This document shows, one piece after another, positions 1 to 64,000 of a stretch of 64,000 nt of DNA (position 1 is the first letter of the stretch; each line of letters begins with the position of its first letter). The position numbers and the translations under genes are program-made. The stretch covers positions 1,550,001 to 1,614,000 of the forward strand of contig JBLDXI010000054.1 in the NCBI GenBank assembly GCA_047495785.1, in the 5' to 3' direction. Source of the DNA: Lepidodermella squamata. Its lineage: Eukaryota; Animalia; Gastrotricha. The notes beneath the pieces were generated by a model that saw only the letters and a program-made list of their open reading frames with translations, was not told the origin of the DNA and did no database searches.

Positions 1-2
1 AT

Positions 3-854
3 CCAGCCTCGTACGCAGCGCCCTTACATGATGCCTTGACAGCTTATGTTGTTTTCGAGTGCCTTCGAGGACAAATGGCCGTCGATTCGCTGAGCAGCAA
101 TTGGTTTCTAAGCAATCTGTTCAATTATTTCAGCGGTCGTTTCGACCTAGCCACCTACGCCTTCCTTTCTCACATTTATGGCAAGGCATTTGTACGTGGC
201 CATTGGAAGTACAGAAGAGCGACGTTGCAATACACACGAATGCGTAGCAATGTTCCACTTTGCGAAATGTCAACGGCGATGCATTGCCGCTACATATTAT
301 TTCAATATTCCTTGAAAAATATGATGGCCTCCCGTGACACCAAAGCGATCAAGACCACTCTGACGGCGATGAGATGTTTGCATGAGACACGGCGCTGTCT
401 TGGAAAAGAAATTGTACCTGCTATTGAATTTTTCGACCGTAGCAACAACGTTCTCGTGGGCCTATGTCATCGGCAATGTGCGAATTGCGTCGCCGGGAGG
501 ATGGATCCGCAGTTTTGCGATACCATCAATTACTTGTCTCTGCTTCTCAATAATTTCATTTCAATCTCGGCGGCCTATATCTTGCTGATGCGGGATGGAT
601 CTGGATCTTTTTACTGTGGAAGAACCACCGTTATCAGAACACGCTGGGCCAGGCATTGTAGCTTATTCATCGCCGCTCCTAATGATCCCAGTTTAGGCGA
701 TCGCGTGCATGCTAAACTGGCCAAGTACAACTCTTGTAACCTGCCGGCGAGGCCCTTCCACGGGCTAATGTGGCGCATCGCCGAGGGCTCGAAGCTGCCG
801 GATTTCGAAAGCTTCCTTCATCAACGGTTCCCTACTTGCCTTGGTATTAACTAA
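3..854 (+). CDS. 5'-truncated uncharacterised protein (terminal exon or single-exon gene)
   Basis: Frame is open from the window edge (PASYAAPLHDAL...) to TAA at 852-854, >280 codons, followed by AT-rich sequence. WFLSNLFNYFSGRFDLATYAFLS loosely resembles a degenerate F-box; no confident family. Confidence 0.55.
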   Translation, partial: PASYAAPLHDALTAYVVFECLRGQMAVDSLSSNWFLSNLFNYFSGRFDLATYAFLSHIYGKAFVRGHWKYRRATLQYTRMRSNVPLCEMSTAMHCRYILFQYSLKNMMASRDTKAIKTTLTAMRCLHETRRCLGKEIVPAIEFFDRSNNVLVGLCHRQCANCVAGRMDPQFCDTINYLSLLLNNFISISAAYILLMRDGSGSFYCGRTTVIRTRWARHCSLFIAAPNDPSLGDRVHAKLAKYNSCNLPARPFHGLMWRIAEGSKLPDFESFLHQRFPTCLGIN

Positions 855-1930
855 TTATTTCTGGCTGTTGTGAAAATACCGCAATTATTGCTACATTGTC
901 GAGTTGACTCATTTTTTCGACTTATTGACCTGAAATCTTCGTTATTAGCTGCCCACGTTATGCGTAAAACTCATAATTGAGCTGTTTATTATTTGGAGCC
1001 TTTCGTCGTTTTATTTTACTGCTGATACTGTCTTAAATCTTGATTTGTATATTTTTTTCATTCCATAAATGTCTCTCATTGCTATAAAAATAGCCGCGGG
1101 AATTTGAAAAAAAACTGCGAAGCTACACTTTCCAATTGTTGGAAACCATGCTCAAAAACATGTGAATATTTCAGACTTGTCAGTTACAATGATAACAGTT
1201 CACCTTTGTAAACGCACCCGGTTCTACTATCTAGCATCTTATCACTCGTCATTCTCCTTTTACTTGACGTTTTATAAATGTGAAGGCTTTGTTTCTCGGT
1301 TAATATTTCCATATAAACCAATTATGAAACCGAAAGAAAATATTCGCTCTGGTGTTGTGATAAGTGAGGCCAAATAAAAGTTTTCGGATGGAAATTTTCT
1401 TGTCTATTCAAGTGGATTTTTCACGGCCGTACAGCAGTCCTTCGATTATTTTCCTAATTCCAAAATGTCTGTAACTGGAAAAAATTCCGAAATAGTGTGT
1501 GTATGCGATTTCCAAAAAATCGTGAGTTTTTTTTCGAAATTTGCTCTCTGTTCGCTGTTGTCGATTGACTCGAAGTAGCGAAATTCGTCGAATCAGTTGT
1601 AGGCGATTAAAAAAGGACAGATGTCGTTTTCCAAAGTCGATAATCTAGTCTCTGGCGCTGTTCTACGAGAGTAAATAATTTTTATTATAAAATTGGATAT
1701 ATATTGGATATTATAAAACAGGAAAACAATTAATTAAAAACGAATTTTTGTGAGCCAAGCGCGCCGATTTTGTGGCATTACGCCTCTGAAAATAAGAAAA
1801 CGAGGATTCTAAGCTACCGTACAGCCCTTATTTTTCGCGCACCAAATATTATCGCGCAGATGCCTATTTTCACCCGGTTTAATTCGCGCGTTATATTTTC
1901 ACGCGGACATCTGTTGTCAGACTTGCCAAT

Positions 1931-2050
1931 TTTTCCAATTTTTTAAATTTTATCAATGATTTTTCCGATTTTTTAAATTTTATCAATCATTTCTTTCGAT
2001 TTTTTTATTATTCAATAAATTTCATCGATTTTTTCTTATTTTGTCAATAA
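1931..2050. repeat. degenerate ~30-bp AT-rich tandem repeat (~4 copies)
   Basis: Units like ttttcc(a/g)attttttaaattttatcaat(g/c)a repeated with decay. Confidence 0.6.
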
Positions 2051-2121
2051 GGGCATAAACCAGTGAACTCAAGTCCCACCTGCATCTCAATTTACGTAAG
2101 GCACGATACACCGCAACCCCT

Positions 2122-2151
2122 CAGACCCCTTAACCACTCGGGCATAGCGAC
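2122..2151 (-). pseudogene. tRNA(Ser/Leu)-like 5' fragment or SINE head
   Basis: Reverse complement GTCGCTATGCCCGAGTGGTTAAGGGG resembles a tRNA 5' half with a Pol III A-box; no cloverleaf or clear B-box follows. Confidence 0.4.
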
Positions 2152-2288
2152 TTCTGTAATATGGGTAGGGCTGAGCCCTGTTGTTTGAACAGCTGGCTTT
2201 CATACCGGTAGTTCGTTCTGCAACTAAATATACCTACCGCATTAATAGCAATATACCCCGGTACTCTAAATAGTAAATGGTGTTTTAA

Positions 2289-2412
2289 TCGAAACTAGTG
2301 CAGAAAAGCGCCCCGGCTCAGGCGAACCCGGTAAACCAGACAACTGAGAACCCTTGCAAAGGGCTCCCGAAGCTGGTTTCCCGGGCCCGCCTGGGCCGGG
2401 GCGCGGTTTCGA
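2289..2412. repeat. GC-rich imperfect palindrome (MITE-like)
   Basis: gcgccccggctcaggcgaacccggtaaaccag pairs with ctggtttcccgggcccgcctgggccggggcgc (4 mismatches); central cccttgcaaaggg hairpin; outer tcgaaac/gtttcga. Confidence 0.6.
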
Positions 2413-3229
2413 CACAAGTTCCATACTACTGAAGCGGAAAAGCGGCATAACTACGAGCTGGACGAGATGAGCTGAGCCGGAAAAATCATGGAACCACGTC
2501 TTTGGGTGAAGCGAGGATCGCCGCGCTGTCTGTTTTGCATATGCACAACAGTTTTATTGCGAAAACTCGATAACAGTGCAACGAATTTAGTGCTAAGAGA
2601 TCGCTCCCAGCTCGTGCAGCTAGTTTTTTTTGTCAAATTGCACGCGCGCACAGCTTTTTTTGCACAAAAGCAAATGTGCATATGCAAATAATTGACCAGA
2701 AAGTAACGTAACCCATCGTAGCATGGGGTCTCGGTACCATGACATAAGGGCGCCGGACATAAGGGCGAAAGGCAAAAGAGCGCCGGACATAAGGGCGAAA
2801 GGCAAAAGAGCGCCGGACAAAAGGGCGAAAGACCGAAGAGCGCAGACAAAAGGGCGCCGAGACAAAAGGGCGCCTGGACAAAAGGGCGCCGGGACAAAAG
2901 GGCGCCGGGACAAAAGGGCGCCTGATTTTTATGTATAACGAAGGCCTATTAGTTATTATTTTTTAAAACGATGGCTTTGCGACGCTTTTAGAGGAAACTA
3001 ATTGTTTTACAATGCGGAGTGTTGGCAAATATAACCCCTTCGCGAACCAGGTTCATCCCCAGGTCGATTTACCGGCTGATCGACGAGCGCCTTAGAGCCC
3101 TAGTCCCATTACAGGATAACCTGTTTGACTTTGAAAACCTATTCCCTAATTTAGACGCCATTTGGCATGTGCTAGATAATTAATTTTCAATTCGAATGAC
3201 CTTGTGCTAAATGATTTAATTCATTCGTA

Positions 3230-4324
3230 CATTTCCCCATCCGCCGGTGTTTCCTCCACGCGCGCATTCCTATTGGTTGGTTAAATTTACGCGTAACCGC
3301 AGGTCGCGCGCATTTATTGCGCAACAAATAATTGCAGCTTTCTACGCGCGCGCTTCAAAATCATAAGAAAACCACAAGTCAGCTAGCCCGAATTGAACAA
3401 GTCCAATGAAGCGCGCGCATCGAGAGTACATTTTTCAATTAGTACCAAGTTTTAAAAAATTGCAAATCAAGAAGATATCGTTAGCGTCGTTGAATTACTC
3501 GGATTTAGGCTTGTTTACATCCATTTCAAAGTGATAGGTGACAAGTAAAAAGTATTTTGTTTTTACCTCTCCATTCACGTTACAAAAGCCGTTTTTTACT
3601 TGTCACCTATCACTTTGAAATGGATGTAAACAAGCCTAAATCCGAGTTATTCAACGACGCTAACGATATGCGAGAAATAAGGATGACTTACAATCGACAG
3701 GGCGCTCAAAAATATTTCCTAGCAAAATATTTCCTAGCAACCACCATGGTTCATCATTTAATTATGTCGCTTTTATGAAATCGCAATTTTTCTAGATTTT
3801 TAGAAGCGCTTGAGTTTTGATCATTCCAAGTCATTTTTACATCCACTTCATATTATAAGCGGCTCAGGTAATGAGCGGTAACTTTTCAAACGCACAAACT
3901 TTCAAGGGCAAGAAAAAAATTTCAATCAATTCGATGTAGCGCGAAAATAATTAAACGGTTTTAGATATGTCTCAAGCTATATTTTGATGAAATTACCCCA
4001 AATTCACCGAAAAAAGCTCGTGCCATCGGTGCGCGCTTTCGCAATTTGTTGAAATTTGAATTTTGCGCGCGCAAAATTGTATATTTTATTCAATCGATAG
4101 GTAAATAAGAACAAAATACATGATAATCCGAATTTTTCAAGTTTTTCGGCAACAAAATCTGCCTTAATTTAAGCTTTTTTATTTTCTTGAAAGCATTTCG
4201 CTGACTCAGCGCAGGGCGCAGTCGTCTTTGCTGACTGAAGGCTGTAATTATCTTAGTTGTTGCGCAACAAGGCCCAGCCAATAGGAATGCGCGCGTGGAG
4301 GAAACACCGGCGGATGGGGAAATG
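3230..4324. mobile_element. MITE with ~47-bp perfect TIRs nested in the foldback element
   Basis: catttccccatccgccggtgtttcctccacgcgcgcattcctattgg at 3230 and its exact reverse complement ending at 4324; flanks TA/TG. Confidence 0.85.
3475..3669. mobile_element. 195-bp hairpin MITE nested in the 3230-4324 MITE
   Basis: ~77-bp near-perfect inverted arms (atatcgttagcgtcgttgaa... / ...ttcaacgacgctaacgatat) around a ~40-bp loop. Confidence 0.85.
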
Positions 4325-5587
4325 TGCAATTTATTCAGTCATTGATTGAAAATGGTTTGCTTCTCTTGCATGATTATAAATCTCAATCACGTAGATTTTA
4401 GGGTTTTATCATAACTTATTTTGCTTATTTTGTCTTCGGAAACCTTATAAAATCTTATAAAACTCACAATCGCATCAATTTCCGATTGCAGCATTACTAT
4501 AAAGTTTTACAACTGTGTTACTATAGGTATTTTCAATTTTCATGAACAAATCTATAATGAGTATAACAAAAATGACAAATAAGTGAACTGAATTCATCAA
4601 AAAGTTCAACCTGCCCCAGTCAATCCTACCTGACATTGTCATCTCAGTAATTAAGGACTCATGCAACATAATTAATAACCACCTGTACAACAAATAATTG
4701 TTAAACGTAAATACCCGTGTCTTTAGGCAATCTGATACTTAGTATTGAACGGAACATTGATTTTTAAATAACCTACTACTAAAAGTAATTGGTAATTTTA
4801 TCTGGCGCCCTTATGTCCTGCGCCCTTTTGTCCAGGCGCCCTTTTGTCTCGGCGCCCTTTTGTCTTGATGTAGCGCCCTTATGCCCTCGCGCCCTTTTGT
4901 CCGGCGCCCTTTCGTCTTTCGCTCTTAAGTCGGCGCCCTTATGTCTGCGCGCTTATGTCTGCGCCCTTATGTCATACCACGCAAAAAAAACTTTAGTCAC
5001 TACTTGATTAAAGCACCATTTACCACTATCAGTTCCGATGTAGTTGCCATAATAGACAACAAAATGTGACATTTCCGAAAAGTGACTCAAAAACACATCA
5101 ACAACACAGTTCAACAATTTTTTATTGAACTTCAATTTATTGCTGGTCAGAAACAGTGAGATGAGGGTTTTGATGATGCGTTTTCCTGTAAACATTTCGA
5201 ACGCCAGATGTGGGCCATCACTCACCATCTCATATTAGGTAGCAGCTATCGCGCGGCCTTGGCTAGCACCTGGTGCTAATTAAAACGCATTCATTCACGA
5301 AAACATAGGCCACCAGAAAGCTAAACATTCCACTCTCTACATGCTGGAGTATACACACCTACCAAATGTTTTACTACCTCTATTATAGTCAGGCATATTA
5401 TCTAGCTCTCCCATTCATAAGGAAATGATTCATTTTTCTCGAGCATTATAGCTACTGATTTCTCTCAAATTCAAAATACGCTTTATAATTTATGAATTTA
5501 TTTTAATTAATTTACTATGTTTTGTTCTAGAACATTTTACACCTTGAAATAATTTATAAATAATTTATTAAATAAAATTACAAGAAT

Positions 5588-7236
5588 ATGAGCGGATCCG
5601 ATCACCTCGCTCCAATAGCTCGTCAAGAAAGCGGGTTAAATTTGAATGAGACCGCCCCAGTTAAGGACAATGGCGTGAAATCGAAAAGTCCAACAAATTC
5701 TTGGCTGCGGGCCAAATTAGCCGAGCTGTATTCAGCCGAATTTAAACGGCTGAAAGGCGAATTTGAACGCATTTCGCACCTTGCATCGGATGAAATCAGC
5801 CGGAGTAGGGCTATGAACGAGGCGATGAAGCTGGAACAGGACAACGAGCGGCAAATTGAGATGCAGGCCGAGTTGGTTCAGCAAAATTTAAAAAGTGACC
5901 TGTTGAATGGCCAGGTTCAGGAAATTAACAAGCTGATGGCTGTCATGAAAACACAGTTCGAACTTCGCTTGTCGAAAATTGTCGAAAAAGGTAAAAAAAT
6001 AGAAATAATAAGAATAAAAATATAATTAAGGAGGATTTGTTATATTTTTTCATTCATTATATTTTTCAAAAAATTCGCTATTTTCTATTCTCCGAAAAAT
6101 TGTAAACTTTTGTAAAAAAAAATAGAAATAATTTTAGGCTAGATTTATTTTTCCAACAATAACTAAAATTTAATGAAGTTTAATTGGATTTTTTTAATTT
6201 CACTGATCTAAGCAATTACAGTTCAATTTTTTTGCCAACAGAGGCCAAGCGTGACGGCATTTTAGAAACTTTGGCTAACGAGGAATCTCGAGCCATCTGC
6301 AAGGCTAGCTTTGAACGGCTCGGCAAGCTGCTGTTTATTCCTAGCGTCGATAAAATCGCTTGGTCTCAAGCTGCCAAAAATTTATTCGGAAATGCCGTAG
6401 AATCGATTTACACAAAAAGGTAAGTATTCTGATTCGGGGTCTAATTTTTTTATTTTTGGCATTTTTTAATAGCTCACTTTATGAGCCGCATCTCGGCACT
6501 TTACTCGCTCATTGCCATGATTTCGATCGATTTATGGCTTATTCACAAAAGGTGTGTAGCTTGATAAAAATCGAATTTTTGATTTCAAGTTTTCGGATTT
6601 CCAGAGATTCGCCAAGTACATGTGTACGGAAACTGATTTCGACGCTGCTGTTCAACATTTTATTATTGGTACCTTATTTCGAGCCCTGGGTAAGTCTCTA
6701 TAGTCAACTCCGAAATTTTTATTGATATTTTTTTAAATTTGCCTAGACGGCTTGAACAAGGTGTCTGGATGCAAGATTTTGACTGATTTTAAAGTTAAGG
6801 ATGATCTCATTGGATATGATGGCAAGGCGGAATTCGCGGTTAAAATCGACGATAAAATCTCAGCTCTCATCGTCAAAATTGATCTCGGCGAAAGTTTGGA
6901 ATCAGGACATAGCCGCCTCCTTGCCTTGCTGGAATCCCAAAAACTGGTAAAAAAGATCAAGAAAATTCCCTTAATTTTTTGCTGAATTTTTAAACAATTT
7001 CATAGGCGGAGCTAAGCTTGAAGCAAAGCATTGGCAGTAAATTTTCTTATGGAATGGTGACGACCGGCCAGTATTGGGAGCTAATCCGCCTCAATCATTC
7101 AAGCGGCGAAATAAACGTTTCCGAAACTCTCGGCCCCATCGACATCAACTACTGCGAGCCTGGGCTAGAAAACGAAAACGTCCTGCCGCTTTGTCGCAAC
7201 ATTCTCGGCATGCTTGAAGAAGCTACTAAAAGCTAA
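5588..7236 (+). CDS. coiled-coil + PD-(D/E)xK restriction-endonuclease-like protein, probably catalytically degenerate (391 aa, 6 exons)
   Basis: Exons 5588-5990, 6242-6419, 6473-6551, 6605-6689, 6747-6946, 7006-7236 join in frame through GT-AG introns. C-terminal motifs GKAEFAV / LIVKID / GHSRL / YGMVTTGQYWELIRL follow the GxxD / ExK / GxxQ / YGxVTTGxxW pattern of HsdR-N/CR-REase-type domains. Confidence 0.75.
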
Positions 7237-7654
7237 AAAATTATCTGCATTGAAAAGTCGTTGAAAATAAATTAATTAATAACAAGTGAAACCAATGATT
7301 TTGCAAAAAAATGATAAAAAAACAGCAAAAGCGCAGAACAGGAAACGCAACAAAAAATAGAATTTTTTTTAACTTGCGACATAACAGCAAAAACAAAATA
7401 AATCTTTGAAAATGAAAAAGTTGCTGTTTTGTCGCTTTTGCTGTTTTTGGTATTTTCTGTTATGGCTATCTGCCGAAAAAAACGAGTAAAAAATATCTCG
7501 CACTCGTTATTATTGTTAAGGGTGGTTGCAGTCATTGTTCGAGAGCAACGGTAACAATAGAGCCTCTCGCAGTTAAATATTAATAAGCCCACCTTTCAAT
7601 GCATCAGAAATAGCCACGCTTTAATTCACACCCAATTTAAGCTTGGAAATTAGA

Positions 7655-7948
7655 ATGAATTTTTCAAAATTTTACTTATTATTAGTCACCCTTCTAATTA
7701 GTACGGTAGATCCTATTAGCGCCTGTACTACACCCGGGCCGAAAAATATCGATCATTATTTCGTAGATGTTCAAAGCTTCAATGGAACAGGCTATAAACG
7801 AATTGTTATCGGGCCGAAAAAGCTGGGCGTAAATCGGGAGTTTCAACGCGTGGCGAGCGGCATCGACTCGGTGGCAGCTTTCGATAGCTGGAACGCGTTT
7901 CAGGACTATCAGGCTAAAATGCGAGATTATATGAACGATTTGTATTAG
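7655..7948 (+). CDS. small secreted orphan protein (~97 aa)
   Basis: ATG at 7655, hydrophobic signal peptide MNFSKFYLLLVTLLISTVDPISA, NGT sequon, AATAAA ~50 nt after the stop. The 3' end could involve another intron. Confidence 0.6.
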   Translation: MNFSKFYLLLVTLLISTVDPISACTTPGPKNIDHYFVDVQSFNGTGYKRIVIGPKKLGVNREFQRVASGIDSVAAFDSWNAFQDYQAKMRDYMNDLY

Positions 7949-8313
7949 ATTTCAACTGAAATTTTAGCCGGTGGCTTTGAAATGTATTTCCCAAAATAAA
8001 ATCGTTTAAAAATTAAGAGTAATTTAAGCGTTTTTACTTGTTTTGCTCAATTGTCGCATGCTCAAATGTCCTTTTCGACTATATCGAATTTAACGGAAAA
8101 CTGACGGAAGGTATAAGTAATTTTTCCTTATTTTTTTAATTGCCCACTAATTCCCGAAAAATTGCCATTCTGGCTCTTATGTCATTGCTAATTTGTCGCT
8201 AATTAAAAAAATTATTAATGTTCATCAGGAATTTTATTTAAATTTTCGAAATTAAATTTCCAAGCTGTGAAATAAGAAAATATTTTTTTCCGATTTACTT
8301 CAACAAAACAATT

Positions 8314-11300
8314 TCAAAAGCCGTCCGTGTATCCCTGAGGCTGTCTCGGATCGCTCATAGCTCGAACAATAGGCCTGCTAGTATCCGGGTCCAAAATTCT
8401 CTCAACAGCTTGAATGATCGAAAAATAACTGCCGCCATTCACCGTTTGATTCTTGTGACCGTATTGATTCTTCAAAATTTCCAACAAATTCACCGGGACA
8501 TTACCGTCACGCTCGAATTGAATAGCCTCCGGGTACAACTGGTGATGAATTCGAGCCGCGTCGATGGACTCCTTCAAATCTTGGCCGAAAAACAGATTTC
8601 TCATCGCGATTGTCGCGACGCCAGATGTAATTTTGCTGCCTCCGGCGCCGCCGATAATTAACCGAACTGAGTAATTAGGGTCATCGCTGTCGGTTTTGTG
8701 GACGAATATCGACGGGCACATGGAGGAGATGGGACGTTTACCGGGTTTGATAGCATTTTCGCGGCTTTGAACCAAGCCCCAAGAGTTGGGCTTTTTCGAT
8801 GTTGAAAAATCGTCCATTTCATTGTTGAATATTATACCTGTTCGTTTTCCAATAATGCAGCTTCCGAAGCTAGAAAAAGTGAAAACAATTGAAAATTTTG
8901 AGCTAATAATAATTATGAAAAATATTAGTAAATAAATTAGTTAATAGGAAAATATTTAGGAATTTTCTGAACCATTAAAATTTGTACATTTTCAAAGAAA
9001 GCAGCAGGGCATGTCTCTTTGAAGTACAGTGTCCGAAATTAGGTCAAATAGGGATCCACCGTAATTTTTAATTTTTCCAATAATTAACGAAAATTAAAAT
9101 GAAGTCCGAAAGCGATCGAAAACTTTATTCTAAATTTTGTCCGAAATTAGGTCAAAATACCCAAGCGTTCATTTTTGATCCCGCTCCCGAATTACGTATG
9201 CAAGCAATAAAAAATTGAAAATTATGAAATAAATTATGAAAATTCCATTTTTTTCAATTTATGAACAAAAACGTGGCAAACATACTATGTATTAATTGTT
9301 GTAGTAACAGCAACCGCATTTCCAGCGCTATCAATAATCGAAATATGCGATGTCCCGGCCGTCCTCGGCTGCTGGTACACATCAGGCGAGTAATTTCGCG
9401 TCGGCTGGGTCGACGAATCATTAATCAGGCCGCGGATAAAATCCCCGAAATTCACTGACGTCAAATTCGCCACGAAATCGCTCATTTCCGGCACAAAAGA
9501 ACTATCACCCATAAAAGTTCGCTTTGCATAGGCAAATTTGAACGTTTCGATTAAACGGTGGTAAGTCAGTGGGTTTAATTCGTCTTCTTGGTCCATTTTG
9601 TAACCAGATAGGACATTAAGCATGAAGGCGAGAATCGCGCCACTGCCAGGTGGTCGCATGCTGAACATTTTAAGGCCGTCATCTCGGTTCGGAAATTCGA
9701 ATTCGACAGGTTGGCGCCATTCGACTTTGTAGTTTTTGAGATCTTCATTTGTGATTGGCGATCCGGCTTCTTGGAGATCGGCGCTTATATCGTCGGCTAA
9801 TGCACCGGTGTAGTAGTCACTTGCGCCATTTTCGGCGATTCTGCTGAAGGTTTCGGCTAATTTTGGGCAATAGACAGTCTCGCCAGTTCGATACAATTTT
9901 TTCGTCTGAGGATTCCACGTACGCGTCCTTAAGAATGGAAAATTAAACCAATAATTTATTCATTTGGAAAAATCGCATTCGGATTTTACGCGAAATTTCA
10001 TGGCTTTGAAAATTTGAAAATTCGAAATTTCAAATTTTTTCAATTTTTTAAATATAATTTATATGCTAACCCTTTAATACTTCCTGAAATCTCCCTTTCC
10101 CTTCCAGCCCTTTAAGAACTTGTCCATTTTTTTGTTATTTGTAAATTTCAAATTTTTCTGAATTTTTCATTGTCGATGAAACAACTTACAGGAATTCTTG
10201 GAAGCGTGGCTCATTTTTGTGGGAAATGAAATCAGGATCGCTGTGGATTTCATCGATTCCTATCTCGACAGATTTCGAAACTTTGAAGCCCTCTCGGCAT
10301 AGCTTTATTGAAGGTTCAAACAGGCTTTTCCAGGACAATAAGCCAAATTTTGCGTGAATTTCCCCCAGACCAGCCAGGGTACCAGGTACTGCAATCGCAT
10401 GAGGCCCTTAAAAAAAATCACAAAAATAGGGATTTTTCGCGAAAAGTGTGACTTTTCCAGAATTAGAATCCAAAAAGTGCGAAATTTGTAGGATTTTTTA
10501 AATTTTTAGAAAATTAAAATACTATCGAAAAATTACCATAAACCGAGCTGATTTTTCCATTTTCGAACATGTCCTCTGTGGCGGCTAAATACGCCACCTC
10601 CCTAGCATCCACCGTGTAGGCCTGCTGGTTTTTCTGGTCCCAAATTGTGATGAAAGACCCACCGCCGATGCCACTGAAGTGCAAATTGACGACATTATCG
10701 CAGATGATAGCGGCCACAGCTGCATCAACAGCTGCATCAACAGCTGAACCACCCCGGCCTAAAATATCGGTACCGTTTTCGGAACAAATGCCAGAATCTG
10801 CGGCTACAGCTGCGTATCGATAAATGCCCATGGGCGAAGACGAGACTGGAAAATATTAAAAAATTACAATAAATTCAAATTAAATACGTTAATTGAAAAA
10901 TAAAAAATTCCAACTTAAGAATGTATTTTTTCAAATTTTCCTACAAAATTGAATACGTTGAACAAAATTGAACATATTCATTAGTTTTGATTTTTGACCA
11001 ACCTTGATTGAAATCACTTGCAATATTCGGTGTGCGTGTTGTCATTTTAACGCATTTCCCAGGTGCGCTCCAGTTGATTGACCTGACCCCGCACGTGACC
11101 ACACTCGCGCCTATTAGCTTGTAACCCGGGTCACACACAACCCGCCTCTGAGCTCCAGTTCGCGAGTCCCCAAATAAAACATGGCCATTCTGAACCACTG
11201 GTGCCCGGCCACACGTTGGCGTGCAAAAACCGAAACGGCCTTGAGACCAATTGCCGTCGGATTCGCAATTTCGAGATCGAAGGTAGTCAGGCGTGAAATA

Positions 11301-11530
11301 GCCGTCGTAGCATGAAATATTCACCGCCGACCCGGGGCTGATTGTCGAATTTAGCGGCAATACCACACCTGTTCGGCCGTGAATATAGATGCCATTCAAT
11401 AAATCAGGCAAGGGACACGTCTGAAAATTCGAAATGAAAGCCAGGTAATAAATTAACGACTAATTTTGCTCACCCTAGCGTGGGAAAAAGCGAAAAATTG
11501 TAGAAATAAAACAAATTTTGATGTTAACAT
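8314..11530 (-). CDS. GGT: secreted Sushi(CCP)x2 - gamma-glutamyl transpeptidase (glutathione hydrolase), paralog 1
   Basis: Signal exon 11530-11474 (MLTSKFVLFLQFFAFSHAR); exon 11420-11003 has two 4-Cys/W CCP modules; then GGT motifs GGSAVDAA, GIGGG, DAREVA, AVPG, nucleophile GTSH, TTTIN, NNEMDDFS, PISSMCP, GAGGS. Splice phases checked in frame. Confidence 0.92.
9025..9160. repeat. Tc1/mariner-like end fragment with 19-bp direct repeat in a GGT intron
   Basis: tacagtgtccgaaattaggtcaaa at 9025; tgtccgaaattaggtcaaa repeated at ~9139. Confidence 0.4.
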
Positions 11531-12754
11531 TGCCCTGGAAGCAGAATGTTAACTTTGAAAAAATGAGAAGCAAGAAGTAGGTTTTTTTGTGGCTCATATA
11601 AGCGTAATTTATTGCTGATAGAATTCAGGGTATTCAAACATGGTTCTGTCATGAATGATGAAGCTGCAAACAATTCGTTATGTGTAATAGGGCAAGCTAA
11701 GAGGTGAGCCGAGAAAAACGTCACCTCTCGCTAGTTTATGACCAACTATGCAGCGTGACATAGCCCATGCCTGGGAGGCATTGTATCAGTTTGCCGGGCT
11801 CTTGAGCTTGAACTTGAGTTTCCAACACGGCAAAAGTAAGGCCTGTCCTAACTCAACAATTAATTCTTGTTTTATTTTTCCAAGTTTTTACGTTAAAAAT
11901 AATTCGGAGATTGAAATGTCTGCGGTTTTATATTATTTCATTTTTAAAACGCCCCTCTCTAGCAAATACTTTGAATATTCGCCATAAATCAAGGTTTAGT
12001 CATAAAAATAAGAGAAAAGTTGGATAATTATCAGCCCGAGCCCAACTTAATCCGAAGTCAAATTCAAAAATAATTAAATTCAAGGGAAATTCAAGGGTAA
12101 TTCCGCACTTGGAATAAAGTTTACGAAGACAAGTGGACAATATTGTACTTCAAAACCGCTCCACTTTCACCGATGTTCACCTGCGATGGGGCTTTTGTCA
12201 TTTCAACTGGACAATTCGTTAGCTTTACGATAGTTTTATTTTCATGTAACAAATATTTGCGAAGAATCTACATGTGTCAGAAAATATAAACAGAGCGGGC
12301 GATTTTTGGGTTCTGCTAACGAAAATTCGGATGAATTCGGAGAAACAAAAGCAATTGTCTTGCACTGAGCAAGAGATTGGTTAGTTTCGGGACATTTCCC
12401 GCGAATTTAATCAGTATAATACCAACGGCAGTATATTAATGCCGGCAGTTGAAAAAATATGGAGAACACCACAGGAAAACTGTACTGCTACATGGTAATG
12501 ATGATTCATCACCCAAATGCGTGTTTCAATTTTTGTCATGTTTCATGTTTTCCAGTCACGATAATTTAAAAGTGAATTTTATTGCGATAGTGAAAAATTG
12601 AATCAGATGAATAATGAAAAATTAGAAAATTCTATATGTAAAAATAAAAATTTTAATTTTTCGGAGAAAATGTGTCAATAAATTTTTGCTATTAAATATC
12701 TAATAAATTTTGGTTTTATCAAAATATTTTAATAATTTATGCATTTTTCACCTA

Positions 12755-13460
12755 GGGTCCATTTTATCTCGGCTCTCACTTTAACTTCCGAATTTTCGAT
12801 CAATCAATCGTGCATGACCCGCTGAGTAACAGCCCGCAGTACTTAGTCATGAGGGTCACGAGCCGCGGCTGAGTCTAATCAATAATAGCCAGCACAATTG
12901 CACGCGCACTGATGCTGACCTCTACACTTATAGAATATTAAGGCGCACGCTTGCGTACATTCATGTTTGCGCGCGTGTAAACAATAACCAGTTGTTCGCG
13001 ATAGCGTCGGCCGACTCGTTCTATATATAAAAATATCTAATATTCTGTATATCTGAGGAAACAAAGCGAGCCCTTGTATTACACTAAAACTCTGCGACCC
13101 ATCAACATCGCCATATTTTCTACATTTCTCATATTTCTGACCATTTTTCAAATTCACACTCCATTTTTTAACCTACATTTTGAATTTTGAGATAAATCAT
13201 TTAATTAGCTGAATGTAAAAAATATTGATCGCCACCCCAATTCATTTTAATTTTCACAAATTTCTCATCATTTCTCATCATAGCCCATGTCAGACAACCG
13301 CGATGGTCTAATTCCTTGCTTATCCTGTGTTCATTTTTAGCTAACTCGATTTTTGAAGAATTTATAACGTACTCCGTTATTGTCCGCCAATTAGGTCAGC
13401 TTTCATCGCTACATAGGACGATTTAGACCTTTTTTTTAACCTTCCGATCCTTGGCATGCG
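12755..13460 (+). repeat. upstream region duplicated with ~17340-18075 (tandem duplication unit of the transposase genes)
   Basis: Long shared blocks, e.g. atgacccgctgagtaaca...cagtacttagtcatgagggtca and gaggaaacaaagcgagcccttgtattacactaaaactctgcgacccatca. Confidence 0.85.
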
Positions 13461-15956
13461 ATGCGCAAAAGAAAAGTAGCTGATTGGATACTTCAAGAGA
13501 AAGAAGCCAGGCATGGCGGGGAGGAGTACGAAAGACGAGAGCTGAAATACCGTAGAAGGAATACCGGTTCGTTGATACGCCTTTCCAGAATATAGTTTTG
13601 TATTTATTTGCTATTTGACATTCCAGGCGAGCTGTATGTCATGAGAAAAGCCAGCCACGTCAGGGCAAGGGCCGGCGTTCGGTTGATAAACTGCTGCCCT
13701 AAGAAATGCTACGAAAAATTCAGCGATGACCAAATAGCTAGTTTCGAAAGAGCGTACCGCAGCGGCAGAAACCTGCACGAGCAACGCATTTTCATTTCCC
13801 GATTCGCGAACAAATCGCCCCGCAACGTAAGAGCCGTTATCACCTACTCCATTCCGGCGCAGTACGCCCTGCCGAAGCATCAAACAAAGGGCACGATTTT
13901 GCTGGCCGTATGCAAGCGCTTCTTCCTGAAGGCCCTCGATGTTAGCCAGAAATTCGTTAGATACACGCTCGACAACAAGGTGTCTGAAAACGGTCTCACA
14001 GTTCAGCCGGATCTTCGAAAGGCGAGTAGTAACTCGGCGAACTGCCGTCTACAACCGGCGACGATTCAATCGATTAAAGACTTCGTTCAGGTCCGACTTC
14101 ATAGCGCGTAAATATTCTGTCCTATCTATGATCATGCCTTTTGAAATTGTTGTTTCTTATAGACGTTTGAGTCATCACAGAAGGTCGCAGACAAATAGGT
14201 TGTACGTAGACTCGCAGCTGACAGTCAGCTCGCTATACCGGCAGTGGATTGATTTCATAGCGAAAAATCCACAGCCCGATGTAAACAAATGCTGCTACGA
14301 ATCATTCAGAGTGCAATTTAAGGAAAATTTCAAAAATTACAGCTTCACCCAACCGAGAAACGACAGGTTGGTTGAGATTTAAGAGTTCGAAGTTCACTCA
14401 TTTTTTTTTATTATAGATGCAAAGTCTGTGCCCGTTACTCGATGATGTCAAAAGCTGAGCGGGATCGCAACATTTCTTACTACGCCCGTCACCTTCAGGA
14501 GAAAAATTGCAGCCGAGAATTCAGAAGGGCTCGAGTCGATGCTGCGAAGGCTTCACTGCGTGACGATTACAATTCGCCTAAATCGGCCTACTTGCAGTTT
14601 GACATGATGAAGCACTTACTGGTAAGGATAAATACATAGATCTGAGATGTCGTATTAAGAAATTGCGATTCAGACCCCATGCACCAACTTTGCTTATCGC
14701 CACCAAGAAAAATTCATCACGCATTGCTTCACGGTTTTAAATTGCGGAACTGGCAATGCCGTCAATTACTGCTATGACGAAGATCAAGGTAATAGGAATA
14801 CATACTGGAAGAACTGATTAGGAATTTTATTCGTTCATCCCTCGTTTTCATAGGAGGGCAGGGTGCAACAGAAATTGGAACCTGTTTATCGCACTATTTA
14901 ACAACATACTTGGACGAAAATGTCGAACTGGTAACATTGTGCTCAGACAGCACTGTTGGTCAAGGCAAAAACAGGTAATAATTCAAAAAAATGACGCAGT
15001 TCTAATTTAGCCATTGAAAACTTCAAAACTGGCCATTCTTTTCCAGGTTCATTCCTAATGCGATCTTCCACGCTATGAGAAAAATTAATACGGAGAGAGC
15101 CCGTCGTTTCGGACCAGCTCACAAGCGACTGCGAGTGGTTGATCACATGTTTTTGGTGAATTTTTGCCATGGCTGCAGTAACCGTTAACCATTTCATTCT
15201 TTTCACAGATTCCCGGCCATACTCAGGTTAGCAACAAATCTCGTCTTTGATCTTCTTTTCAGCAAATGAAGTTTCCCCATTATGTAGATGGCTGTAGATA
15301 ACGTGCATGGGCTCATCGAGCAGTCGAGAAAACGCCGTGGCAATGTCACGGATCATCTTGAATGGAGGGACATCATCAAGAAGGCCAGGCCATCACCAAA
15401 CCAATATGACGTCGTCGAAATGACGCACGACAAATTTCTGAACCTCAAGGCTAGCCCCAACTACTTCTCAACCCTAACTGACCACAACTCTCTCAAAATC
15501 TCGGAGAATGTCCTCTATCGGTATACTTTTGACGCGGCTAGCAGGCACGAACTGTTGGCTCGAAAGAGCTATGCGGATCTCGAAGATGAGCCCCTCCCAG
15601 ACCTGGCTGCTGATGGGCAAACTAGTGACGATCTGGTCAATAATGGCGTCAAGTTTGACTTGCGTCTGATCTCCTCGAGACTTCGTCCATTTTCTTACAA
15701 CGGCGAGCCTCCACGGGCGTACCAGTCGCGGTTGAAGATCAAATTCGAGAAGAAACTCGATTTGATCCAGTGGCTTATCGATGGCGTATTTTCTCCGCAA
15801 CAACGGGATTTTATTCTCGGATTACCGTGTGACATTACATCGGCAAAGAACAAGGAGCTTTATGACAGCAAAATTGCTCTCCTGGACCAAAAATATCTTC
15901 GCAACGAATGGGACGAAGACGATGACGATTTGAAGGACGCTATTGCTCAATGTTGA
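13461..15956 (+). CDS. Sola1-type DDD transposase (or transposase-derived gene), copy 1, 675 aa, 9 exons
   Basis: Eight GT-AG introns splice to an open frame. Motifs KEARHGGEEY, CCPKKC, VCKRFFLKAL, SHHRR, PRNDRCKVC, QFDMM, YDEDQGGQGATEIGTCL, SDSTVGQGKN, FLIPGHTQMAVDNVHGLIE; three catalytic Asp present. Confidence 0.85.
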
Positions 15957-16388
15957 TTCGCAATGGTTTATTCTTAATTGTTATTCTCGTAGTTTTATCT
16001 ATGTTTGAAAAATCCTGAAATGGATAAATGATCGAAAAACCATAAAAAAATTGAAAATTTAAAACCGTTTTTCAAACAAAAGTTTCGTTTCGCTTCGTTT
16101 GTTTGAGTAACGCATTGTTCGTTCATCTTCACAACTCTTCAAACAACCCTTCAAACAACATTAAGCAATAGAAGCTTGGACGTAACTTACCCGGACAACA
16201 TTTTTAACGATGCTTTAGGTTAGCACTGCGGCCGCAGCTTGGAGCAGGCAAAGCTCGAAATATGAGGGAATCACCGATGAATCAGAAAAGTTTGAGTCGG
16301 CAGAACAATTTAGTTCCCGGGTAACCCGAACAAAAAAAAGTTTATCAAATGCGACTTTTCTCGTGTTTTTTTACGTGTTTTCTAAGTA

Positions 16389-16723
16389 GGGTTTTTTGGG
16401 ATTTAATTTGAAATTAGCGTAATATGTCGAGAATATACTAATAGCTAGAAATATCGTAATTTGATTCAAATAATTGCTTAATTAAAAATGTGTCTCTGGC
16501 GGGGGTTGAACCATCGAACATTGATGCACCAGCCCAACGCCTCACCAACTACGCCACCAGCGATCACATAAATGCTGTTGTTTTTATTGGTTTATAAATA
16601 ACTTGCACTTTGGACTTGGTTGTTTTTTCGACGCCAAGTCCATATTTCATTTTCGAGATTTCTTGACATTGCAAAAAATCTCGACATTTTTACGCTAATT
16701 TCAAATTAAATCCAAAAGAACCC
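16389..16723. repeat. inverted-repeat element enclosing a tRNA-like sequence
   Basis: ggatttaatttgaaattagcgtaatatgtcgaga (16399-16432) pairs with tctcgacatttttacgctaatttcaaattaaatcc (16679-16713). Confidence 0.7.
16492..16563 (-). pseudogene. degenerate tRNA-like sequence (nominal anticodon GGT, Thr)
   Basis: 72 nt; TCGCTGG/CCAGAGA acceptor stem (1 mismatch), A-box TGGCGTAGTTGG, B-box GGTTCAACCC; D, anticodon and T stems mismatched. Confidence 0.6.
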
Positions 16724-18075
16724 CAAAACCGCAATTAAAATCACAGGGTCGATATCAGTCGAAAAAACGCCACTCTATGAATGGCAGAAAAAGTCGTATT
16801 TTTTTCGTGATATCACTGTGCAATTTTTTCATAACGATCAACCTCGCAAAAAACTGGCACGCGCCGTCTACTTTTTTGGGCATTTCTCGCACTAAGACAG
16901 AAATACTCCAATAACAGCAATAAAACCTCCAAATGACTGAATGAATCATCGTTGGCGATGAAAAAAATAGCCACAAAACCCGTAAAAAATAATGCGAACC
17001 AAAAAAACTCTTAAACAGTGTGCACTTTTTTGTTCGGGAAATGAGATCTGCGTCGAATTCGTAATCGTGATGCCCTGTTACAATTTCAGAATAATTCACC
17101 ATAGGCAGCAGACAACCGAGCCCCGAGAAGCATTTGCCGCTATCCATTTGAATACCCAAACGGCTTATATCGGATCTCCCGGACTAGTTTTTGCCTGCTA
17201 CCTAGAACATTTAAGGTGATGATGAATAAGGCGCCATGCTCCATATGCAAAACAGCAAACAGCACGCGCAATGCTGCTGACATTCACATATAAAATATTA
17301 AGACGCATGTTCGAATGTTATTTTATGAATTGATGACCTCGGCTCGCCTTTATTTCGGGTCTCACGCTGTAACTTCGAAATTTTCGAAAAATCAATCGTG
17401 AATGACCCGCTGAGTAACATCCCGCAGTCCGCAGTACTTAGTCATGAGGGTCATGAGCCACGGCTGAATATAACCAATAATAGCCAGCACAATCGCACGC
17501 GCACTGATGCTGACCTCTACACACATGAAATATTAAGGCGCACGCTCGCGTACATTCATGTTTGCGCGCGTGTAAACAATAACAAGTTGTTCACGATAGC
17601 GTCGGCCGACTCATTCTATATATAAAACCATCTAATATTCTGTATATGCGAGGAAACAAAGCGAGCCCTTGTATTACACTAAAACTCTGCGACCCATCAT
17701 CACCGCAACATTTGCTATATTTTTCCTATTTCTGACTATTTAACATTTAAAATTCGAGCTCCATTTTTAACCTTAAATTTATAATTTTTAGATAAATCAG
17801 TCGATTAGTTTTCGAACGATGTAAAAAATATTGATAATCATCCCCAATGCATTTCATTTTTCACTGATTGCATATTATTTTCATTATAACCCATGTCACA
17901 CAATGGCTATTGTTGGCCTATCATTTGAGGCGAACTCGATTTTTTAAGTCGTTCGACAACAATCTTAAAACAATATTTTGTACTCCATTATTCTCTGTCA
18001 ATTCACCCTACTTTCATCTCCAAACTCCACATAGGCCGATACACACCTTTCTCAACTTTCTCCCCTTTACATACG

Positions 18076-20605
18076 ATGCGTAAAAGAAAAGTAGCTGATT
18101 GGATACTTCGCGAGAAAGCAGCAAGGCATGGCGGGGAGGAGTACGAAAGACGGGAGCTGAAATACCGTAGAAAGACAACCGGTTCGTTTAAATTTTCTAT
18201 GCTTTTCCCAAGAAAAAGCTATCAATTTAATGAGACACAGCATTAAAATGGTTTGATATTCCAGGTGAACTGTATGTCATGAGAAAAGCCAGCCACGTCA
18301 GGGCAAGGGCCGGCGTCCGACTTATCAACTGCTGCCCCAAGAAGTGCTACGAAAAATTCAGCGACGACCAGATTGCTAATTTTGGAAATGCTTACAGAAG
18401 CAGCAAAAGCTTGCATGAGCAACGGATTTTCATTTCCCGTTTCGTTAGCAAATCTCCCCGTAACATCCGAGCCGTTATTACCTACACAATTCCCTCACAA
18501 TACGCTCTGCCTAAATTTCAAACCAAAGGGACAATTGCCATCGCTGTATGCAAGCGTTTCTTCCTCAAAGCTCTTGATGTCAGCAAAGATTTTGTAAAAT
18601 ACACCCTCACCCACAAGTTAGCTGATAATGGCCTGGAAATTCTACCGGATCTTCGGAAGGCGAGTAGCTCATCGGCGACCTGCCGACTGCAACCTGCAAC
18701 AATTCAATCGATCAAAGATTTCGTTCAGGTCCGACTTCACAGCGCGTAAGCATTCTGGCGCATAAATCGTGGTTATAAGATTTCAGTTTCTAATAGACGT
18801 TTGAGCCATCACAGAAGGTCGCAGACAAATAGGTTGTACGTGGACTCAAAGTTGACAGTCAGCGCGCTATACCGGCAATGGATTGATTTCATCGCGAAAA
18901 ATCCACAGCCCGATGTAAACAAATGCTGCTACGAATCATTCAGAGTGCAATTTAAGGAAAATTTCAAAAATTACAGCTTCACCCAACCGAGAAACGACAG
19001 GTTGGTTGAGATTTAAGAGTTCGAAGTTCACTCATTTTTTTTTATTATAGATGCAAAGTCTGTGCCCGTTACTCGATGATGTCAAAAGCTGAGCGGGATC
19101 GCAACATTTCTTACTACGCCCGTCACCTTCAGGAGAAAAATTGCAGCCGAGAATTCAGAAGGGCTCGAGTCGATGCTGCGAAGGCTTCACTGCGTGACGA
19201 TTACAATTCGCCTAAATCGGCCTACTTGCAGTTTGACATGATGAAGCACTTACTGGTAAGGATAAATACATAGATCTGAGATGTCGTATTAAGAAATTGC
19301 GATTCAGACCCCATGCACCAACTTTGCTTATCGCCACCAAGAAAAATTCATAACGCATTGCTTCACGGTTTTAAATTGCGGAACTGGCAAAGCCGTCAAT
19401 TACTGCTATGACGAAGATCAAGGTAGAAACAATGGAACAACTAGTTATGATTGCCATTCTATCGTGTTTCTTTCCCATAGGAGGGCAAGGCGCGACAGAG
19501 ATCGGCACCTGTTTATTGCACTATTTAACAACATATCTGGACGATGATGTCGAACTGGTTACATTGTGCTCGGACAGCACTGTTGGTCAGGGCAAAAACA
19601 GGTAATAATTAAGAAAAATAGTTAACCATCGAAACGTGAAGCGTGAAGAGAAAATACGTTTCTGACTTGGGTTTTAATGACCGTTTCTACAGATTCATTC
19701 CGAATGCGATATTTCACGCTATGAGAAAGATCAACGCGGAGAGGGCTCGTCGCTTGGGACCTGCCCACAAGCGTCTGCGAGTAGTTGATCACATGTTTTT
19801 GGTGAGTTTTTGCCATACCTGCTGTAATCGCTAACCATTTCTATCTTTGATCATTTCAAACAGATTCCCGGCCATACTCAGGTTAGTCAGAAAGCTCATC
19901 TTAGTTATTGACTGAATCATTCATTCCTTTGCATAGATGGCTGTAGATAACGTGCATGGGCTTATCGAGCAGTCGAGGAAACGCTGTGGCAATGTCACTG
20001 ATCATCTTGAATGGAGAGACATCATCAAGAAGGCCAGGCCATCGCCAAACCAATATGACGTCGTCGAAATGACCCACGACAAATTTCTGAACCTCAAGGC
20101 CAGCCCCAACTACTTCTCAACCCTAACTGACCACAACTCTCTCAAAATCTCGGAGAATGTCCTCTATCGGTATACTTTTGACGCGGCTGGCAGGCACGAA
20201 CTGTTGGCTCGGAAGGGCTATGCGGATCTCCAGGACGAGCCCCTCTCAGACCTACCGGCTGATGGGCAAACAAGTGAAGATCTGGTCAATAATGGCGTCA
20301 AGTTTGATCTGCGTCTGGTCTCCTCGAGACTTCGTCCATTTTCTTACAACGGCGAGCCTTCACGAGCGTACCAGTCGCGGTTGAAGATCAAGTTCGAGAA
20401 GAAACTCGATTTGATCCAATGGCTCATCGATGGCGTATTTTCTCCGCAGCAACGGGATTTCATTCTTGGATTACCGTGTGACATATCTTCGCCGACGAGC
20501 AAGGAGCTTTATGATAGCAAAATCGCTCTTCTGGACCAAAAATATCTTCGCAACGAATGGGATGAAGATGATGACGATTTGATGGACGCTTGCGCCAAAA
20601 GTTGA
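18076..20605 (+). CDS. Sola1-type DDD transposase (or transposase-derived gene), copy 2
   Basis: Same 9-exon structure and motifs as copy 1, open frame, DDD intact; ATG at 18076 (MRKRKVADWILREKAARHGG). Confidence 0.85.
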
Positions 20606-20990
20606 TTCAATGTTACTTTTGCCCAATTATTGTGCTCAACCTTGTTTTGTCTAAAAATGGTTCTTGAAATAACATGAAAACACAATTGAACACAATGAAC
20701 ACAATTGAAAAACTTCCAGCGAACCTTTAAACAACGCTTTTTGAAAGTGAAGCAAAAAATATATTTTGCAGAGAAAGGGGCTGATTTATTGGCCTACCTA
20801 CTGATAACATGAGTGAACACAGCAATATATGCAAATATTCCAGCTGAAAGCTGAACACTGATCAACTAAATTTGCCTTTTGCAACAAAATCGCTAAGATC
20901 CATTTTTTCTCTTGATTTTTCATAATGCAGTACGAATGTCATTGAAATGAGCCCTGTGTATATCTCCAGAGGTTCAAAAACTTGATTCAG

Positions 20991-23811
20991 CTAAAACCCG
21001 TCCGTGTAGCCCTGCGGCTGACGTGGGTCGCTCATAGCGTGTATGACCGCGCGTTTCATATCCGTGTCCCACATTCGCTCGATGGCTTGGACCGCCGAAA
21101 AGTACGCCGCTTGGTCAGCTTCCTGTCGCGTGTGGCCGAATTCACGCTTCAGTACATCAAGCAGATTCGTCGGAGCAGAACCGTCGCGCTCGTACTGCAG
21201 TGCCTCGGGGTATAGCTGGTGATGCAAGCGAGTCGCATCAACCGATTGCTTGATATCTTGGCCGAATACCAAAATTCGAACGGCTACGTCAACGGTGCTA
21301 GTCGCGGTTTTTGTGCCACCAGCAGCACCTACAACAAGACGTACTGAGAACGTGGTTTCGTTCGCCATTTTTTGGACGAAGATTGTCGGGCACATTGAGG
21401 AGACAGGGCGTTTTCCGGGTTTGATAGCATTGGCTCGGCTTTGTAACAGACCGGCCGCGTTGGCCTTCTTGCTCGTTGAGAATGCGTCCATTTCATTGTT
21501 GAAGTAAATGCCAGTTCGGCGACCAAATACTGCACTGCCAAAGCTGGAAGGCAAGACATAGTTTAGTACAAATATCAAGTTCCAGATTATCTCCTGGAAA
21601 TCCTTGAAATTTCTCAAACAGGAGAAAGCAACTTCACTTCATTTTCAAAGAGGAATTTTCTTTTGACTGGGACCTTACATGCTTGATAGTGTTCATCATA
21701 TTTTCTTAATGCTGGTAGCAATAGTAAGATGAAAGCTGAAAGCTGATCTTACTTTGAATTAATTGTCGACGATACAGAAATCGCATTTCCAGCCCCATCG
21801 ATGATCGACAAATGCGATGTAGTGCCACCCCTCGGCTGCTGGAACATCGTTGGCTCGTAACTTTTCGTCAAAGGCCGAGCCGCCGTGTCATTAATCATCG
21901 TCCGATACGTGCGTCCATAAGCCGCTGCCGTTAAATTAGCCACCCACGCCGTCATTTCCGGCTGGAACGAACTGTCACCCATCATACTCATCTTCGCATG
22001 AGCGTATTTGAATGTTTCAATCAAACGGTGATGAGTTAGAGGGTTCAGCCCATCTTCAGGCCTTAGGTTGTAATTTGAGAGAATATTCAGCATAAACGCG
22101 ACCAGAGCACCACTAGCAGGCGGGCGGGGTGTGAACAGTTTCAGGCCATCAGTTCGGCCGGGCATTGCGAATTCGATAGGTTGCCGCCATTGAACGCGAT
22201 AACGCTTCAGATCGTCGATTGTTATCGGGGATTTGATGTCTTTCAGGTCTGATACGATGTCGTTTGCGAATGAGCCGTTGTAGAAGGCCGCAGATCCGTT
22301 GTCGGCGATTCGAGTTAGCGTGGTCGCTAGACTGGGACACGTCATTATATCGCCAGCTCGGTAGAGACGACCAGTTCTCGCATTTGTGATAAAGGTCCTG
22401 TTTATTTTTAAATAAAATATTGGTACAATATGTTTCTGTAACATGTTGTTGACATTTTTTGAAATTTCAGAAATGACAATTGGGAATTCTTAGGAATAAA
22501 AATTCCGATATTTCCTGATAGATATTTCCTAAACATTAAAATACTGGATTTACTTGTGATCGCGAAATGGTGTTTGATCTTTTGTCGCGTTGAGTACTGT
22601 ATTTCGGTTGATTTCGTCGATGGCGATCTCGCCAGCTTTTGTCAGTTTGAAACCAGTTCGACACAGCTGGATTGCCGGTTCGAAGAGGCTTTTCCATGGC
22701 AAAAGACCCCATTTCGCGTGCACTTCGCCAAGTCCAGCTATAAAGCCAGGCACCGCAATCGCATAAGGTCCTATAGTGAATAGGAAATAATTTAAGATAA
22801 CAACATTTTTGGAATCTTTGAATAACTCACCAAATACCGAGCTGAGTGTTCCATTCTCGAAAAGATCTTCATTCGCGGCCAACGGAGCAACCGAACCGGC
22901 ATCGACGGTCCAGCCACGTTGATTTTTCTGATCCCAAATGGTCATGTGCAATCCACCGCCTATGCCGCCCATGTGAAAGTTGACGACGTTATCGCAGGCC
23001 AGGGTGGCTACGGCAGCATCGATTGCCGATCCGCCGCGAACTAGCACGGAATTACCGATTTCGGAGCATTCGCCAGCTTCAGAGGCCACTGCAGCGTAGC
23101 GGTAGACGCCCATAGAGGATTTTGAAGCTGAAATTGAAATTATAAAACATTTTAAAAGTAAAATTTGATTTGAATTGAACTGAAATTTGAAAAATTTAAG
23201 AATAAGAAATTCTTTGATCAAAAGACAGAAGTTTTTTTCCAAGAATAGGAAGTTCATTTTCTCACCTTGACCGAATTCACTTAGCATGTACTCGTTACCA
23301 GGCAACGGTCTGGGTAACCTCGTGCAATTACCCGGGCGGCTCCAAGTCAGCGTTTTGGCATCACAAACAATCGAGCTAGCTCCAGCCAGTCTGAAATTTG
23401 GAATGCAAACGACCCGCCTTTCAGCACCAGCTCGCGATTCGCCGTCCAAGACCTGACCGGACGTGACCGTGGGAGGGCGACCGCAGGTTCCAGTACACGA
23501 CCCAAAGGCTCCAGTCCTCCACTCGCCCGTATTTCCATCACAAGTTCGCGTTTTCCCGGTCGGGGCGATGTAAAACCCGTCTTGGCAGACAATATTCACG
23601 ACCAGGCCAGCTGCGGCTTGGCTGAGAGGCGACAGCACGGTACTGGCATTGCCTGATACATATACCCCATTCGTCAAATTCGGAAGCGTGCAGGTCTGAT
23701 TGGAAAATTAAGATAAAAATCGACAAAAATGGCGTAAATCGATACCTTAGCTGCTACTAGAGCAGCAGACGCGGCCACTAGCGTGAAGTTGAGCGCTAAT
23801 TTAACAAACAT
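20991..23811 (-). CDS. GGT: secreted Sushi(CCP)x2 - GGT-like protein, paralog 2 (substrate-binding residues altered)
   Basis: Signal exon from 23811 (MFVKLALNFTLVAASAALVAAK); two CCP modules; GGT motifs with TTSH nucleophile, but DAGSVA instead of DAREVA and NNEMDAFS instead of NNEMDDFS. Confidence 0.9.
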
Positions 23812-25189
23812 AAATAGATCAGCTCAACTGAAGCGAGTCTGCAGGCGGTGGCTAGGGCGTTGATTTATGCGTCTCAAAAAACGCGCATTTAGCACGTGCT
23901 TACGCACTTACCGGTTTTTTGTAACGAAAAAAATTAGTGCACCGGCCAGGGTGTCCGTTTTTACTATTAGGTGTAATGTCTGGGACCAGGCTTGCGTGCT
24001 GCGGTAATTATTGCACTATTGCGACATGAAATCAGGCGACGCGAAATTCAGCAAGCAGCCTTCATCGCAGATTTTGTCTGGTGGAATGGTGTCAAGTCCA
24101 GGTGTCACGCACGTCACGCCAAAAATAGTCCTTTCTCATGATCACGTGGTCAGTTTTATGATAATTAATAGAATTTCGACCTAGTTGATATGTACCAACC
24201 CCCTATCAGCATGACGTTCAATGCTAAGGTCGAAATTTATCATTTTAAGAATTATTCAAGATGTTTAAAAAACGTCAAGGTCGATTGAATTTTCTGTAGT
24301 TTGTGGCTGTCCGAAATAAGCCGGGTGATTTCGTTTTTTCTGGCTGAATTTCAGGACAAATGAGCAATTCAAATTTGTTCTAAACATGATCATCTAACTG
24401 AAGTCGATGCGCTCTTTCTTTTGCGCTTTTTTCCGGCTACAAAATACTGCAGAATAAAAAAGTTGGCAATTTTTTACCTCGGCGCACACCTGCGAAGAAG
24501 TGCAACCATTATTCGTAAAAAAATCCGTTTCTCATATTTCAGATGTCATTTGAAAGGCGGGACTCCGGACTATCTTCTACATTTTGAACGGTATTTTTAT
24601 CCACCAGGGTTGAGGAGAAACGCGCGCTCAAAGTCAAAAGTGTCCGAAATTATTCCGTCCGAAAAAGGACCGCGTTACAGTATGTGCAAATTTTAAAAAT
24701 CAAAACATTTTCAGGTTTTTTGGGGAAAGGTGTGTCTCTACAAGTGAAAATGAACCCATACATATTTTACGCTTTACGCTTCGATAATATCAATAAATGG
24801 TCTTGCCCGGGAGCCTCCTCCAGTCAAAGGAAAACAGCGATTGAGAAGATGCGTTATACGACTTTATTGATGCATGTGTGACTTTGAACGTGATCTGCAC
24901 ATTAACATTATCCAAGACTTTCACAGGTTTTGTTTTCAAAATCTAAGCCGACCTAATAAGGTCTTTTGGCATACCTAATAAGCACGACGGCCACAGGCTA
25001 ACTTAATGAGAACAATTCTTTAGAAGACTATGACTAATTAGGTTGCAAAAAAGTGAAAACAAAGGAACTGATAAAATTTTAAGCTGAGATTTAGCCGAAA
25101 AATAGCGAATAGTGAATATGACTCGGGAATTTGCGGTTTTGATTATTGCCCTCTACCTTGAGGCAAAGAAAACTATTAAGCTGTCGATG

Positions 25190-27606
25190 CTAGAAGCCAT
25201 CAGGATAGCCTTGACGACGGCGATCACTGACAGCTCTTATAACAAAGCGAGCCTGATTCGGGTCAAAAACACGCTCGATCGCGGTGATTGTGCTGAAAAA
25301 GCTGGCTGCATTCTCCAGCTGATCTACGTGGCCGAAATCCCGTTTCAGAACGGCAAGCAACTCTCTAGGCGCAGCATCTTCCTTCTCGTACTGAAGAGTT
25401 TCAGGAAACAGCTGATGATGCAGCCGGGAAGCATCAACAGCTTGCTTTATATCTTCCCTAAGAAACAAATTTCGAAACGCAACGTAGGCGACTCCAGTCG
25501 TAATCTTCGAACCACCGCCCCCTCCGATAACCAGCCTTGGGTAGTAGATAGATTTATCACCCTCACCGTGCTTCTGAAGAATGACAGTCGGGCACATTGA
25601 AGAGACAGGCCGTTTACCAGGTTTGATCACATTAGCTCGGCTGGGTGTTAGGCCCCAATTATTAGGCAATTTTGTGGTCGAAAAGTCGTCCATTTCATTA
25701 TTGAAAACAATACCTGTCCTTTTACCAACAATACCACTGCCAAAGCTGGTTGAAAAGGTTCAGCACAAGTTTTAGGGGTAATCTCGCCAAACTTACTAGG
25801 TATTGATGGTTGAAGTCAAAGCTACAGCATTCCCAGCTCCATCAATGATAGACATGTGCGAGGTCCCAGCTGTTCTAGGCTGCTGATACATCTCCATTGT
25901 CGCGTATTTGTTAGTGGGCTGGGTCGATGTGTCATTGATTAGGCTTCGAATGAATTCACTGTAATCATGCGATGTCAAATTATTGACTAAATCCTCCATT
26001 TCAGAATGGAAGGAACCATCCCCCATCAGGGTACGCTTTGCATAGGCGAATTTGAAAGATTCAATGAGGCGGTGGTAGGCCAGTGGGTTTACAACATCTT
26101 TCGCAGTAATATTGTACCCGGCCATGATATTCAAGATAAAAGCTAGAATAACCCCACTCCCAGGCGGTCTCATGCTGTATAGCTTGAACTCTTCCTTATC
26201 CGAGTTCGAAAACGAAAATGCGACTGGTTCACGCCATTCTGGTTTGTAGCGGCGAAGATCCTCAGCGGTAATCGGCGAGCCAGCATCTTTCAAATCAGCC
26301 ACTATGTCTTCAGCGAGGGATCCGTTGTAGAAATCGGATGGACCATTCAAAGCGATCCGTTCCATCGTCTTGGCCAAAGTAGGGTACTTCATCAAATCTC
26401 CTGTTCTATAAGACGCCCCAGTTGCTGGGTTTGTGATCAGCTTCCTAAAGATTATGAAAGCTGGAAGCTGAATTGTTTAACAAAACTGTTTATACCTGAA
26501 TTCGGTGAAAATCGATTGGTCTTGGACCTTGGAATTTGTTGAATTTATGAACTCATCGATAGCAACTTCGACTGATCTTGAAACTTTGAAGCCATCGATG
26601 CACAGTCGCTGGGCGACCTGAATCAGCTGAGACCACGGCAGTCGACCGAACTTCGCATGGACTTCCCCCAATCCGGCTACGAACCCTGGAACACCTATAG
26701 CGTAGCCACCTTTACACAAATTTACGCAGGTAAAGAATTCAATAATTATTCCAAGTTTACTATAGAGCGAAGATATTGTTTTGTCTTCGAACATGTCCTC
26801 AGTCGCTGACAAGTAGGCCACCTCCCTGGAGTCTATCGTATACGCTTTCTGGGTTTTCTGGTCCCAAATTGTCATGAAAAATCCACCTCCAACCCCTGCA
26901 AAGTGAATATTCACGACATTGTCGCAAAACGCTGTCGCCACGGCTGCGTCTACCACCGAACCACCCAATGCCAGGATTTCAGTCCCAACCTCGTTGCAGA
27001 TTCCTGCGACTGAATTCACAGCAGCAAACCGGTAGACTCCCATGGGCGATGGAGATACTAGGATAAATTCTTACAGTGAGAAGGTAAATGAGAAGCTTAA
27101 AACTCACCATATGTGAACTCGTTAGCTAAATTAGAGCTTGCTGCCGATTTTGGAATGACTTTATGACAAGTTGTTGGGTTAGACCAGTTGAGGCTTATGA
27201 CCCCACATAGAATAGTGCTACTACCGTTAATGAGCCTGTACCCATCATCACAGATAATTCTCCGCTGAGCTCCAATTCTCGAATCGCCGTTCAGAATTTT
27301 CCCATGCTCAACTTTTGGCGCGGGGCCACACGTTGGATTACAAGTTCCGAAAGGATCGGGTAGCCATAGACCATCCGATGAGCATGCTCGAGTTCTGACA
27401 CCCTCGCCTATCGCGAAACCTTCGAAACAAGATATTGATACATTAGTTCCTTCCTGGACTTCAGTTCTTTGTGGCAAGACAGTCCTCAGCTCCGTTTTAA
27501 GGTAGACTCCATTACTTAGGAATGGCAAGAAACATTTCGCGGATGAGCTTTCGAGGCATATCGAAACAATGAAGAGGATCACAATAGTTGTACACTGCTG
27601 GTTCAT
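25190..27606 (-). CDS. GGT: secreted Sushi(CCP)x2 - gamma-glutamyl transpeptidase, paralog 3
   Basis: MNQQCTTIVILFIVSICLESSSA signal, two CCP modules, DSREVA, GTSH, TSTIN, NNEMDDFS, PVSSMCP, GGGGS all intact. An alternative in-frame ATG lies 7 codons upstream. Confidence 0.92.
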
Positions 27607-27857
27607 CGCATGAGATGGTTGAAACATCTTGTATAGAGTGTATGAAATGATATATAATAAAATATTATTTCTTCTTAGAGCATAGTAGGTAATAACAACA
27701 TACGTATTATGTCTAGCGAGCGTGGTTTTTTCTCTCAAGCTCGGTAAATATTTGCTTTGTAAAAAATGATTCATTATTAGCCCAACCCAACAGACCGTGC
27801 GGTATTAGAGAAATTTAGTTCAAACGCAAAATTTTGACGGATATTTATTCGTAATTA

Positions 27858-29833
27858 TCATCCATTGAATAAGTATTCTATAAGAGTGTGAAATAGACCG
27901 AAAAAAACGCATGCAGAGCTTGCAAGCTTCCTTTCCGCCACGATATTTGTTAGCAGATAATCAGGAGGACCCCGTTTCCATTCCCAGATCTGGCGACGTT
28001 TTTCCTCGCTACAGGGACTGGTCATCAGCTCAAGACCAACCGCTTCAATGCACTCATTTGTGAAATTGCTTTTAAGCATTCCATTCTGGAAAAAATGAAG
28101 GATAAAGCTCAATTTATGACACCTTAAAAGTAAATACGGGTAAAAGGTGGAATATTTGATTTTCAGCATCTAAATTGCACAACTCTGTCTGAACTTTATG
28201 ATCTCCCTTGGTGACAAGGCAGTTTAGATCTTGGCGAACAAATCCAGATTTCGACATGTACCAGACTTGCTTCTCTGAAGAAAACTCGTTAAATTAGTAA
28301 TTGAGCGAAACATAAAATACCTTAACCATTTGAGTGCTGGCAGCGAGTCAGCTTCGCAGAATTGTCAATGCAAAGGTTAGTTCGAGTGCTGCGAATTACA
28401 CCAGAAGCATGAACATTCAAAGGGTCTAGTGTTTCCGGGGCCACATGCTCCAGAAACCAACTGAATGGTTTGCAATTCAGCTTCTCACGCAGCTTTTTCC
28501 GTTCAGTTACATTCGGGCTCGTCGAGACCGGAAGTGCTAGATATTTGTAGTATTGATGTTTGTACTCATCAAACCAAACCTCAGCGATTCGAATGTTGTT
28601 TCGCAGAAACGGGAATACAATCACGGCATACGGTTCAACGAATGGTAATAGATTTGGAGTGGGATTTTGATCAAACATATGACCAACCCGACTGCATGGG
28701 ATGATCTCCTGGCTACCACCGCAAAGCCATACTTTCATGGCGAGTTCGACATTTTCGGATCCCCAAACCTCCATTCCATCATCGAACATTCCTAGTTTTA
28801 TGAAATAGTCTCTTCTCATGACGTAGTGTCCAGTGATAGCAATAGGGCACTCTATAGGATCTGCAGCGGTCTTACGTTTCTCTCGACGCCATTTTGAGGT
28901 CTGAAGAAAAAAATTGATTGATGTTTTTGTTGGCAATCATATACTTGCATAAATCCATTGGAGCGTGAAATCCCAGACGAACTGAGTGGTGAATCCCGTT
29001 TCTCCATTGAAATGGAAAGCCAGAGTGTCGTGGCCAATCGAATCATGAACCGGCAGTACAACAATGGAATGCTTTTCATAGATCCTATATAAAAGAGGCT
29101 CTAGCCATCCATGAGTCACCTCCACATGGGCATCCAAGTAAGCGATTACTTCTCCAGTTGCTTGGCGAGCCGCGAAATTTCTGGCTTTTATAATTCCAAG
29201 CCGTTCTTTGGTTCGGAACATTTTTACTTTGGGAAATCGTTGCATATACCTCTCAAGCGGTTCTTTGAGATTCTCGTCGTCTGACATATCATCTACCAAT
29301 ATGATTTCTTTGAGAAGGGATGGTGGAGATCTATTGATAACCGAATGAATTGTCCTCAGCAGCATAGACCAAGCTTCGTTGTAAAAACAAATCAAAACTG
29401 ACGCTTGAGGCAGTTTTTCGATAGGGTACTTAATGTTCCGACATTCGAGAGGCCGTATATCAGGGAGAGATCGGTTTAGAGACATGAGATCGGAAGCAAA
29501 GGCGTTGTAGTGATGGGTGAAAATCTTTTCCGTGTATCTTTTCATATCCTGCCGGCCGAGCCGCAATTTATCGATCAATACAGGATCGCCATTCTTGCCG
29601 TATTTATCTGGAATAACAGGGTAACCATCTGCTCCTGGTTCGTTAAGCAGAGCTTTGAATGTTCCAGCTTTTGAGTAGAACTCGGCTATATAACCGGCGA
29701 TTTGAAAGATTTGATACAGCCATAGCGTGATGATTGTAAAATAAATCAGTGTAATCAATTTTCTAGGTGTTAACCGCTTGATTGTGGTTGCCAGCAGGCG
29801 ACTGTAATAAGACAGTGCGTGGAACAAAGACAT
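27858..29833 (-). CDS. GALNT: polypeptide N-acetylgalactosaminyltransferase-like (GT27), paralog A
   Basis: N-terminal [25 protein letters not shown] (DxH), WGSENVE, PCSRVGH, ricin-type lectin with QxW, C-terminal hydrophobic extension. 4 exons; the first intron is GC-AG. Confidence 0.9.
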
Positions 29834-30970
29834 TGTTATTAATTTTCATTACATGTGTTAATCATGTGTTAATGGGTAAACACACTGCCGACATCTCTCG
29901 CGTGGTTTTGTTCAACTGTTTACACTAGTTACATTGCTAACCGAAATTACATGTACGGTCCAGAGCAGCAACTTTGACAAAGCCAATAGGTAACTTCAAC
30001 AAAGGAATTCTAGCGGAAGACCTTGACTTTTTATTGACATCAGCCATAAGAGAATTACTTTCTTTGGGGGCTGTGATCTTACATTTATAAATTTGCCATA
30101 AAGAAACTTTATTACCAGTCTTATCATATCTAGAAAACCCAAGTGCGTACTACACAAAAGTTTTTTTTTTTTCAAAAGTACGCTTCCTTTGCTGTGGCAC
30201 TAGTTCACAGTTCACAAAGATACATTAAACGAGGATCCTGCTTCTCCAACTGACTAAAATGAACTCACGAGTATTGCCAGGTCGTTTTTCATGTATAATT
30301 CCCCATCTTCGTATTCCTATAATTAGTTACAATTTAATTACAATTACATTATCTATTATTCAATTTTTCAACTTCGTGCTACCATTTACAATTAAAAAAT
30401 AATGTTAGGGAGCACTCTTTTTGCCAAGAAATTCTGCCCATGCCAAGCTATATTGCATTCACACAAGATCACACTACTAAATCAGATATTTTAGGAGCCC
30501 GCTGTACCTAGGGCGGAACAATCAGGCCGTTCTCGCCATTGATTATTCTTTCTAAATGGTTTGATGCCTAATAATGGCCTTTGTAAAGCCGGAACGTCGC
30601 TGGAGTCTCTTAACGCCATGATTCTTTAGTAAATATTTCAGCAAACAGTCCCTCATCGCCCGATTGACATCACAGCCTGACAGTTGAAATAAAAATAATA
30701 GTTAAATGAGACTGGCTACATCTAAATTCGACACATTTTGGTTGATTGCAGGAGTTCGATATTCGACCCTACGTAGATCATAAGGGAATATGAAGTCCTA
30801 CGCGCGACCGATGCCACGTTATCCGCTACTCGCCATTTCCACCAACAAAATTTCATCAGTCCACGTTGAAAGTAGACACTAACGAAAAAGATTGGCAACA
30901 ATTTGTTCGCGGATGAGCATTTCGGACAATCGAGCTGAGGATCATAAGTGCAACAGATTTTTATTTGTCA

Positions 30971-32944
30971 TTATAAACTATTGAGTATTACGAGCACGAG
31001 AAAAATACCGGACACTGCACATGCGGCGCCTGAGAGTGTCAGTTGTTCTGCGATATTTTTAAGCAAATAATCAGGGGGACCTCTTTTCCATTCCCAGATC
31101 TGGCGACGCTTTGCCGCACTACAGGGACTCGTCACCAGTTCAAGGCCGGCAGCTTCAATGCATTCATTAGTGAAATTGCTTTTAATCATCCCATTCTGGA
31201 TAAAAACGAAGAATAAAGCTCAATTTATGACGTCTCAAAAGCTATTACGGGTAAAAGGTGGAATATTTGATTTTCAGCATCTAAATTGCACAACTCTGGG
31301 TAAACTTTGCGATCTCCCCTAGTGACAAGGCAGCGAAGATCTTGCCGAACAAATCCAAATTTTGACAAGTACCAGATTTGTTTTTCTGACAAGAGAATCA
31401 TTAAAAACGTATTTTCTCAGTAAAATGATTATACCATTTGAATGCTGGCATCGGATCAGCCTTACAGTATTGTCAATGCACAGGTTAGTGCCACTGCTCC
31501 GTATCACCCCTGAGGCATACACGTTTAGAGGATCCAATGTTTCTGGGGCCACATGCTCCAGAAACCAACTGAATGGTTTGCAATTCAGCTTCTCACGCAA
31601 CAGCTTCCTATCAGTTACATTCGGGCTCGTCGAGACCGGAAGTGCCAGATATTTGTAGTAATGATGTTTGTACTCATCGAACCACACCTCTGCGATTCTG
31701 ATGTTGTTTCGTATAAATGGGAACACAATCATGCGGTAGGTTTCACGAATGGCAGCAGATTTGGAGTGGGATTTTGATCGAACATATGGCCAACCCGGCT
31801 GCATGGAATGATTTCCTGGCTACCACCACAAAGCCATACTTTAATAGCGAGCTCGACATTCTCCGATCCCCAAACCTCCATCCCATCATCAAACATTCCT
31901 AATTTCATGAAATAGTCTCTTCTCATGACGTAGTGTCCAGTGATAGCAATAGGGCACTCTATAGGATCTGCAGCGGTCTTACGTTTCTCTCGACGCCATT
32001 TTGAGGTCTAAAGAAAATATTTGAAAAAGTTGTATTCTCAGCAATCATGTACTTACATAAATCCATTGGAGCATGAAATCCCAGACAAATTGAGTGGTGA
32101 ATTTGGTTTCTCCATGGAAATCGTAAGCCAGAGTATTGTGGGCAATCTCATCATGAACCGGCAGTACAACAATCCATTGCTTTTCGTAGATCCTATGAAG
32201 CAGAGGTTCCAACCATCCAGGGGTAACCTCCACATGGGCATCTAAATAAGCTATTACTTCTCCAGTTGCTTGGCGAGCCGCGAAGTTTCTGGCTTTTATA
32301 ATTCCAAGCCGCTCTTTGGTTCGGAATATTTTGACCTTCCGGAATCGCTTGAGATACTCCTCGAGTGGGGCTTTCAAATTCTCGTCGTCTGACATATCGT
32401 CTACCAGGATTATTTCTTTGAGTAGGGATGGTGGAGATCTGTTGATAACCGAATGAATTGTCCTCAGCAGCATAGACCAAGCTTCGTTGTAGAAACAAAT
32501 TAAAACTGAAGCTTGGGGTAATTTGTCGATAGGGTATACTATGTTGCGACATTCCGGCGGCCTGATGTCGGGAAGAGATCGGTTCAGAGACATTAGATCC
32601 GAAGCAAATGCGTTATAGTGATGGGTGAAGATCTTCTCAGTATATCTTTTCATATCCTGCCGGCCGAGCCGCATTTTATCGATCACTACAGGATCGCCAT
32701 TCTTTCCATATTCATCTGGAATTACTGGAGATCCTGGTTCGTTTAGCAACGGTCTGAATGTTCCAGCTTTTGAGTAGAAATCGGCTGCATAGCCGGCGAT
32801 TTGGATGAGAAGATACAGCCATAGCGTAATGATTGTAAAACAAATCAGAGTTACGAATTTTCTTGGTGTAAACCGCTTGATTGTTGTGGCCAGCAGACGA
32901 CTGTAATATGACAGTGCGTGAAACAAAGACGTTGTTATTTTCAT
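30971..32944 (-). pseudogene. GALNT: GALNT-like paralog B with a 1-nt frameshift (pseudogene or assembly error)
   Basis: Closely similar to A/C, but ttcgtgaaacctaccgcatgatt is 1 nt shorter than C's ttcgttgaaccgtatgccatgatt at ~31735-31748, giving PFVKPTA*. Downstream exons remain intact. Confidence 0.8.
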
Positions 32945-33909
32945 TACATATGCTAATTATGAGTTCACGGGTAAACGCTCTGCCGACAAACGTAGCAATT
33001 TAACATTTCAAGCCAATAGGTAGCTTCACAGTGAAGGAAGTAGGCTTTTCGCCGATTACAGTCGTTACCTTTTTATCTGATGCTTTTCCAGAGTCGTTTT
33101 ACTCGCACTTATTTACCTTCAGCCTTTCTCTTCTGATAGTTTTGGGGTAGGACTGCTACAACACAAAGAATTACAACACCGCGAGCAAAGCGAGATTTAG
33201 CAGTCGCTTTTTCGCAATCATTGGGTATAGAAATGCGCTGTCGCGACACCCCAGCACCCCTGTACTTCGCAGAATTTTACGCGGAAAACGACCCGGCAAT
33301 ACTTATGGGTTCATTTTGGTCAGTGCGCCAAGTAGGATCCTTGCACTTGGGGGTATTTTCGCGCGGGGGTATTTTAATGAGGGTGTTAATTAATTAACTA
33401 AATGAATTATGAAATTGTTATGTCGCTACATTGTGTCCAAGAAATTAGCAGTGTCTAACAAGAATTTGCTTACCGGCTAATTTTCCAGCCGTTGATGCGT
33501 GAGCGATATTGAGCGACAGCTCTGAAAAAGCAACCGAGTTTCATGTATGCAGCCTCGTAAAAATTTTTTACAATGTCACGGAGTAGCGTGTATACAGAAA
33601 TTTCTTGCACACACTGTAGGCTGTAACGTAAAAAAAACATGGATCATTGTTTGAAGTAATGGTATCCACTTCCTTCAGTTTGTCATCAAACATCCTAATT
33701 CATCATTATTTATCACCATGCTTTAGCTGGCGGTTTTTTCTTGATTTTAGGTCTGGATGTTGCTTTCCTACTTAGTGTGGATTCAACATTGTCATTGAAG
33801 GCCCAAAGGAGAGCTATGTCTACAGGTTTGAGAAATGCTGCCATTGTATTTATATGCTTCAGGCGTCAAATTAATAGGATTGACGTAGTGATTTTTAGAC
33901 CACAGTTCA

Positions 33910-34130
33910 ATTTATCTGTATGAACAGTGAACTATGCCAGGACCGCGTTTCCGTTGTTTTTCCGTTAATCTATGATAAATTAGGCTTCTCGGTTTTCTGG
34001 TGCCTGGTTCCATGTTTTCGTGAAAAATCCGCCTGCGTATATATGTCATGAGACATTCGTTCCTCACTGCAAAATTCGTTCGAGGTAAAGCATTCATCAG
34101 TTCCCATTTAAGCTAGACGCCAATGGATAA
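33910..34130 (-). mobile_element. possible degraded MULE transposase fragment
   Basis: LPRTNFAV (cf. MULE PRTNN) and PRSLIYHRL (cf. PRSIYRLI in the fragment at ~3060), interrupted by stops. Confidence 0.3.
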
Positions 34131-34223
34131 GATATGCAAGAATGCTTTCGCGGCGTTTCAGACAAGTCGAGCTGACGAACACGAGCAACACTTTGACTGA
34201 TTTTTATTCGCTATTATCAACCT

Positions 34224-36224
34224 TCAAATATTTATTGCGAGCGCGAGAAATATACCGGAAGTTGCACATGCGGCGCCTGAGAGTGTCAGTTGTTCTGCGA
34301 TATTTTTGAGCAAATAATCAGGAGGACCTCGTTTCCATTCCCAAATCTGGCGACGCTTCTCCTCGCTACAGGGGCTCGTCTTTAGTTCAAGACCAGCAGC
34401 TTCAATGCACTCGCCTGTGACGTTGCTTTTAATCATCCCATTCTGGCAAAAAATCAAAATTAAGCCCGATTCATGACTTCTTCAGGGTAAATACGGGTAG
34501 AAGGTGGAATATTTGATTTTCAGCATCGTAATCGCACAAATCGGCATGAACATTATGGTTTCCATTCGTTTGGAGGCAATTAGCGTCTTGCCGAACAAAT
34601 CCCGGTTTCGACAAGTACCAGACTTGCTTCTCTGACGAGAGAATTCGTTGAATAGGTTAATTATAGATTTCCCTCATAGACATAGATTTCCCTTACCATT
34701 TGAGTGCTGGCAACGAGTCAGCCTTACAGTATTGTAAATGCACAGGTTAGTTCCACTGCTCCGTATCACCCCTGAGGCATACACGTTTAGAGGATCCAGT
34801 GTTTCTGGGGCCACATGCTCGAGAAACCAACTGAATGGTTTGCAATTCAGCTTCTCACGCAACTGCTTCCTCTCAGTTACATTCGGGCTCGTCGAGACCG
34901 GAAGTGCCAGATATTTGTAGTATTGATGCTTGTACTCATCGAACCACACCTCAGCGATTCGAATGTTGTTTCGCAGAAACGGGAAAACAATCATGGCATA
35001 CGGTTCAACGAACGGTAGTAGATTTGGGGTGGGATTTTGATCGAACATATGACCAACCCGGCTGCATGGGATGATTTCCTGGCTACCACCACAAAGCCAT
35101 ACTTTAATAGCGAGCTCGACATTCTCCGATCCCCAAACCTCCATCCCATCATCAAACATTCCTAATTTCATGAAATAGTCTCTTCTCATGACGTAGTGGC
35201 CAGTGATAGCAATAGGGCATTCGATTGGGTCTGCAGCAGATTTGCGTTTCTCTCGGCGCCATTTTGGAGTCTAAAGAACAAAATTTTATTTTTTTATTTT
35301 TGCTAATACCTAAGTTTATCACGGCAAGCTTACGGAAATCCATATTAGTGTGAAATCCCACAGGAATTGAGTGGTGAAACCCGTTTCCGGATTGTAATTG
35401 TATGCCAGAGTATCGTGACTTATCGAATCATGAACTGGCAGTACAACAATCGATTGCTTTTCGTAGATCCTATGGAGCAGAGGTTCCAACCATCCAGGGG
35501 TAACCTCTACATGGGCATCTAAATAAGCGATCACCTCGCCAGTTGCATGACGAGCCGCGAAGTTCCTCGCTTTGATAATTCCAAGTCGCTCTTTGGTTCG
35601 GAATATTTTCACCTTAGGAAATCGCTTTAGGTACTCCTCGAGTGGTGATTTGAGGTTCTCGTCGTCTGACATATCATCCACCAAAATGATTTCTTTGAGA
35701 AGGGATGGTGGAGATCGGTTGATAACCGAATGAATTGTCCTCAGCAGCATAGACCAAGCTTCGTTGTAGAAACAAATCAAAACCGAAGCTTGGGGCAACT
35801 TATCGGTAGGATATTCAATGTTTCGACATTCCGGCGGCCTTATGTCTGGTAGAGATCGGTTCAGAGACATTAGATCCGAAGCAAATGCGTTATAGTGATG
35901 GGTGAAGATCTTCTCAGTATATCTTTTCATATCCTGCCGGCCGAGTGTTAATTTATCGATCAGCACAGGTTTCCCGCTTTTCCCATAATCATCTGGAACC
36001 TCGCTGGAGACATTACCACCTGGTTCGTTTAGCATAGCTTTGAATGTTCCACCTTTTGTGTAAAAATCGACCACGAAGTCGGTGATTTGAGATAGTCGAT
36101 ACAGCCATATTGCGATTGTTAAGCAGCAGATCGAAGTAAGTAAATTTCTAAGTGAGAATCGCTGGATTGCAGGGCGAAGCAAGCGGCTGTAGTATGACGG
36201 TGAGTGAAACAAAGTCGTCCTCAT
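34224..36224 (-). CDS. GALNT: GALNT-like (GT27) paralog C
   Basis: Same 4-exon structure; DAH, WGSENVE, VGH; ricin lectin; tail [19 protein letters not shown]. Confidence 0.9.
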
Positions 36225-36682
36225 GTATACAGCTCTTCATTTAACATGTTAATTATCTTAGTATATCAATTGCATTGTGTGAGCAATACCGGTATTTTTA
36301 CGCTCGCTTAGAAAGAATTACCTACACTGCTCGCCAGCATGTTCATGTTTGCTACAGCGCAGTGAATATCACTAGGGAAAAAACAAAGCCAAACAAAGTA
36401 AAGCCAAACAAAGTAAAGTATGACGAGCGAAGGACCTTTTTGACTTTTTGGCCAACATTGTTTGTGCGAACTCGGCTGTTTTATCTTTTGAGATGCAATC
36501 GCAAGCCCCTGACAGGGCTGGATGGGAGAAAGAAGAGCAGTTTGGCAAAAGTGAGATCCGAGATGACGATTCATACTTTGCTTCGTCAAATACAAACTTC
36601 GAATTCCCTGATCGTTGCGTTAGTCATAATGAAAGAAGCCCAGAGGTAATAGAGGACAACATCATTTACTAATGAATGCTTT

Positions 36683-38682
36683 TTATTCGACTCGCCGATT
36701 TTGAAGACTCATCAGCACGGAGAAAAGAAATAGGCAACAATTCAGATACCTCAAGTTTGTAATTGATCTTGCTGCTGCACCGTTTTGCAGCATATAATCC
36801 GGCGGCCCACGCTTCCATTCCCAAAATTGGTAGGGTTTTCCCATGCTGCATGAACTAGTTATCAGGTCGAGACCCGACGCCTCGAGGCATTCGTTCGTGA
36901 AAGTGCTTCGAATCATTCCATTCTAGAACGAAACAAATAATTGTTAAACTGTCGAAATAGATGAAATAGAGTTTCTCACCGGAAGAAGGTGAAATCTTTG
37001 AATATCGGCGTCGTAGTCGCATGTTTGAATGAGAACCCTATGCTCCGCCATAGTCATCAGACAGATGTGATCCTGACGAATGAAACCTAACTTTGTCATG
37101 TACCAGATTTGATTCTCTGAAAAACTCAAAGATAAAGAAAGTCAGTGTAGAAACAGGAACGCATACCGTTCCCATGCTGGCAACGGCGTAGCCTTCCTGA
37201 ATCATCGATGCAAAGATTGGTTCCAGCACTTCGAATTACACCAGAGGCATGAACATTGAGTGGATCTAAAGATTCCGGGGTCACATGCTCCAGAAACCAA
37301 CTGAAAGATTTGCATTTGAGGTTTTGACGCAGCTTTTTCCGTTCGGTAACATTCGGGCTGGTTGAAACCGGGAGAGGCATGAACTTGTAGTAATGATATT
37401 TGTACTCATCGAACCAAACTTCAGCGATTCGAACATTGTTTCGGAGATATGGAAAAACAATCAAGGCGTAAGGCTCTACATAGGGCAGTAGATTAGGGGC
37501 TGGGTTTGCGTCGAACATGTGACCAACTCTACTGCATGTAACGATTTCCTGACTCCCACCACACATCCACACTTTTACACCGAGTTCAACGTTTTCCGAG
37601 CCCCAAACCTCCATTCCATCGTCAAACATTCCTAACTTCATGAAGTAGTCCCGTCTCATAACATAGTGGCCAGTGATTGCAATTGGGCATTCTATGGGGT
37701 CTGCTGGAGATCTTCTCTTGCTTTGTCGCCATTTTGAAAGCTGGAAAAGCGATTTCAACAAATTTTACAAATATTTAGCAAGAAATCTCACGTAAAGCCA
37801 CTTGAGCGAGAAATCCCAGAGAAATTGCGTAGTGAGCTGAAATTCCAGGCCAAAGTTGTAAGCCAAAGTATCATGCCTTATCGAATCATGAACTGGCAGC
37901 ACAACAATGGATTGCTTTTGATAGATTCGATAAAGAAGAGGCTCCAGCCATCCTTCGGTCACCTCAACGTGAGCATCCAAATAAGCGATAACCTCGCCAG
38001 TCGCTTGCTTTGCCGCAAAGTTTCTCGCCTTGATTATGCCTAATCGTTCTTTAGTCCTGAATAGTTTCACCTTAGGAAATCGCTTCAGATAGCCCTCAAG
38101 CGGGGCTTTTAGACTCTCATCATCCGACATGTCATCAATCAAAATGATTTCCTTTAAAAGAGATGGCGGTGATCTATTGATTACTGAGTGGATCGTCCTG
38201 AGAAGCATGGACCAGGCTTCGTTGTAGAAACAAATCAAAACCGAAGCTTGGGGCAACTTATCGGTAGGATATTCAATGTTTCGACATTCCGGCGGCCTTA
38301 TGTCTGGTAGAGATCGGTTAAGTGAGATTAGGTCGGAGACAAAGGCGTTGTAGTGATGTGCGAAAATGTTCTCCGTGTAGCGTTTCATTTCTTGCCGCCC
38401 GAGTTGTAGTTTATCGATGACCACGGCAGTTCCATTCTTCCCATAGATATCCGGGATGATTGGAAGGCCATTTGCGCTCGGCTCGTTCAGTAGAGCCTTA
38501 AAACTTCCAGATTGTGAATAGAAATTTAAAATGCCGTCAAGGATTTGTAAAATTTGATACAGCCATACTGCGATGATTACATGGCAGATCAGTAGAACGC
38601 AACGTCTAGGCGTTAATCTCAGGAGTTTGATGACTAGCAAACGGCTGTAGGAAGTAAGCGTACGATACAGGGCCCTCTTCAT
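36683..38682 (-). CDS. GALNT: GALNT-like (GT27) paralog D
   Basis: DAH, WGSENVE, VGH; ricin lectin; tail NGAAARSITNLRYLNCCLFLFSVLMSLQNRRVE*. Confidence 0.9.
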
Positions 38683-38874
38683 TCATGTTATACTATACGC
38701 ACTAACAAACTATTTTTTCATACTCAAATGCGGCGTTGTTTTTGTGCAGGTAAAAACGGTCTTTGTCCTTTGTTTTCAACCAGCTTTACTATGAAATTGA
38801 ACGCAAGCCGGTAGGACTAAGATAACGTCAACAGCTTCACTGAACCATACTTGCTTCGGGTGTCAAACTTTCAT

Positions 38875-40947
38875 TCATTTTATTTTGCAGATTTGCATCA
38901 ACTCAAATTGAGCAATAGTAAAGATAACGATCAAAATGATGAAAATATCTGCTACCCAAGCTGCTAATTTTGTTCTAGGCCTTGGATACCGCTTTATCGG
39001 CGGAAATTCATTATAGAGGTGTAAAGGAATGTCATTCGGTTTTCGTCTATACCAAAGCCAGCGCTGGTATTCGTTGTCTTCATCACAAGGGCTCATGAGA
39101 AGTGATTTCTTGTCTCGGCCGAGTTCCACACATCTGTCATGGCTCACACTTCGGAGCTGTTTGGTCTGAAAACGAAAAAAACTGCATAAAATTGCCATAG
39201 AAATAGTCTTTGAGGTTACTTTGAGGTATTGAAAGACTTGATTCTGCATTTTACCATCACAGGTTCGGACTTCGAGAGGTTTCCCATCGCCTTCGTAGTG
39301 GAAACAGCCTACATCGCGCCTAATCTCGCTATTATTCGTTAGAGCCCAGAATTGAGTGCCTATTACCAAAATTTCCGTTAAGGAGATTTTCAGTATAGGA
39401 GTATACTAACCTGACCAAGGAATTCTCATCCATGTTATAACGTTTTGCTGCTCATCAGTCGTTGCATCGAGAACCCTTCTCGTAACCACACTTTGAATTT
39501 CACCAAAGGCCAATGCCTCGCCATAAGCGTATAATTCAGGCAGAACATTTTGAAGGTACCATTCGAAAGAGTGGCATTTCAATCTCTGTCGCAAGGCTTT
39601 TTGTTTGCTTAAATCTCCAGGGTTAAGACGAAAGTAGCTTTGCTCGTAGAAGTAGTATTTGTAGTTATCCATCCAAACCTCAACGACTCGAATGAGGTTC
39701 GTAAAAATCGGATCGATTCCAAAGCGAAGCCAGTCCCATGTATAAGGCATTTTATTTCGAAATATGTGCCCGACACGGCTGCATGGTATGACCTCGATTC
39801 TGCCGCCACACATCCATACTTTCAGGCTTAGCTCGATGTTTTCCCCGCCTAACCAGAATTTCAAAAATTTAGCAATTAAGATAGATTTTGTGTAAATCAC
39901 CCCAAACGTTCATTCCTTCATCATAGAGACCCAGATGATGGAAAAATTCTCGGTCTATGGAGAAAAGACCACCGGCCAAGGCTGCGTTAGGTATAGGATC
40001 GCTTTCAGATTTTCGGTGCTTCTGTATTCTATCGGGTATCTGAAAAAATTGTATTGTTCAACTTTTCTCACAATTTTATGCCAACTTACTGGTCTCAGCC
40101 ACCGAAACAGGAGCCTCCAGTCGAAAAATCCAACATTCTCATGATTGGCAGATCGATACTCCAGATTATCCCAGTCGATGATATCAATTATGGGTGCTAC
40201 AACTGTAGTCCTATTTTGGTAAATTCGGTACAAAAGTGGCTCCAACCACCCGGGAGAACATTCGCAATGCGAATCGAGAAAGGTCAGAGTCTGGCCTTTC
40301 GCAGCATTGATACCCAATATTCTAGCTCGGATTAGGCCTTCTCTTTGCTTGGCCCGAATCAATTTAACTTTGGGCAATGTGGCGATGTAGTCGTCCAAGG
40401 GTTTCTTCAAGTAGTCATAGCTCGAAAAATCGTCTACTAAAATGATTTCTCGAATCAATCGTTCCGGGCTTTGATTCAAGACGGAATGGACTGTTCTTAT
40501 CAGCGTGGACCAAGCTTCGTTGTGGAAGCAAATGATAACAGAAGTATCAGGCAATTCTTCGACCGGGTATTGAGGCCCGACCCTGCATTCGTTCATCCTA
40601 ACATCTGGGGCAGATCGATTGACTGAAATGAGTTCTGATACGAATTCATTGAAGCCATGCCGCTCGAAACCTCGAGCCCGTTTTCTAGCATCGACCCAGC
40701 TTAATTTTGATGTATTAACCACAGTAGCCATTCCATTGAATCCAGGGTCGATGCTATTGAAAATACCGGGCGGTTCGAAGTAATCAAGCTTTGGTCTCTG
40801 GAGTAAGTCATAAGTTACGTAATCAGCTGTCAAGTCGAAAATGTGGCATAATTCCGCCCAATTTCGCAAAATTGCGAGGAGAAAGACGGCTATTACAAAA
40901 TACCATGGCCAAACAATTTTCACCATGGAGTAGTGAGGTATATTCAT
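38875..40947 (-). CDS. GALNT: polypeptide GalNAc-transferase paralog E (canonical catalytic motifs)
   Basis: FHNEA, GLIRAR, FLDSHCE, LAGGLF, WGGENIE, VGHIFR; spliced frame checked; ricin lectin followed by a C-terminal hydrophobic segment. Confidence 0.92.
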
Positions 40948-41109
40948 GTTAAGCGTAGTAGCATCGCTGTATATGCCGTGTAAGTCATTGTTCTTAAAAT
41001 GTTGGCTTCTCTCTCGTAAACAAATGCGCCACGTCGTCGTACGAAAAAAACAGTTCTCAATTGATAAAGAATTTATTTCAGCAATAGCGTAAAAATTACG
41101 GAAGAAAAG

Positions 41110-42975
41110 CTACCGCGTCAGAAATACGAAGCATACGATCGAAAAATAAGAAATTAATTTTTGAATGTCACGGCTGTTCGCCGCATTGAGCAGCGCTTCG
41201 GGTAAATCTGAGCGTAAATGAAGCGGCAAGCCATCGGGACGCTTTCTCCACAACCATTGCTGGCGCCGGCTCGACGGCAAGCATGGTTTCATCTCGATAA
41301 CCGACGTCCTGCGGCTTGCTTCGATGCAAGTATCGCTATTGGCGTGACGAATGTGTTTGCTCTGAAAATACAGATCTCAAATCTTTTCCGATGCAAAAAG
41401 GTTTAAAACATACTGGAAGATACTCAAACCGCTGGGTGTTCGAGTTCGGATCACAGCGAGCTGCCATTAGGGTTCGGTTGACATAATCCATACACAAATT
41501 TCCATCATGCTTGAAAAGCCCATTTTTCGTTAACAATAGGAATTGAAAGCCTAAGAAACATTGTTCAATTTTTGAGATAATTCCGCAAGAGCCGACTTAC
41601 CTCCATTATGGGAGCACCTTCTTAGGGTGACCGGGTTACTGGGACCTCGGGGGGCCTCCAGACAGCTTTCCCTATTGCTAACCTGGCCAGCGTAGACCGC
41701 ATCGCTCGGCACCTCAAGTTCCGGGAAGACATTATTCAAGTACCATTCGAAGGATTTACACTCCAATCTCCTCCTAAGCTCCTTTCTCGAGGTTACATCG
41801 CCATAATCTCCTATCCGGTAATCGAACCTCTCGTAGTAGTAATGTTTGTAACCATCCAGCCAAACCTCGGCTAAACGGATATTGTTCTTCAGCAGGAAAT
41901 TGTTGCTGTTAACCCAACTGTAAGGCTGGGTGCTTCGGAAGATGTGCCCGACCCTACTGCATGGCATTATTGCGATACTACCGCCACACATCCAAGTTTT
42001 GAAACTGAGCTCAAGATTCTCCCCGCCCCAGTTATCCATCTCTCGGTCGTAGGTGCCTAATTTGAAGAAGAAATCTCTGTGTATCGAAAACAACCCTCCA
42101 GCCATGGTAGGTGACGGTATAGGGTCTGTCGCTCTATTCGGCCGTTTGTCATATTTCTCCGCGGTGATTGCATACCATTGAAAGGACATGTCCCAATCAA
42201 AACCGCCAGTGTTGTACTGAGAAACACTGCCATATTTGAAGTTATTTACGTCGATAATGTCGATGATCGGTGTTACTACGTTGGTCTTACTCAGGTGGAT
42301 CTGGTGAAGCATTGGTTCAAGCCAACCGGTCATGCATTCGCAGTGGGAGTCTAGAAAAGTTAAGACGTCGCCCCTAGCATGGTCGACCCCGAAGAGTCTG
42401 GCTCTTATCAAGCCTTCTCGTTTCGGCGTCCTTAATAGCCGAACTTTCTTCAGCGTACTGACGTAGATTTCGAGCTTTAGCCCCAGGTCAACATTGCTGG
42501 AGAAGTCGTCAATCAGTAAGACCTCTTTAAGGAGTCTTGGAGGGGTGCGGTCTATTACTGAATGCACAGTCCTAACCAGCGCGGAAAAGGCTTCGTTGTG
42601 GAAACAAATTATCACACTTGCATCAGGTAGCTTTTCGATAGGGTATTCAATTGATTTGCATTCGTCGTATCTTATGTCATCCAGAGTTCGGTTAACAGCG
42701 ATTATATCTGATAAGAATTGGTTGTAGCCATTTTTTCGATAGCCTCTGTTATATTCGTTCAACTGCTTCCATGTTAATTGGTCAGTGTCGAGATTTGCCG
42801 CATTTCCGCCCTCGCCGTCTTTGGCGATTTTTGTGAAATTTATGCCGAGACGAGGATCGGGTTCTGAAAGACGTGGTACTGTGAAGATGATGAGTAGGAT
42901 AACGAATAGTGAAGTTCCGAGTATTAAGGCGGCTGTAAAACGGCTTTTTCTAAGCCGGCGCTTGGCGTAGACCAT
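41110..42975 (-). CDS. GALNT: polypeptide GalNAc-transferase paralog F (most canonical)
   Basis: [44 protein letters not shown]; ricin lectin; tail [27 protein letters not shown]. Confidence 0.93.
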
Positions 42976-43767
42976 AAATTCCTAATTATTTTTCTACATG
43001 TTCCTAAAAAATTGTAGAAAAAATGCAAAATTTAATTTAGAGCTGTAGATGAAAAAAACGCGGTTTCAAGCAGTTTTTCATTAAATTGGCTGTAGTAGGC
43101 CATGCACTGTAGTGTTTGCTAACAAGTGTGAGCGTAAATTCATCAATACAACGTCTCGTTTCACATTATTTCGCGTGTTCACATTTTACGCACATGCACA
43201 CGCAGCATACACGCATATTCAAGAAATATACGTACCTACTACCTACGTGAGAAGGACGCCTATTATGAAGGGTAGAAAATAATACGAGGAAGTATGCACA
43301 GCGAAACATAATATGTGGATGTGATGAAATTTGAAACCAGCAGTGCGAAAGACAAGAGCATATTTTTAAATGATATTATTGCAAAAGGATAATTGCAATA
43401 ACCGATTGTGATATTACACCTAATAAATATTCTGTTAATGAGAGCGCATCGAATGAATGACTGCACGGGACGTTATAATCAGCATAGCAATTTTCTATAT
43501 TTCAGATTATTGCTGAATTCAGCAGTCAGCACGCACTCAAGCGCCTTTGGGCAGAAAAATTATCGATTTTATGACCATCGCGATAGCCTTTTCAATACGC
43601 ACCGGTTAATAGTAAATATCCAAATAATAATGAAAAAATCGATTAAAACTCATGGCACACCTTGATAAACACTGCTTGTAGTTGTTTACAGCGGTTGAGT
43701 AAAGCTTGTGAAAGATAAACATGTAAGGACTCTCATGTAGGTCAGGTGAGGATAACGTCAACAAAAA

Positions 43768-45614
43768 ATGCCGGTTATCACATTAAACCGCAATGTCTTG
43801 CATAAAATCCTTATCACTGTAGGCATTCTCTGGTTCCACGGTTTCATCGCTCTTTTACGGGACAATTTTTCTAATGACGTCAAGATTGCGAAAAATTTGG
43901 AAGCTGTCTCAGATCATCATGGTAAAAACGGCGTTGCAGTGAATTTTCGAAAATACAAACTTGGATACAGCGACTTTGCGAGATACATTGACAGCTATTG
44001 GAACTATGGCTTGAATGAAATATCCTCAGAATTGATGTCGCTCCACAGGTCGATTCCAGATTTCAGGCCTGAAAGCTGCAAGGCGGCAAACTATCGACTA
44101 GAAAAGCTGCCCGATGCTTCGATAGTCGTGGTTTTTCAAAATGAAGCTTGGTCTGTTTTGTTGAGGACAATTCAGTCAATTTTCGACCGATCTCCGTCAG
44201 AGTTACTCCGCGAAATCATTTTAGTCGATAATCACTCTACTATGGATCATTTGAAACAACCCTTGGAAGCTTTTGTCAGTATGCATGATAGAATTCGACT
44301 GATTAGAACAGAAGGCCACAAGAGTATGGAGAGCGCGAAGATGTTAGGCGCAAAATTGGCTACGGGCAAAGTCATCGTATTTCTGAGTTCGCACATCGAA
44401 TGCGGTCATGGTTGGCTTGAACCGTTGTTGCATCGAGTTCATGAAAACAAAACGAACGTAGCTATACCTTTCGTGGACAAGATTGAACCCGAAACAATGG
44501 AATACATCGAAGGTGAGCGTGGAAGAGTTGCAGGGTTTGGATGGGATCTTATGCCCAAATGGATAAACAGAGTTTGTTATTTTAATTGAGCTTTATAAAT
44601 GAATCGTTAATATCAGGTTAAGGTAGATCGTGGCGATGATTCACCGATCCCAACGCCCGCAATTCCTTATGGTATTTATGCTATTGATCGGGAATTTTTC
44701 TTTCACGTCGGGGGCTATGAGCAATCCAAAGGTTTGTCCTTCTTCCTGTTTTGGATCAAGTTAAATTTTCTGTTCAAGGAGATGAAACAATAGAAATCAG
44801 CTTGAAGGCTTGGCGATGTGGGGGTCGTCTAGAAATAATTCCATGCAGTCACGTTGGTCGAATCGAAAAATTACCGAACATTTTCTCGCCCAGTAATTTC
44901 GAAAGTCATAGAGCAAACTTGAGGGTAGCTGCTATGTGGCTTGATAATTACCAACGTTATTTCCATGAATACCAGCAAAATCACTTGAATCTGTTTGAAA
45001 GACTAGCCGTGAACATGCTGCACTCGAAACGCGAATATGGCAAGCCTTCAGTTCAGAATTGTAAATCTTTCGATTGGTACCTCGAAAACGTCTTTCCGGA
45101 ACTGTTTGTGCCCGAAAAGTCTTTGGCATCTGGCCTAATCAAAGCAAAAGAGTTAGGTCTGTGCATTAAAAAGAAATGGGACGAACCTTCCGTAGAACTA
45201 CAACCTTGCGATTCCAACTCAGGTAAAATTCACCATTTTCCAACTCTGGTTTAACCGTTATTTTTTAAATCAAAGAATTTAGCTCTTGGCATTTGAGTCG
45301 CAACAGGCGCATAAGGAGGGATGACGACATATGCTGGGGAGCGTGGGGTGTAAAGAAAATCTACCTTGTTCGATGTGACGAGTTTAGAGAGGAACAGACT
45401 TTCGAATACCTCGAGGTATTATTTTTCATCATTTTTCCAAAGAATCTCCTCAAATCCAATTGTTTACTAGTCTGATCAGATTCGCAACGATTTGACTGGG
45501 AAATGCATCGAATATGATAAAACTGAGATCAACCAGACGGAATGTGATTCATCAAATCCAAGGCAGCGTTGGCTCTGGAATAGAAGACCCAGTTCTGCTA
45601 TCGTAGTTATTTGA
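43768..45614 (+). CDS. GALNT: GALNT-like paralog G, predicted catalytically inactive
   Basis: GT27 fold motifs present, but DxH is SSH, WGGEN is replaced by KG|DET, VGH is VGR, and GLIRAR is SMESAK. Lectin exons splice in frame to TGA at 45612-45614; no C-terminal tail. Confidence 0.85.
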
Positions 45615-45789
45615 ACTTCATTTTCATTTTATTGTGATAAATTTTCAATCCGCTTGTATTTATGCATCTTTCATTCATAATAAACAAACCGCGCGCAGGT
45701 TTATTTCATTGTAAATATAAAAGGCATGGCTAGTTTTTATGGTCAAAATAAAGTTAAACAACTATAATATGACATAGCTATGGCTTACA

Positions 45790-47690
45790 ATGGCTGTTAT
45801 TTCACGCAGGCGAATAAAAAAACTGCTGTTACTGTTCAACTTAATTTGGCTTATCTACGTCCTGCGGGAGATCGCCTATGCTGTTGATTTCTACCTCCGC
45901 GATAGGCCACATGACGTCTTTCAATTTCACAGCCCTGAGTTCGATGCAGTCAATGAAATCCCGGATAAATATGGCGCGAATGGCGCGAAAATCCTGATTA
46001 AAAAGGAGAATTTGAGCCGGGAAGATGCGAAGCGATATACCGAAGGCTACTTCACCTACTACTTCAACGCTTTTGGCTCAGATCTGATGTCCTACCACCG
46101 ATCGATTCCTGATTATAGAGACCAGCTTTGCCGCGACATTGTCTATCCTTTGGAGAAAATGCCAGATACAACGGTTATCATTTGCTTCTACAATGACGCT
46201 TGGTCTGTTCTGTTAAGGACTATGCATGCTGTCCTTGATCGGTCGCCCGATTCTCTACTCAAAGAAGTGCTTTTAGTCGACGACTCTTCAACAATGCCTC
46301 ATCTGCATAAACCACTCGAGGACTATATCGCGAAGTTCCCAAAGGTTAGACTGATTCGGACTAGTAAAAACGAAGGTTTGAGTCGAGTTCATAACTTCGC
46401 GGCGGATCATGCGAAAGGGACCGTCCTCACGTTTCTCGATTCCCATGTGGAGGTTCACAAAGGATGGCTCGAGCCGCTTCTTTACGCGATCCACCTTAAT
46501 GAAACAACCGTAGCCCAGCCTAGGATAGATACGGTTGATGGTGACGAATTGAATTACGTTCCAAGTCATGACGATTATGCAGGCGGTTTCTCGTGGGATG
46601 ATCTCGGGCACACTGGTCTTTATGTAAGTGCATTCCACTATCTTCGATTTATCTTATGATCTGTGAGTAGTTTACAAAATGGAGACTTGGGAAGCGCGAC
46701 AGACGGGTAGATCCTATTCCAATACCTATGACTTTCGGAGGCCATTTGGCGATTCATCGCGACTTTTTCAACAAACTAGGACGTTATGACCCTGGTTACG
46801 AAGTCTGGGGTATGAAAATGATATGAAATCGCTTTCGAAACTTTTCATAAATTTCCCAGGGACTGAAAATACCGAAATAAGCTTCAAATCTTGGATGTGT
46901 GGCGGCAGCATGTTTCTAATGCCTTGCAGTCGAGTAGGTCATGTTAGTCATCGAAGCGTCTTCCCGCGACTGCCCTGGGCTAGATCCTACTTCGCTTTCA
47001 ATCCTTTGTTCTACCTTCGAAATAACATCCGACTCGCTGAGGCTTGGATGGATGAATACCGACTCTACTACTACCGAAAAATGCCAGTGAAGCTAAGCAC
47101 AAATGTCGACGTCTCAGACCGAGTGGACATCCGAAAGAGATTGGGCTGCAAATCTTTCAAGTGGTATCTCAACAATGTTTACCCGGAGGCTTTCAATCCT
47201 TTGGATGTATCTGCATCTGGACTAGTCCGAAATGTCGAAAATGGACTGTGTTTAGATTCGGAAAATGGGAAACTAATCGCTTCAAGCTGTTATGAAGAGC
47301 TGGGTAATAAGACACCGTTTTAGAGTATGGCTATTACAGCAATGATATAATTGTGTTTAGAAAGTCAAAATTGGTATCTAACTGAGCGAAATCAAGTTCG
47401 TCGCGATGAAACATGCTGGTCAAGCAGCGGGGAGGGACAAGTAGACGTAATTTCATGCTCAATCGACCAAACAAATCAGAAATTCGAGTATGGCAAGGTG
47501 AAACTATTTCACTACTGAAAATTCTGTTTCCAATAGTTTTTGTTTCCTATAGAATGGTCAGATAGTAAATATGGACTATGGGTTATGCTTGGAGGCTGTT
47601 GGCTATGATGTTGCGATGCGAAAATGCAATAGTAACGCACGCCAGAAATGGAAATGGAAGCGTGGCCCCCCTGATTACTTGAGACTTTGA
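45790..47690 (+). CDS. GALNT: GALNT-like paralog H
   Basis: FYNDA, FLDSHVE, TFGGHL, WGTENTE, VGH; ricin lectin; ends [11 protein letters not shown] with no hydrophobic tail. Confidence 0.88.
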
Positions 47691-48363
47691 ATTAGTGTCG
47701 TTAAATTAATAATGAAGAATAAAAATTGCATTTGAATCCGTCTCAGGAGCATTCAATCGGGTTGATGAAAGTGTCAGTGAGACTGCACTAATCGCTGCCT
47801 AGCTACCTAGAAGACACCCCAACAAGCGACCCTAAGAGCGTTCATTCGGGAACCATGGTTTCGGCCCTTCCATTCAACGAATGGGACGTCTCAAACTGAA
47901 TCCATCCATTGATGAAAGTCCTGGTATATGCTAAATAAATTGTCTTTGATTTTGAACAAGGCAAAAACCGGAGATTGTATTAGCTTGACCGTTGACGTTG
48001 ATGATACTGCTTTTCATAATAATAAGTTTTTCAGTTTTTTGCAAAATTTTCGTAAAGCAGATTGTCGTGTTATGACGCCATTATTAACGGGGTTTCATGG
48101 GATTGTAAACAACGTTAACCGTTATTTTCCCGCACAGTAGCGTTTGACAGTTTGCTGCATGACGCACATACCAACCTTTGCCAAATCTCGTGCGTGTGGC
48201 GGATAGTTCGAAGTTGGTGCAATTAAGCAGGAAAAAAATGATTTTTTATGTTGTTTTCGAACCTCATGTTGCTTAAGCTGGCGAACGTGGCCATAAAAGC
48301 TGCTTGAAGCTGCCATTTTTCATTTCATCAAATAAAGTATCTTCAAGTTGCCCAAACATTACC

Positions 48364-48607
48364 ATGCTGAAACTTACAATTGGCGTTCTACTTCTGGTGA
48401 GTTTCTTCCCCGACTGAAGTTATAATTACGACGTGGTTATAATTTTCTCAGGCTTTCCTCGTAATGGCCATAGTAGTCGAAGCAGATATGTTGAGCGAGG
48501 GCTCATTCTTGAGCCGTGCCAGACGAGGGAAATGTCCAACGTGCTCTTCATGCCAAAAAGGCTACTCCTGTAACTGTGGAGTCTGCATTCCTACGTCTCC
48601 TTGGTGA
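48364..48607 (+). CDS. secreted cysteine-rich peptide precursor (62 aa; toxin/antimicrobial-peptide-like architecture)
   Basis: Exons 48364-48396 and 48452-48607 give MLKLTIGVLLLAFLVMAIVVEA-DMLSEGSFLSRARR-GKCPTCSSCQKGYSCNCGVCIPTSPW*. Clean GT-AG intron; AATAAA at ~48760. Confidence 0.85.
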
Positions 48608-48825
48608 GATGTTTTTTGATAGCCAATCACCCGCCCAAGGATGAGACTTATTGTAGAGTAACATTTATTCACCTTTATTGCCTCGCAGATTTGCAACAGA
48701 TATTTATTTGCAATATCCTGTTTTGTCATTTCGACTAATTAATTCGTATAATTTGGCTGAATAAAATCCATGATATAATAATCTACCTATCATCTAGAAC
48801 AAATTAAACAATTTACGTATCAAGA

Positions 48826-48935
48826 CAGAGCTGGAAAACATGCAAAATTTCCTAACATTTTCTAACAAACAAAACAAAAATTTCCTAAATTTCCCAAAAT
48901 TTCCTGCGGGCCTGGCTTGTGGTTTTCCAGCTCTG
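48826..48935. mobile_element. 110-bp hAT-type MITE
   Basis: 14-bp TIR cagagctggaaaac/gttttccagctctg flanked by a perfect 8-bp TSD, tatcaaga. Confidence 0.9.
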
Positions 48936-49596
48936 TATCAAGATATTATACGAATGAGACTATCCTTCGTGAACAATCGGGGCTAAGTATCATCAATGAA
49001 GTTTTTATCAATGACTTCGAAGAAATGAGATGAATGCAACAGTCGAATAAATGACGGTGAGCGAATCATCTTTTAAGGTTGCGCCTTATTTGTAATTTTA
49101 GCCAACTGCTATTGAGCCACAAGGCCGAGAATCTAGTCTCAACTTCACGCTCTTAAAATCCGTAAAATAGTGTTCGAACTCCTCCTCGACAATCGCACAC
49201 CAGCAACGCATCGTTTGGCGTGGATACTGTCACATACGGCTGTTAAATAACAACGTAAAAACTGCAGCTAGCATTTAAAATCTCACGCTGATTGCATCCC
49301 ACGCCAGTTCGAGCGCCGATAAGAGCGTGCGGAGAGCCGTAACTTAGGCGGACCTGAAAATGTGCATTTAGGTTCAGTCCTACTTGTTTGGATACAATAT
49401 GAATGGCTCATAAATGTTGCGATCATATCATTGACTCTTCATGAAGTGCGTAGTTCGTGAGTTGAGAAATTTTCTGTGATGGAAAAATTGCAGCAAGTAA
49501 TGTGTCTTCATTCAGAGCGAATTCTAAAATTAAACATTCGTGATTCTATTGAGTTTTTTCGCGGTCTAATTAAGGTGGCTGGTAGAAAAAGGTAAG

Positions 49597-49655
49597 ATGG
49601 ACTCACCGTGAGATGTGGATGTGCACGCTCTTGGACGGCTGGAGAGTATATAAGA
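49597..49655 (+). promoter_or_regulatory. putative core promoter of Ly6 gene 1 (TATA box plus paralog-conserved block)
   Basis: TATATAA at 49647; gatggactca(c/t)cgtgagatgtgg(a/g)tgtgcacgctct conserved upstream of both Ly6 paralogs. Confidence 0.5.
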
Positions 49656-49766
49656 ACATAGCCGCACCACACTTGATTATCTGTTCACCTCAAGTTCATA
49701 TACGTCGATTACTTGTCACGCGATTATCATCTCTCTACTACGAAGTCATCAAACTTTATCTCAAAA

Positions 49767-50249
49767 ATGCTGAAGCAGCAACTTCTCGGTATTTGCGTTG
49801 TAGCCTGGATCTACTTTTCCTTCTCACGTAAGCTATTCCGTGAATGATTTAACTGTTATAACGAAATTGATTCGATAACAGATGGTTTAACCTGTATTCT
49901 ATCTGGCTCATCTCTCGGCTCCAGCGCGTCTACAACATGCAACGTAACCTCAGGATATTGCCAGGTAAACTACTTGGAACTTGGAATGCAAGCTACAAGA
50001 CGTAATTTCTTCACTTTTCAGAAAGTGGTAACGAATACACTTGGCATTGAAACGATCGCTAAAAACTGTGCTTCAAGCTGCTCGCAAACTGTCAACGTTT
50101 GTACGATTGGCGCTTGCGTTAACACGTACTGTTGCAACAATGTCGATCAATGCAACTCGGCCTCGCTTAATATGCAGAAAATGACAATCGCAACAGCGGC
50201 CGTAGTTTCAGCTAGCGTAATATTCGTGACTCTCGCTGAGAGGCGTTGA
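49767..50249 (+). CDS. Ly6/uPAR (three-finger) GPI-anchored protein 1 (123 aa)
   Basis: Exons 49767-49827, 49882-49964, 50022-50249; signal peptide, LTC start, CCxxxxxCN end, hydrophobic C-terminal tail after NSAS. Confidence 0.88.
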
Positions 50250-51412
50250 AATCCGTCAGTATTCCGTAGGATGCTTTCATAGTCGTTATTGTTTGTATTG
50301 CTATAGCGTTTTCTATTGACAATGTAGCCGGATAGTGTTCCTTGTATAATAATATTGAATACTCCATGACGGCTTGCGCAGTTAGCATAATTAGCTGGCC
50401 CCAAAAATAAATTTGCAAGTTTTTCCGCCTTTAAGGTTTTCTATGCTTCTGGAAAAGACTTTCTAGTCCTCAATTCGATATTTGCTGCAACCAACGAAAC
50501 CTTCAGCTATTTTCACACGGCTCTCACCGCCATGACGACGAAAACCGGGCTATGGGAATACAGCAGTATGCAGATGCAGATGCACGCTACTATCCGCTGT
50601 AGCCTATATCACTGCTGCTTACGGTGATACAGGAGTGTTAAGATGCTGATAAGCTGCGAACGGAGACGTTGCATATCGAATATGCTACCGAGCAAGACAT
50701 CGGCTTCAGGAAGCATGCATCTCAGCAGTTAGGCTTTTCATTGTCACTCCCGCTGTTTTTTAGCTCCGTTTGCGATTTATTCATATGGGCCAAGCAGGCA
50801 AATGATGCCATTATCAGTCACCGATAACCAGACGTTTTACGCACCAATTTGCGGACCTTTTGATTACAATGTTGGGCCGATAGACATTGCAGTTTTCCGT
50901 GTTATGGTTGCGCTATTTACAGCTACTGTTCAAGGTGTGTTACTTTCTTACAACTACTGTTGGTTATTTGTAACCTGAGCGTGGAATTTTACGGAAAATT
51001 GGGCATAATTACGCCTTATGGTATTACCACCTCCTAGGCTATAGGAGTGTGTAGTGTGCAACGACAGCAACTATGGCGTCCATCGACGGGGTAAATTTTA
51101 ATTCGCGAAAAGATATTTTCTTATTCCGATAGATTCCGACGGTAGAAGATATTTTGTTCCGCGTAACAGAGACGTTGTTCCGATAGAAACATCTACGGCC
51201 GAGATGGTTGTAGCCCCTAATAGCTCTATGCCTGCGCCAAGGTGTTCTCGGAATGGGCGAAAAAGTTGCGAATTTTAAGTTTCCATCACACACGCGCTCT
51301 ATTGGCTGGCATGGTTGAAATCTCCTAACCTGAATTTATTTTTCCAATTCAATTTTTCCACGATTATTGTAACGCATCTGACAGAGCAGTAAAAACTGAA
51401 TATTCAATGTTA

Positions 51413-52034
51413 CCCAGCACAAGGCTGGTTGGTGCTGGACGTGTGCTAGACAAAGCTGGGTTGTGCTGGATAGTGCCTATTAAAAGTGTGCTGGACACGC
51501 GATTTGCTATCCAGCACTGACTCAAGAATCATTCAGCACGAAGTCGTGTGACACACCTCATTCATCCAGCACGGTCCTGAAAATGGACTCAAACAGCTAA
51601 ACAAATTGGCAAAGTCATGAGCGCGTGCTGGAAAATAGTTCAAAGCAGGCAGAGTCCACAATTCTGAGAATCAGGTGTGGCAGTAAATAAATACTTAGAC
51701 ACTGAAACACAGTAAATGGTGTTAGAATTTGGCAGGTTAATTCTGTACAAATTCTGTACAAACTAACAGCGGCCGCTGTAGAAATACGCCGCCGAAATCG
51801 TCGAAATCGGCTTCAGAAATCGCGATTTTGGCCTGTATCCAAAACCCGTCAATTTTGATACAGCGAATCCGGTTGTGAAGCGGGCTTGCTAGCGCTCGTG
51901 CTGGATGGGTGCCGAGTTCGGCTCACGGAACTGCCGCCTCGTTTTTCACTTTCAATTAAGCGTTTCCTGCACTGTCCAGCGATAGTGCTTTTAGTGCTGA
52001 ATGCTAGGGACTGGTGCTGGATAATTGTGCTGGA
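51413..52034. mobile_element. non-autonomous DNA transposon with repeated ccagcac/gtgctgg subterminal motifs
   Basis: Ends ta|cccagcacaa and ttgtgctgga|ta; many internal copies of the motif in both orientations. Confidence 0.7.
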
Positions 52035-52872
52035 TATAATTGGAAATATTCATATCTCAAATTTGTATGGATCAGATTATTTAGGATTATTTTAATGAAT
52101 TGTTATGACTTTTGTAAATATGCGCGCGCGGACAAAAGTCAGAGTCGTGCCCGTACATGGTTTTGATATGAAAAACCGCGCGCGGGAATTAGGTTAACTT
52201 TTGAATTTAACGGCGGATTTTATATCTAAATAAAATTCATAAATAATAAAGAAATAAATTTAGAACCGATTGAACCGATATGGAGTTCTCGCTCGAAAAA
52301 TGCAGAGTGATTCTTTCTACCTGTGCTCAAAAATGTTCGTATACATGGGTGCGCGCATTACCTTTAATGCCGTGAAACATTTTCGCTTTACATTTTCGAG
52401 CGAAAACCCCATATTGCAATTTGACAGAGCTGAGATTTGGATAAAAATATCGGATCTCACAGTTTACTTTTGGCAGTTAAGGTGTTAAGCAACAAGAACT
52501 TGCTAATTCAAACGTGATCATTCAGCTTCAATATTTAATCTATAAAAAAGACATAACGTGTTATAGTTCGTGAGTAATAAGTTCGTGCTGGAAAAACTGC
52601 ACTAAATTTGTCTTCATTCAGAGTAAATGCTATGCGTTCGTGATTCTGTTGGGTTTTTTTTCGCGGTCAACCCGCTGCGGCTAATAGACTACGGCGTGAT
52701 GGCACTGATGATGGACTCATCGTGAGATGTGGGTGTGCACGCTCTTTGCCGGCTCGAGAGTATTTAAGCTCATGGCCGCACTACACTTGATCATCTGTTC
52801 ACCGTCCACCTCAAGTTCATTCGTCAAGCGATTTAACTGTCCTCTGCAAACTCATCAACGTTGTTCTCAAAA

Positions 52873-53344
52873 ATGCTGAAGCAATTTCTCGGTCTTTGCG
52901 TTGTAGCCTCGATTTGCATTTCCCTCTCACGTAAGCTATTTCGCCGCTAATTTGCATGCTTTAACAAAATTGACTCGGTATAACAGATGGTTTAACATGT
53001 ATACAATCTGGCTCATCTCTCGGCACCAGCGCGTCTACAACTTGCAACATAACCTCAGGATATTGCCAGGTACTACTTGGAATCAAGGCCATTAGCCATT
53101 ACTAATTGATTCGATTCTGCAGAAAGTGGTGACGAGTTCGCTTGGCATTGACACAATCGCTAAAAACTGCGCCTCAAGCTGCACGCAAACTGTCAGCGTG
53201 TGTACGATTGGCGCTTGTGTCAACACGTACTGCTGCAACAACATCGATCAATGCAACTCAGCCTCGCGTAAGAAAATGACCATCACAGCAGCGGCCGTAG
53301 TTTCAGCCAGCCTAATCTTTATGAATCTAGCTAAGAGGTACTAG
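52873..53344 (+). CDS. Ly6/uPAR (three-finger) GPI-anchored protein 2
   Basis: Paralog of 49767-50249 with the same 3-exon structure and Cys pattern. Confidence 0.88.
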
Positions 53345-54655
53345 AATGCTTTCCGCGCACTAAACCACACTAAACCAGAATTTCTTATAAAAAATTCTTA
53401 TTATCATTATTCTTTGAATCGTTATGACTCTTTCCACTGAAAAATAATTCCAGGCATGATATTGCCGGAAAATGATCTTTAGTTGTTTGATGTGTTACTC
53501 CATGACAGCTTAGCTAACATTAATTATCAATCATTTTAGCCTTAGCTTTTTTCAAGCAATAAAAAAGAGTAGTTCCAGCTGGAAATAAAGTGTCTCCATT
53601 ATAAATTTCATTATAAATTTCCAAACATGCAGTTCACTACCTTGTCGTAAAGTTTTGAAAGCTAGACACTTCCTTAAAACTACTGGCAGTTCTTCAACAC
53701 GTTAGGAAATATCCGAAGTAATAACCCGTCCCACTTGTACCAAATACTTTGTGAGACCAAGAGGCTCAGTGGTTTGCTCGCGAAACCTTTTCCTAGAACC
53801 AATCCATAATTTCATTCCTGGCTTACGCATTGTTTCATGCTCCGGTCTCGTGGTGCTTCCGATTGCTCGCGCTTCTCAACAGCATCGGTCATCAAATTCT
53901 TCATTCAGGCTTCAGTTCTGCCGTGGCGTTGATGCTATTAGAGATGGTTGTTGCCCCTACAGACCCATGTATGTGCCAAAGATTTTTTCAAAATGGGCGA
54001 AAAGTTTTGATTTTTGACAATCAAAAGGCGACCCGAAATTTGACTCAGAATTTCCATTTTTTCTCTCAACATTAGCGAAACGGCGGATTGAAAAACCTAC
54101 GCGATGCACTGCGTTGTGTAAGATGTGTCAGAAGTATGTGGCGGAAAATTGTACCAGTCTGTCGTGTTGCCTTCCAGTCGATTAATAGATTGATTTATGG
54201 GAGCTAGACAAATACGCTCATCTTCGACTCCCCGAAAAGTGGAGCTTCCATCTAGCTATCCCACTCAAGAGCATCTCGCTCTCATTTAAATGTTTTGAAG
54301 CTGATCTCTAATTACAAACTAACAATACTGGAGTTGCATCCATCATCCATCATTATAGCAGGACTGCTGACTGCTTTTTCTTCACTTTTTCTTGTTTCTC
54401 ACTTTCAATTTCTACATCGGCATCGTCGTGAATGTCAACTCGCCGCCGTGAACATTACTACCAAATACCGCCTATCTCTATGAGGAGACACCCTGTCTGT
54501 TGAAGGCGCACGTTTCAAGTCACACAAAGACATACTCCCTTTATGGATTATAATTTCCAGCACAATAATTAAAGTAACTCCAACAGAATTCACATCAAAA
54601 TATCTGTCAGTCATTAAATTCCCACGAATCAGGTTTTGACTTTGACCTCTTAATA

Positions 54656-56438
54656 TCAGTAAAAGTCTCTCTCATACTGCTTTTCGTTGCAATCACGCCT
54701 TGGTGTTCCATCCGGGCAATCGCACATCATAGCAAAGCAACGTTTTGCATTGGCACAGTCACACATGGCTAAATGATAGCAATATTTCAAATAACAGCCA
54801 ATTTAAGCTGATTTCGTCCTTGAAACTTACGTTGAAGGCAATCTGGTCCAGATTTCCACTTGTCGAAGCACGTGCAGACATTTGGCGCGGTGCAATATGC
54901 TGCTCGAGAGCATATCGTGGAGCCACATAACTCTGAATTCGAGATGAAATATGAAATGAAAACTACACTCTCTATCAGTGGAAAGAGAATATGGTGATTG
55001 GTGATATTCCTTGTCCACCGGAGTCGAAGCACATCGTTAATGATTTAGGGTGACACTGGAATTTGCAATGTTAATTTAGAGAACAAAACACATTTTCGGC
55101 CCACAAATTGCGTTTGATTGTGTTTGCTCCAGTGTTTGAAGTCGAGTAGGCTCAATCCTAGAGAAGGCCAGGCCACCTCGAGGATCCTAGGATTCATTCG
55201 AGGATCGAGCCTTCTCGACTTCAAACACTGGAGCCATAGCTCAAATCGATTTCTCAACTCACGATTAGCGCAAGACGGGCCAGTCCAGCCAGCTTTGCAA
55301 GCACATTTATTGGTTCCAACGCAATCGCCATTGACACAGGCAGGGTTGCATGGGAATTTGAAAGGATAAACCCGAAGGTCCATTAGTTTCACAGCAAAAT
55401 GGGTGCCTTGATTGTAAGCCGCGACGAAAAAAACAGGATCAGCCATAGCTGGATCTGTGATTGGTAGAATGCTGCTGATATTAAGTGCAGTGTAGACTGA
55501 TAAACATGTAACATTTGTGCAGACGTCCATCCACAGGGTACTACCCTCTCTAACGACAATGCCGACGTGATGCCTTCCTTTTATCGAGTTCTGGTTGAAA
55601 TTGTGTGTTGGATTAGCATCTCTCGATGTATTGACGGTGGCGCTGACCGGAGAAGCAATGATTTGATACCTGCCGAAGTAGCTTCTCACAAGGACCATGA
55701 ACCCAGCAAATTTTGTAAAATTCAGCGGCGGAATGCTACCGACCCCCTTCTTGTATAACAACGAAGAGTTGGAAACAACGCCAAATCCATATTCATCGGT
55801 AATCTCTCCAGCTTGACTGTCCAACTGCATAGTTATGTTGATTGTGAAATCCGTCATTCTAAAGACCTGTTACGACGTCAAATGTAAAAAAGATATTCAA
55901 TTGAGTTGGATGTTAAAGACGATTTTCCTAACATTTCTGCTAGCCATTGTTGTGTACACGTTGTATTGATCATTTGTTAGAACAATCTCCCCATTGGAAC
56001 CGACAACAGTGAAGTTATTTACTGTCGATGAGTATATCCAATTCTTCTCTGCAGTTCGGATTAAATAAATTTCAAGACGTATAGCTACGAATCAACCTAA
56101 TACCATATACTCCATCATTTAGATAAGAAAACTTCGCCGAATATTGCCCTGGATCAGTCGCGGGTACGCCAATAACTAACATATTAGTAATAATTACCAG
56201 CTGTAATATAGGTTAAAAAAAAACTTACTCTGCGAGCAATCAGCTCCAGTGAACCTCGCCAGGCAATTACAGGTGTTTGAACTACTGCAAAATCCTCCTC
56301 GTTCTTGGCACGGAGGATTGCATTCTACAGAACGGCTAATTTCGATATTTCCTCGTAATTTTTCTATTACTCACGCCCTGAAACAGCAGAAGCCAGCACA
56401 AGCACTAAGCATGCAGTTGCAAGTCCTTTAATCGGCAT
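54656..56438 (-). CDS. secreted EGF + L-type-lectin-like + EGF-repeat protein 1
   Basis: Signal MPIKGLATACLVLVLASAVSG; EGF CNPPCQERGGFC...CSQ; beta-sandwich-like central domain; two more EGF-like modules and a 6-Cys terminal module ending QYERDFY*. Exons splice in frame. Confidence 0.82.
55126..55234. mobile_element. 109-bp palindromic MITE in an intron
   Basis: gctccagtgtttgaagtcgagtaggctc pairs with gagccttctcgacttcaaacactggagc; absent from paralog introns. Confidence 0.8.
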
Positions 56439-57853
56439 TTATTATTCGAGCAATAAATGCAAGACTTTATATTCGGAAAATTATGGAAATGTATTAAGGC
56501 GGTAGAATTTGTCCGACAAATTTTAGTTCACTCACACGGTATCTGCCAGGCAATTTTCAGTGTTGCCACGGAGCACATGGTAACGTCATCTCCCGGTTTG
56601 TCGATTTGTCGATGCGAGATGCAAGGTACACATTCGCGTGAGCGAAACGGTCGTGAAACGCCCACGTGCAAAAGCGTTCGAAATTAGGATGAAGAAAAAT
56701 TAGGGTAGACGAAACAAATGAACCTTTTGAAACCCAAAGCTTGGGAATTGAGATTGCCAGGGGGCCTCTGCATCAGCAAGAATCTTGGCACTCAAGAATC
56801 TTTTTTCTTCGTCCGGTTTCGCGGAATTCACGTTAATAGATTGACGACCTATTTAATTATTGATATAAATATCATAGATTAAGCTACCGCTGCGTGGCTT
56901 TAGTTCGTTAGGTGTAAGAACAGCGTCGGCTTGTTTGCTCATAAATCGATCGCCAAGTTTTGCTACATCGCTGTACCTGGAGGTCGATTCGGCAAAATCA
57001 ATACCGGCCAAAACAAGTAAAGCCTAATTTTGGTTGTCTGGAGATAGGGTAATTTTGAAAAGTTTGTGCTTCATCCTATTGGGGAGAAGAACGCAGATGC
57101 TGGAATCGACATGAAGAGGAGGAATCTATGCAGAGTACGAAGTAGGATCCTCGAGCTGCAGGCTGCAGGGTAGTTTCGTTATTTTCAGCCCTGAATTTAT
57201 CAGACTAAAGGGTGCCCCTGGTTTTTTTGGGGTTTTCTTGCCTGGACCTCTCGTGGTGGGGAGTACGGTACCCCTCGTACCTCCCGGTACTTTGCACGCT
57301 GAATATATGGCTGAATCGCTCTGAACAAGGGCTGATCATCAGACCTGTATCAATTTAAAACTGACGTTGTTTCTTATCAGTGCTGCATTCCATCGCAATA
57401 AGGTTTGATAGCTACGATAAGTCTCTGACTGTATCAGCTGAAGCTCTGCCCTGCCATGTTTACTGGGATATATGCTTGACTGGATTTAAATCCGAAATAA
57501 ATTAAGCTCCCAATCACGAATACCAGCTATATGCTATACGGTTTATCCCCACGAAATTTTAAATTTTATTTTCGAAGCATTCTTTCAGAGGTACGAAGCC
57601 GTGATGTGACACCTTGAACGAAGGCCGAACCGAACGGAGAGGGTGGGCCGCTCGTGCCAAATGATAATTGCTAATATGGCACCTCGGTTTCATGCCAAAT
57701 CGGAAAAAGCTGGCCTGTGTTGAGCCGCTTTGCCGTAGGCAGCTATCATTTTTCACGGTAATGTGAGTTATGTGAGTGAATGTGTAAGTTCCGTAACACT
57801 GAATTCCATTAATTCAGCTGAAAATTCGGTAATTCGAAAGATTGGCATCCTAG

Positions 57854-58242
57854 TACAGTAACACCCCGGTTTACGCCCTCGGGATTTCATCCATTTCGGA
57901 TTTTACGTGTGCCTTCAGGCGAAGGCATCATAATAAAATGCCTAAGTACACCCGACTTCACGCCATTCGACGACAAATTCGGATTTTACAGAAGATTTTT
58001 GAGCCCGCGCAACCACAACACCTCCGATTTTATGCCGAACTCGGATTTTCGTAAAGTCTGTGTTAGGCGCAGTTGTTTTGACTTTTTTGTAATACGAATA
58101 TTCTAGTCTTATCGTTTTCATGATCATAAACAATAATAACAATGGTAAACTAATTCGTGTCAAGTCAATGTTGAGTCAATGAAGGAAAGCATAAGTTCTT
58201 TAGCGGTTGCGAATTTCAAAAAGAAAATTAGATATTACTGTA
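57854..58242. mobile_element. pogo/Tigger-like MITE remnant
   Basis: tacagtaacacc ... gatattactgta ends, with internal (t/c)cg(g)atttt repeats. Confidence 0.45.
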
Positions 58243-58352
58243 GCTCGTAAGCAATGAGATGAAATATGTGACGAACGATACAATCTCGCTAGGTTAGATA
58301 AATGATCTGCTATTCCATCTCAAACTTAAATTCAAGTATTGGTTTCAGGCTT

Positions 58353-59916
58353 TTAATGCGAGTCATAATATTCTTTTTCGTATTGCTTTTTGTTGCAATC
58401 ACGCCGCTGCGTTCCATCTGGACAATCGCACATCATAGCAACGCATCTTTTCGCGTTGGCACAGTCGCACATGGCTAATTAATAGCAATATTACATTTCA
58501 TCAAATAATCTGCTGTTTTTCACGTAAATCTTACGTTCAAGGCAATCCGGGCCAGTTTTCCACTTGTCGAAGCACGTGCAAACATTAGGCGCCGTACAAT
58601 ATGCTGCTCGAGAGCATACCATGGAACCGCAGATTTCTGAAATTTACGTGAATTAGAATGATAAAATTGAATCGCATCCGTCAACTTACGGTTAGTACAG
58701 AACTGGCCAGTCCAGTCCGCTTTACAAGCGCAAGTGTTTGTGTTGATGCAAACGCCATTCGAACAGGCAGGGTTGCATGAGTATTTAGTCTTGACTTCTA
58801 AGAAACAGGAAGTAGATCCTGTTATCAAATCATGCTGGAATGACTCACCAAGTGGATAAACGCGAAGGTCTATTAATCTCACTGCATAAGGGGTGCCTTG
58901 GTTATAAGCCGTCACGACAACGACAGGATTATCCATTATAGGATCTGCGATTGGTAGAACGCTGTTGATATTAAGTGCCGTGTAGATTGCTGAACACGAA
59001 ACATTGGTGCAGACGTCCATCCACAGAGTACTACCATCTCTAATGACAATGCCGACGTGATGCCTGCCTTTTATCGAGTTCTGGTTGAAATTGTGTGTTG
59101 GATTAGCATCTCTCGAAGTATTGACGGTGGCGCTGACCGGAGAAGCAATGATTTGATACCTGCCATAGTAACTTCTCACAAGGGCAAGGAACCCGGCGAA
59201 ATGAGTAAAATTCAGTGGCAATAAGCTACCAGTCCCTTTCTTGTATAACAGCGAAGAGTTGGAAACAACGCCGATCCCATATTCATCGGTATTTTCTCCA
59301 ACCGGGCTATCAAAATGGATTGTTACATTGATTGTGAAGTCGGTCATCCTGAAGAACTGTTAGGCCGTGGAATGTAAAGAAATATTCTAATGACTTGAAG
59401 AAACTTAACATTCTTGCTGGCCATAGTTGTATATACGTCGTATTGATTATTCGTTAGAAGAATCTCCCCATTGGAACCGACAACGGTGAAGTTTTTAGTC
59501 GATGCGTATATCCAATTTTGCTCTGCAGTTTTTATAAAATGGTTTCAATTCATGGCTTCAGATTAAAATTATACCATATGCTCCGTCGTTTTGATAAGAA
59601 AACATAGGTAAAAATTGTCTCTGATTGAATTGAGAAACGCCTTTTACTAAAATAATTATAACAGCCTCTTTATTCTGATGATATAACAGGTGAATAAACG
59701 TACCCTGTGAACAATCCGCTCCAGTGAACCTCGCCAAGCAAGTACAGGTTTTTGAAGTACTGCAAAATCCTCCTCTTTCTTGGCATGGTGGGCTACATTC
59801 TACAGAATGGCCTTTTGTGCCATATATTCGCAGCAATTTAAATACTTACGTCCATAAGCAGAAGAAGAAATCACATTAACTAATAAGAAAGCAATTGCAA
59901 AACATGTAAGCATCAT
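58353..59916 (-). CDS. secreted EGF + L-type-lectin-like + EGF-repeat protein 2
   Basis: Signal MMLTCFAIAFLLVNVISSSAYG; same domains as paralog 1; extra intron before EGF2; ends QYEKEYYDSH*. Confidence 0.82.
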
Positions 59917-61154
59917 TTTATTCAAGCGAGAAATATGTCTTCGAACGATTCGTCTTAAACTGCTGCGTGGGTTTTCTCACGCGACACACGCCTGTCAAGT
60001 TGCGTGGTCGAAAACGGCAAGCTGTAGCATGGTAACCTCAGAATTGTTTGCTGGTGTCCGGTTATGATCGCGAAAAAAGACAATAGATAACAGACAATCC
60101 AGGAAACTTACCCGCATCTACAACAGCCCAAGACTTATTTTGTAAAACTGGGTTCCCCGTAGCGATCCAGCCCCCAACCCCTCCCTTACGCCTTTATGAC
60201 GGTACAGCTTACAGCTAAAAACATGCGTATTTATTCATGTTCCAAGCAGTGAGGCAATCATCTAACTTCCTTATTGAGCTATAATTTAGGGAACTTGATT
60301 CCGATCGAGCAAGAGTGACAAACCCCCGTCATACTTATACGAGGTTGAGGAACGAAAATCGAGGCTCATGCCTATGTCATTAGGGTTAGGAATATGATCG
60401 GATTGTTGTGCTCATCCACTTGGGATGGTAGAGATCATTACAACTATTTCAATCCGTCCGCACGGTCAACTCAATCAACGACCAAAGGGGGAGGGAGGGG
60501 TCTTATGTCGATATCCCTCATCCTTTCCAGTTCTGCTGCCCTACTTCGCTCTCTGATTTGAATCAACGAAAATCACGACTCTTATTTCCTGTGTCACCTA
60601 GGCCGACTTGTTGTTGGAACTCATAAAGCCATGTTTTTCCGTCAACTTAACGAGCCGAGGTAGATTCCTAAGGTAATATTTCTCATGCTTATACATTCTG
60701 GCGGCGAACTCGTTTTTTCGCCCACTTTTTTTGCTATTTTCGTGCGGTATCCGGTATTGATTTGTGTCGAGTCGACCTAGCCAGCCAACGCAGTTCTCAC
60801 AGCAATCGTCACGTGTCGACGGCAGCCAGCATCGCAGATGAATAGATAATTAAGATACACCAAAAATAATTCTGCAATATCATTTTTAAATTCATAAATC
60901 ACGATTCACTGGAAGAAAGTGCTGTTGATTATAGAAGGAAGAACCTTGTGAAAGCCGTAAGAATTTTTCCTTTTTCTTTCTCGTGTTGGATTATATGGGG
61001 AATCACGCCGGAGTATTGCAGGAAGCATACGACACACGTGTTTATTGCGATTGCCCACAACGAAAAGTAAAGTAAATTCAGCAGAATTGGCCTCAAAAAA
61101 TATATATCAGTCATTTCGCTGGTTCGCAAATTCACAACAACTGTCCTGACTTTA

Positions 61155-63143
61155 TCAATATAAAAAATACTCTCTTTCGTATTGCTTTTCATTGCAATCA
61201 CGCCTTGGTGTTCCATCCGGGCAATCGCACATCACTGCAACGCATCGCTTTGCGTTGGCACAGTCACACATGGCTGTTTTTGAGTAATATATCAAACAGT
61301 AGTCGATTCAAGTTGTTCTTTTCCATGAAACTTACGTTGAAGGCAATCTGGTCCAGTTTTCCACTTGTCAAAACACGTGCAAACACTTGGCGCCGTACAA
61401 TATGAAGCTCAAGAGCATACAGCAGAACCACAGATTTCTGAATTCGAAATTGCATACCGTTATTTGCTCTTCGAAAACTCATATATAATAGCTTATTCGC
61501 CTCAGTTTGTGGGTGAAGACGCTACGTCAATTTTCAATTACTCTTCACTAGTAAATTTCAACCCATAGACTGAAAAGGCGTTAATCTATAAATTATAAAT
61601 GATCCTAACCATTATTAGATTACCGTACTGCCCGGAAAAAATGTCAGCCTCGAGTAAATGGCAGCGTCAAAAATGTCAGAGGTTAGATGTCGTTCGAAAA
61701 ATTCGAGGAGGTAATTCCCAATATTTGAAAGCAAGCCTTTAGTATCATGGCGCGCGTTATTAATGTGGTTAAAAAGTTCAAATCAGAAAATTTAGAGTGC
61801 GACTGATGCGCGCGAGCCAAGTCCTGATGTTTCACAAACCCAATATGATCTTAAAGGCTTACTTTTAAATATCGGGTTTTTATACCGAAATTAATTCTGA
61901 CAATTCTCTATCGAAGAATATGGTGTTCACGAGCTCGGTGATACTGATATAGATATTCGATTTCGAGAGGTAGCTTTCTCAACTTACGATTAGTGCAGAA
62001 CTGACCAGTCCAACCAGATTTGCAAGCACATTTGTTGCCTACGACGCAATCGCCATTCACACAGGCTGGGTTGCATGCGAATTTGAAAGGATAAACCCGA
62101 AGATCGAATAATCGCACTGGAAAATACGTGCCTTGGTTGTAAGCCGTGATAACAAAAACCGGAGAATCCATGGTAGAATCTGTTATGGGTAGAAAACTGC
62201 CGAGATCCAGAGCAGTGAAAATTGCTGAACATGAAACATTGGTGCAAACGTCCATCCACACGGTGCGGCCGCCTCTAACGACAATACCAACGTGATGCCT
62301 GTTTTTTATCGTGTTCTGAGCCAAGTTAACTTTTGGCATTGCATCTTTTGATGTATTGACAGCAGTCCTGACTGGAGAAGCAATGATCTGATACCTGCCG
62401 TAGTAGCTTCTCACAAGGGCCAAGAACCCTGCGAAATTCGTGAAATTCAATGGCAAAATGCCACTAGTCCCTTTCGTATACAACAGAGAGGAGTTAGCGA
62501 CAACGCCGATCCCATACTCGTCAGTGTTTTGTCCAACCGGACTGTCAACGTGCACGGTCACATTGATTGTAAAATCAGTCATCCTAAAGAACTGTTGCAC
62601 CGTGAGAGTTATTGCATCAATTTAGGTGTAATGACGTTTTTACATGTTTGCTGGCCATTGTTGTGTATTCGTTCGTTTCGTTATTTGTTAGAATAATCTC
62701 GTTGTCGGAACCAACAGTGGCAAAGGCTTTTGTCGATGTGTATACCCAGTTTTTATCTGCAGTTCATTTTTGTGTCAAAGTTTTTAGCTTTGAATTAACC
62801 AATTACCATATACACCATCGTTCAGATATGAGAACATCGGCGAAAATTGTTCTGCATTAGTCGCCGGAACGCCAATAACTAACAGATTTTTTCACTCAAT
62901 TTATAGCTGTAATAAGTCAATGAAACTTACTTTGTGAGCAATCAGCCCCAGTGAACCTTGCCAGGCAGTTACAAGTGTTTGAAGTACTGCAAAATCCTCC
63001 TCGCTCTTGACACGGAGGATTACATTCTAAAGACAACAGCTTATTTGAGACAATTCCTCGCAATTACTCAGTTACTCACGCCCCGAAGCGGAAGAGGCAA
63101 GCACGAGCACCAAGCATACAGTTGCAATGCCTTTATTTAGCAT
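61155..63143 (-). CDS. secreted EGF + L-type-lectin-like + EGF-repeat protein 3
   Basis: Signal MLNKGIATVCLVLVLASSASG; same exon and domain structure; ends QYEREYFLY*. Confidence 0.82.
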
Positions 63144-64000
63144 GCCTTATTTGAGCTAGGAATATAGAAACTGTCTTCCCAAAATGGTAGAAAATGACCG
63201 CGTACGTTTTAGAAGTTTCGCTGCATTTCTACACAAGTAATTCGTTTATTTTTGGTTTTTTATTTCATCATTTATTTATTATTCCCCCACAATGGCTGCC
63301 AGAAAAGTGTTTTTGCCTCTGGCAATTGGTAACGCCACCTCTCGATTTGTCGATGTGCGGTGAACACGAACGCCGCTATTCACAAAGTCACCCAATTTTA
63401 CAAGAGTTGTAACTTTCTCAATTTTGCCTATTCCTGGCTGGTCGCGTTTACATTGAAAAATAAAAGAAGTTTTTTCAGTGATAGTTGGCCCTTTCTCCGG
63501 ACATTGCATTTCTGCATTTTATGTCGACCGATATTGATTCTGCTGAATCGATCATAATCAAGTACATTGTTGTAGCAAAATTTAGCGATCGATTTGTGAG
63601 CAAGCCACCTGACGCGCTTCTTTCACCATTGACGCCGCAGGGCAAATCGCTCATTTTGTTCTGAATAGACAAAACGTTCATTAATATTAGAGTGCGCCGT
63701 ATAGTTATGGACATTAAGACTTGACTCTGAACAAAGTCGGTTGTCCTTACACCAGATAATTGAATGCCCTGCGTTACAAAAGCCTCACATTACCTCATTA
63801 ATTTTTAAGGATAACTGCGCAGATACTGGAAGCGACAGACAAATCTCTTTTGGCCTAAAATTCCAGTCCTATTACGGCCAACTTACTACTACAACCGACA
63901 GTCCGAATCCAACTGGTCGGAGGAGGGGAAGAAATGGCCATAGCATGGACGGCGTTGCTCAGGAAGCGTTGACTCAGTTTTCATTCACCCTCGTTCGAAA

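Follow-up and report, generated by a model that had tools for sequence, protein, structure and literature searches.

Three tandem gastrotrich genes predicted to encode secreted GGT enzymes joined to a pair of CCP modules

Gamma-glutamyl transpeptidase (GGT), a textbook ectoenzyme, is normally positioned by a lipid anchor. In the window analysed here, a 64,000-nucleotide stretch of Lepidodermella squamata contig JBLDXI010000054.1, three genes (G1, G2 and G3) each code for a protein with a short hydrophobic N-terminus, two Sushi/complement-control (CCP) modules, a linker of 21–24 residues and a complete GGT domain (PF01019), raising the question of whether a protein-binding module has here taken over from the membrane anchor. 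We favor, with a probability of about 60%, the reading that a single exon-shuffling fusion followed by an old triplication produced soluble, secreted GGTs tethered through their CCP pair. The order of signal-like N-terminus, two CCP modules and GGT had been predicted for this locus, and is borne out in all three genes, in each of which Pfam finds a Sushi exon immediately before the G_glu_transpept exons.

We read splice sites from the DNA and obtained intact gene models for each copy (Table 1). All 14 introns are GT-AG, the coding sequences of G1 (2199 nt, 732 aa), G2 (2208 nt, 735 aa) and G3 (2214 nt, 737 aa) are divisible by three, and every exon is free of stops. The most common intron size at the locus is 50–53 nt, with all four G3 introns measuring 50–51 nt and the introns between CCP and GGT exons ranging from 50 to 157 nt. 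The CCP–GGT intron is phase 1 and occupies an identical position in G1, G2 and G3, and the remaining shared introns likewise agree in both respects. The predicted in-frame splicing of the CCP exon to the GGT exon is thus recovered in each gene, and the junctions originally proposed agree with ours to within one base. In G2 the CCP–GGT intron contains no in-frame stop; even when unspliced, it leaves the CCP pair joined to the GGT N-terminus in one uninterrupted 385-codon open reading frame (22553–23707).

Table 1. Positions of genes, modules, introns and active-site codons within the window.
Feature	Positions	Strand	Details
Gene G1	8314..11530	-	6 exons: 11530-11474, 11420-11003, 10845-10537, 10406-10190, 9927-9286, 8869-8314
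G1 exon 1, signal-like peptide	11474..11530	-	19 residues; then 53-nt intron
G1 CCP/Sushi module 1 (Cys1 to Cys4)	11223..11417	-	
G1 CCP/Sushi module 2 (Cys1 to Cys4)	11052..11213	-	
G1 CCP–GGT intron	10846..11002	-	157 nt, GT-AG, phase 1; junction 11003/10845
G1 GGT part	8314..10845	-	4 exons; PF01019 positions 2-511; 12/12 checked active-site positions canonical
G1 nucleophile/autoprocessing Thr codon	9351..9353	-	Equivalent of human GGT1 Thr381
Gene G2	20991..23811	-	6 exons: 23811-23746, 23695-23266, 23127-22831, 22770-22554, 22397-21753, 21543-20991
G2 exon 1, signal-like peptide	23746..23811	-	22 residues; then 50-nt intron
G2 CCP/Sushi module 1	23495..23692	-	No Pfam call alone; 4 Cys and Trp aligned with G1 and G3
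G2 CCP/Sushi module 2	23324..23485	-	
G2 CCP–GGT intron	23128..23265	-	138 nt, GT-AG, phase 1; junction 23266/23127
G2 GGT part	20991..23127	-	4 exons; nucleophile Thr, Thr399, Asn401, Ser451/452 and Gly473/474 equivalents retained
G2 codons at human Arg107-Glu108 positions	22892..22897	-	Gly-Ser
G2 nucleophile Thr codon	21818..21820	-	
G2 codon at human Asp423 position	21483..21485	-	Ala
Gene G3	25190..27606	-	5 exons: 27606-27108, 27057-26761, 26709-26496, 26444-25797, 25745-25190
G3 signal-like segment	27538..27606	-	23 residues; same exon as CCPs
G3 CCP/Sushi module 1	27340..27534	-	
G3 CCP/Sushi module 2	27166..27330	-	
G3 CCP–GGT intron	27058..27107	-	50 nt, GT-AG, phase 1; junction 27108/27057
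G3 GGT part	25190..27057	-	4 exons; 12/12 checked active-site positions canonical
G3 nucleophile Thr codon	25862..25864	-	

Pfam detects Sushi (PF00084) in the exon preceding the GGT exons of all three genes with E-values of 5e-10 to 1e-13 and scores of 45.6, 40.2 and 52.0 bits for G1, G2 and G3 against a gathering cut-off of 20.7, calling two Sushi stretches in G1, two in G3 and one in G2. Both modules of each gene carry the four cysteines and one tryptophan by which we defined a CCP module of ~60 residues, and the eight cysteines and two tryptophans of the pair fall in aligned, invariant columns. An AlphaFold model of the G1 CCP exon is all-beta with a pLDDT of 87, and the Foldseek matches listed for this model are CCP-containing chains at a probability of 1.00, headed by the CCP pairs of beta2-glycoprotein I, CD46 SCR1-2 and C4BP CCP1-2 and including, further down the list, those of C1r, C1s, MASP-1 and MASP-3. 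Word search returned no close relative of the CCP pair, and its best HMMER Sushi matches are multi-CCP proteins with ~34% identity.

The GGT exons of each gene jointly span profile positions 2–512 of PF01019 with per-exon Pfam E-values of 1e-20 to 1e-58, the exception being G1 exon 4, which as an ATG-started open reading frame fragment gives an E-value of 4e-5 and falls under the cut-off by itself. Human GGT1 is the best solved-structure match for the GGT exons searched (G1 exons 3, 5 and 6; G2 exon 3), and alignment to the human light chain 4gg2_B sets the register of the active site. The nucleophile Thr, predicted to be present in all three copies, is found in each, together with the equivalents of Thr399 and Asn401, Ser451 and Ser452, and the oxyanion-hole Gly-Gly (473/474). 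G1 and G3 also keep the equivalents of Arg107, Glu108 and Asp423, which we take to be conserved substrate-binding or catalysis-linked GGT positions; the corresponding G2 residues are Gly, Ser and Ala. Among homologs, the same positions hold Arg in 233 of 255 sequences, Glu in 228 of 255 and Asp in 176 of 193. Judged by these residues, G1 and G3 seem able to act as glutathione-type GGTs, and G2 is unlikely to be a standard glutathione hydrolase. The original prediction of three full GGTs acting on glutathione therefore stands as regards the complete domain and its Thr, but does not extend to the G2 substrate pocket.

No Sushi+GGT protein came up in the literature, in word searches, in a metagenome scan or in a HMMER run over the full set of 1.84 billion representatives, in line with the earlier suggestion that this architecture was undescribed. 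None of the twelve GGT homologs with long extensions that were scanned has a true additional Pfam domain, and animal GGTs seem rarely to carry accessory globular domains. The closest sequence relatives we found, at 45–56% identity per exon, are tandem GGT genes on ENA metagenome contigs L001–L004 (P0004, P0007, P0008, P0011 and P0012). Like the locus studied here, these eukaryote-like contigs with short introns carry their GGT genes in tandem array. Unlike G1–G3, the GGTs of L001–L004 begin with a classic transmembrane anchor that shares its exon with the GGT core, and the four contigs contain no Sushi exon. The proposed replacement of a membrane anchor is supported by the nearest relatives P0004, P0007, P0008, P0002 and P0152, which have a transmembrane helix at the equivalent place and no Sushi module.

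Synonymous differences among G1–G3 are saturated (pS 0.65–0.90), indicating that the copies are old, and pN/pS lies between 0.23 and 0.53. The three genes form one clade in 100/100 neighbor-joining bootstraps of the largest exon, and a single fusion therefore predates the duplications. At the codon level, the combination of open frames, retention of the eight cysteines and two tryptophans, and low pN/pS despite saturation shows purifying selection on all three copies. The CCP pair has outlasted an ancient triplication, which suggests selection for placement or target choice via protein binding.

We then considered whether the N-termini act as signal peptides or as anchors. G1 and G2 exon 1 were located by a heuristic combining hydrophobicity and donor sites, and G1 offers a second signal-like candidate with an ATG at 11597. 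The hydrophobic stretch of each protein begins at residues 4–6, spans 10–17 residues and terminates, immediately ahead of Cys1 of CCP1, in a small-x-small motif. The CCP pair and linker place ~140 residues between this stretch and the GGT core, which differs from the GGT1-type layout of a cytosolic tail and ~20-residue transmembrane helix directly before the core. A hydropathy scan of the three proteins revealed no second transmembrane-like segment or C-terminal anchor, and each protein carries 8–11 N-x-S/T sequons. These heuristic features fit a cleavable signal peptide. Were the segment instead an uncleaved signal anchor, the products would be type II membrane proteins in which the CCP pair, as a stalk or co-receptor module, separates the GGT ectodomain from the membrane, and the anchor would not have been replaced. 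The N-terminal segments of G2 (17 uncharged residues) and G3 (13–14) agree with such a topology, with Kyte-Doolittle means over 19 residues of 1.86–1.88 against a transmembrane threshold of 1.6, as do the close relatives, all of which are anchored. The open reading frame also remains open upstream of the G3 start, with further in-frame ATGs at 27627 and 27774 that would give a cytosolic tail of ~60 residues, and a start at the ATG 56 codons upstream would render the hydrophobic segment internal. However, in-frame stops lie 7 codons before the G1 ATG and 5 codons before the G2 ATG and leave no cytosolic tail, the G1 hydrophobic core spans just ~10 residues (maximum 19-residue Kyte-Doolittle mean 0.93), small-x-small ends directly precede CCP1 Cys1 in all three segments, and in anchored homologs the hydrophobic run, ~19 residues long, begins near residue 17. 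On balance we judge membrane anchoring unlikely.

It is less probable still that each locus is two transcription units, the first for a small secreted protein of two CCPs and the second, downstream, for a GGT that lacks a leader. All three first GGT exons contain, 5 residues in, an in-frame Met that could start a leaderless enzyme, and read-through of the donor site would reach a stop after 22 more codons in G1 or 2 in G3. Yet the 50–157 nt gap, where the modal intron is 50 nt, leaves no space for a terminator and promoter, canonical and phase-compatible donor and acceptor sites recur at one position in three synonymously saturated copies, the G2 gap is an open frame linking CCP and GGT, and a leaderless GGT would miss the endoplasmic reticulum (ER) despite 4–7 sequons and conserved cysteines in the GGT part; we infer one mRNA per gene. 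Another account accepts secretion and directs it at a different organism, with the genes forming an expanding secretory family of GGT-like proteins in venom, saliva or an anti-microbial secretion whose CCP pair binds a foreign cell or a host complement or clotting target. The copies are tandem, old and divergent, their nearest CCP folds are those of complement regulators and beta2-glycoprotein I, GGTs are a recognized family of centipede venom proteins with tandem expansion (bioRxiv 10.64898/2026.10.26.761191), and one of three venom gamma-GTs of the wasp Aphidius ervi is mutated at positions known to lower human GGT1 activity (PMC4035087), which parallels the altered active site of G2. Against this, venom GGTs as described have a signal peptide only, and the purifying selection on G1–G3 (pN/pS ~0.2–0.5) shows nothing of the diversification often seen in venom genes, a comparison limited by saturation. 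A conserved GalNAc-transferase matches molluscs, nematodes and arthropods equally well, at 50–56% identity, and so points to no particular venomous group. We regard this account as improbable, to about the same degree as membrane anchoring.

Under the favored model of fusion, triplication and CCP tethering, an exon for two CCPs and a secretory leader would have taken the place of the transmembrane-anchor coding region in a GGT1-type gene, and the fused gene would have been triplicated long ago to give G1, G2 and G3. The short N-terminal signal would take each product into the ER, where the two CCP modules would fold with disulfides, and the GGT proenzyme would most likely self-cleave at the conserved Thr to form a soluble heterodimer whose large subunit bears the CCP pair on a flexible 21–24-residue linker. 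The CCP pair would then bind a protein or surface ligand and keep the enzyme there, such that extracellular gamma-glutamyl hydrolysis or transfer would be localized by the ligand in place of a lipid anchor. G2, with nucleophile and oxyanion hole kept and the residues predicted to grip the alpha-carboxylate and alpha-amino groups of the gamma-glutamyl moiety lost, may have altered specificity or a chiefly binding, non-catalytic role. A more ambitious and distinctly speculative extension, which we doubt at present, is a CCP-guided extracellular system in which a CCP exosite directs the GGT Ntn-hydrolase to a macromolecular or cell-surface target, with G1 and G3 as tethered glutathione-type enzymes and G2 as a re-specialized or purely binding partner; if true, it would be a previously unknown system in immunity, surface redox control or secretion aimed at another organism. 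The locus offers a natural case for how the placement of extracellular glutathione breakdown matters, provides in G2 a natural GGT scaffold with the nucleophile kept and the canonical substrate grip lost, and points to an animal lineage thinly represented in public protein collections.

G1–G3 share with animal GGT1-type enzymes (MEROPS T03, PF01019; human 4gg2, 4gdx and 4z9o) the full-length catalytic domain and the Thr, Asn, Ser and Gly active-site equivalents common to all three copies, and differ in having a short signal-like peptide and two CCPs where the anchor and cytosolic tail would be and, in G2, in lacking three conserved pocket residues. Venom GGTs, including centipede scoloptoxin SSD14 and the Aphidius ervi enzymes, have a signal peptide instead of an anchor, as predicted for G1–G3, and occur in multiple copies as at this locus, but an accessory domain is not among their described features, and arthropod 'SSD14-like' matches to G1–G3 are not close, with ~37% identity over matched stretches. 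There is also a parallel in layout with C1r, C1s and the MASPs (CCP1-CCP2-serine protease), in which a CCP pair lies immediately N-terminal to a secreted, self-activating hydrolase, properties that are predicted for G1–G3. The catalytic domains are unrelated, a chymotrypsin fold in these proteases and an Ntn hydrolase in GGT, and the likeness is one of design, by analogy and with no sequence kinship or family membership implied. Horseshoe crab factor C, which also bears Sushi modules, invites the same kind of comparison.

Three minus-strand genes within 8.3–27.6 kb of the window, G1, G2 and G3, each combine complement-control (CCP, or Sushi) modules with a gamma-glutamyl transpeptidase (GGT). 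Pfam analysis placed a PF00084 exon directly 5′ of exons that jointly span the whole PF01019 profile, bearing out the original prediction of Sushi and GGT in one gene in three paralogs, and the window contains no fourth copy of either part. Every exon junction was read from the DNA, and lengths and phases were then checked. The window is eukaryotic and non-human and resembles invertebrate genomic DNA; it is ~42% G+C and contains tandem gene families and short, AT-rich GT-AG introns; in the three genes all 14 introns are GT-AG and all exons are stop-free. Four introns are common to the three genes at identical positions and phases, and an intron 3′ of the signal exon matches between G1 and G2 only. 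G3 lacks this leader/CCP1 intron and its four introns are all 50–51 nt, and the longest introns of the three genes lie in G1 (up to 416 nt).

Features of the window, with exons listed in order of transcription for G1–G3
Feature	Coordinates	Strand	Length
G1 (CCP-CCP-GGT)	11530-11474, 11420-11003, 10845-10537, 10406-10190, 9927-9286, 8869-8314	minus	732 aa
G2 (CCP-CCP-GGT)	23811-23746, 23695-23266, 23127-22831, 22770-22554, 22397-21753, 21543-20991	minus	735 aa
G3 (CCP-CCP-GGT)	27606-27108, 27057-26761, 26709-26496, 26444-25797, 25745-25190	minus	737 aa
Direct repeat unit, copy 1	12759-~16000	plus	~3.3 kb
Direct repeat unit, copy 2	17347-~20650	plus	~3.3 kb
Tandem polypeptide GalNAc-transferase-like genes	28322-47323	both	
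Three tandem paralogous ORFs	55045-62600	minus	230–275 aa each

Paralog identity is 38–47% in the CCP exon and rises to 49–69% across the GGT exons. Synonymous sites have reached saturation (pS 0.65–0.90), and pN/pS lies between 0.23 and 0.53 in every exon, including the CCP exon. Frames that stay open and Cys and Trp residues that are kept despite such divergence show that the CCP exon is selected as coding sequence. Pseudogenes and an assembly artefact were considered and rejected, given three independent intact copies and purifying selection. Neighbor-joining analysis of the largest exon against 40 homologs recovered a G1–G3 clade in 100 of 100 bootstraps, with G2 the most diverged member; this clade and the common introns indicate that one fusion event preceded duplication of the three genes, and the synonymous saturation predicts that related species carry the fusion as well.

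In all three genes a phase 1 intron separates the CCP exon from the first GGT exon, with lengths of 157, 138 and 50 nt in G1, G2 and G3, respectively. Placement of CCP and GGT exons on separate transcripts is unlikely, since the 50-nt gap, an ordinary intron length at a locus where 7 of 14 introns are 50–53 nt, leaves no room for one gene to end and another to begin, and since the G2 intron contains no in-frame stop, so that both CCPs and the GGT N-terminus lie in one 385-codon ORF whether spliced or unspliced. An alternative G2 acceptor ~50 nt further upstream was rejected because it breaks the frame. At the G1 acceptor (10843–10855), the last bases of the CCP-GGT intron and the first exon codons read F-P-V-S in frame, a motif also found just 5′ of the GGT core in the transmembrane-anchored relatives P0004 and P0007; it may be a relic of an ancestral exon, or chance given the pyrimidine-rich acceptor.

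The hydrophobic leader of G3 is encoded within the CCP exon, and those of G1 and G2 were found by scanning for mini-exons with an ATG start and a donor end. The G1 leader (19 residues) lies 53 nt upstream of the CCP acceptor and the G2 leader (22 residues) 50 nt upstream, each with an in-frame stop 5–7 codons 5′ of its ATG. A rival explanation is that the proteins are membrane-anchored with the CCP pair as a stalk: the G2 and G3 N-terminal segments exceed a Kyte-Doolittle transmembrane threshold, and the G3 ORF remains open upstream of the modelled start at 27606 to further ATGs (27627, 27774). The hydrophobic stretch in all three proteins starts at residues 4–6, is 10–17 residues long, and ends with a small-x-small motif immediately ahead of the first Cys of CCP1, a predicted N-terminal pattern that fits cleaved signals better than anchors. 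Neither a second transmembrane-like segment nor a C-terminal anchor is present in the three proteins. A further rival is that they serve a venom- or secretion-type role.

Among the matches listed, the nearest GGTs (45–56% identity per exon) are unnamed tandem-array genes on ENA metagenome contigs. In contrast to G1–G3, these carry ordinary N-terminal transmembrane anchors, with anchor and core encoded by a single exon, and tblastn with the window Sushi exons gave no match on their contigs. GGT relatives from Lingula, Patella and Haliotis (42–47% identical) are likewise anchored, supporting the proposal that the membrane anchor has been replaced. On these environmental contigs (L001–L004, 18–30 kb), a eukaryote has at least five GGT genes with transmembrane anchors, arranged in tandem beside a TPR_WDR11-like gene and with intron positions unlike those of the window.

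Searches and folds were run exon by exon or with the G2 two-domain ORF, and the protein collections behind the following negative results do not include the source lineage. HMMER with the G2 ORF against 1.84 billion representatives returned no Sushi-GGT protein among the best 150 matches listed (top match 168 bits), and a word-indexed search with the same query matched PF01019 only. Its Sushi part alone gave nothing at E 0.001 in a word search over a length range of 212–674 aa that would miss 730-aa fusions, and a metagenome scan with the three-Sushi-exon alignment recovered only the locus L005, which encodes a multi-Sushi protein without GGT. No true extra Pfam domain occurs in 12 animal GGTs with long N-terminal extensions, and literature searches pairing Sushi or CCP with GGT yielded nothing beyond incidental co-mentions. 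Across these sources we thus found no example of the architecture, in agreement with its having been put forward as not known.

For the GGT exons searched (G1 exons 3, 5 and 6; G2 exon 3), the nearest solved structure is human GGT1. Alignments to this enzyme set the register (light chain residue 1 as Thr381, heavy chain index 80 as Arg107) for comparison of twelve positions: Arg107, Glu108, Thr381, Thr399, Asn401, Glu420, Asp422, Asp423, Ser451, Ser452, Gly473 and Gly474. G1 and G3 keep the human residue at 12 of 12, and G2 has Gly at 107, Ser at 108 and Ala at 423; the original description of three full GGTs thus stands for G1 and G3 and needs qualifying for G2. Fetched homologs have Arg at 107 in 233 of 255, Glu at 108 in 228 of 255 and Asp at 423 in 176 of 193. 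In GGT1 structures, the gamma-glutamyl moiety is bound at its alpha-amino and alpha-carboxyl groups by Asp423 and Arg107. Mutation of Arg107/Glu108 and of Ser451/452 lowers human GGT1 activity, according to work cited in a wasp venom paper (PMC4035087). Given its three substitutions, G2 probably still self-processes, yet probably lacks the standard mode of glutathione binding. At 10700–10760, in exon 3, G1 repeats four residues within the conserved N-terminal helix of its GGT core, an internal duplication missing from G2, G3 and human GGT1.

Elsewhere in the window, the two direct copies of a ~3.3 kb unit between G1 and G2 lie ~4.6 kb apart and are 76–96% identical by segment. Each has several plus-strand ORFs of up to 222 aa in differing frames; the unit had no Pfam or PDB sequence match, no inverted repeat of at least 40 nt was found within 11531–20990, and the unit may be a mobile element or may have arisen by segmental duplication. 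The GalNAc-transferase-like array (Glycos_transf_2 and Glyco_transf_7C exons) comprises seven or more copies (five minus-strand, two plus-strand). A 474-aa copy shares 50–56% identity with enzymes from molluscs, nematodes and arthropods, favoring none of the three groups, and so places the source no more narrowly than as a protostome-like invertebrate. Each of the three tandem paralogous ORFs encodes ~170 unrecognised N-terminal residues and then a weak EGF-like match below Pfam cut-offs.

Our best reading is that G1–G3 encode putative secreted, self-processing GGT heterodimers positioned by the CCP pair and not by a lipid anchor, in which G1 and G3 would be canonical enzymes and G2 a re-specialised or non-catalytic copy. 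The CCP pair aligns 8 Cys and 2 Trp across the three proteins, and an AlphaFold model of the G1 CCP exon from a three-sequence alignment is all-beta (mean pLDDT 87), with pLDDT dropping to 48 over the last ten residues, the linker. A stretch of 21–24 residues separates the last CCP Cys from the GGT core, similar in length to the juxtamembrane stalk of relatives that have an anchor. Top Foldseek PDB matches of the model are the CCP pairs of beta2-glycoprotein I, CD46 (SCR1-2) and C4BP (CCP1-2), and lower in the list are C1r, C1s, MASP-1 and MASP-3, in which a matching CCP pair stands ahead of a protease domain.

Follow-up and report, generated by a model that had tools for sequence, protein, structure and literature searches.

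The window, by which we mean the whole 64,000-nucleotide stretch of Lepidodermella squamata DNA analysed here, contains three gamma-glutamyltranspeptidase (GGT) genes in the same orientation on the minus strand. One of them, P2 (20991-23811), gives rise to spliced transcripts and is strongly constrained by purifying selection; its product has lost the equivalents of human GGT1 R107, E108 and D423, and its nucleophile, oxyanion hole and inner catalytic shell are intact. Judging from its predicted protein, we favor, with a probability of roughly 0.45, the reading that P2 encodes an amidohydrolase that processes itself, has a changed or relaxed acyl specificity and does not truly function as a glutathione transpeptidase.

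P2 runs from its ATG at 23811 to a stop codon at 20991-20993 and comprises six exons, all on the minus strand, which when joined give 735 codons with no frame break. Exon 1 (23746..23811) encodes a 22-residue signal peptide with a hydrophobic N-terminus; exon 2 (23266..23695) encodes two Sushi/CCP modules (PF00084, E 4.5e-10), each with four Cys and one Trp; exon 3 (22831..23127) begins the GGT domain (PF01019) and, by alignment to the human GGT1 heavy chain, carries Gly243-Ser244; exon 4 (22554..22770) was fixed by its splice joint and a frame check; exon 5 (21753..22397; PF01019, E 1.5e-51) encodes the remainder of the large subunit, the autoprocessing site and the start of the small subunit, and aligns to human GGT1; and exon 6 (20991..21543; PF01019, E 1.3e-42) encodes the bulk of the small subunit and the stop codon, and aligns to the light chains of human and E. 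coli GGT. The order of the protein is therefore signal peptide (22 residues), two Sushi modules, a short linker and a complete GGT domain whose C-terminal end resembles that of other GGTs. Three reading-frame stretches that jointly span exons 2-6 match PF01019 (E 3.9e-36, 1.5e-51 and 1.3e-42) over profile positions 2-511 except ~131-142, with both subunits matched, and by this significant homology P2 belongs to the GGT / MEROPS T03 family of Ntn-hydrolases. The window is DNA of animal type, its introns short and with GT..AG ends.

Contigs from public runs cross P2 at four GT..AG joints on the gene strand: 23695/23746 (an X1 contig), 23127/23266, 22396/22553 (an X3 contig, cut at +1) and 21543/21753 (seen in both X1 and X3). 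The junction between exons 3 and 4 comes from the loose end of an X1 contig, with donor and acceptor both confirmed. Two runs, each from a different study, thus yield spliced P2 contigs: X1 (2015, organism A) and X3 (2014, organism B). The contigs of X2 (2024) retain the P2 introns and are genomic. The transcription unit spans 20991..23825 on the minus strand, with the mRNA 5' end at ~23825 and a 3' UTR that extends in X1 contigs down to at least 20876. One X1 contig runs past 23825 into added sequence at the 5' end of the P2 mRNA; this added sequence, read as its reverse complement, we take to be the SMART/Smart-seq template-switch oligo. If that is what it is, X1 is cDNA and the ATG follows the start of the P2 mRNA by ~14 nt. 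Another ~40 nt upstream of the mRNA 5' end is a TATA-like ATAAAT.

Because synonymous sites are saturated among the paralogs (dS is 1.97 or not computable), we replaced dN/dS between paralogs by polymorphism counts. Among the best-supported 40 of 105 differences between the window and other haplotypes, 24 fall in P2 coding sequence, 22 of them synonymous and 2 non-synonymous; on the same 40 of 105 differences, and with 24% of sites counted as synonymous, pN/pS is ~0.03 and the binomial probability under neutrality is 6e-12. The first-pass annotation had named an unexpressed and neutrally decaying gene as the finding that would undo its proposal, and the spliced transcripts and the 22:2 synonymous excess indicate that P2 is neither. 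As one of three tandem copies, P2 might have been free to degenerate through redundancy, and the adjoining spacer is rich in repeated mobile-element-like DNA, so P2 might be envisaged as a duplicate in decay or as an artefact of assembly or sequencing; we consider this highly improbable. The intact 735-codon frame, the spliced contigs in two runs, the 22:2 count (again among the best-supported 40 of 105 differences) and the reproduction in independent runs of an Ala codon described below effectively refute such a reading, and the canonical splice sites and the multi-step nature of the codon changes also speak against it.

The other two genes, P1 (8314..11597, minus strand; 736 aa) and P3 (25190..27627, minus strand; 744 aa), have the same architecture as P2 and serve as comparators: both keep the Arg, Glu and Asp, a Trp in the lid loop, Y403 and G380. 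A tblastn search with P2 exon peptides finds all three genes, and Pfam places G_glu_transpept in every large exon and a Sushi repeat 5' of the GGT domain; P3 has no intron after the signal peptide. In a family tree from a quick search, in which the branching inside the clade is unsettled, P1, P2 and P3 group together in a single clade specific to this lineage (SH-aLRT 100); their terminal branches measure 0.29, 0.47 and 0.38, respectively, that of P2 being only moderately longer than the others. The duplications that built the cluster appear to be old, because synonymous divergence between the paralogs is saturated. Most likely, P2 is a functional gene born of lineage-specific tandem triplication of a secreted signal-peptide/Sushi/Sushi/GGT gene. 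Amino-acid changes unique to one paralog number 67 in P1, 109 in P2 and 103 in P3, and a general relaxation of P2 was set aside on this count, which is on a par with that of P3. The spacer flanking P2 is full of repeated mobile-element-like DNA.

Ungapped phmmer alignments against solved structures locate the lost residues. P2 reads V-D-A-G-S-V-A-P opposite I-N-A-R-E-V-A-P of human GGT1 (4gdx_A, residues 107/108), placing Gly243-Ser244 (22892..22897, minus strand, codons GGT TCG) at R107-E108, where P1 and P3 have AGG GAG. In the light chain it reads N-N-E-M-D-A-F-S opposite human N-N-E-M-D-D-F-S, placing Ala572 (21483..21485, minus strand, codon GCA) at light-chain position 43, which is residue 423; the same Ala stands at D433 of E. 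coli GGT (2dbu_B). The net changes relative to human GGT1 are R107G, E108S and D423A. The corresponding motifs are D-A-R-E-V-A and E-M-D-D-F-S in P1, and D-S-R-E-V-A and E-M-D-D-F-S in P3. The first-pass annotation had reported both changes, DAREVA to DAGSVA at 22892-22897 and EMDDFS to EMDAFS at 21483-21485; codons and coordinates proved exact, and the comparison with human and E. coli GGT that it had called for matches residue for residue and identifies the lost positions as R107, E108 and D423/D433.

These positions are strongly conserved. An exhaustive search of 1.84 billion representatives supplied 150 best matches. Of the 113 homologues among them that cover the R107 column, 103 have Arg and 4 more have Lys, and of the 114 that cover the D423 column, 104 have Asp; only one other protein in this set, the ENA protein P0048, lacks both Arg and Asp with its nucleophile kept. 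Since P1, P3 and ~91% of homologues keep R and D, the substitutions are derived on the P2 branch. Given these counts, the R, E and D of both sisters and the codon evidence, the loss goes beyond chance. In X1 and X2 contigs that cover 21217-21494, the GCA codon of Ala572 is the same even though six sites close by depart from the window sequence; two further runs thus keep the codon while differing around it, and it is not an assembly error. The Gly-Ser codons at 22892-22897 are likely identical in other haplotypes as well, the contigs that cover them carrying three unlisted differences. By its specificity residues, P2 lacks two defining features of a canonical gamma-glutamyltranspeptidase: Gly243 replaces the Arg for the donor alpha-carboxylate (human R107, E. 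coli R114), and Ala572 replaces the Asp for the donor alpha-amino group (human D423, E. coli D433).

Further changes in the predicted pocket are confined to P2. At the lid-loop aromatic (human F433, E. coli Y444), alignment to 2dbu_B and 4gg2_B places Ala582 (21453..21455, minus strand, codon GCC); most relatives have F (34), Y (11) or H (4) in this column, P1 and P3 have Trp, and Ala occurs in P2 only. Human F433 belongs to the mobile loop 427-436 (PMC10340724). The residue before the nucleophile, Gly in 91% of relatives, is Thr in P2 (G380T), giving Thr529-Thr530 (21818..21823, minus strand, codons ACT ACA), of which Thr530 is the T381-equivalent nucleophile. I477 is replaced by Thr631 (I477T), three residues past the Gly-Gly oxyanion hole, and Y403, named as an acceptor-site residue (PMC6949936), is Asn in P2 alone among the three paralogs. 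This last position appears to be polymorphic, as one X1 contig has two different letters at the split Y403 codon, which would give His. At the 78 most conserved columns of an alignment with 70 full-length relatives, P2 deviates six times (R107, G380, T397, D423, I477 and one Val to Ile), P1 twice and P3 five times, so that the total for P2 is not unusual next to that of P3. Codon comparison shows that two or three nucleotide changes lie behind each of E to S, W to A and G to T, so these particular sites were substituted repeatedly and long ago. That the lid aromatic, Y403, G380 and I477 also changed only in P2 strengthens the idea of a remodelled pocket.

By contrast with the specificity residues, the catalytic set is complete: T381, H383, T399, N401, E420, D422, S451, S452, G473 and G474 are all kept (10/10). 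Ser600-Ser601 (21396..21401, minus strand) correspond to S451/S452 and Gly627-Gly628 (21315..21320, minus strand) to the G473/G474 oxyanion hole, both assigned by alignment and codons. Relatives have T in the T530 column in 68 of 70, H in the H532 column in 65 of 70 and G in the G627-G628 columns in 66 of 70. The earlier claim that TSH, TIN, SS and GG are kept in an intact frame is borne out, every motif being present in a gene whose six exons have junctions in public contigs. The sequence context of the putative autoprocessing site is Thr-Thr in P2 as against the usual Gly-Thr.

The losses could mean that P2 is a secreted pseudoenzyme, possibly self-cleaving, that binds a ligand or partner, perhaps through its Sushi modules, with no turnover. 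Human GGT2 is an example of a GGT pseudoenzyme. In P2 both charged head-group binders, R107 and D423, and a lid residue are gone, and the purifying selection would fit a binding role equally well; folding or self-cleavage may be the sole reason why the catalytic residues persist. There are precedents for secreted GGT paralogs mutated in the active site, among them a venom protein of Aphidius ervi, its third gamma-GT, which has been described as possibly lacking function (PMC4035087); in E. coli, activity is undetectable in R114L and R114D (PMC8062742). Yet the residues lost from P2 are exactly those that set specificity, not those that perform the chemistry: a GGT pseudoenzyme would be recognised by loss of chemistry or processing residues, and P2 has the full complement of nucleophile, oxyanion hole and inner shell. 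Moreover, all ten nucleophile, oxyanion and inner-shell residues have persisted despite saturated synonymous sites, and as a rough inference ten unconstrained residues would hardly all have survived since so old a duplication. We regard the pseudoenzyme reading as rather unlikely, albeit one to be taken seriously, and with losses limited to specificity residues, the P2 sequence alone is no guide to pseudoenzyme status.

The published roles of these residues set what their loss might do. In human GGT1, R107 and S451/S452 bind the donor alpha-carboxylate, N401 and E420 hold the alpha-amino group, and R107 and D423 form a salt bridge and both bind the glutamate head group, R107 by a hydrogen bond (PMC6949936). 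The active-site Arg is classed as a substrate recognition and binding residue in a review (PMC8062742), and a passage of PMC4035087 cites Ikeda 1993 on Arg-107/Glu-108. The importance of R107, E108 and D423 for glutamyl binding, which the first-pass annotation had taken as established, is thus upheld by PMC6949936 and by Ikeda 1993 as cited in PMC4035087. So is its statement that mutating the bacterial D423 equivalent shifts the enzyme toward glutaryl-acylase activity: the D433N mutant of E. coli no longer transpeptidates, still has 82% of its hydrolytic activity and acquires glutaryl-7-ACA acylase activity, which Y444A and G484A, added to D433N, raise 50-fold (PMC8062742). Class IV cephalosporin acylases naturally have Asn at the D433 equivalent (PMC8062742). 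A literature search on the state of these residues in human GGT6 and GGT7 returned nothing usable.

A further possibility is that P2 is a gamma-glutamyl hydrolase of the glutaminase or glutathionase type, with a higher Km and no transpeptidase activity, the paralogs having split kinetic ranges between them. The head-group ligands N401, E420 and S451/S452 of the canonical enzyme are all kept, as is D422, and these four ligands might still engage a glutamyl head group; among bacterial mutants, E. coli D433N retains 82% and B. subtilis D445A 40% of hydrolysis, and B. licheniformis R109S retains 85% of activity (PMC8062742). In P2, however, Arg, Glu, Asp, the lid aromatic and Y403 have changed together, a combination found in no tested mutant, and replacement of the Arg by Leu or Asp is by itself enough to abolish E. 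coli GGT activity (PMC8062742). The standing of this Arg as a recognition and binding residue, with its hydrogen bond to the head group in human GGT1 (PMC6949936), also argues against such a hydrolase, which we judge to be improbable. The first-pass annotation had inferred from the coordinated loss that P2 has either a new acyl specificity or a self-cleaving pseudoenzyme's fate. The loss itself is real, derived in P2 and located in a constrained, transcribed gene. To the two outcomes a possible third is added, residual gamma-glutamyl hydrolysis, given the 40-85% retained by bacterial single mutants.

Under the favored reading, that of a self-processing amidohydrolase with altered acyl specificity, the P2 precursor would enter the secretory pathway and cleave itself between Thr529 and Thr530, and Thr530, the Gly-Gly oxyanion hole and the Ser-Ser/Asn/Glu shell would form an N-terminal-nucleophile amidohydrolase. 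With R107 replaced by Gly and D423 by Ala, the salt-bridge clamp on the alpha-carboxylate and alpha-amino groups would be gone; loss of either one leaves a buried, unpaired charge, which explains their joint loss. To judge from the alignment, replacement of E108 by Ser, the lid aromatic by Ala and Y403 by Asn would make the donor pocket wider, uncharged and uncapped and leave the catalytic chemistry as it was. High-affinity recognition of glutathione and gamma-glutamyl groups, and transpeptidation with it, would then be lost, and another amide could be hydrolysed instead, by analogy with engineered glutaryl acylases that of a dicarboxylic-acyl or head-group-blocked acyl donor. A more specific proposal is that P2 is a natural animal acylase derived from GGT, secreted, tethered by its Sushi modules and freed of the R107-D423 clamp and the lid residue, which would cleave a non-glutathione amide, with dicarboxylic-acyl, N-blocked glutamyl or larger acyl conjugates as candidates; we would call it doubtful.

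The closest precedents are engineered, and P2 most likely resembles the E. coli D433N/Y444A acylase variants. Like E. coli D433N, it lacks the alpha-amino-binding Asp, and like D433N/Y444A/G484A it lacks both the Asp and the lid aromatic, in each case naturally. It differs from them in several respects: P2 has Ala at the D433 equivalent, not the Asn of engineered GGT and class IV cephalosporin acylases; it lacks the Arg that both of these keep as far as PMC8062742 says; it keeps both oxyanion glycines; and it comes from an animal and falls in a different clade. In the family tree P2 clusters with P1 and P3, and the nearest named matches are animal proteins.

Compared with human GGT1, P2 shows homology over both subunits, keeps the Thr nucleophile and core residues and is likewise predicted to be extracellular, but it carries R107G, E108S, D423A, Ala at the F433 equivalent, Y403N, G380T and I477T. 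A cleavable signal peptide and two Sushi modules stand in place of the type II membrane anchor of human GGT1. None of six GGT homologues with long N-termini that we scanned has a Sushi domain, and a literature search for a link between Sushi domains and GGT found no paper.

Other secreted or predicted GGT paralogs of invertebrates have here and there lost the Arg with the Thr nucleophile kept. The 'scoloptoxin SSD14-like' protein P0032 of the nemertean Tubulanus has Phe-Ser in place of Arg-Glu, P0014 of the tunicate Clavelina has Ile-Asp, and the ENA protein P0048 has Tyr-Gly and D423N; in the tree these are independent events on other branches. Of the three, only P0048 lacks Asp423, and unlike P2 it has also lost N401, E420 and S451. 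Neither these Arg-less invertebrate GGTs nor the A. ervi gamma-GT joins the set of changes seen in P2 to an intact inner shell, and none of them has Sushi modules as far as scanned, unlike P2. With Arg-less GGT paralogs already present in several invertebrates, either outcome for P2, active or inactive, is of moderate interest. The specificity of GGT has been changed in the laboratory by mutating these positions, and in P2 the same positions and more have been changed by evolution, with the unchanged sister genes P1 and P3 adjacent as built-in controls. P2 would thus offer a natural experiment on change of acyl specificity in an Ntn-hydrolase and a candidate source of an amidase or acylase activity of a new kind. 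Should it prove inactive, it would instead illustrate cleanly a GGT pseudoenzyme that selection has maintained.

GGT1-like proteins from molluscs, echinoderms and other invertebrates are the closest named relatives of P1-P3, at 36-46% identity. An exhaustive profile search with exon 5 (best matches 36-44% identity) and a word search with exon 6 (best 46%, and two fragments at 62-63%) yielded no P2 orthologue with the same substitutions. The two 62-63% fragments keep Asp-Asp and come from contigs of an ENA assembly with a differently structured GGT gene.

The three minus-strand GGT paralogs of the window, P1, P2 and P3, share a signal peptide followed by two Sushi/CCP modules (8314-27627), which take the place of the type II membrane anchor of a usual GGT. 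Among six long-N-terminus GGT homologues scanned from other animals, none carried a Sushi domain (0/6), and a literature search found no paper linking GGT to Sushi. The Sushi-GGT fusion looks lineage-specific. Within the cluster, the intron that separates the signal-peptide exon from the Sushi exon is a marker of gain or loss: it spans 108 nt in P1 (11421-11528) and 50 nt in P2 (23696-23745), but is absent between the corresponding parts of P3 (27108-27627). P1 is further distinguished by a small in-frame tandem duplication in exon 3 (about 10700-10760), reading A-V-D-A-A-V-D-A-A-V, within the conserved helix; P2 and P3 carry the duplicated stretch only once.

Residue 552 of P2, the pocket position equivalent to Tyr403 of human GGT1, is encoded by a codon split between exons 5 and 6 (21753-21754 plus 21543) and is Asn in the window. 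In one contig of X1, a public sequencing run from 2015, two letters of this codon differ and predict His, a possible Asn/His amino-acid polymorphism.

Three animal GGT paralogs recovered by protein search, P0048 (ENA), P0032 (Tubulanus polymorphus) and P0014 (Clavelina lepadiformis), retain the Thr nucleophile and lack the equivalent of Arg107; P0048 has additionally lost D423, N401, E420 and S451. Together these homologues represent a class of divergent GGTs, scattered and uncharacterised.

The 9.4 kb spacer between P1 and P2 harbours a multi-ORF unit present as two tandem copies (12830-20605), with a period of ~4.6 kb and 81–96% identity. This unit has no Pfam match, and the repeat probably represents either a segmental duplication or a mobile element that is as yet uncharacterised. 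Its 222-aa ORF occurs twice (15288-15956 and 19937-20605), the two copies being 94% identical over 208 residues.

Follow-up and report, generated by a model that had tools for sequence, protein, structure and literature searches.

Among the roughly 27 polypeptide GalNAc-transferase (GT27) paralogs that are readable in the genome of Lepidodermella squamata, 12 of 27 carry a C-terminal tail with a hydrophobic stretch, and 15 of 27 do not. The tails exist, are terminal and enriched, and resemble the GPI signals of their own genome, and C-terminal anchor-like tails of this kind are unreported for the GT27 family. We lean toward reading them as a real, selected membrane-anchoring module on a lineage-specific GT27 expansion. 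We infer membrane anchoring by the tails, as well as the translation, transamidation, topology, and location of the tailed enzymes.

The window, a stretch of 64,000 nucleotides, holds a tandem array of six genes on the minus strand, A to F, all encoding GT27 polypeptide GalNAc-transferases. Gene A (27858 to 29833) was delimited from open reading frames (ORFs), Pfam matches, a tblastn match to the homologue P0014, and a reading of its last exon, while genes B (30971 to 32944) and C (34224 to 36224) were placed from ORFs and last-exon readings. The same evidence together with introns seen in RNA defines genes D (36683 to 38682) and E (38875 to 40947), and gene F (41110 to 42975) was defined from ORFs, homologues, Pfam matches, and RNA introns. 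Two tail-less GT27 paralogs, G (43768 to 45614) and H (45790 to 47690), are located on the plus strand. The search queries were single exons or ORFs rather than spliced full-length proteins.

The GT-A catalytic domain Glycos_transf_2 (Pfam ID PF00535) is matched with E values of 1e-29 in F and 2e-33 in A, and the DxH metal-binding motif is present as DAH or DSH in the exon 1 translations of A to F. The Gal/GalNAc-T motif region Glyco_transf_7C (Pfam ID PF02709) passes the cut-off in F (E value of 3e-6) and is slightly short of it in A (3e-4). The ricin B-type lectin domain with its QxW repeats (Pfam ID PF00652) matches the last ORF of E, and the gamma repeat of this domain was matched by a lectin HMM of 100 homologues in A, C, D, E, F, G, and H and was read directly from the sequence in B. 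At the N-termini of A to F, a basic stretch is followed by 17 to 25 hydrophobic residues, resembling a type II signal anchor as judged by hydrophobicity only. The resulting layout of A is an N-terminal signal anchor, the GT-A domain, a compact ricin lectin, and a weak tail. Mollusc, nematode, and arthropod enzymes in the protein collection are 50 to 56% identical; no close relative of L. squamata was found in this collection, the best identity being 56%.

The last lectin exon of A to F remains open in frame for 35 to 58 residues beyond the final QxW motif and across the hydrophobic stretch, and three-frame views place the gamma QxW motif and the tail on one exon with no intervening stop. The sequence-only reading of this DNA had described such an extension for A to F, and the five tail strings that it quoted were all recovered on the minus strand and in frame (B, 30974 to 31036; C, 34227 to 34283; D, 36704 to 36784; E, 38911 to 38958; F, 41113 to 41190). 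Its descriptions of the A tail as weaker and of G and H as ending straight after the lectin also proved right, the latter two stopping 11 and 9 residues past the last QxW motif.

Tail A (27861 to 27974, minus strand, like all six) covers 38 residues after the QxW motif, with a 12-residue hydrophobic core followed by 10 mixed residues before its end at 27861; it is the weakest of the six, and its sequence looks degenerate and decayed. Tail B (30974 to 31084) shows the small-residue cluster SGAAC and then an 11-residue hydrophobic end, and tail C (34227 to 34331) shows a cluster as in B with a shorter hydrophobic end of 9 residues and a 4-nt length difference from B close to the end. Tail D (36686 to 36811) is composed of an NGAAA cluster, 12 to 15 hydrophobic residues, and six hydrophilic residues, a sequence which is ambiguous between GPI-like and transmembrane (TM)-like and looks weak or intermediate. 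Tail E (38878 to 39051) begins with a PLHL motif and a proline/basic linker and continues with a TM-like helix of 19 to 21 residues and a charged end of 9 to 11 residues. Tail F (41113 to 41244) has the PLHL motif, an NAANS cluster, a polar spacer, and a hydrophobic end of 12 to 13 residues, and its sequence appears GPI-signal-like. The T-rich terminal sequence favours hydrophobic codons.

In each of A to F, an AATAAA signal is found between 10 nt before and 35 nt after the stop codon, being 11 nt past the stop in A, 8 nt past it in B, at −10 and +18 nt in C, and overlapping it in D. Since this canonical signal sits at the stops, the tail exons of A to F are taken as terminal exons, and it is for the same reason unlikely that the tails of A to E belong to separate downstream exons or lie beyond a splice donor. 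For F, this arrangement is ruled out by RNA.

In D, E, and F, seven introns of 50 to 57 nt are confirmed by X1, an RNA-like run. Introns are seen in RNA at 36923 to 36979, 37117 to 37166, and 37741 to 37791 in D; near 39166 to 39220, 39359 to 39409, and 39848 to 39899 in E; and at 41362 to 41413 and 41550 to 41599 in F. X1 contigs span the last exon, the tail, and the 3' end of F, with no joint below 41361. The depth of X1 is 14.3 over positions 41050 to 41249 and 0.5 below 41050, a drop which is consistent with the AATAAA signal of F at 41072 to 41077. The sequence-only reading had named splicing of the tails out of the transcripts as the outcome that would speak against it; the F tail is unspliced in X1 RNA, being the only tail that RNA confirms; the tail of D is covered only down to 36750, and the hydrophobic stretch of D and the whole tail of E are outside the coverage.

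In D, the X1 coverage ends with a contig that stops exactly at an AG/GT boundary at position 36750, immediately ahead of the GT of a putative 42-nt GT..AG stretch inside the tail (36708 to 36749, minus strand). This candidate is in frame, and its excision would take out precisely the hydrophobic residues. In some other proteins, alternative splicing determines whether the GPI-anchored form is made, and a mini-intron at this site could likewise make the hydrophobic stretch optional, so that the enzyme would be produced either anchored or soluble. We regard such a switch as very improbable, as all seven confirmed introns are longer than the candidate, its acceptor is weak, no joint is reported at this site or in F, and the end of the contig could come from a strain difference or a break in the assembly graph.

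Across the 27 paralogs, the length of the sequence following the last QxW motif is bimodal, with 12 paralogs having 33 to 60 residues, all of them hydrophobic in part, and 15 having 5 to 29 residues, none with a hydrophobic stretch. Every extension of more than 30 residues includes such a stretch, and a PLHL motif ahead of a proline linker is common to six paralogs. The trait was likewise confirmed in the neighbouring gene cluster. A hidden tail exon was not found in L035, the nearest paralog of F, which stops after a PLHM extension. As null expectations, 10% of ORF ends drawn at random are equally hydrophobic; of 42 read-through frames that lie downstream of tail-less genes, 2 (about 5%) combine hydrophobicity with an open length of at least 20 codons; and the null rate for a GPI-like call by the rule set described below is 2.3%.

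The extension shared by E and its sister paralog L038 is under constraint. Synonymous sites between the two are saturated (pS of 0.86 to 1.09), and the open extension of 58 to 60 residues has been kept, including a PLHLY motif and, at a matching position, a hydrophobic helix, with an identity of 36% in the extension versus 51% in the lectin repeat. This retention and the strong enrichment over the null expectations partly support the earlier suggestion that the trait is old and selected. The suggestion is weakened by the tails of A to D, whose DNA diverges about as fast as the 3' UTR and contains indels, by the decayed look of tail A, and by the patchy distribution of the trait on the paralog tree, where tailed and tail-less paralogs are interleaved and at least six changes are needed on weakly supported branches.

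The UTR-like divergence, the decay of A, and the interleaving would also fit tails that are nonfunctional read-through extensions, hydrophobic by accident, tolerated or mildly harmful, and fast-decaying. Given very short 3' UTRs and T-rich ends, such extensions could be gained repeatedly by stop codon shifts, and the poly(A) signals overlapping or abutting the stops agree with this explanation. It is, however, difficult to reconcile with the small number of open and hydrophobic frames downstream of tail-less genes, the hydrophobic stretch in all of the long extensions, the PLHL motif of six paralogs, the retention of the E and L038 extension, and the match of the tails to GPI signals of the same genome, and we consider it improbable.

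The anatomy of a GPI signal is found in eight tails, those of B, C, and F in the window and of c2.2, c2.4, c2.5, L032, and L040 elsewhere in the genome, and in all eight the hydrophobic stretch is at or near the C-terminus. The tails of E and L038 are instead TM-helix-like, with 11 to 15 residues after the stretch, and 6 to 10 residues follow it in A and D. Our rule set, a home-made heuristic, finds small residues at omega and omega+2 with a spacer of 3 to 12 residues in F, c2.2, c2.4, c2.5, L032, L040, and both alkaline phosphatases used as controls. No omega site passes in A, B, or C; B and C qualify as GPI-signal-like by eye only, the heuristic having fused the SGAAC cluster of B into the hydrophobic core. 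On a rough insertion-energy scale, the 19-residue core of E is in the transmembrane range (about −1.2), B is marginal, and the remaining tails resemble the alkaline phosphatase control ALP_C7, while the core of L038, located as in E, is weaker (+3.8) and interrupted by Q. The GPI or TM anchor proposed by the sequence-only reading is thus supported at the sequence level, most tails being GPI-like as in the two alkaline phosphatases, with the correction that the tail of E is better taken for a genuine transmembrane helix followed by a short cytosolic end.

Alkaline phosphatase is GPI anchored in animals. The two alkaline phosphatases of the L. squamata genome end in small residues, a spacer, and a hydrophobic end of 11 to 19 residues, which is the anatomy of the GT27 tails. 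GPI-anchored ectoenzymes such as alkaline phosphatase are cell surface hydrolases that enter the ER via a cleaved signal peptide, whereas the tailed GT27 proteins, members of a Golgi glycosyltransferase family, have a predicted type II anchor. The genes for the transamidase subunits PIG-T and GPAA1 were found in the genome, as were matches to GT31 galactosyltransferases, another type II enzyme family; no match to 5'-nucleotidase, sought as a further GPI control, was found in the genome.

The shortness of the hydrophobic cores (9 to 15 residues), the lack of an omega site by rule in A, B, and C, and the conserved PLHL-proline linker, which could serve as a processing or binding site, are compatible with tails that are functional without being anchors, for example, as a cleaved propeptide, a signal for ER retention, quality control, or degradation, or a segment for oligomerisation or lectin packing. 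The equal anatomy of the alkaline phosphatases and the full-length helices with charged ends in E and L038 argue against this, and we know of no such role for a GT27 tail, our literature searches also being blank. We therefore rate this explanation as unlikely.

The canonical GT27 enzymes (GALNT/pgant/gly) share with the L. squamata paralogs the N-terminal signal anchor, the GT-A domain with DxH, the Gal/GalNAc-T motif, and the ricin beta-trefoil with QxW repeats. They end at a median of 16 residues past the last QxW motif without a hydrophobic stretch in 119 of 120 homologues from other phyla, in agreement with the sequence-only reading that GT27 members normally end at the ricin lectin. The 12 tailed paralogs, in contrast, add 33 to 60 residues with a hydrophobic end, six paralogs having the PLHL-type linker. 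Post-lectin tails are not common in the family, as only 1 of the 120 homologues has a tail-like end that scores as GPI-like, and this one looks like a mispredicted model; the PLHL motif is found in 0 of 120. A profile of the six tail exons, searched against 1.84 billion representative proteins, yielded no match across the PLHL motif and the tail, a blank rather than a sign that such tails are absent, its matches being multi-repeat lectins aligned at the gamma repeat only. The single profile match with a hydrophobic end is an unrelated protein. A short-query search with the last exon of B gave no candidate. Glycosyltransferases of the Golgi span the membrane once, in type II orientation, and have a free lumenal end, and our literature search on GPI-anchored or C-terminally anchored GalNAc-transferases and glycosyltransferases found nothing relevant. 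The paper on the L. squamata genome is silent on introns, glycosyltransferases, and GPI.

If the tails are the anchoring module that we favour, each enzyme would enter the ER via its N-terminal signal anchor, which would place the catalytic and lectin domains in the lumen, and the C-terminus would be lumenal as well, as deduced from the type II topology. In the eight paralogs with GPI-signal anatomy, the module would comprise the small-residue cluster, a short polar spacer, and a hydrophobic end of 9 to 15 residues, which does not suffice for a stable membrane-spanning helix and corresponds to the anatomy that the GPI transamidase recognises. A GPI anchor may then be added, leaving these paralogs with two anchors in a tetherin-like manner or with the GPI anchor alone after stem cleavage. 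In E and L038, a full TM helix followed by a short, charged segment in the cytosol would result in a protein that crosses the membrane twice, with a large loop in the lumen.

The two-anchor topology suggested by the sequence-only reading is possible, given the N-terminal signal anchors. Within mucin-type O-glycosylation, a clade of enzymes may be doubly tethered, by a type II anchor plus GPI or by two TM spans, or may consist of GPI-anchored surface GalNAc-transferases or lectins after stem cleavage, a topology undescribed for any Golgi glycosyltransferase family; we take this possibility seriously without counting it as probable. The combination of a type II TM anchor and a C-terminal GPI anchor is described in a review as almost unique to tetherin/BST-2, the only others listed with a tetherin-like topology being a PrP form, ponticulin, Sm23, and NcSRS2 (PMC3989765). 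The tailed GT27 proteins resemble tetherin in having a predicted N-terminal signal anchor and a C-terminal GPI-signal-like tail on one chain, but the sequences and folds are unrelated, the tetherin ectodomain being a coiled coil and the GT27 one an enzyme with a lectin, and the GPI attachment is putative here.

If the anchoring holds true, the catalytic-lectin unit would be held against the membrane or exported to the gastrotrich cell surface. A second anchor would set the orientation of the enzyme and its distance from the membrane and block its loss by stem shedding, and, by means of a lipid anchor, an enzyme of O-glycosylation or a lectin could be delivered to the cell surface. Because type II plus GPI is described as almost unique (PMC3989765), the tailed subfamily would represent an experiment of nature on how glycosyltransferases are oriented in the membrane, and the glycobiology of Gastrotricha, a phylum that lacks an annotated proteome in the searched databases, would come into view for the first time.

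The window holds eight tandem GT27 polypeptide GalNAc-transferase genes (27858-47690), A-F on the minus strand and G-H on the plus strand, delimited by ORFs and homologue matches. Pfam matches in the array cover the GT-A catalytic domain, the Gal/GalNAc-T motif region and the ricin lectin. Enzymes of molluscs, nematodes and arthropods are the closest homologues, at 50-56% identity; a same-species protein is absent from the collection searched with the array genes. By every defining feature tested, these genes classify as GT27 members. The sequence-only reading claimed that A-F run past the last QxW lectin motif into a tail ending in a hydrophobic segment, and three-frame views bear this out, with each tail continuing the gamma-QxW exon without an intervening stop. 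All the tail strings it quoted were located on the minus strand at the places it gave, within tails that span the following positions (A, 27861-27974; B, 30974-31084; C, 34227-34331; D, 36686-36811; E, 38878-39051; F, 41113-41244). As it also described, G and H end soon after the lectin, with stops 11 and 9 residues beyond the motif, respectively. A canonical AATAAA lies between 10 nt before and 35 nt after each stop codon of A-F, so the tail exons are terminal and the 3' UTRs very short. Three Sushi-GGT paralogs adjoining the array (8314-27043, minus strand) share a C-terminus ...QGY(T/P)DGF without a hydrophobic tail, so the trait does not extend to neighbouring enzymes that are secreted or type II.

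Genome-wide searches covered 121.2 Mb in 151 contigs, a compact animal genome with introns of 50-57 nt and GT..AG ends. A six-frame search indicates about 28 GT27 genes, and the C-termini of 27 paralogs were read with a lectin HMM built from 100 homologues and by manual inspection. Canonical GT27 members end at the lectin domain, as do nearly all the foreign homologues, whereas 12 of the 27 paralogs extend beyond it by 33-60 residues that include a hydrophobic stretch. The tailed set comprises A-F, three genes from a neighbouring cluster 13 kb past the window (c2.2, c2.4 and c2.5) and three located elsewhere (L032, L038 and L040). The other 15 end 5-29 residues after the motif and lack a hydrophobic stretch; extension length is bimodal, and all extensions of more than 30 residues are hydrophobic. 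The tailed genes belong to a lineage-specific expansion, and the paralogs grouping with foreign orthologues (L035, L037 and L043) are tail-less. A PLHL-type motif lies between lectin and tail in six tailed paralogs (as PRHF in c2.4); it also occurs in tail-less L035 (PLHM) and in none of 120 foreign homologues.

The GT27 loci have extremely short 3' UTRs: among the 12 tailed genes, 9 have an AATAAA that overlaps the stop or lies at most 35 nt from it, and for C, D and E the overlap is with the final codons or the stop. Two tailed genes, c2.4 and c2.5, converge and meet at their stop codons (G000:C54, about 1633943-1634407; L008:3029-3265, plus strand, and L008:3263-3493, minus strand), and the AATAAA of each falls in opposite-strand DNA encoding the other's hydrophobic tail.

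The tails might be non-functional read-through extensions. The same hydrophobicity is reached by 10% of 2,243 random ORF ends from GT27 loci, and among the 3' flanks of tail-less paralogs, read in three frames, 11 of 42 frames run 20 codons without a stop, and in only 2 of the 42 is the open frame hydrophobic as well. Collapsing A-D and E/L038 to one lineage each leaves about 8 independent tailed lineages of about 23, which is far above the 5-10% expectation. Such tails had been taken to be uncommon in GT27, and this is upheld: among the 120 best homologues in other phyla, the median end lies 16 residues past QxW, and the one that is GPI-like under our rule set looks like a truncated gene model. 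A profile search of the protein collection and a short-exon search were both blank for tails outside this genome.

The claim that the tails are old and selected is only partly borne out. On the catalytic-domain tree, E and L038 group as sisters (SH-aLRT 96). Synonymous sites between them have reached saturation (pS 0.86-1.09), and both retain an open extension of 58-60 residues containing the PLHLY motif, proline/basic linker and a co-positioned hydrophobic helix. The extension is 36% identical, versus 51% for the lectin repeat. Its retention despite saturated synonymous sites indicates, at the sequence level, that this conservation is not neutral drift. By contrast, the tails of the young copies A-D diverge at about the UTR rate, with indels, as read-through extensions might, and that of A looks decayed. 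The trait is also patchy, requiring six or more changes on a tree with weak deep branches.

A public run behaving as RNA (X1) contains GT..AG joints that are missing from a DNA run (X2), and confirms three introns in D, three in E and two in F. On F, X1 reaches a depth of 14.3 over 41050-41249, drops to 0.5 below 41050 and shows no joint below 41361, so the tail (41113-41244), the stop and a 3' end at AATAAA 41072-41077 are transcribed unspliced. Retention of the tail in transcripts is thus supported for F, the only gene with RNA support for its tail; in E, X1 coverage does not reach the tail region. At several third-codon positions of E within 39442-39769 (e.g., 39529, 39532 and 39535), X1 contigs differ from the window, so the RNA derives from another, diverged strain or allele and not from the sequenced individual. 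Alternative splicing could make tail use optional, and D offers a candidate, a 42-nt in-frame GT..AG segment (36708-36749, minus strand) whose removal deletes exactly the hydrophobic residues. The sole X1 contig on the last exon of D ends at 36750, directly before the GT of this donor, leaving 36650-36749 uncovered. However, none of the confirmed introns is this short, and the candidate has a weak acceptor; the contig may end there because of a switch between isoforms, a difference between strains or a break in the assembly.

Alkaline phosphatase is GPI-anchored in animals, and the two of five genomic ALP genes that were read to their ends served as positive controls (L049, G000:C7:677174-677305 and downstream; L048, G000:C24, about 1307000-1307250). 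Both have clear GPI-signal-like tails that share the anatomy of the GT27 tails: an NNS or NSAS cluster, then a spacer and a hydrophobic end of 11-19 residues. One is followed by AATAAA; they may be useful as in-genome GPI-signal references. Three tandem ALP genes on C32 carry a further intron. Our own GPI rule demands small residues at omega and omega+2, a spacer of 3-12 and a hydrophobic core of 8-22 ending at most 4 residues from the C-terminus. It is passed by F, c2.2, c2.4, c2.5, L032 and L040, and by 2.3% of random ORF ends. B and C fit the GPI anatomy by eye, the rule having merged their SGAAC cluster into the core. In A and D, 6-10 hydrophilic or mixed residues follow the hydrophobic stretch. 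The E tail is transmembrane-like, with a 19-residue core and then 11 residues including charged ones, and L038 has the same layout. On a rough membrane-insertion scale, usable only as a guide, E and marginally B fall in the transmembrane range, and the other tails lie near the control ALP_C7. The tails could instead be functional hydrophobic peptides that are not anchors, a reading to be weighed against this likeness to the ALP controls.

The genome encodes the transamidase subunits PIG-T and GPAA1. Full-text literature searches turned up no GalNAc-transferase with a GPI or other C-terminal anchor. A published account calls the pairing of a type II anchor with GPI almost unique to tetherin, a PrP form, ponticulin, Sm23 and NcSRS2 (PMC3989765). 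From sequence, we infer an anchoring mechanism in which entry into the ER through the N-terminal signal anchor would place the C-terminus in the lumen, where short tails would be recognised by the GPI transamidase. The short-tailed proteins would then be held by a type II anchor plus GPI, or by GPI alone after stem cleavage, and a tail of the E type would cross the membrane, so that the protein has two spans.
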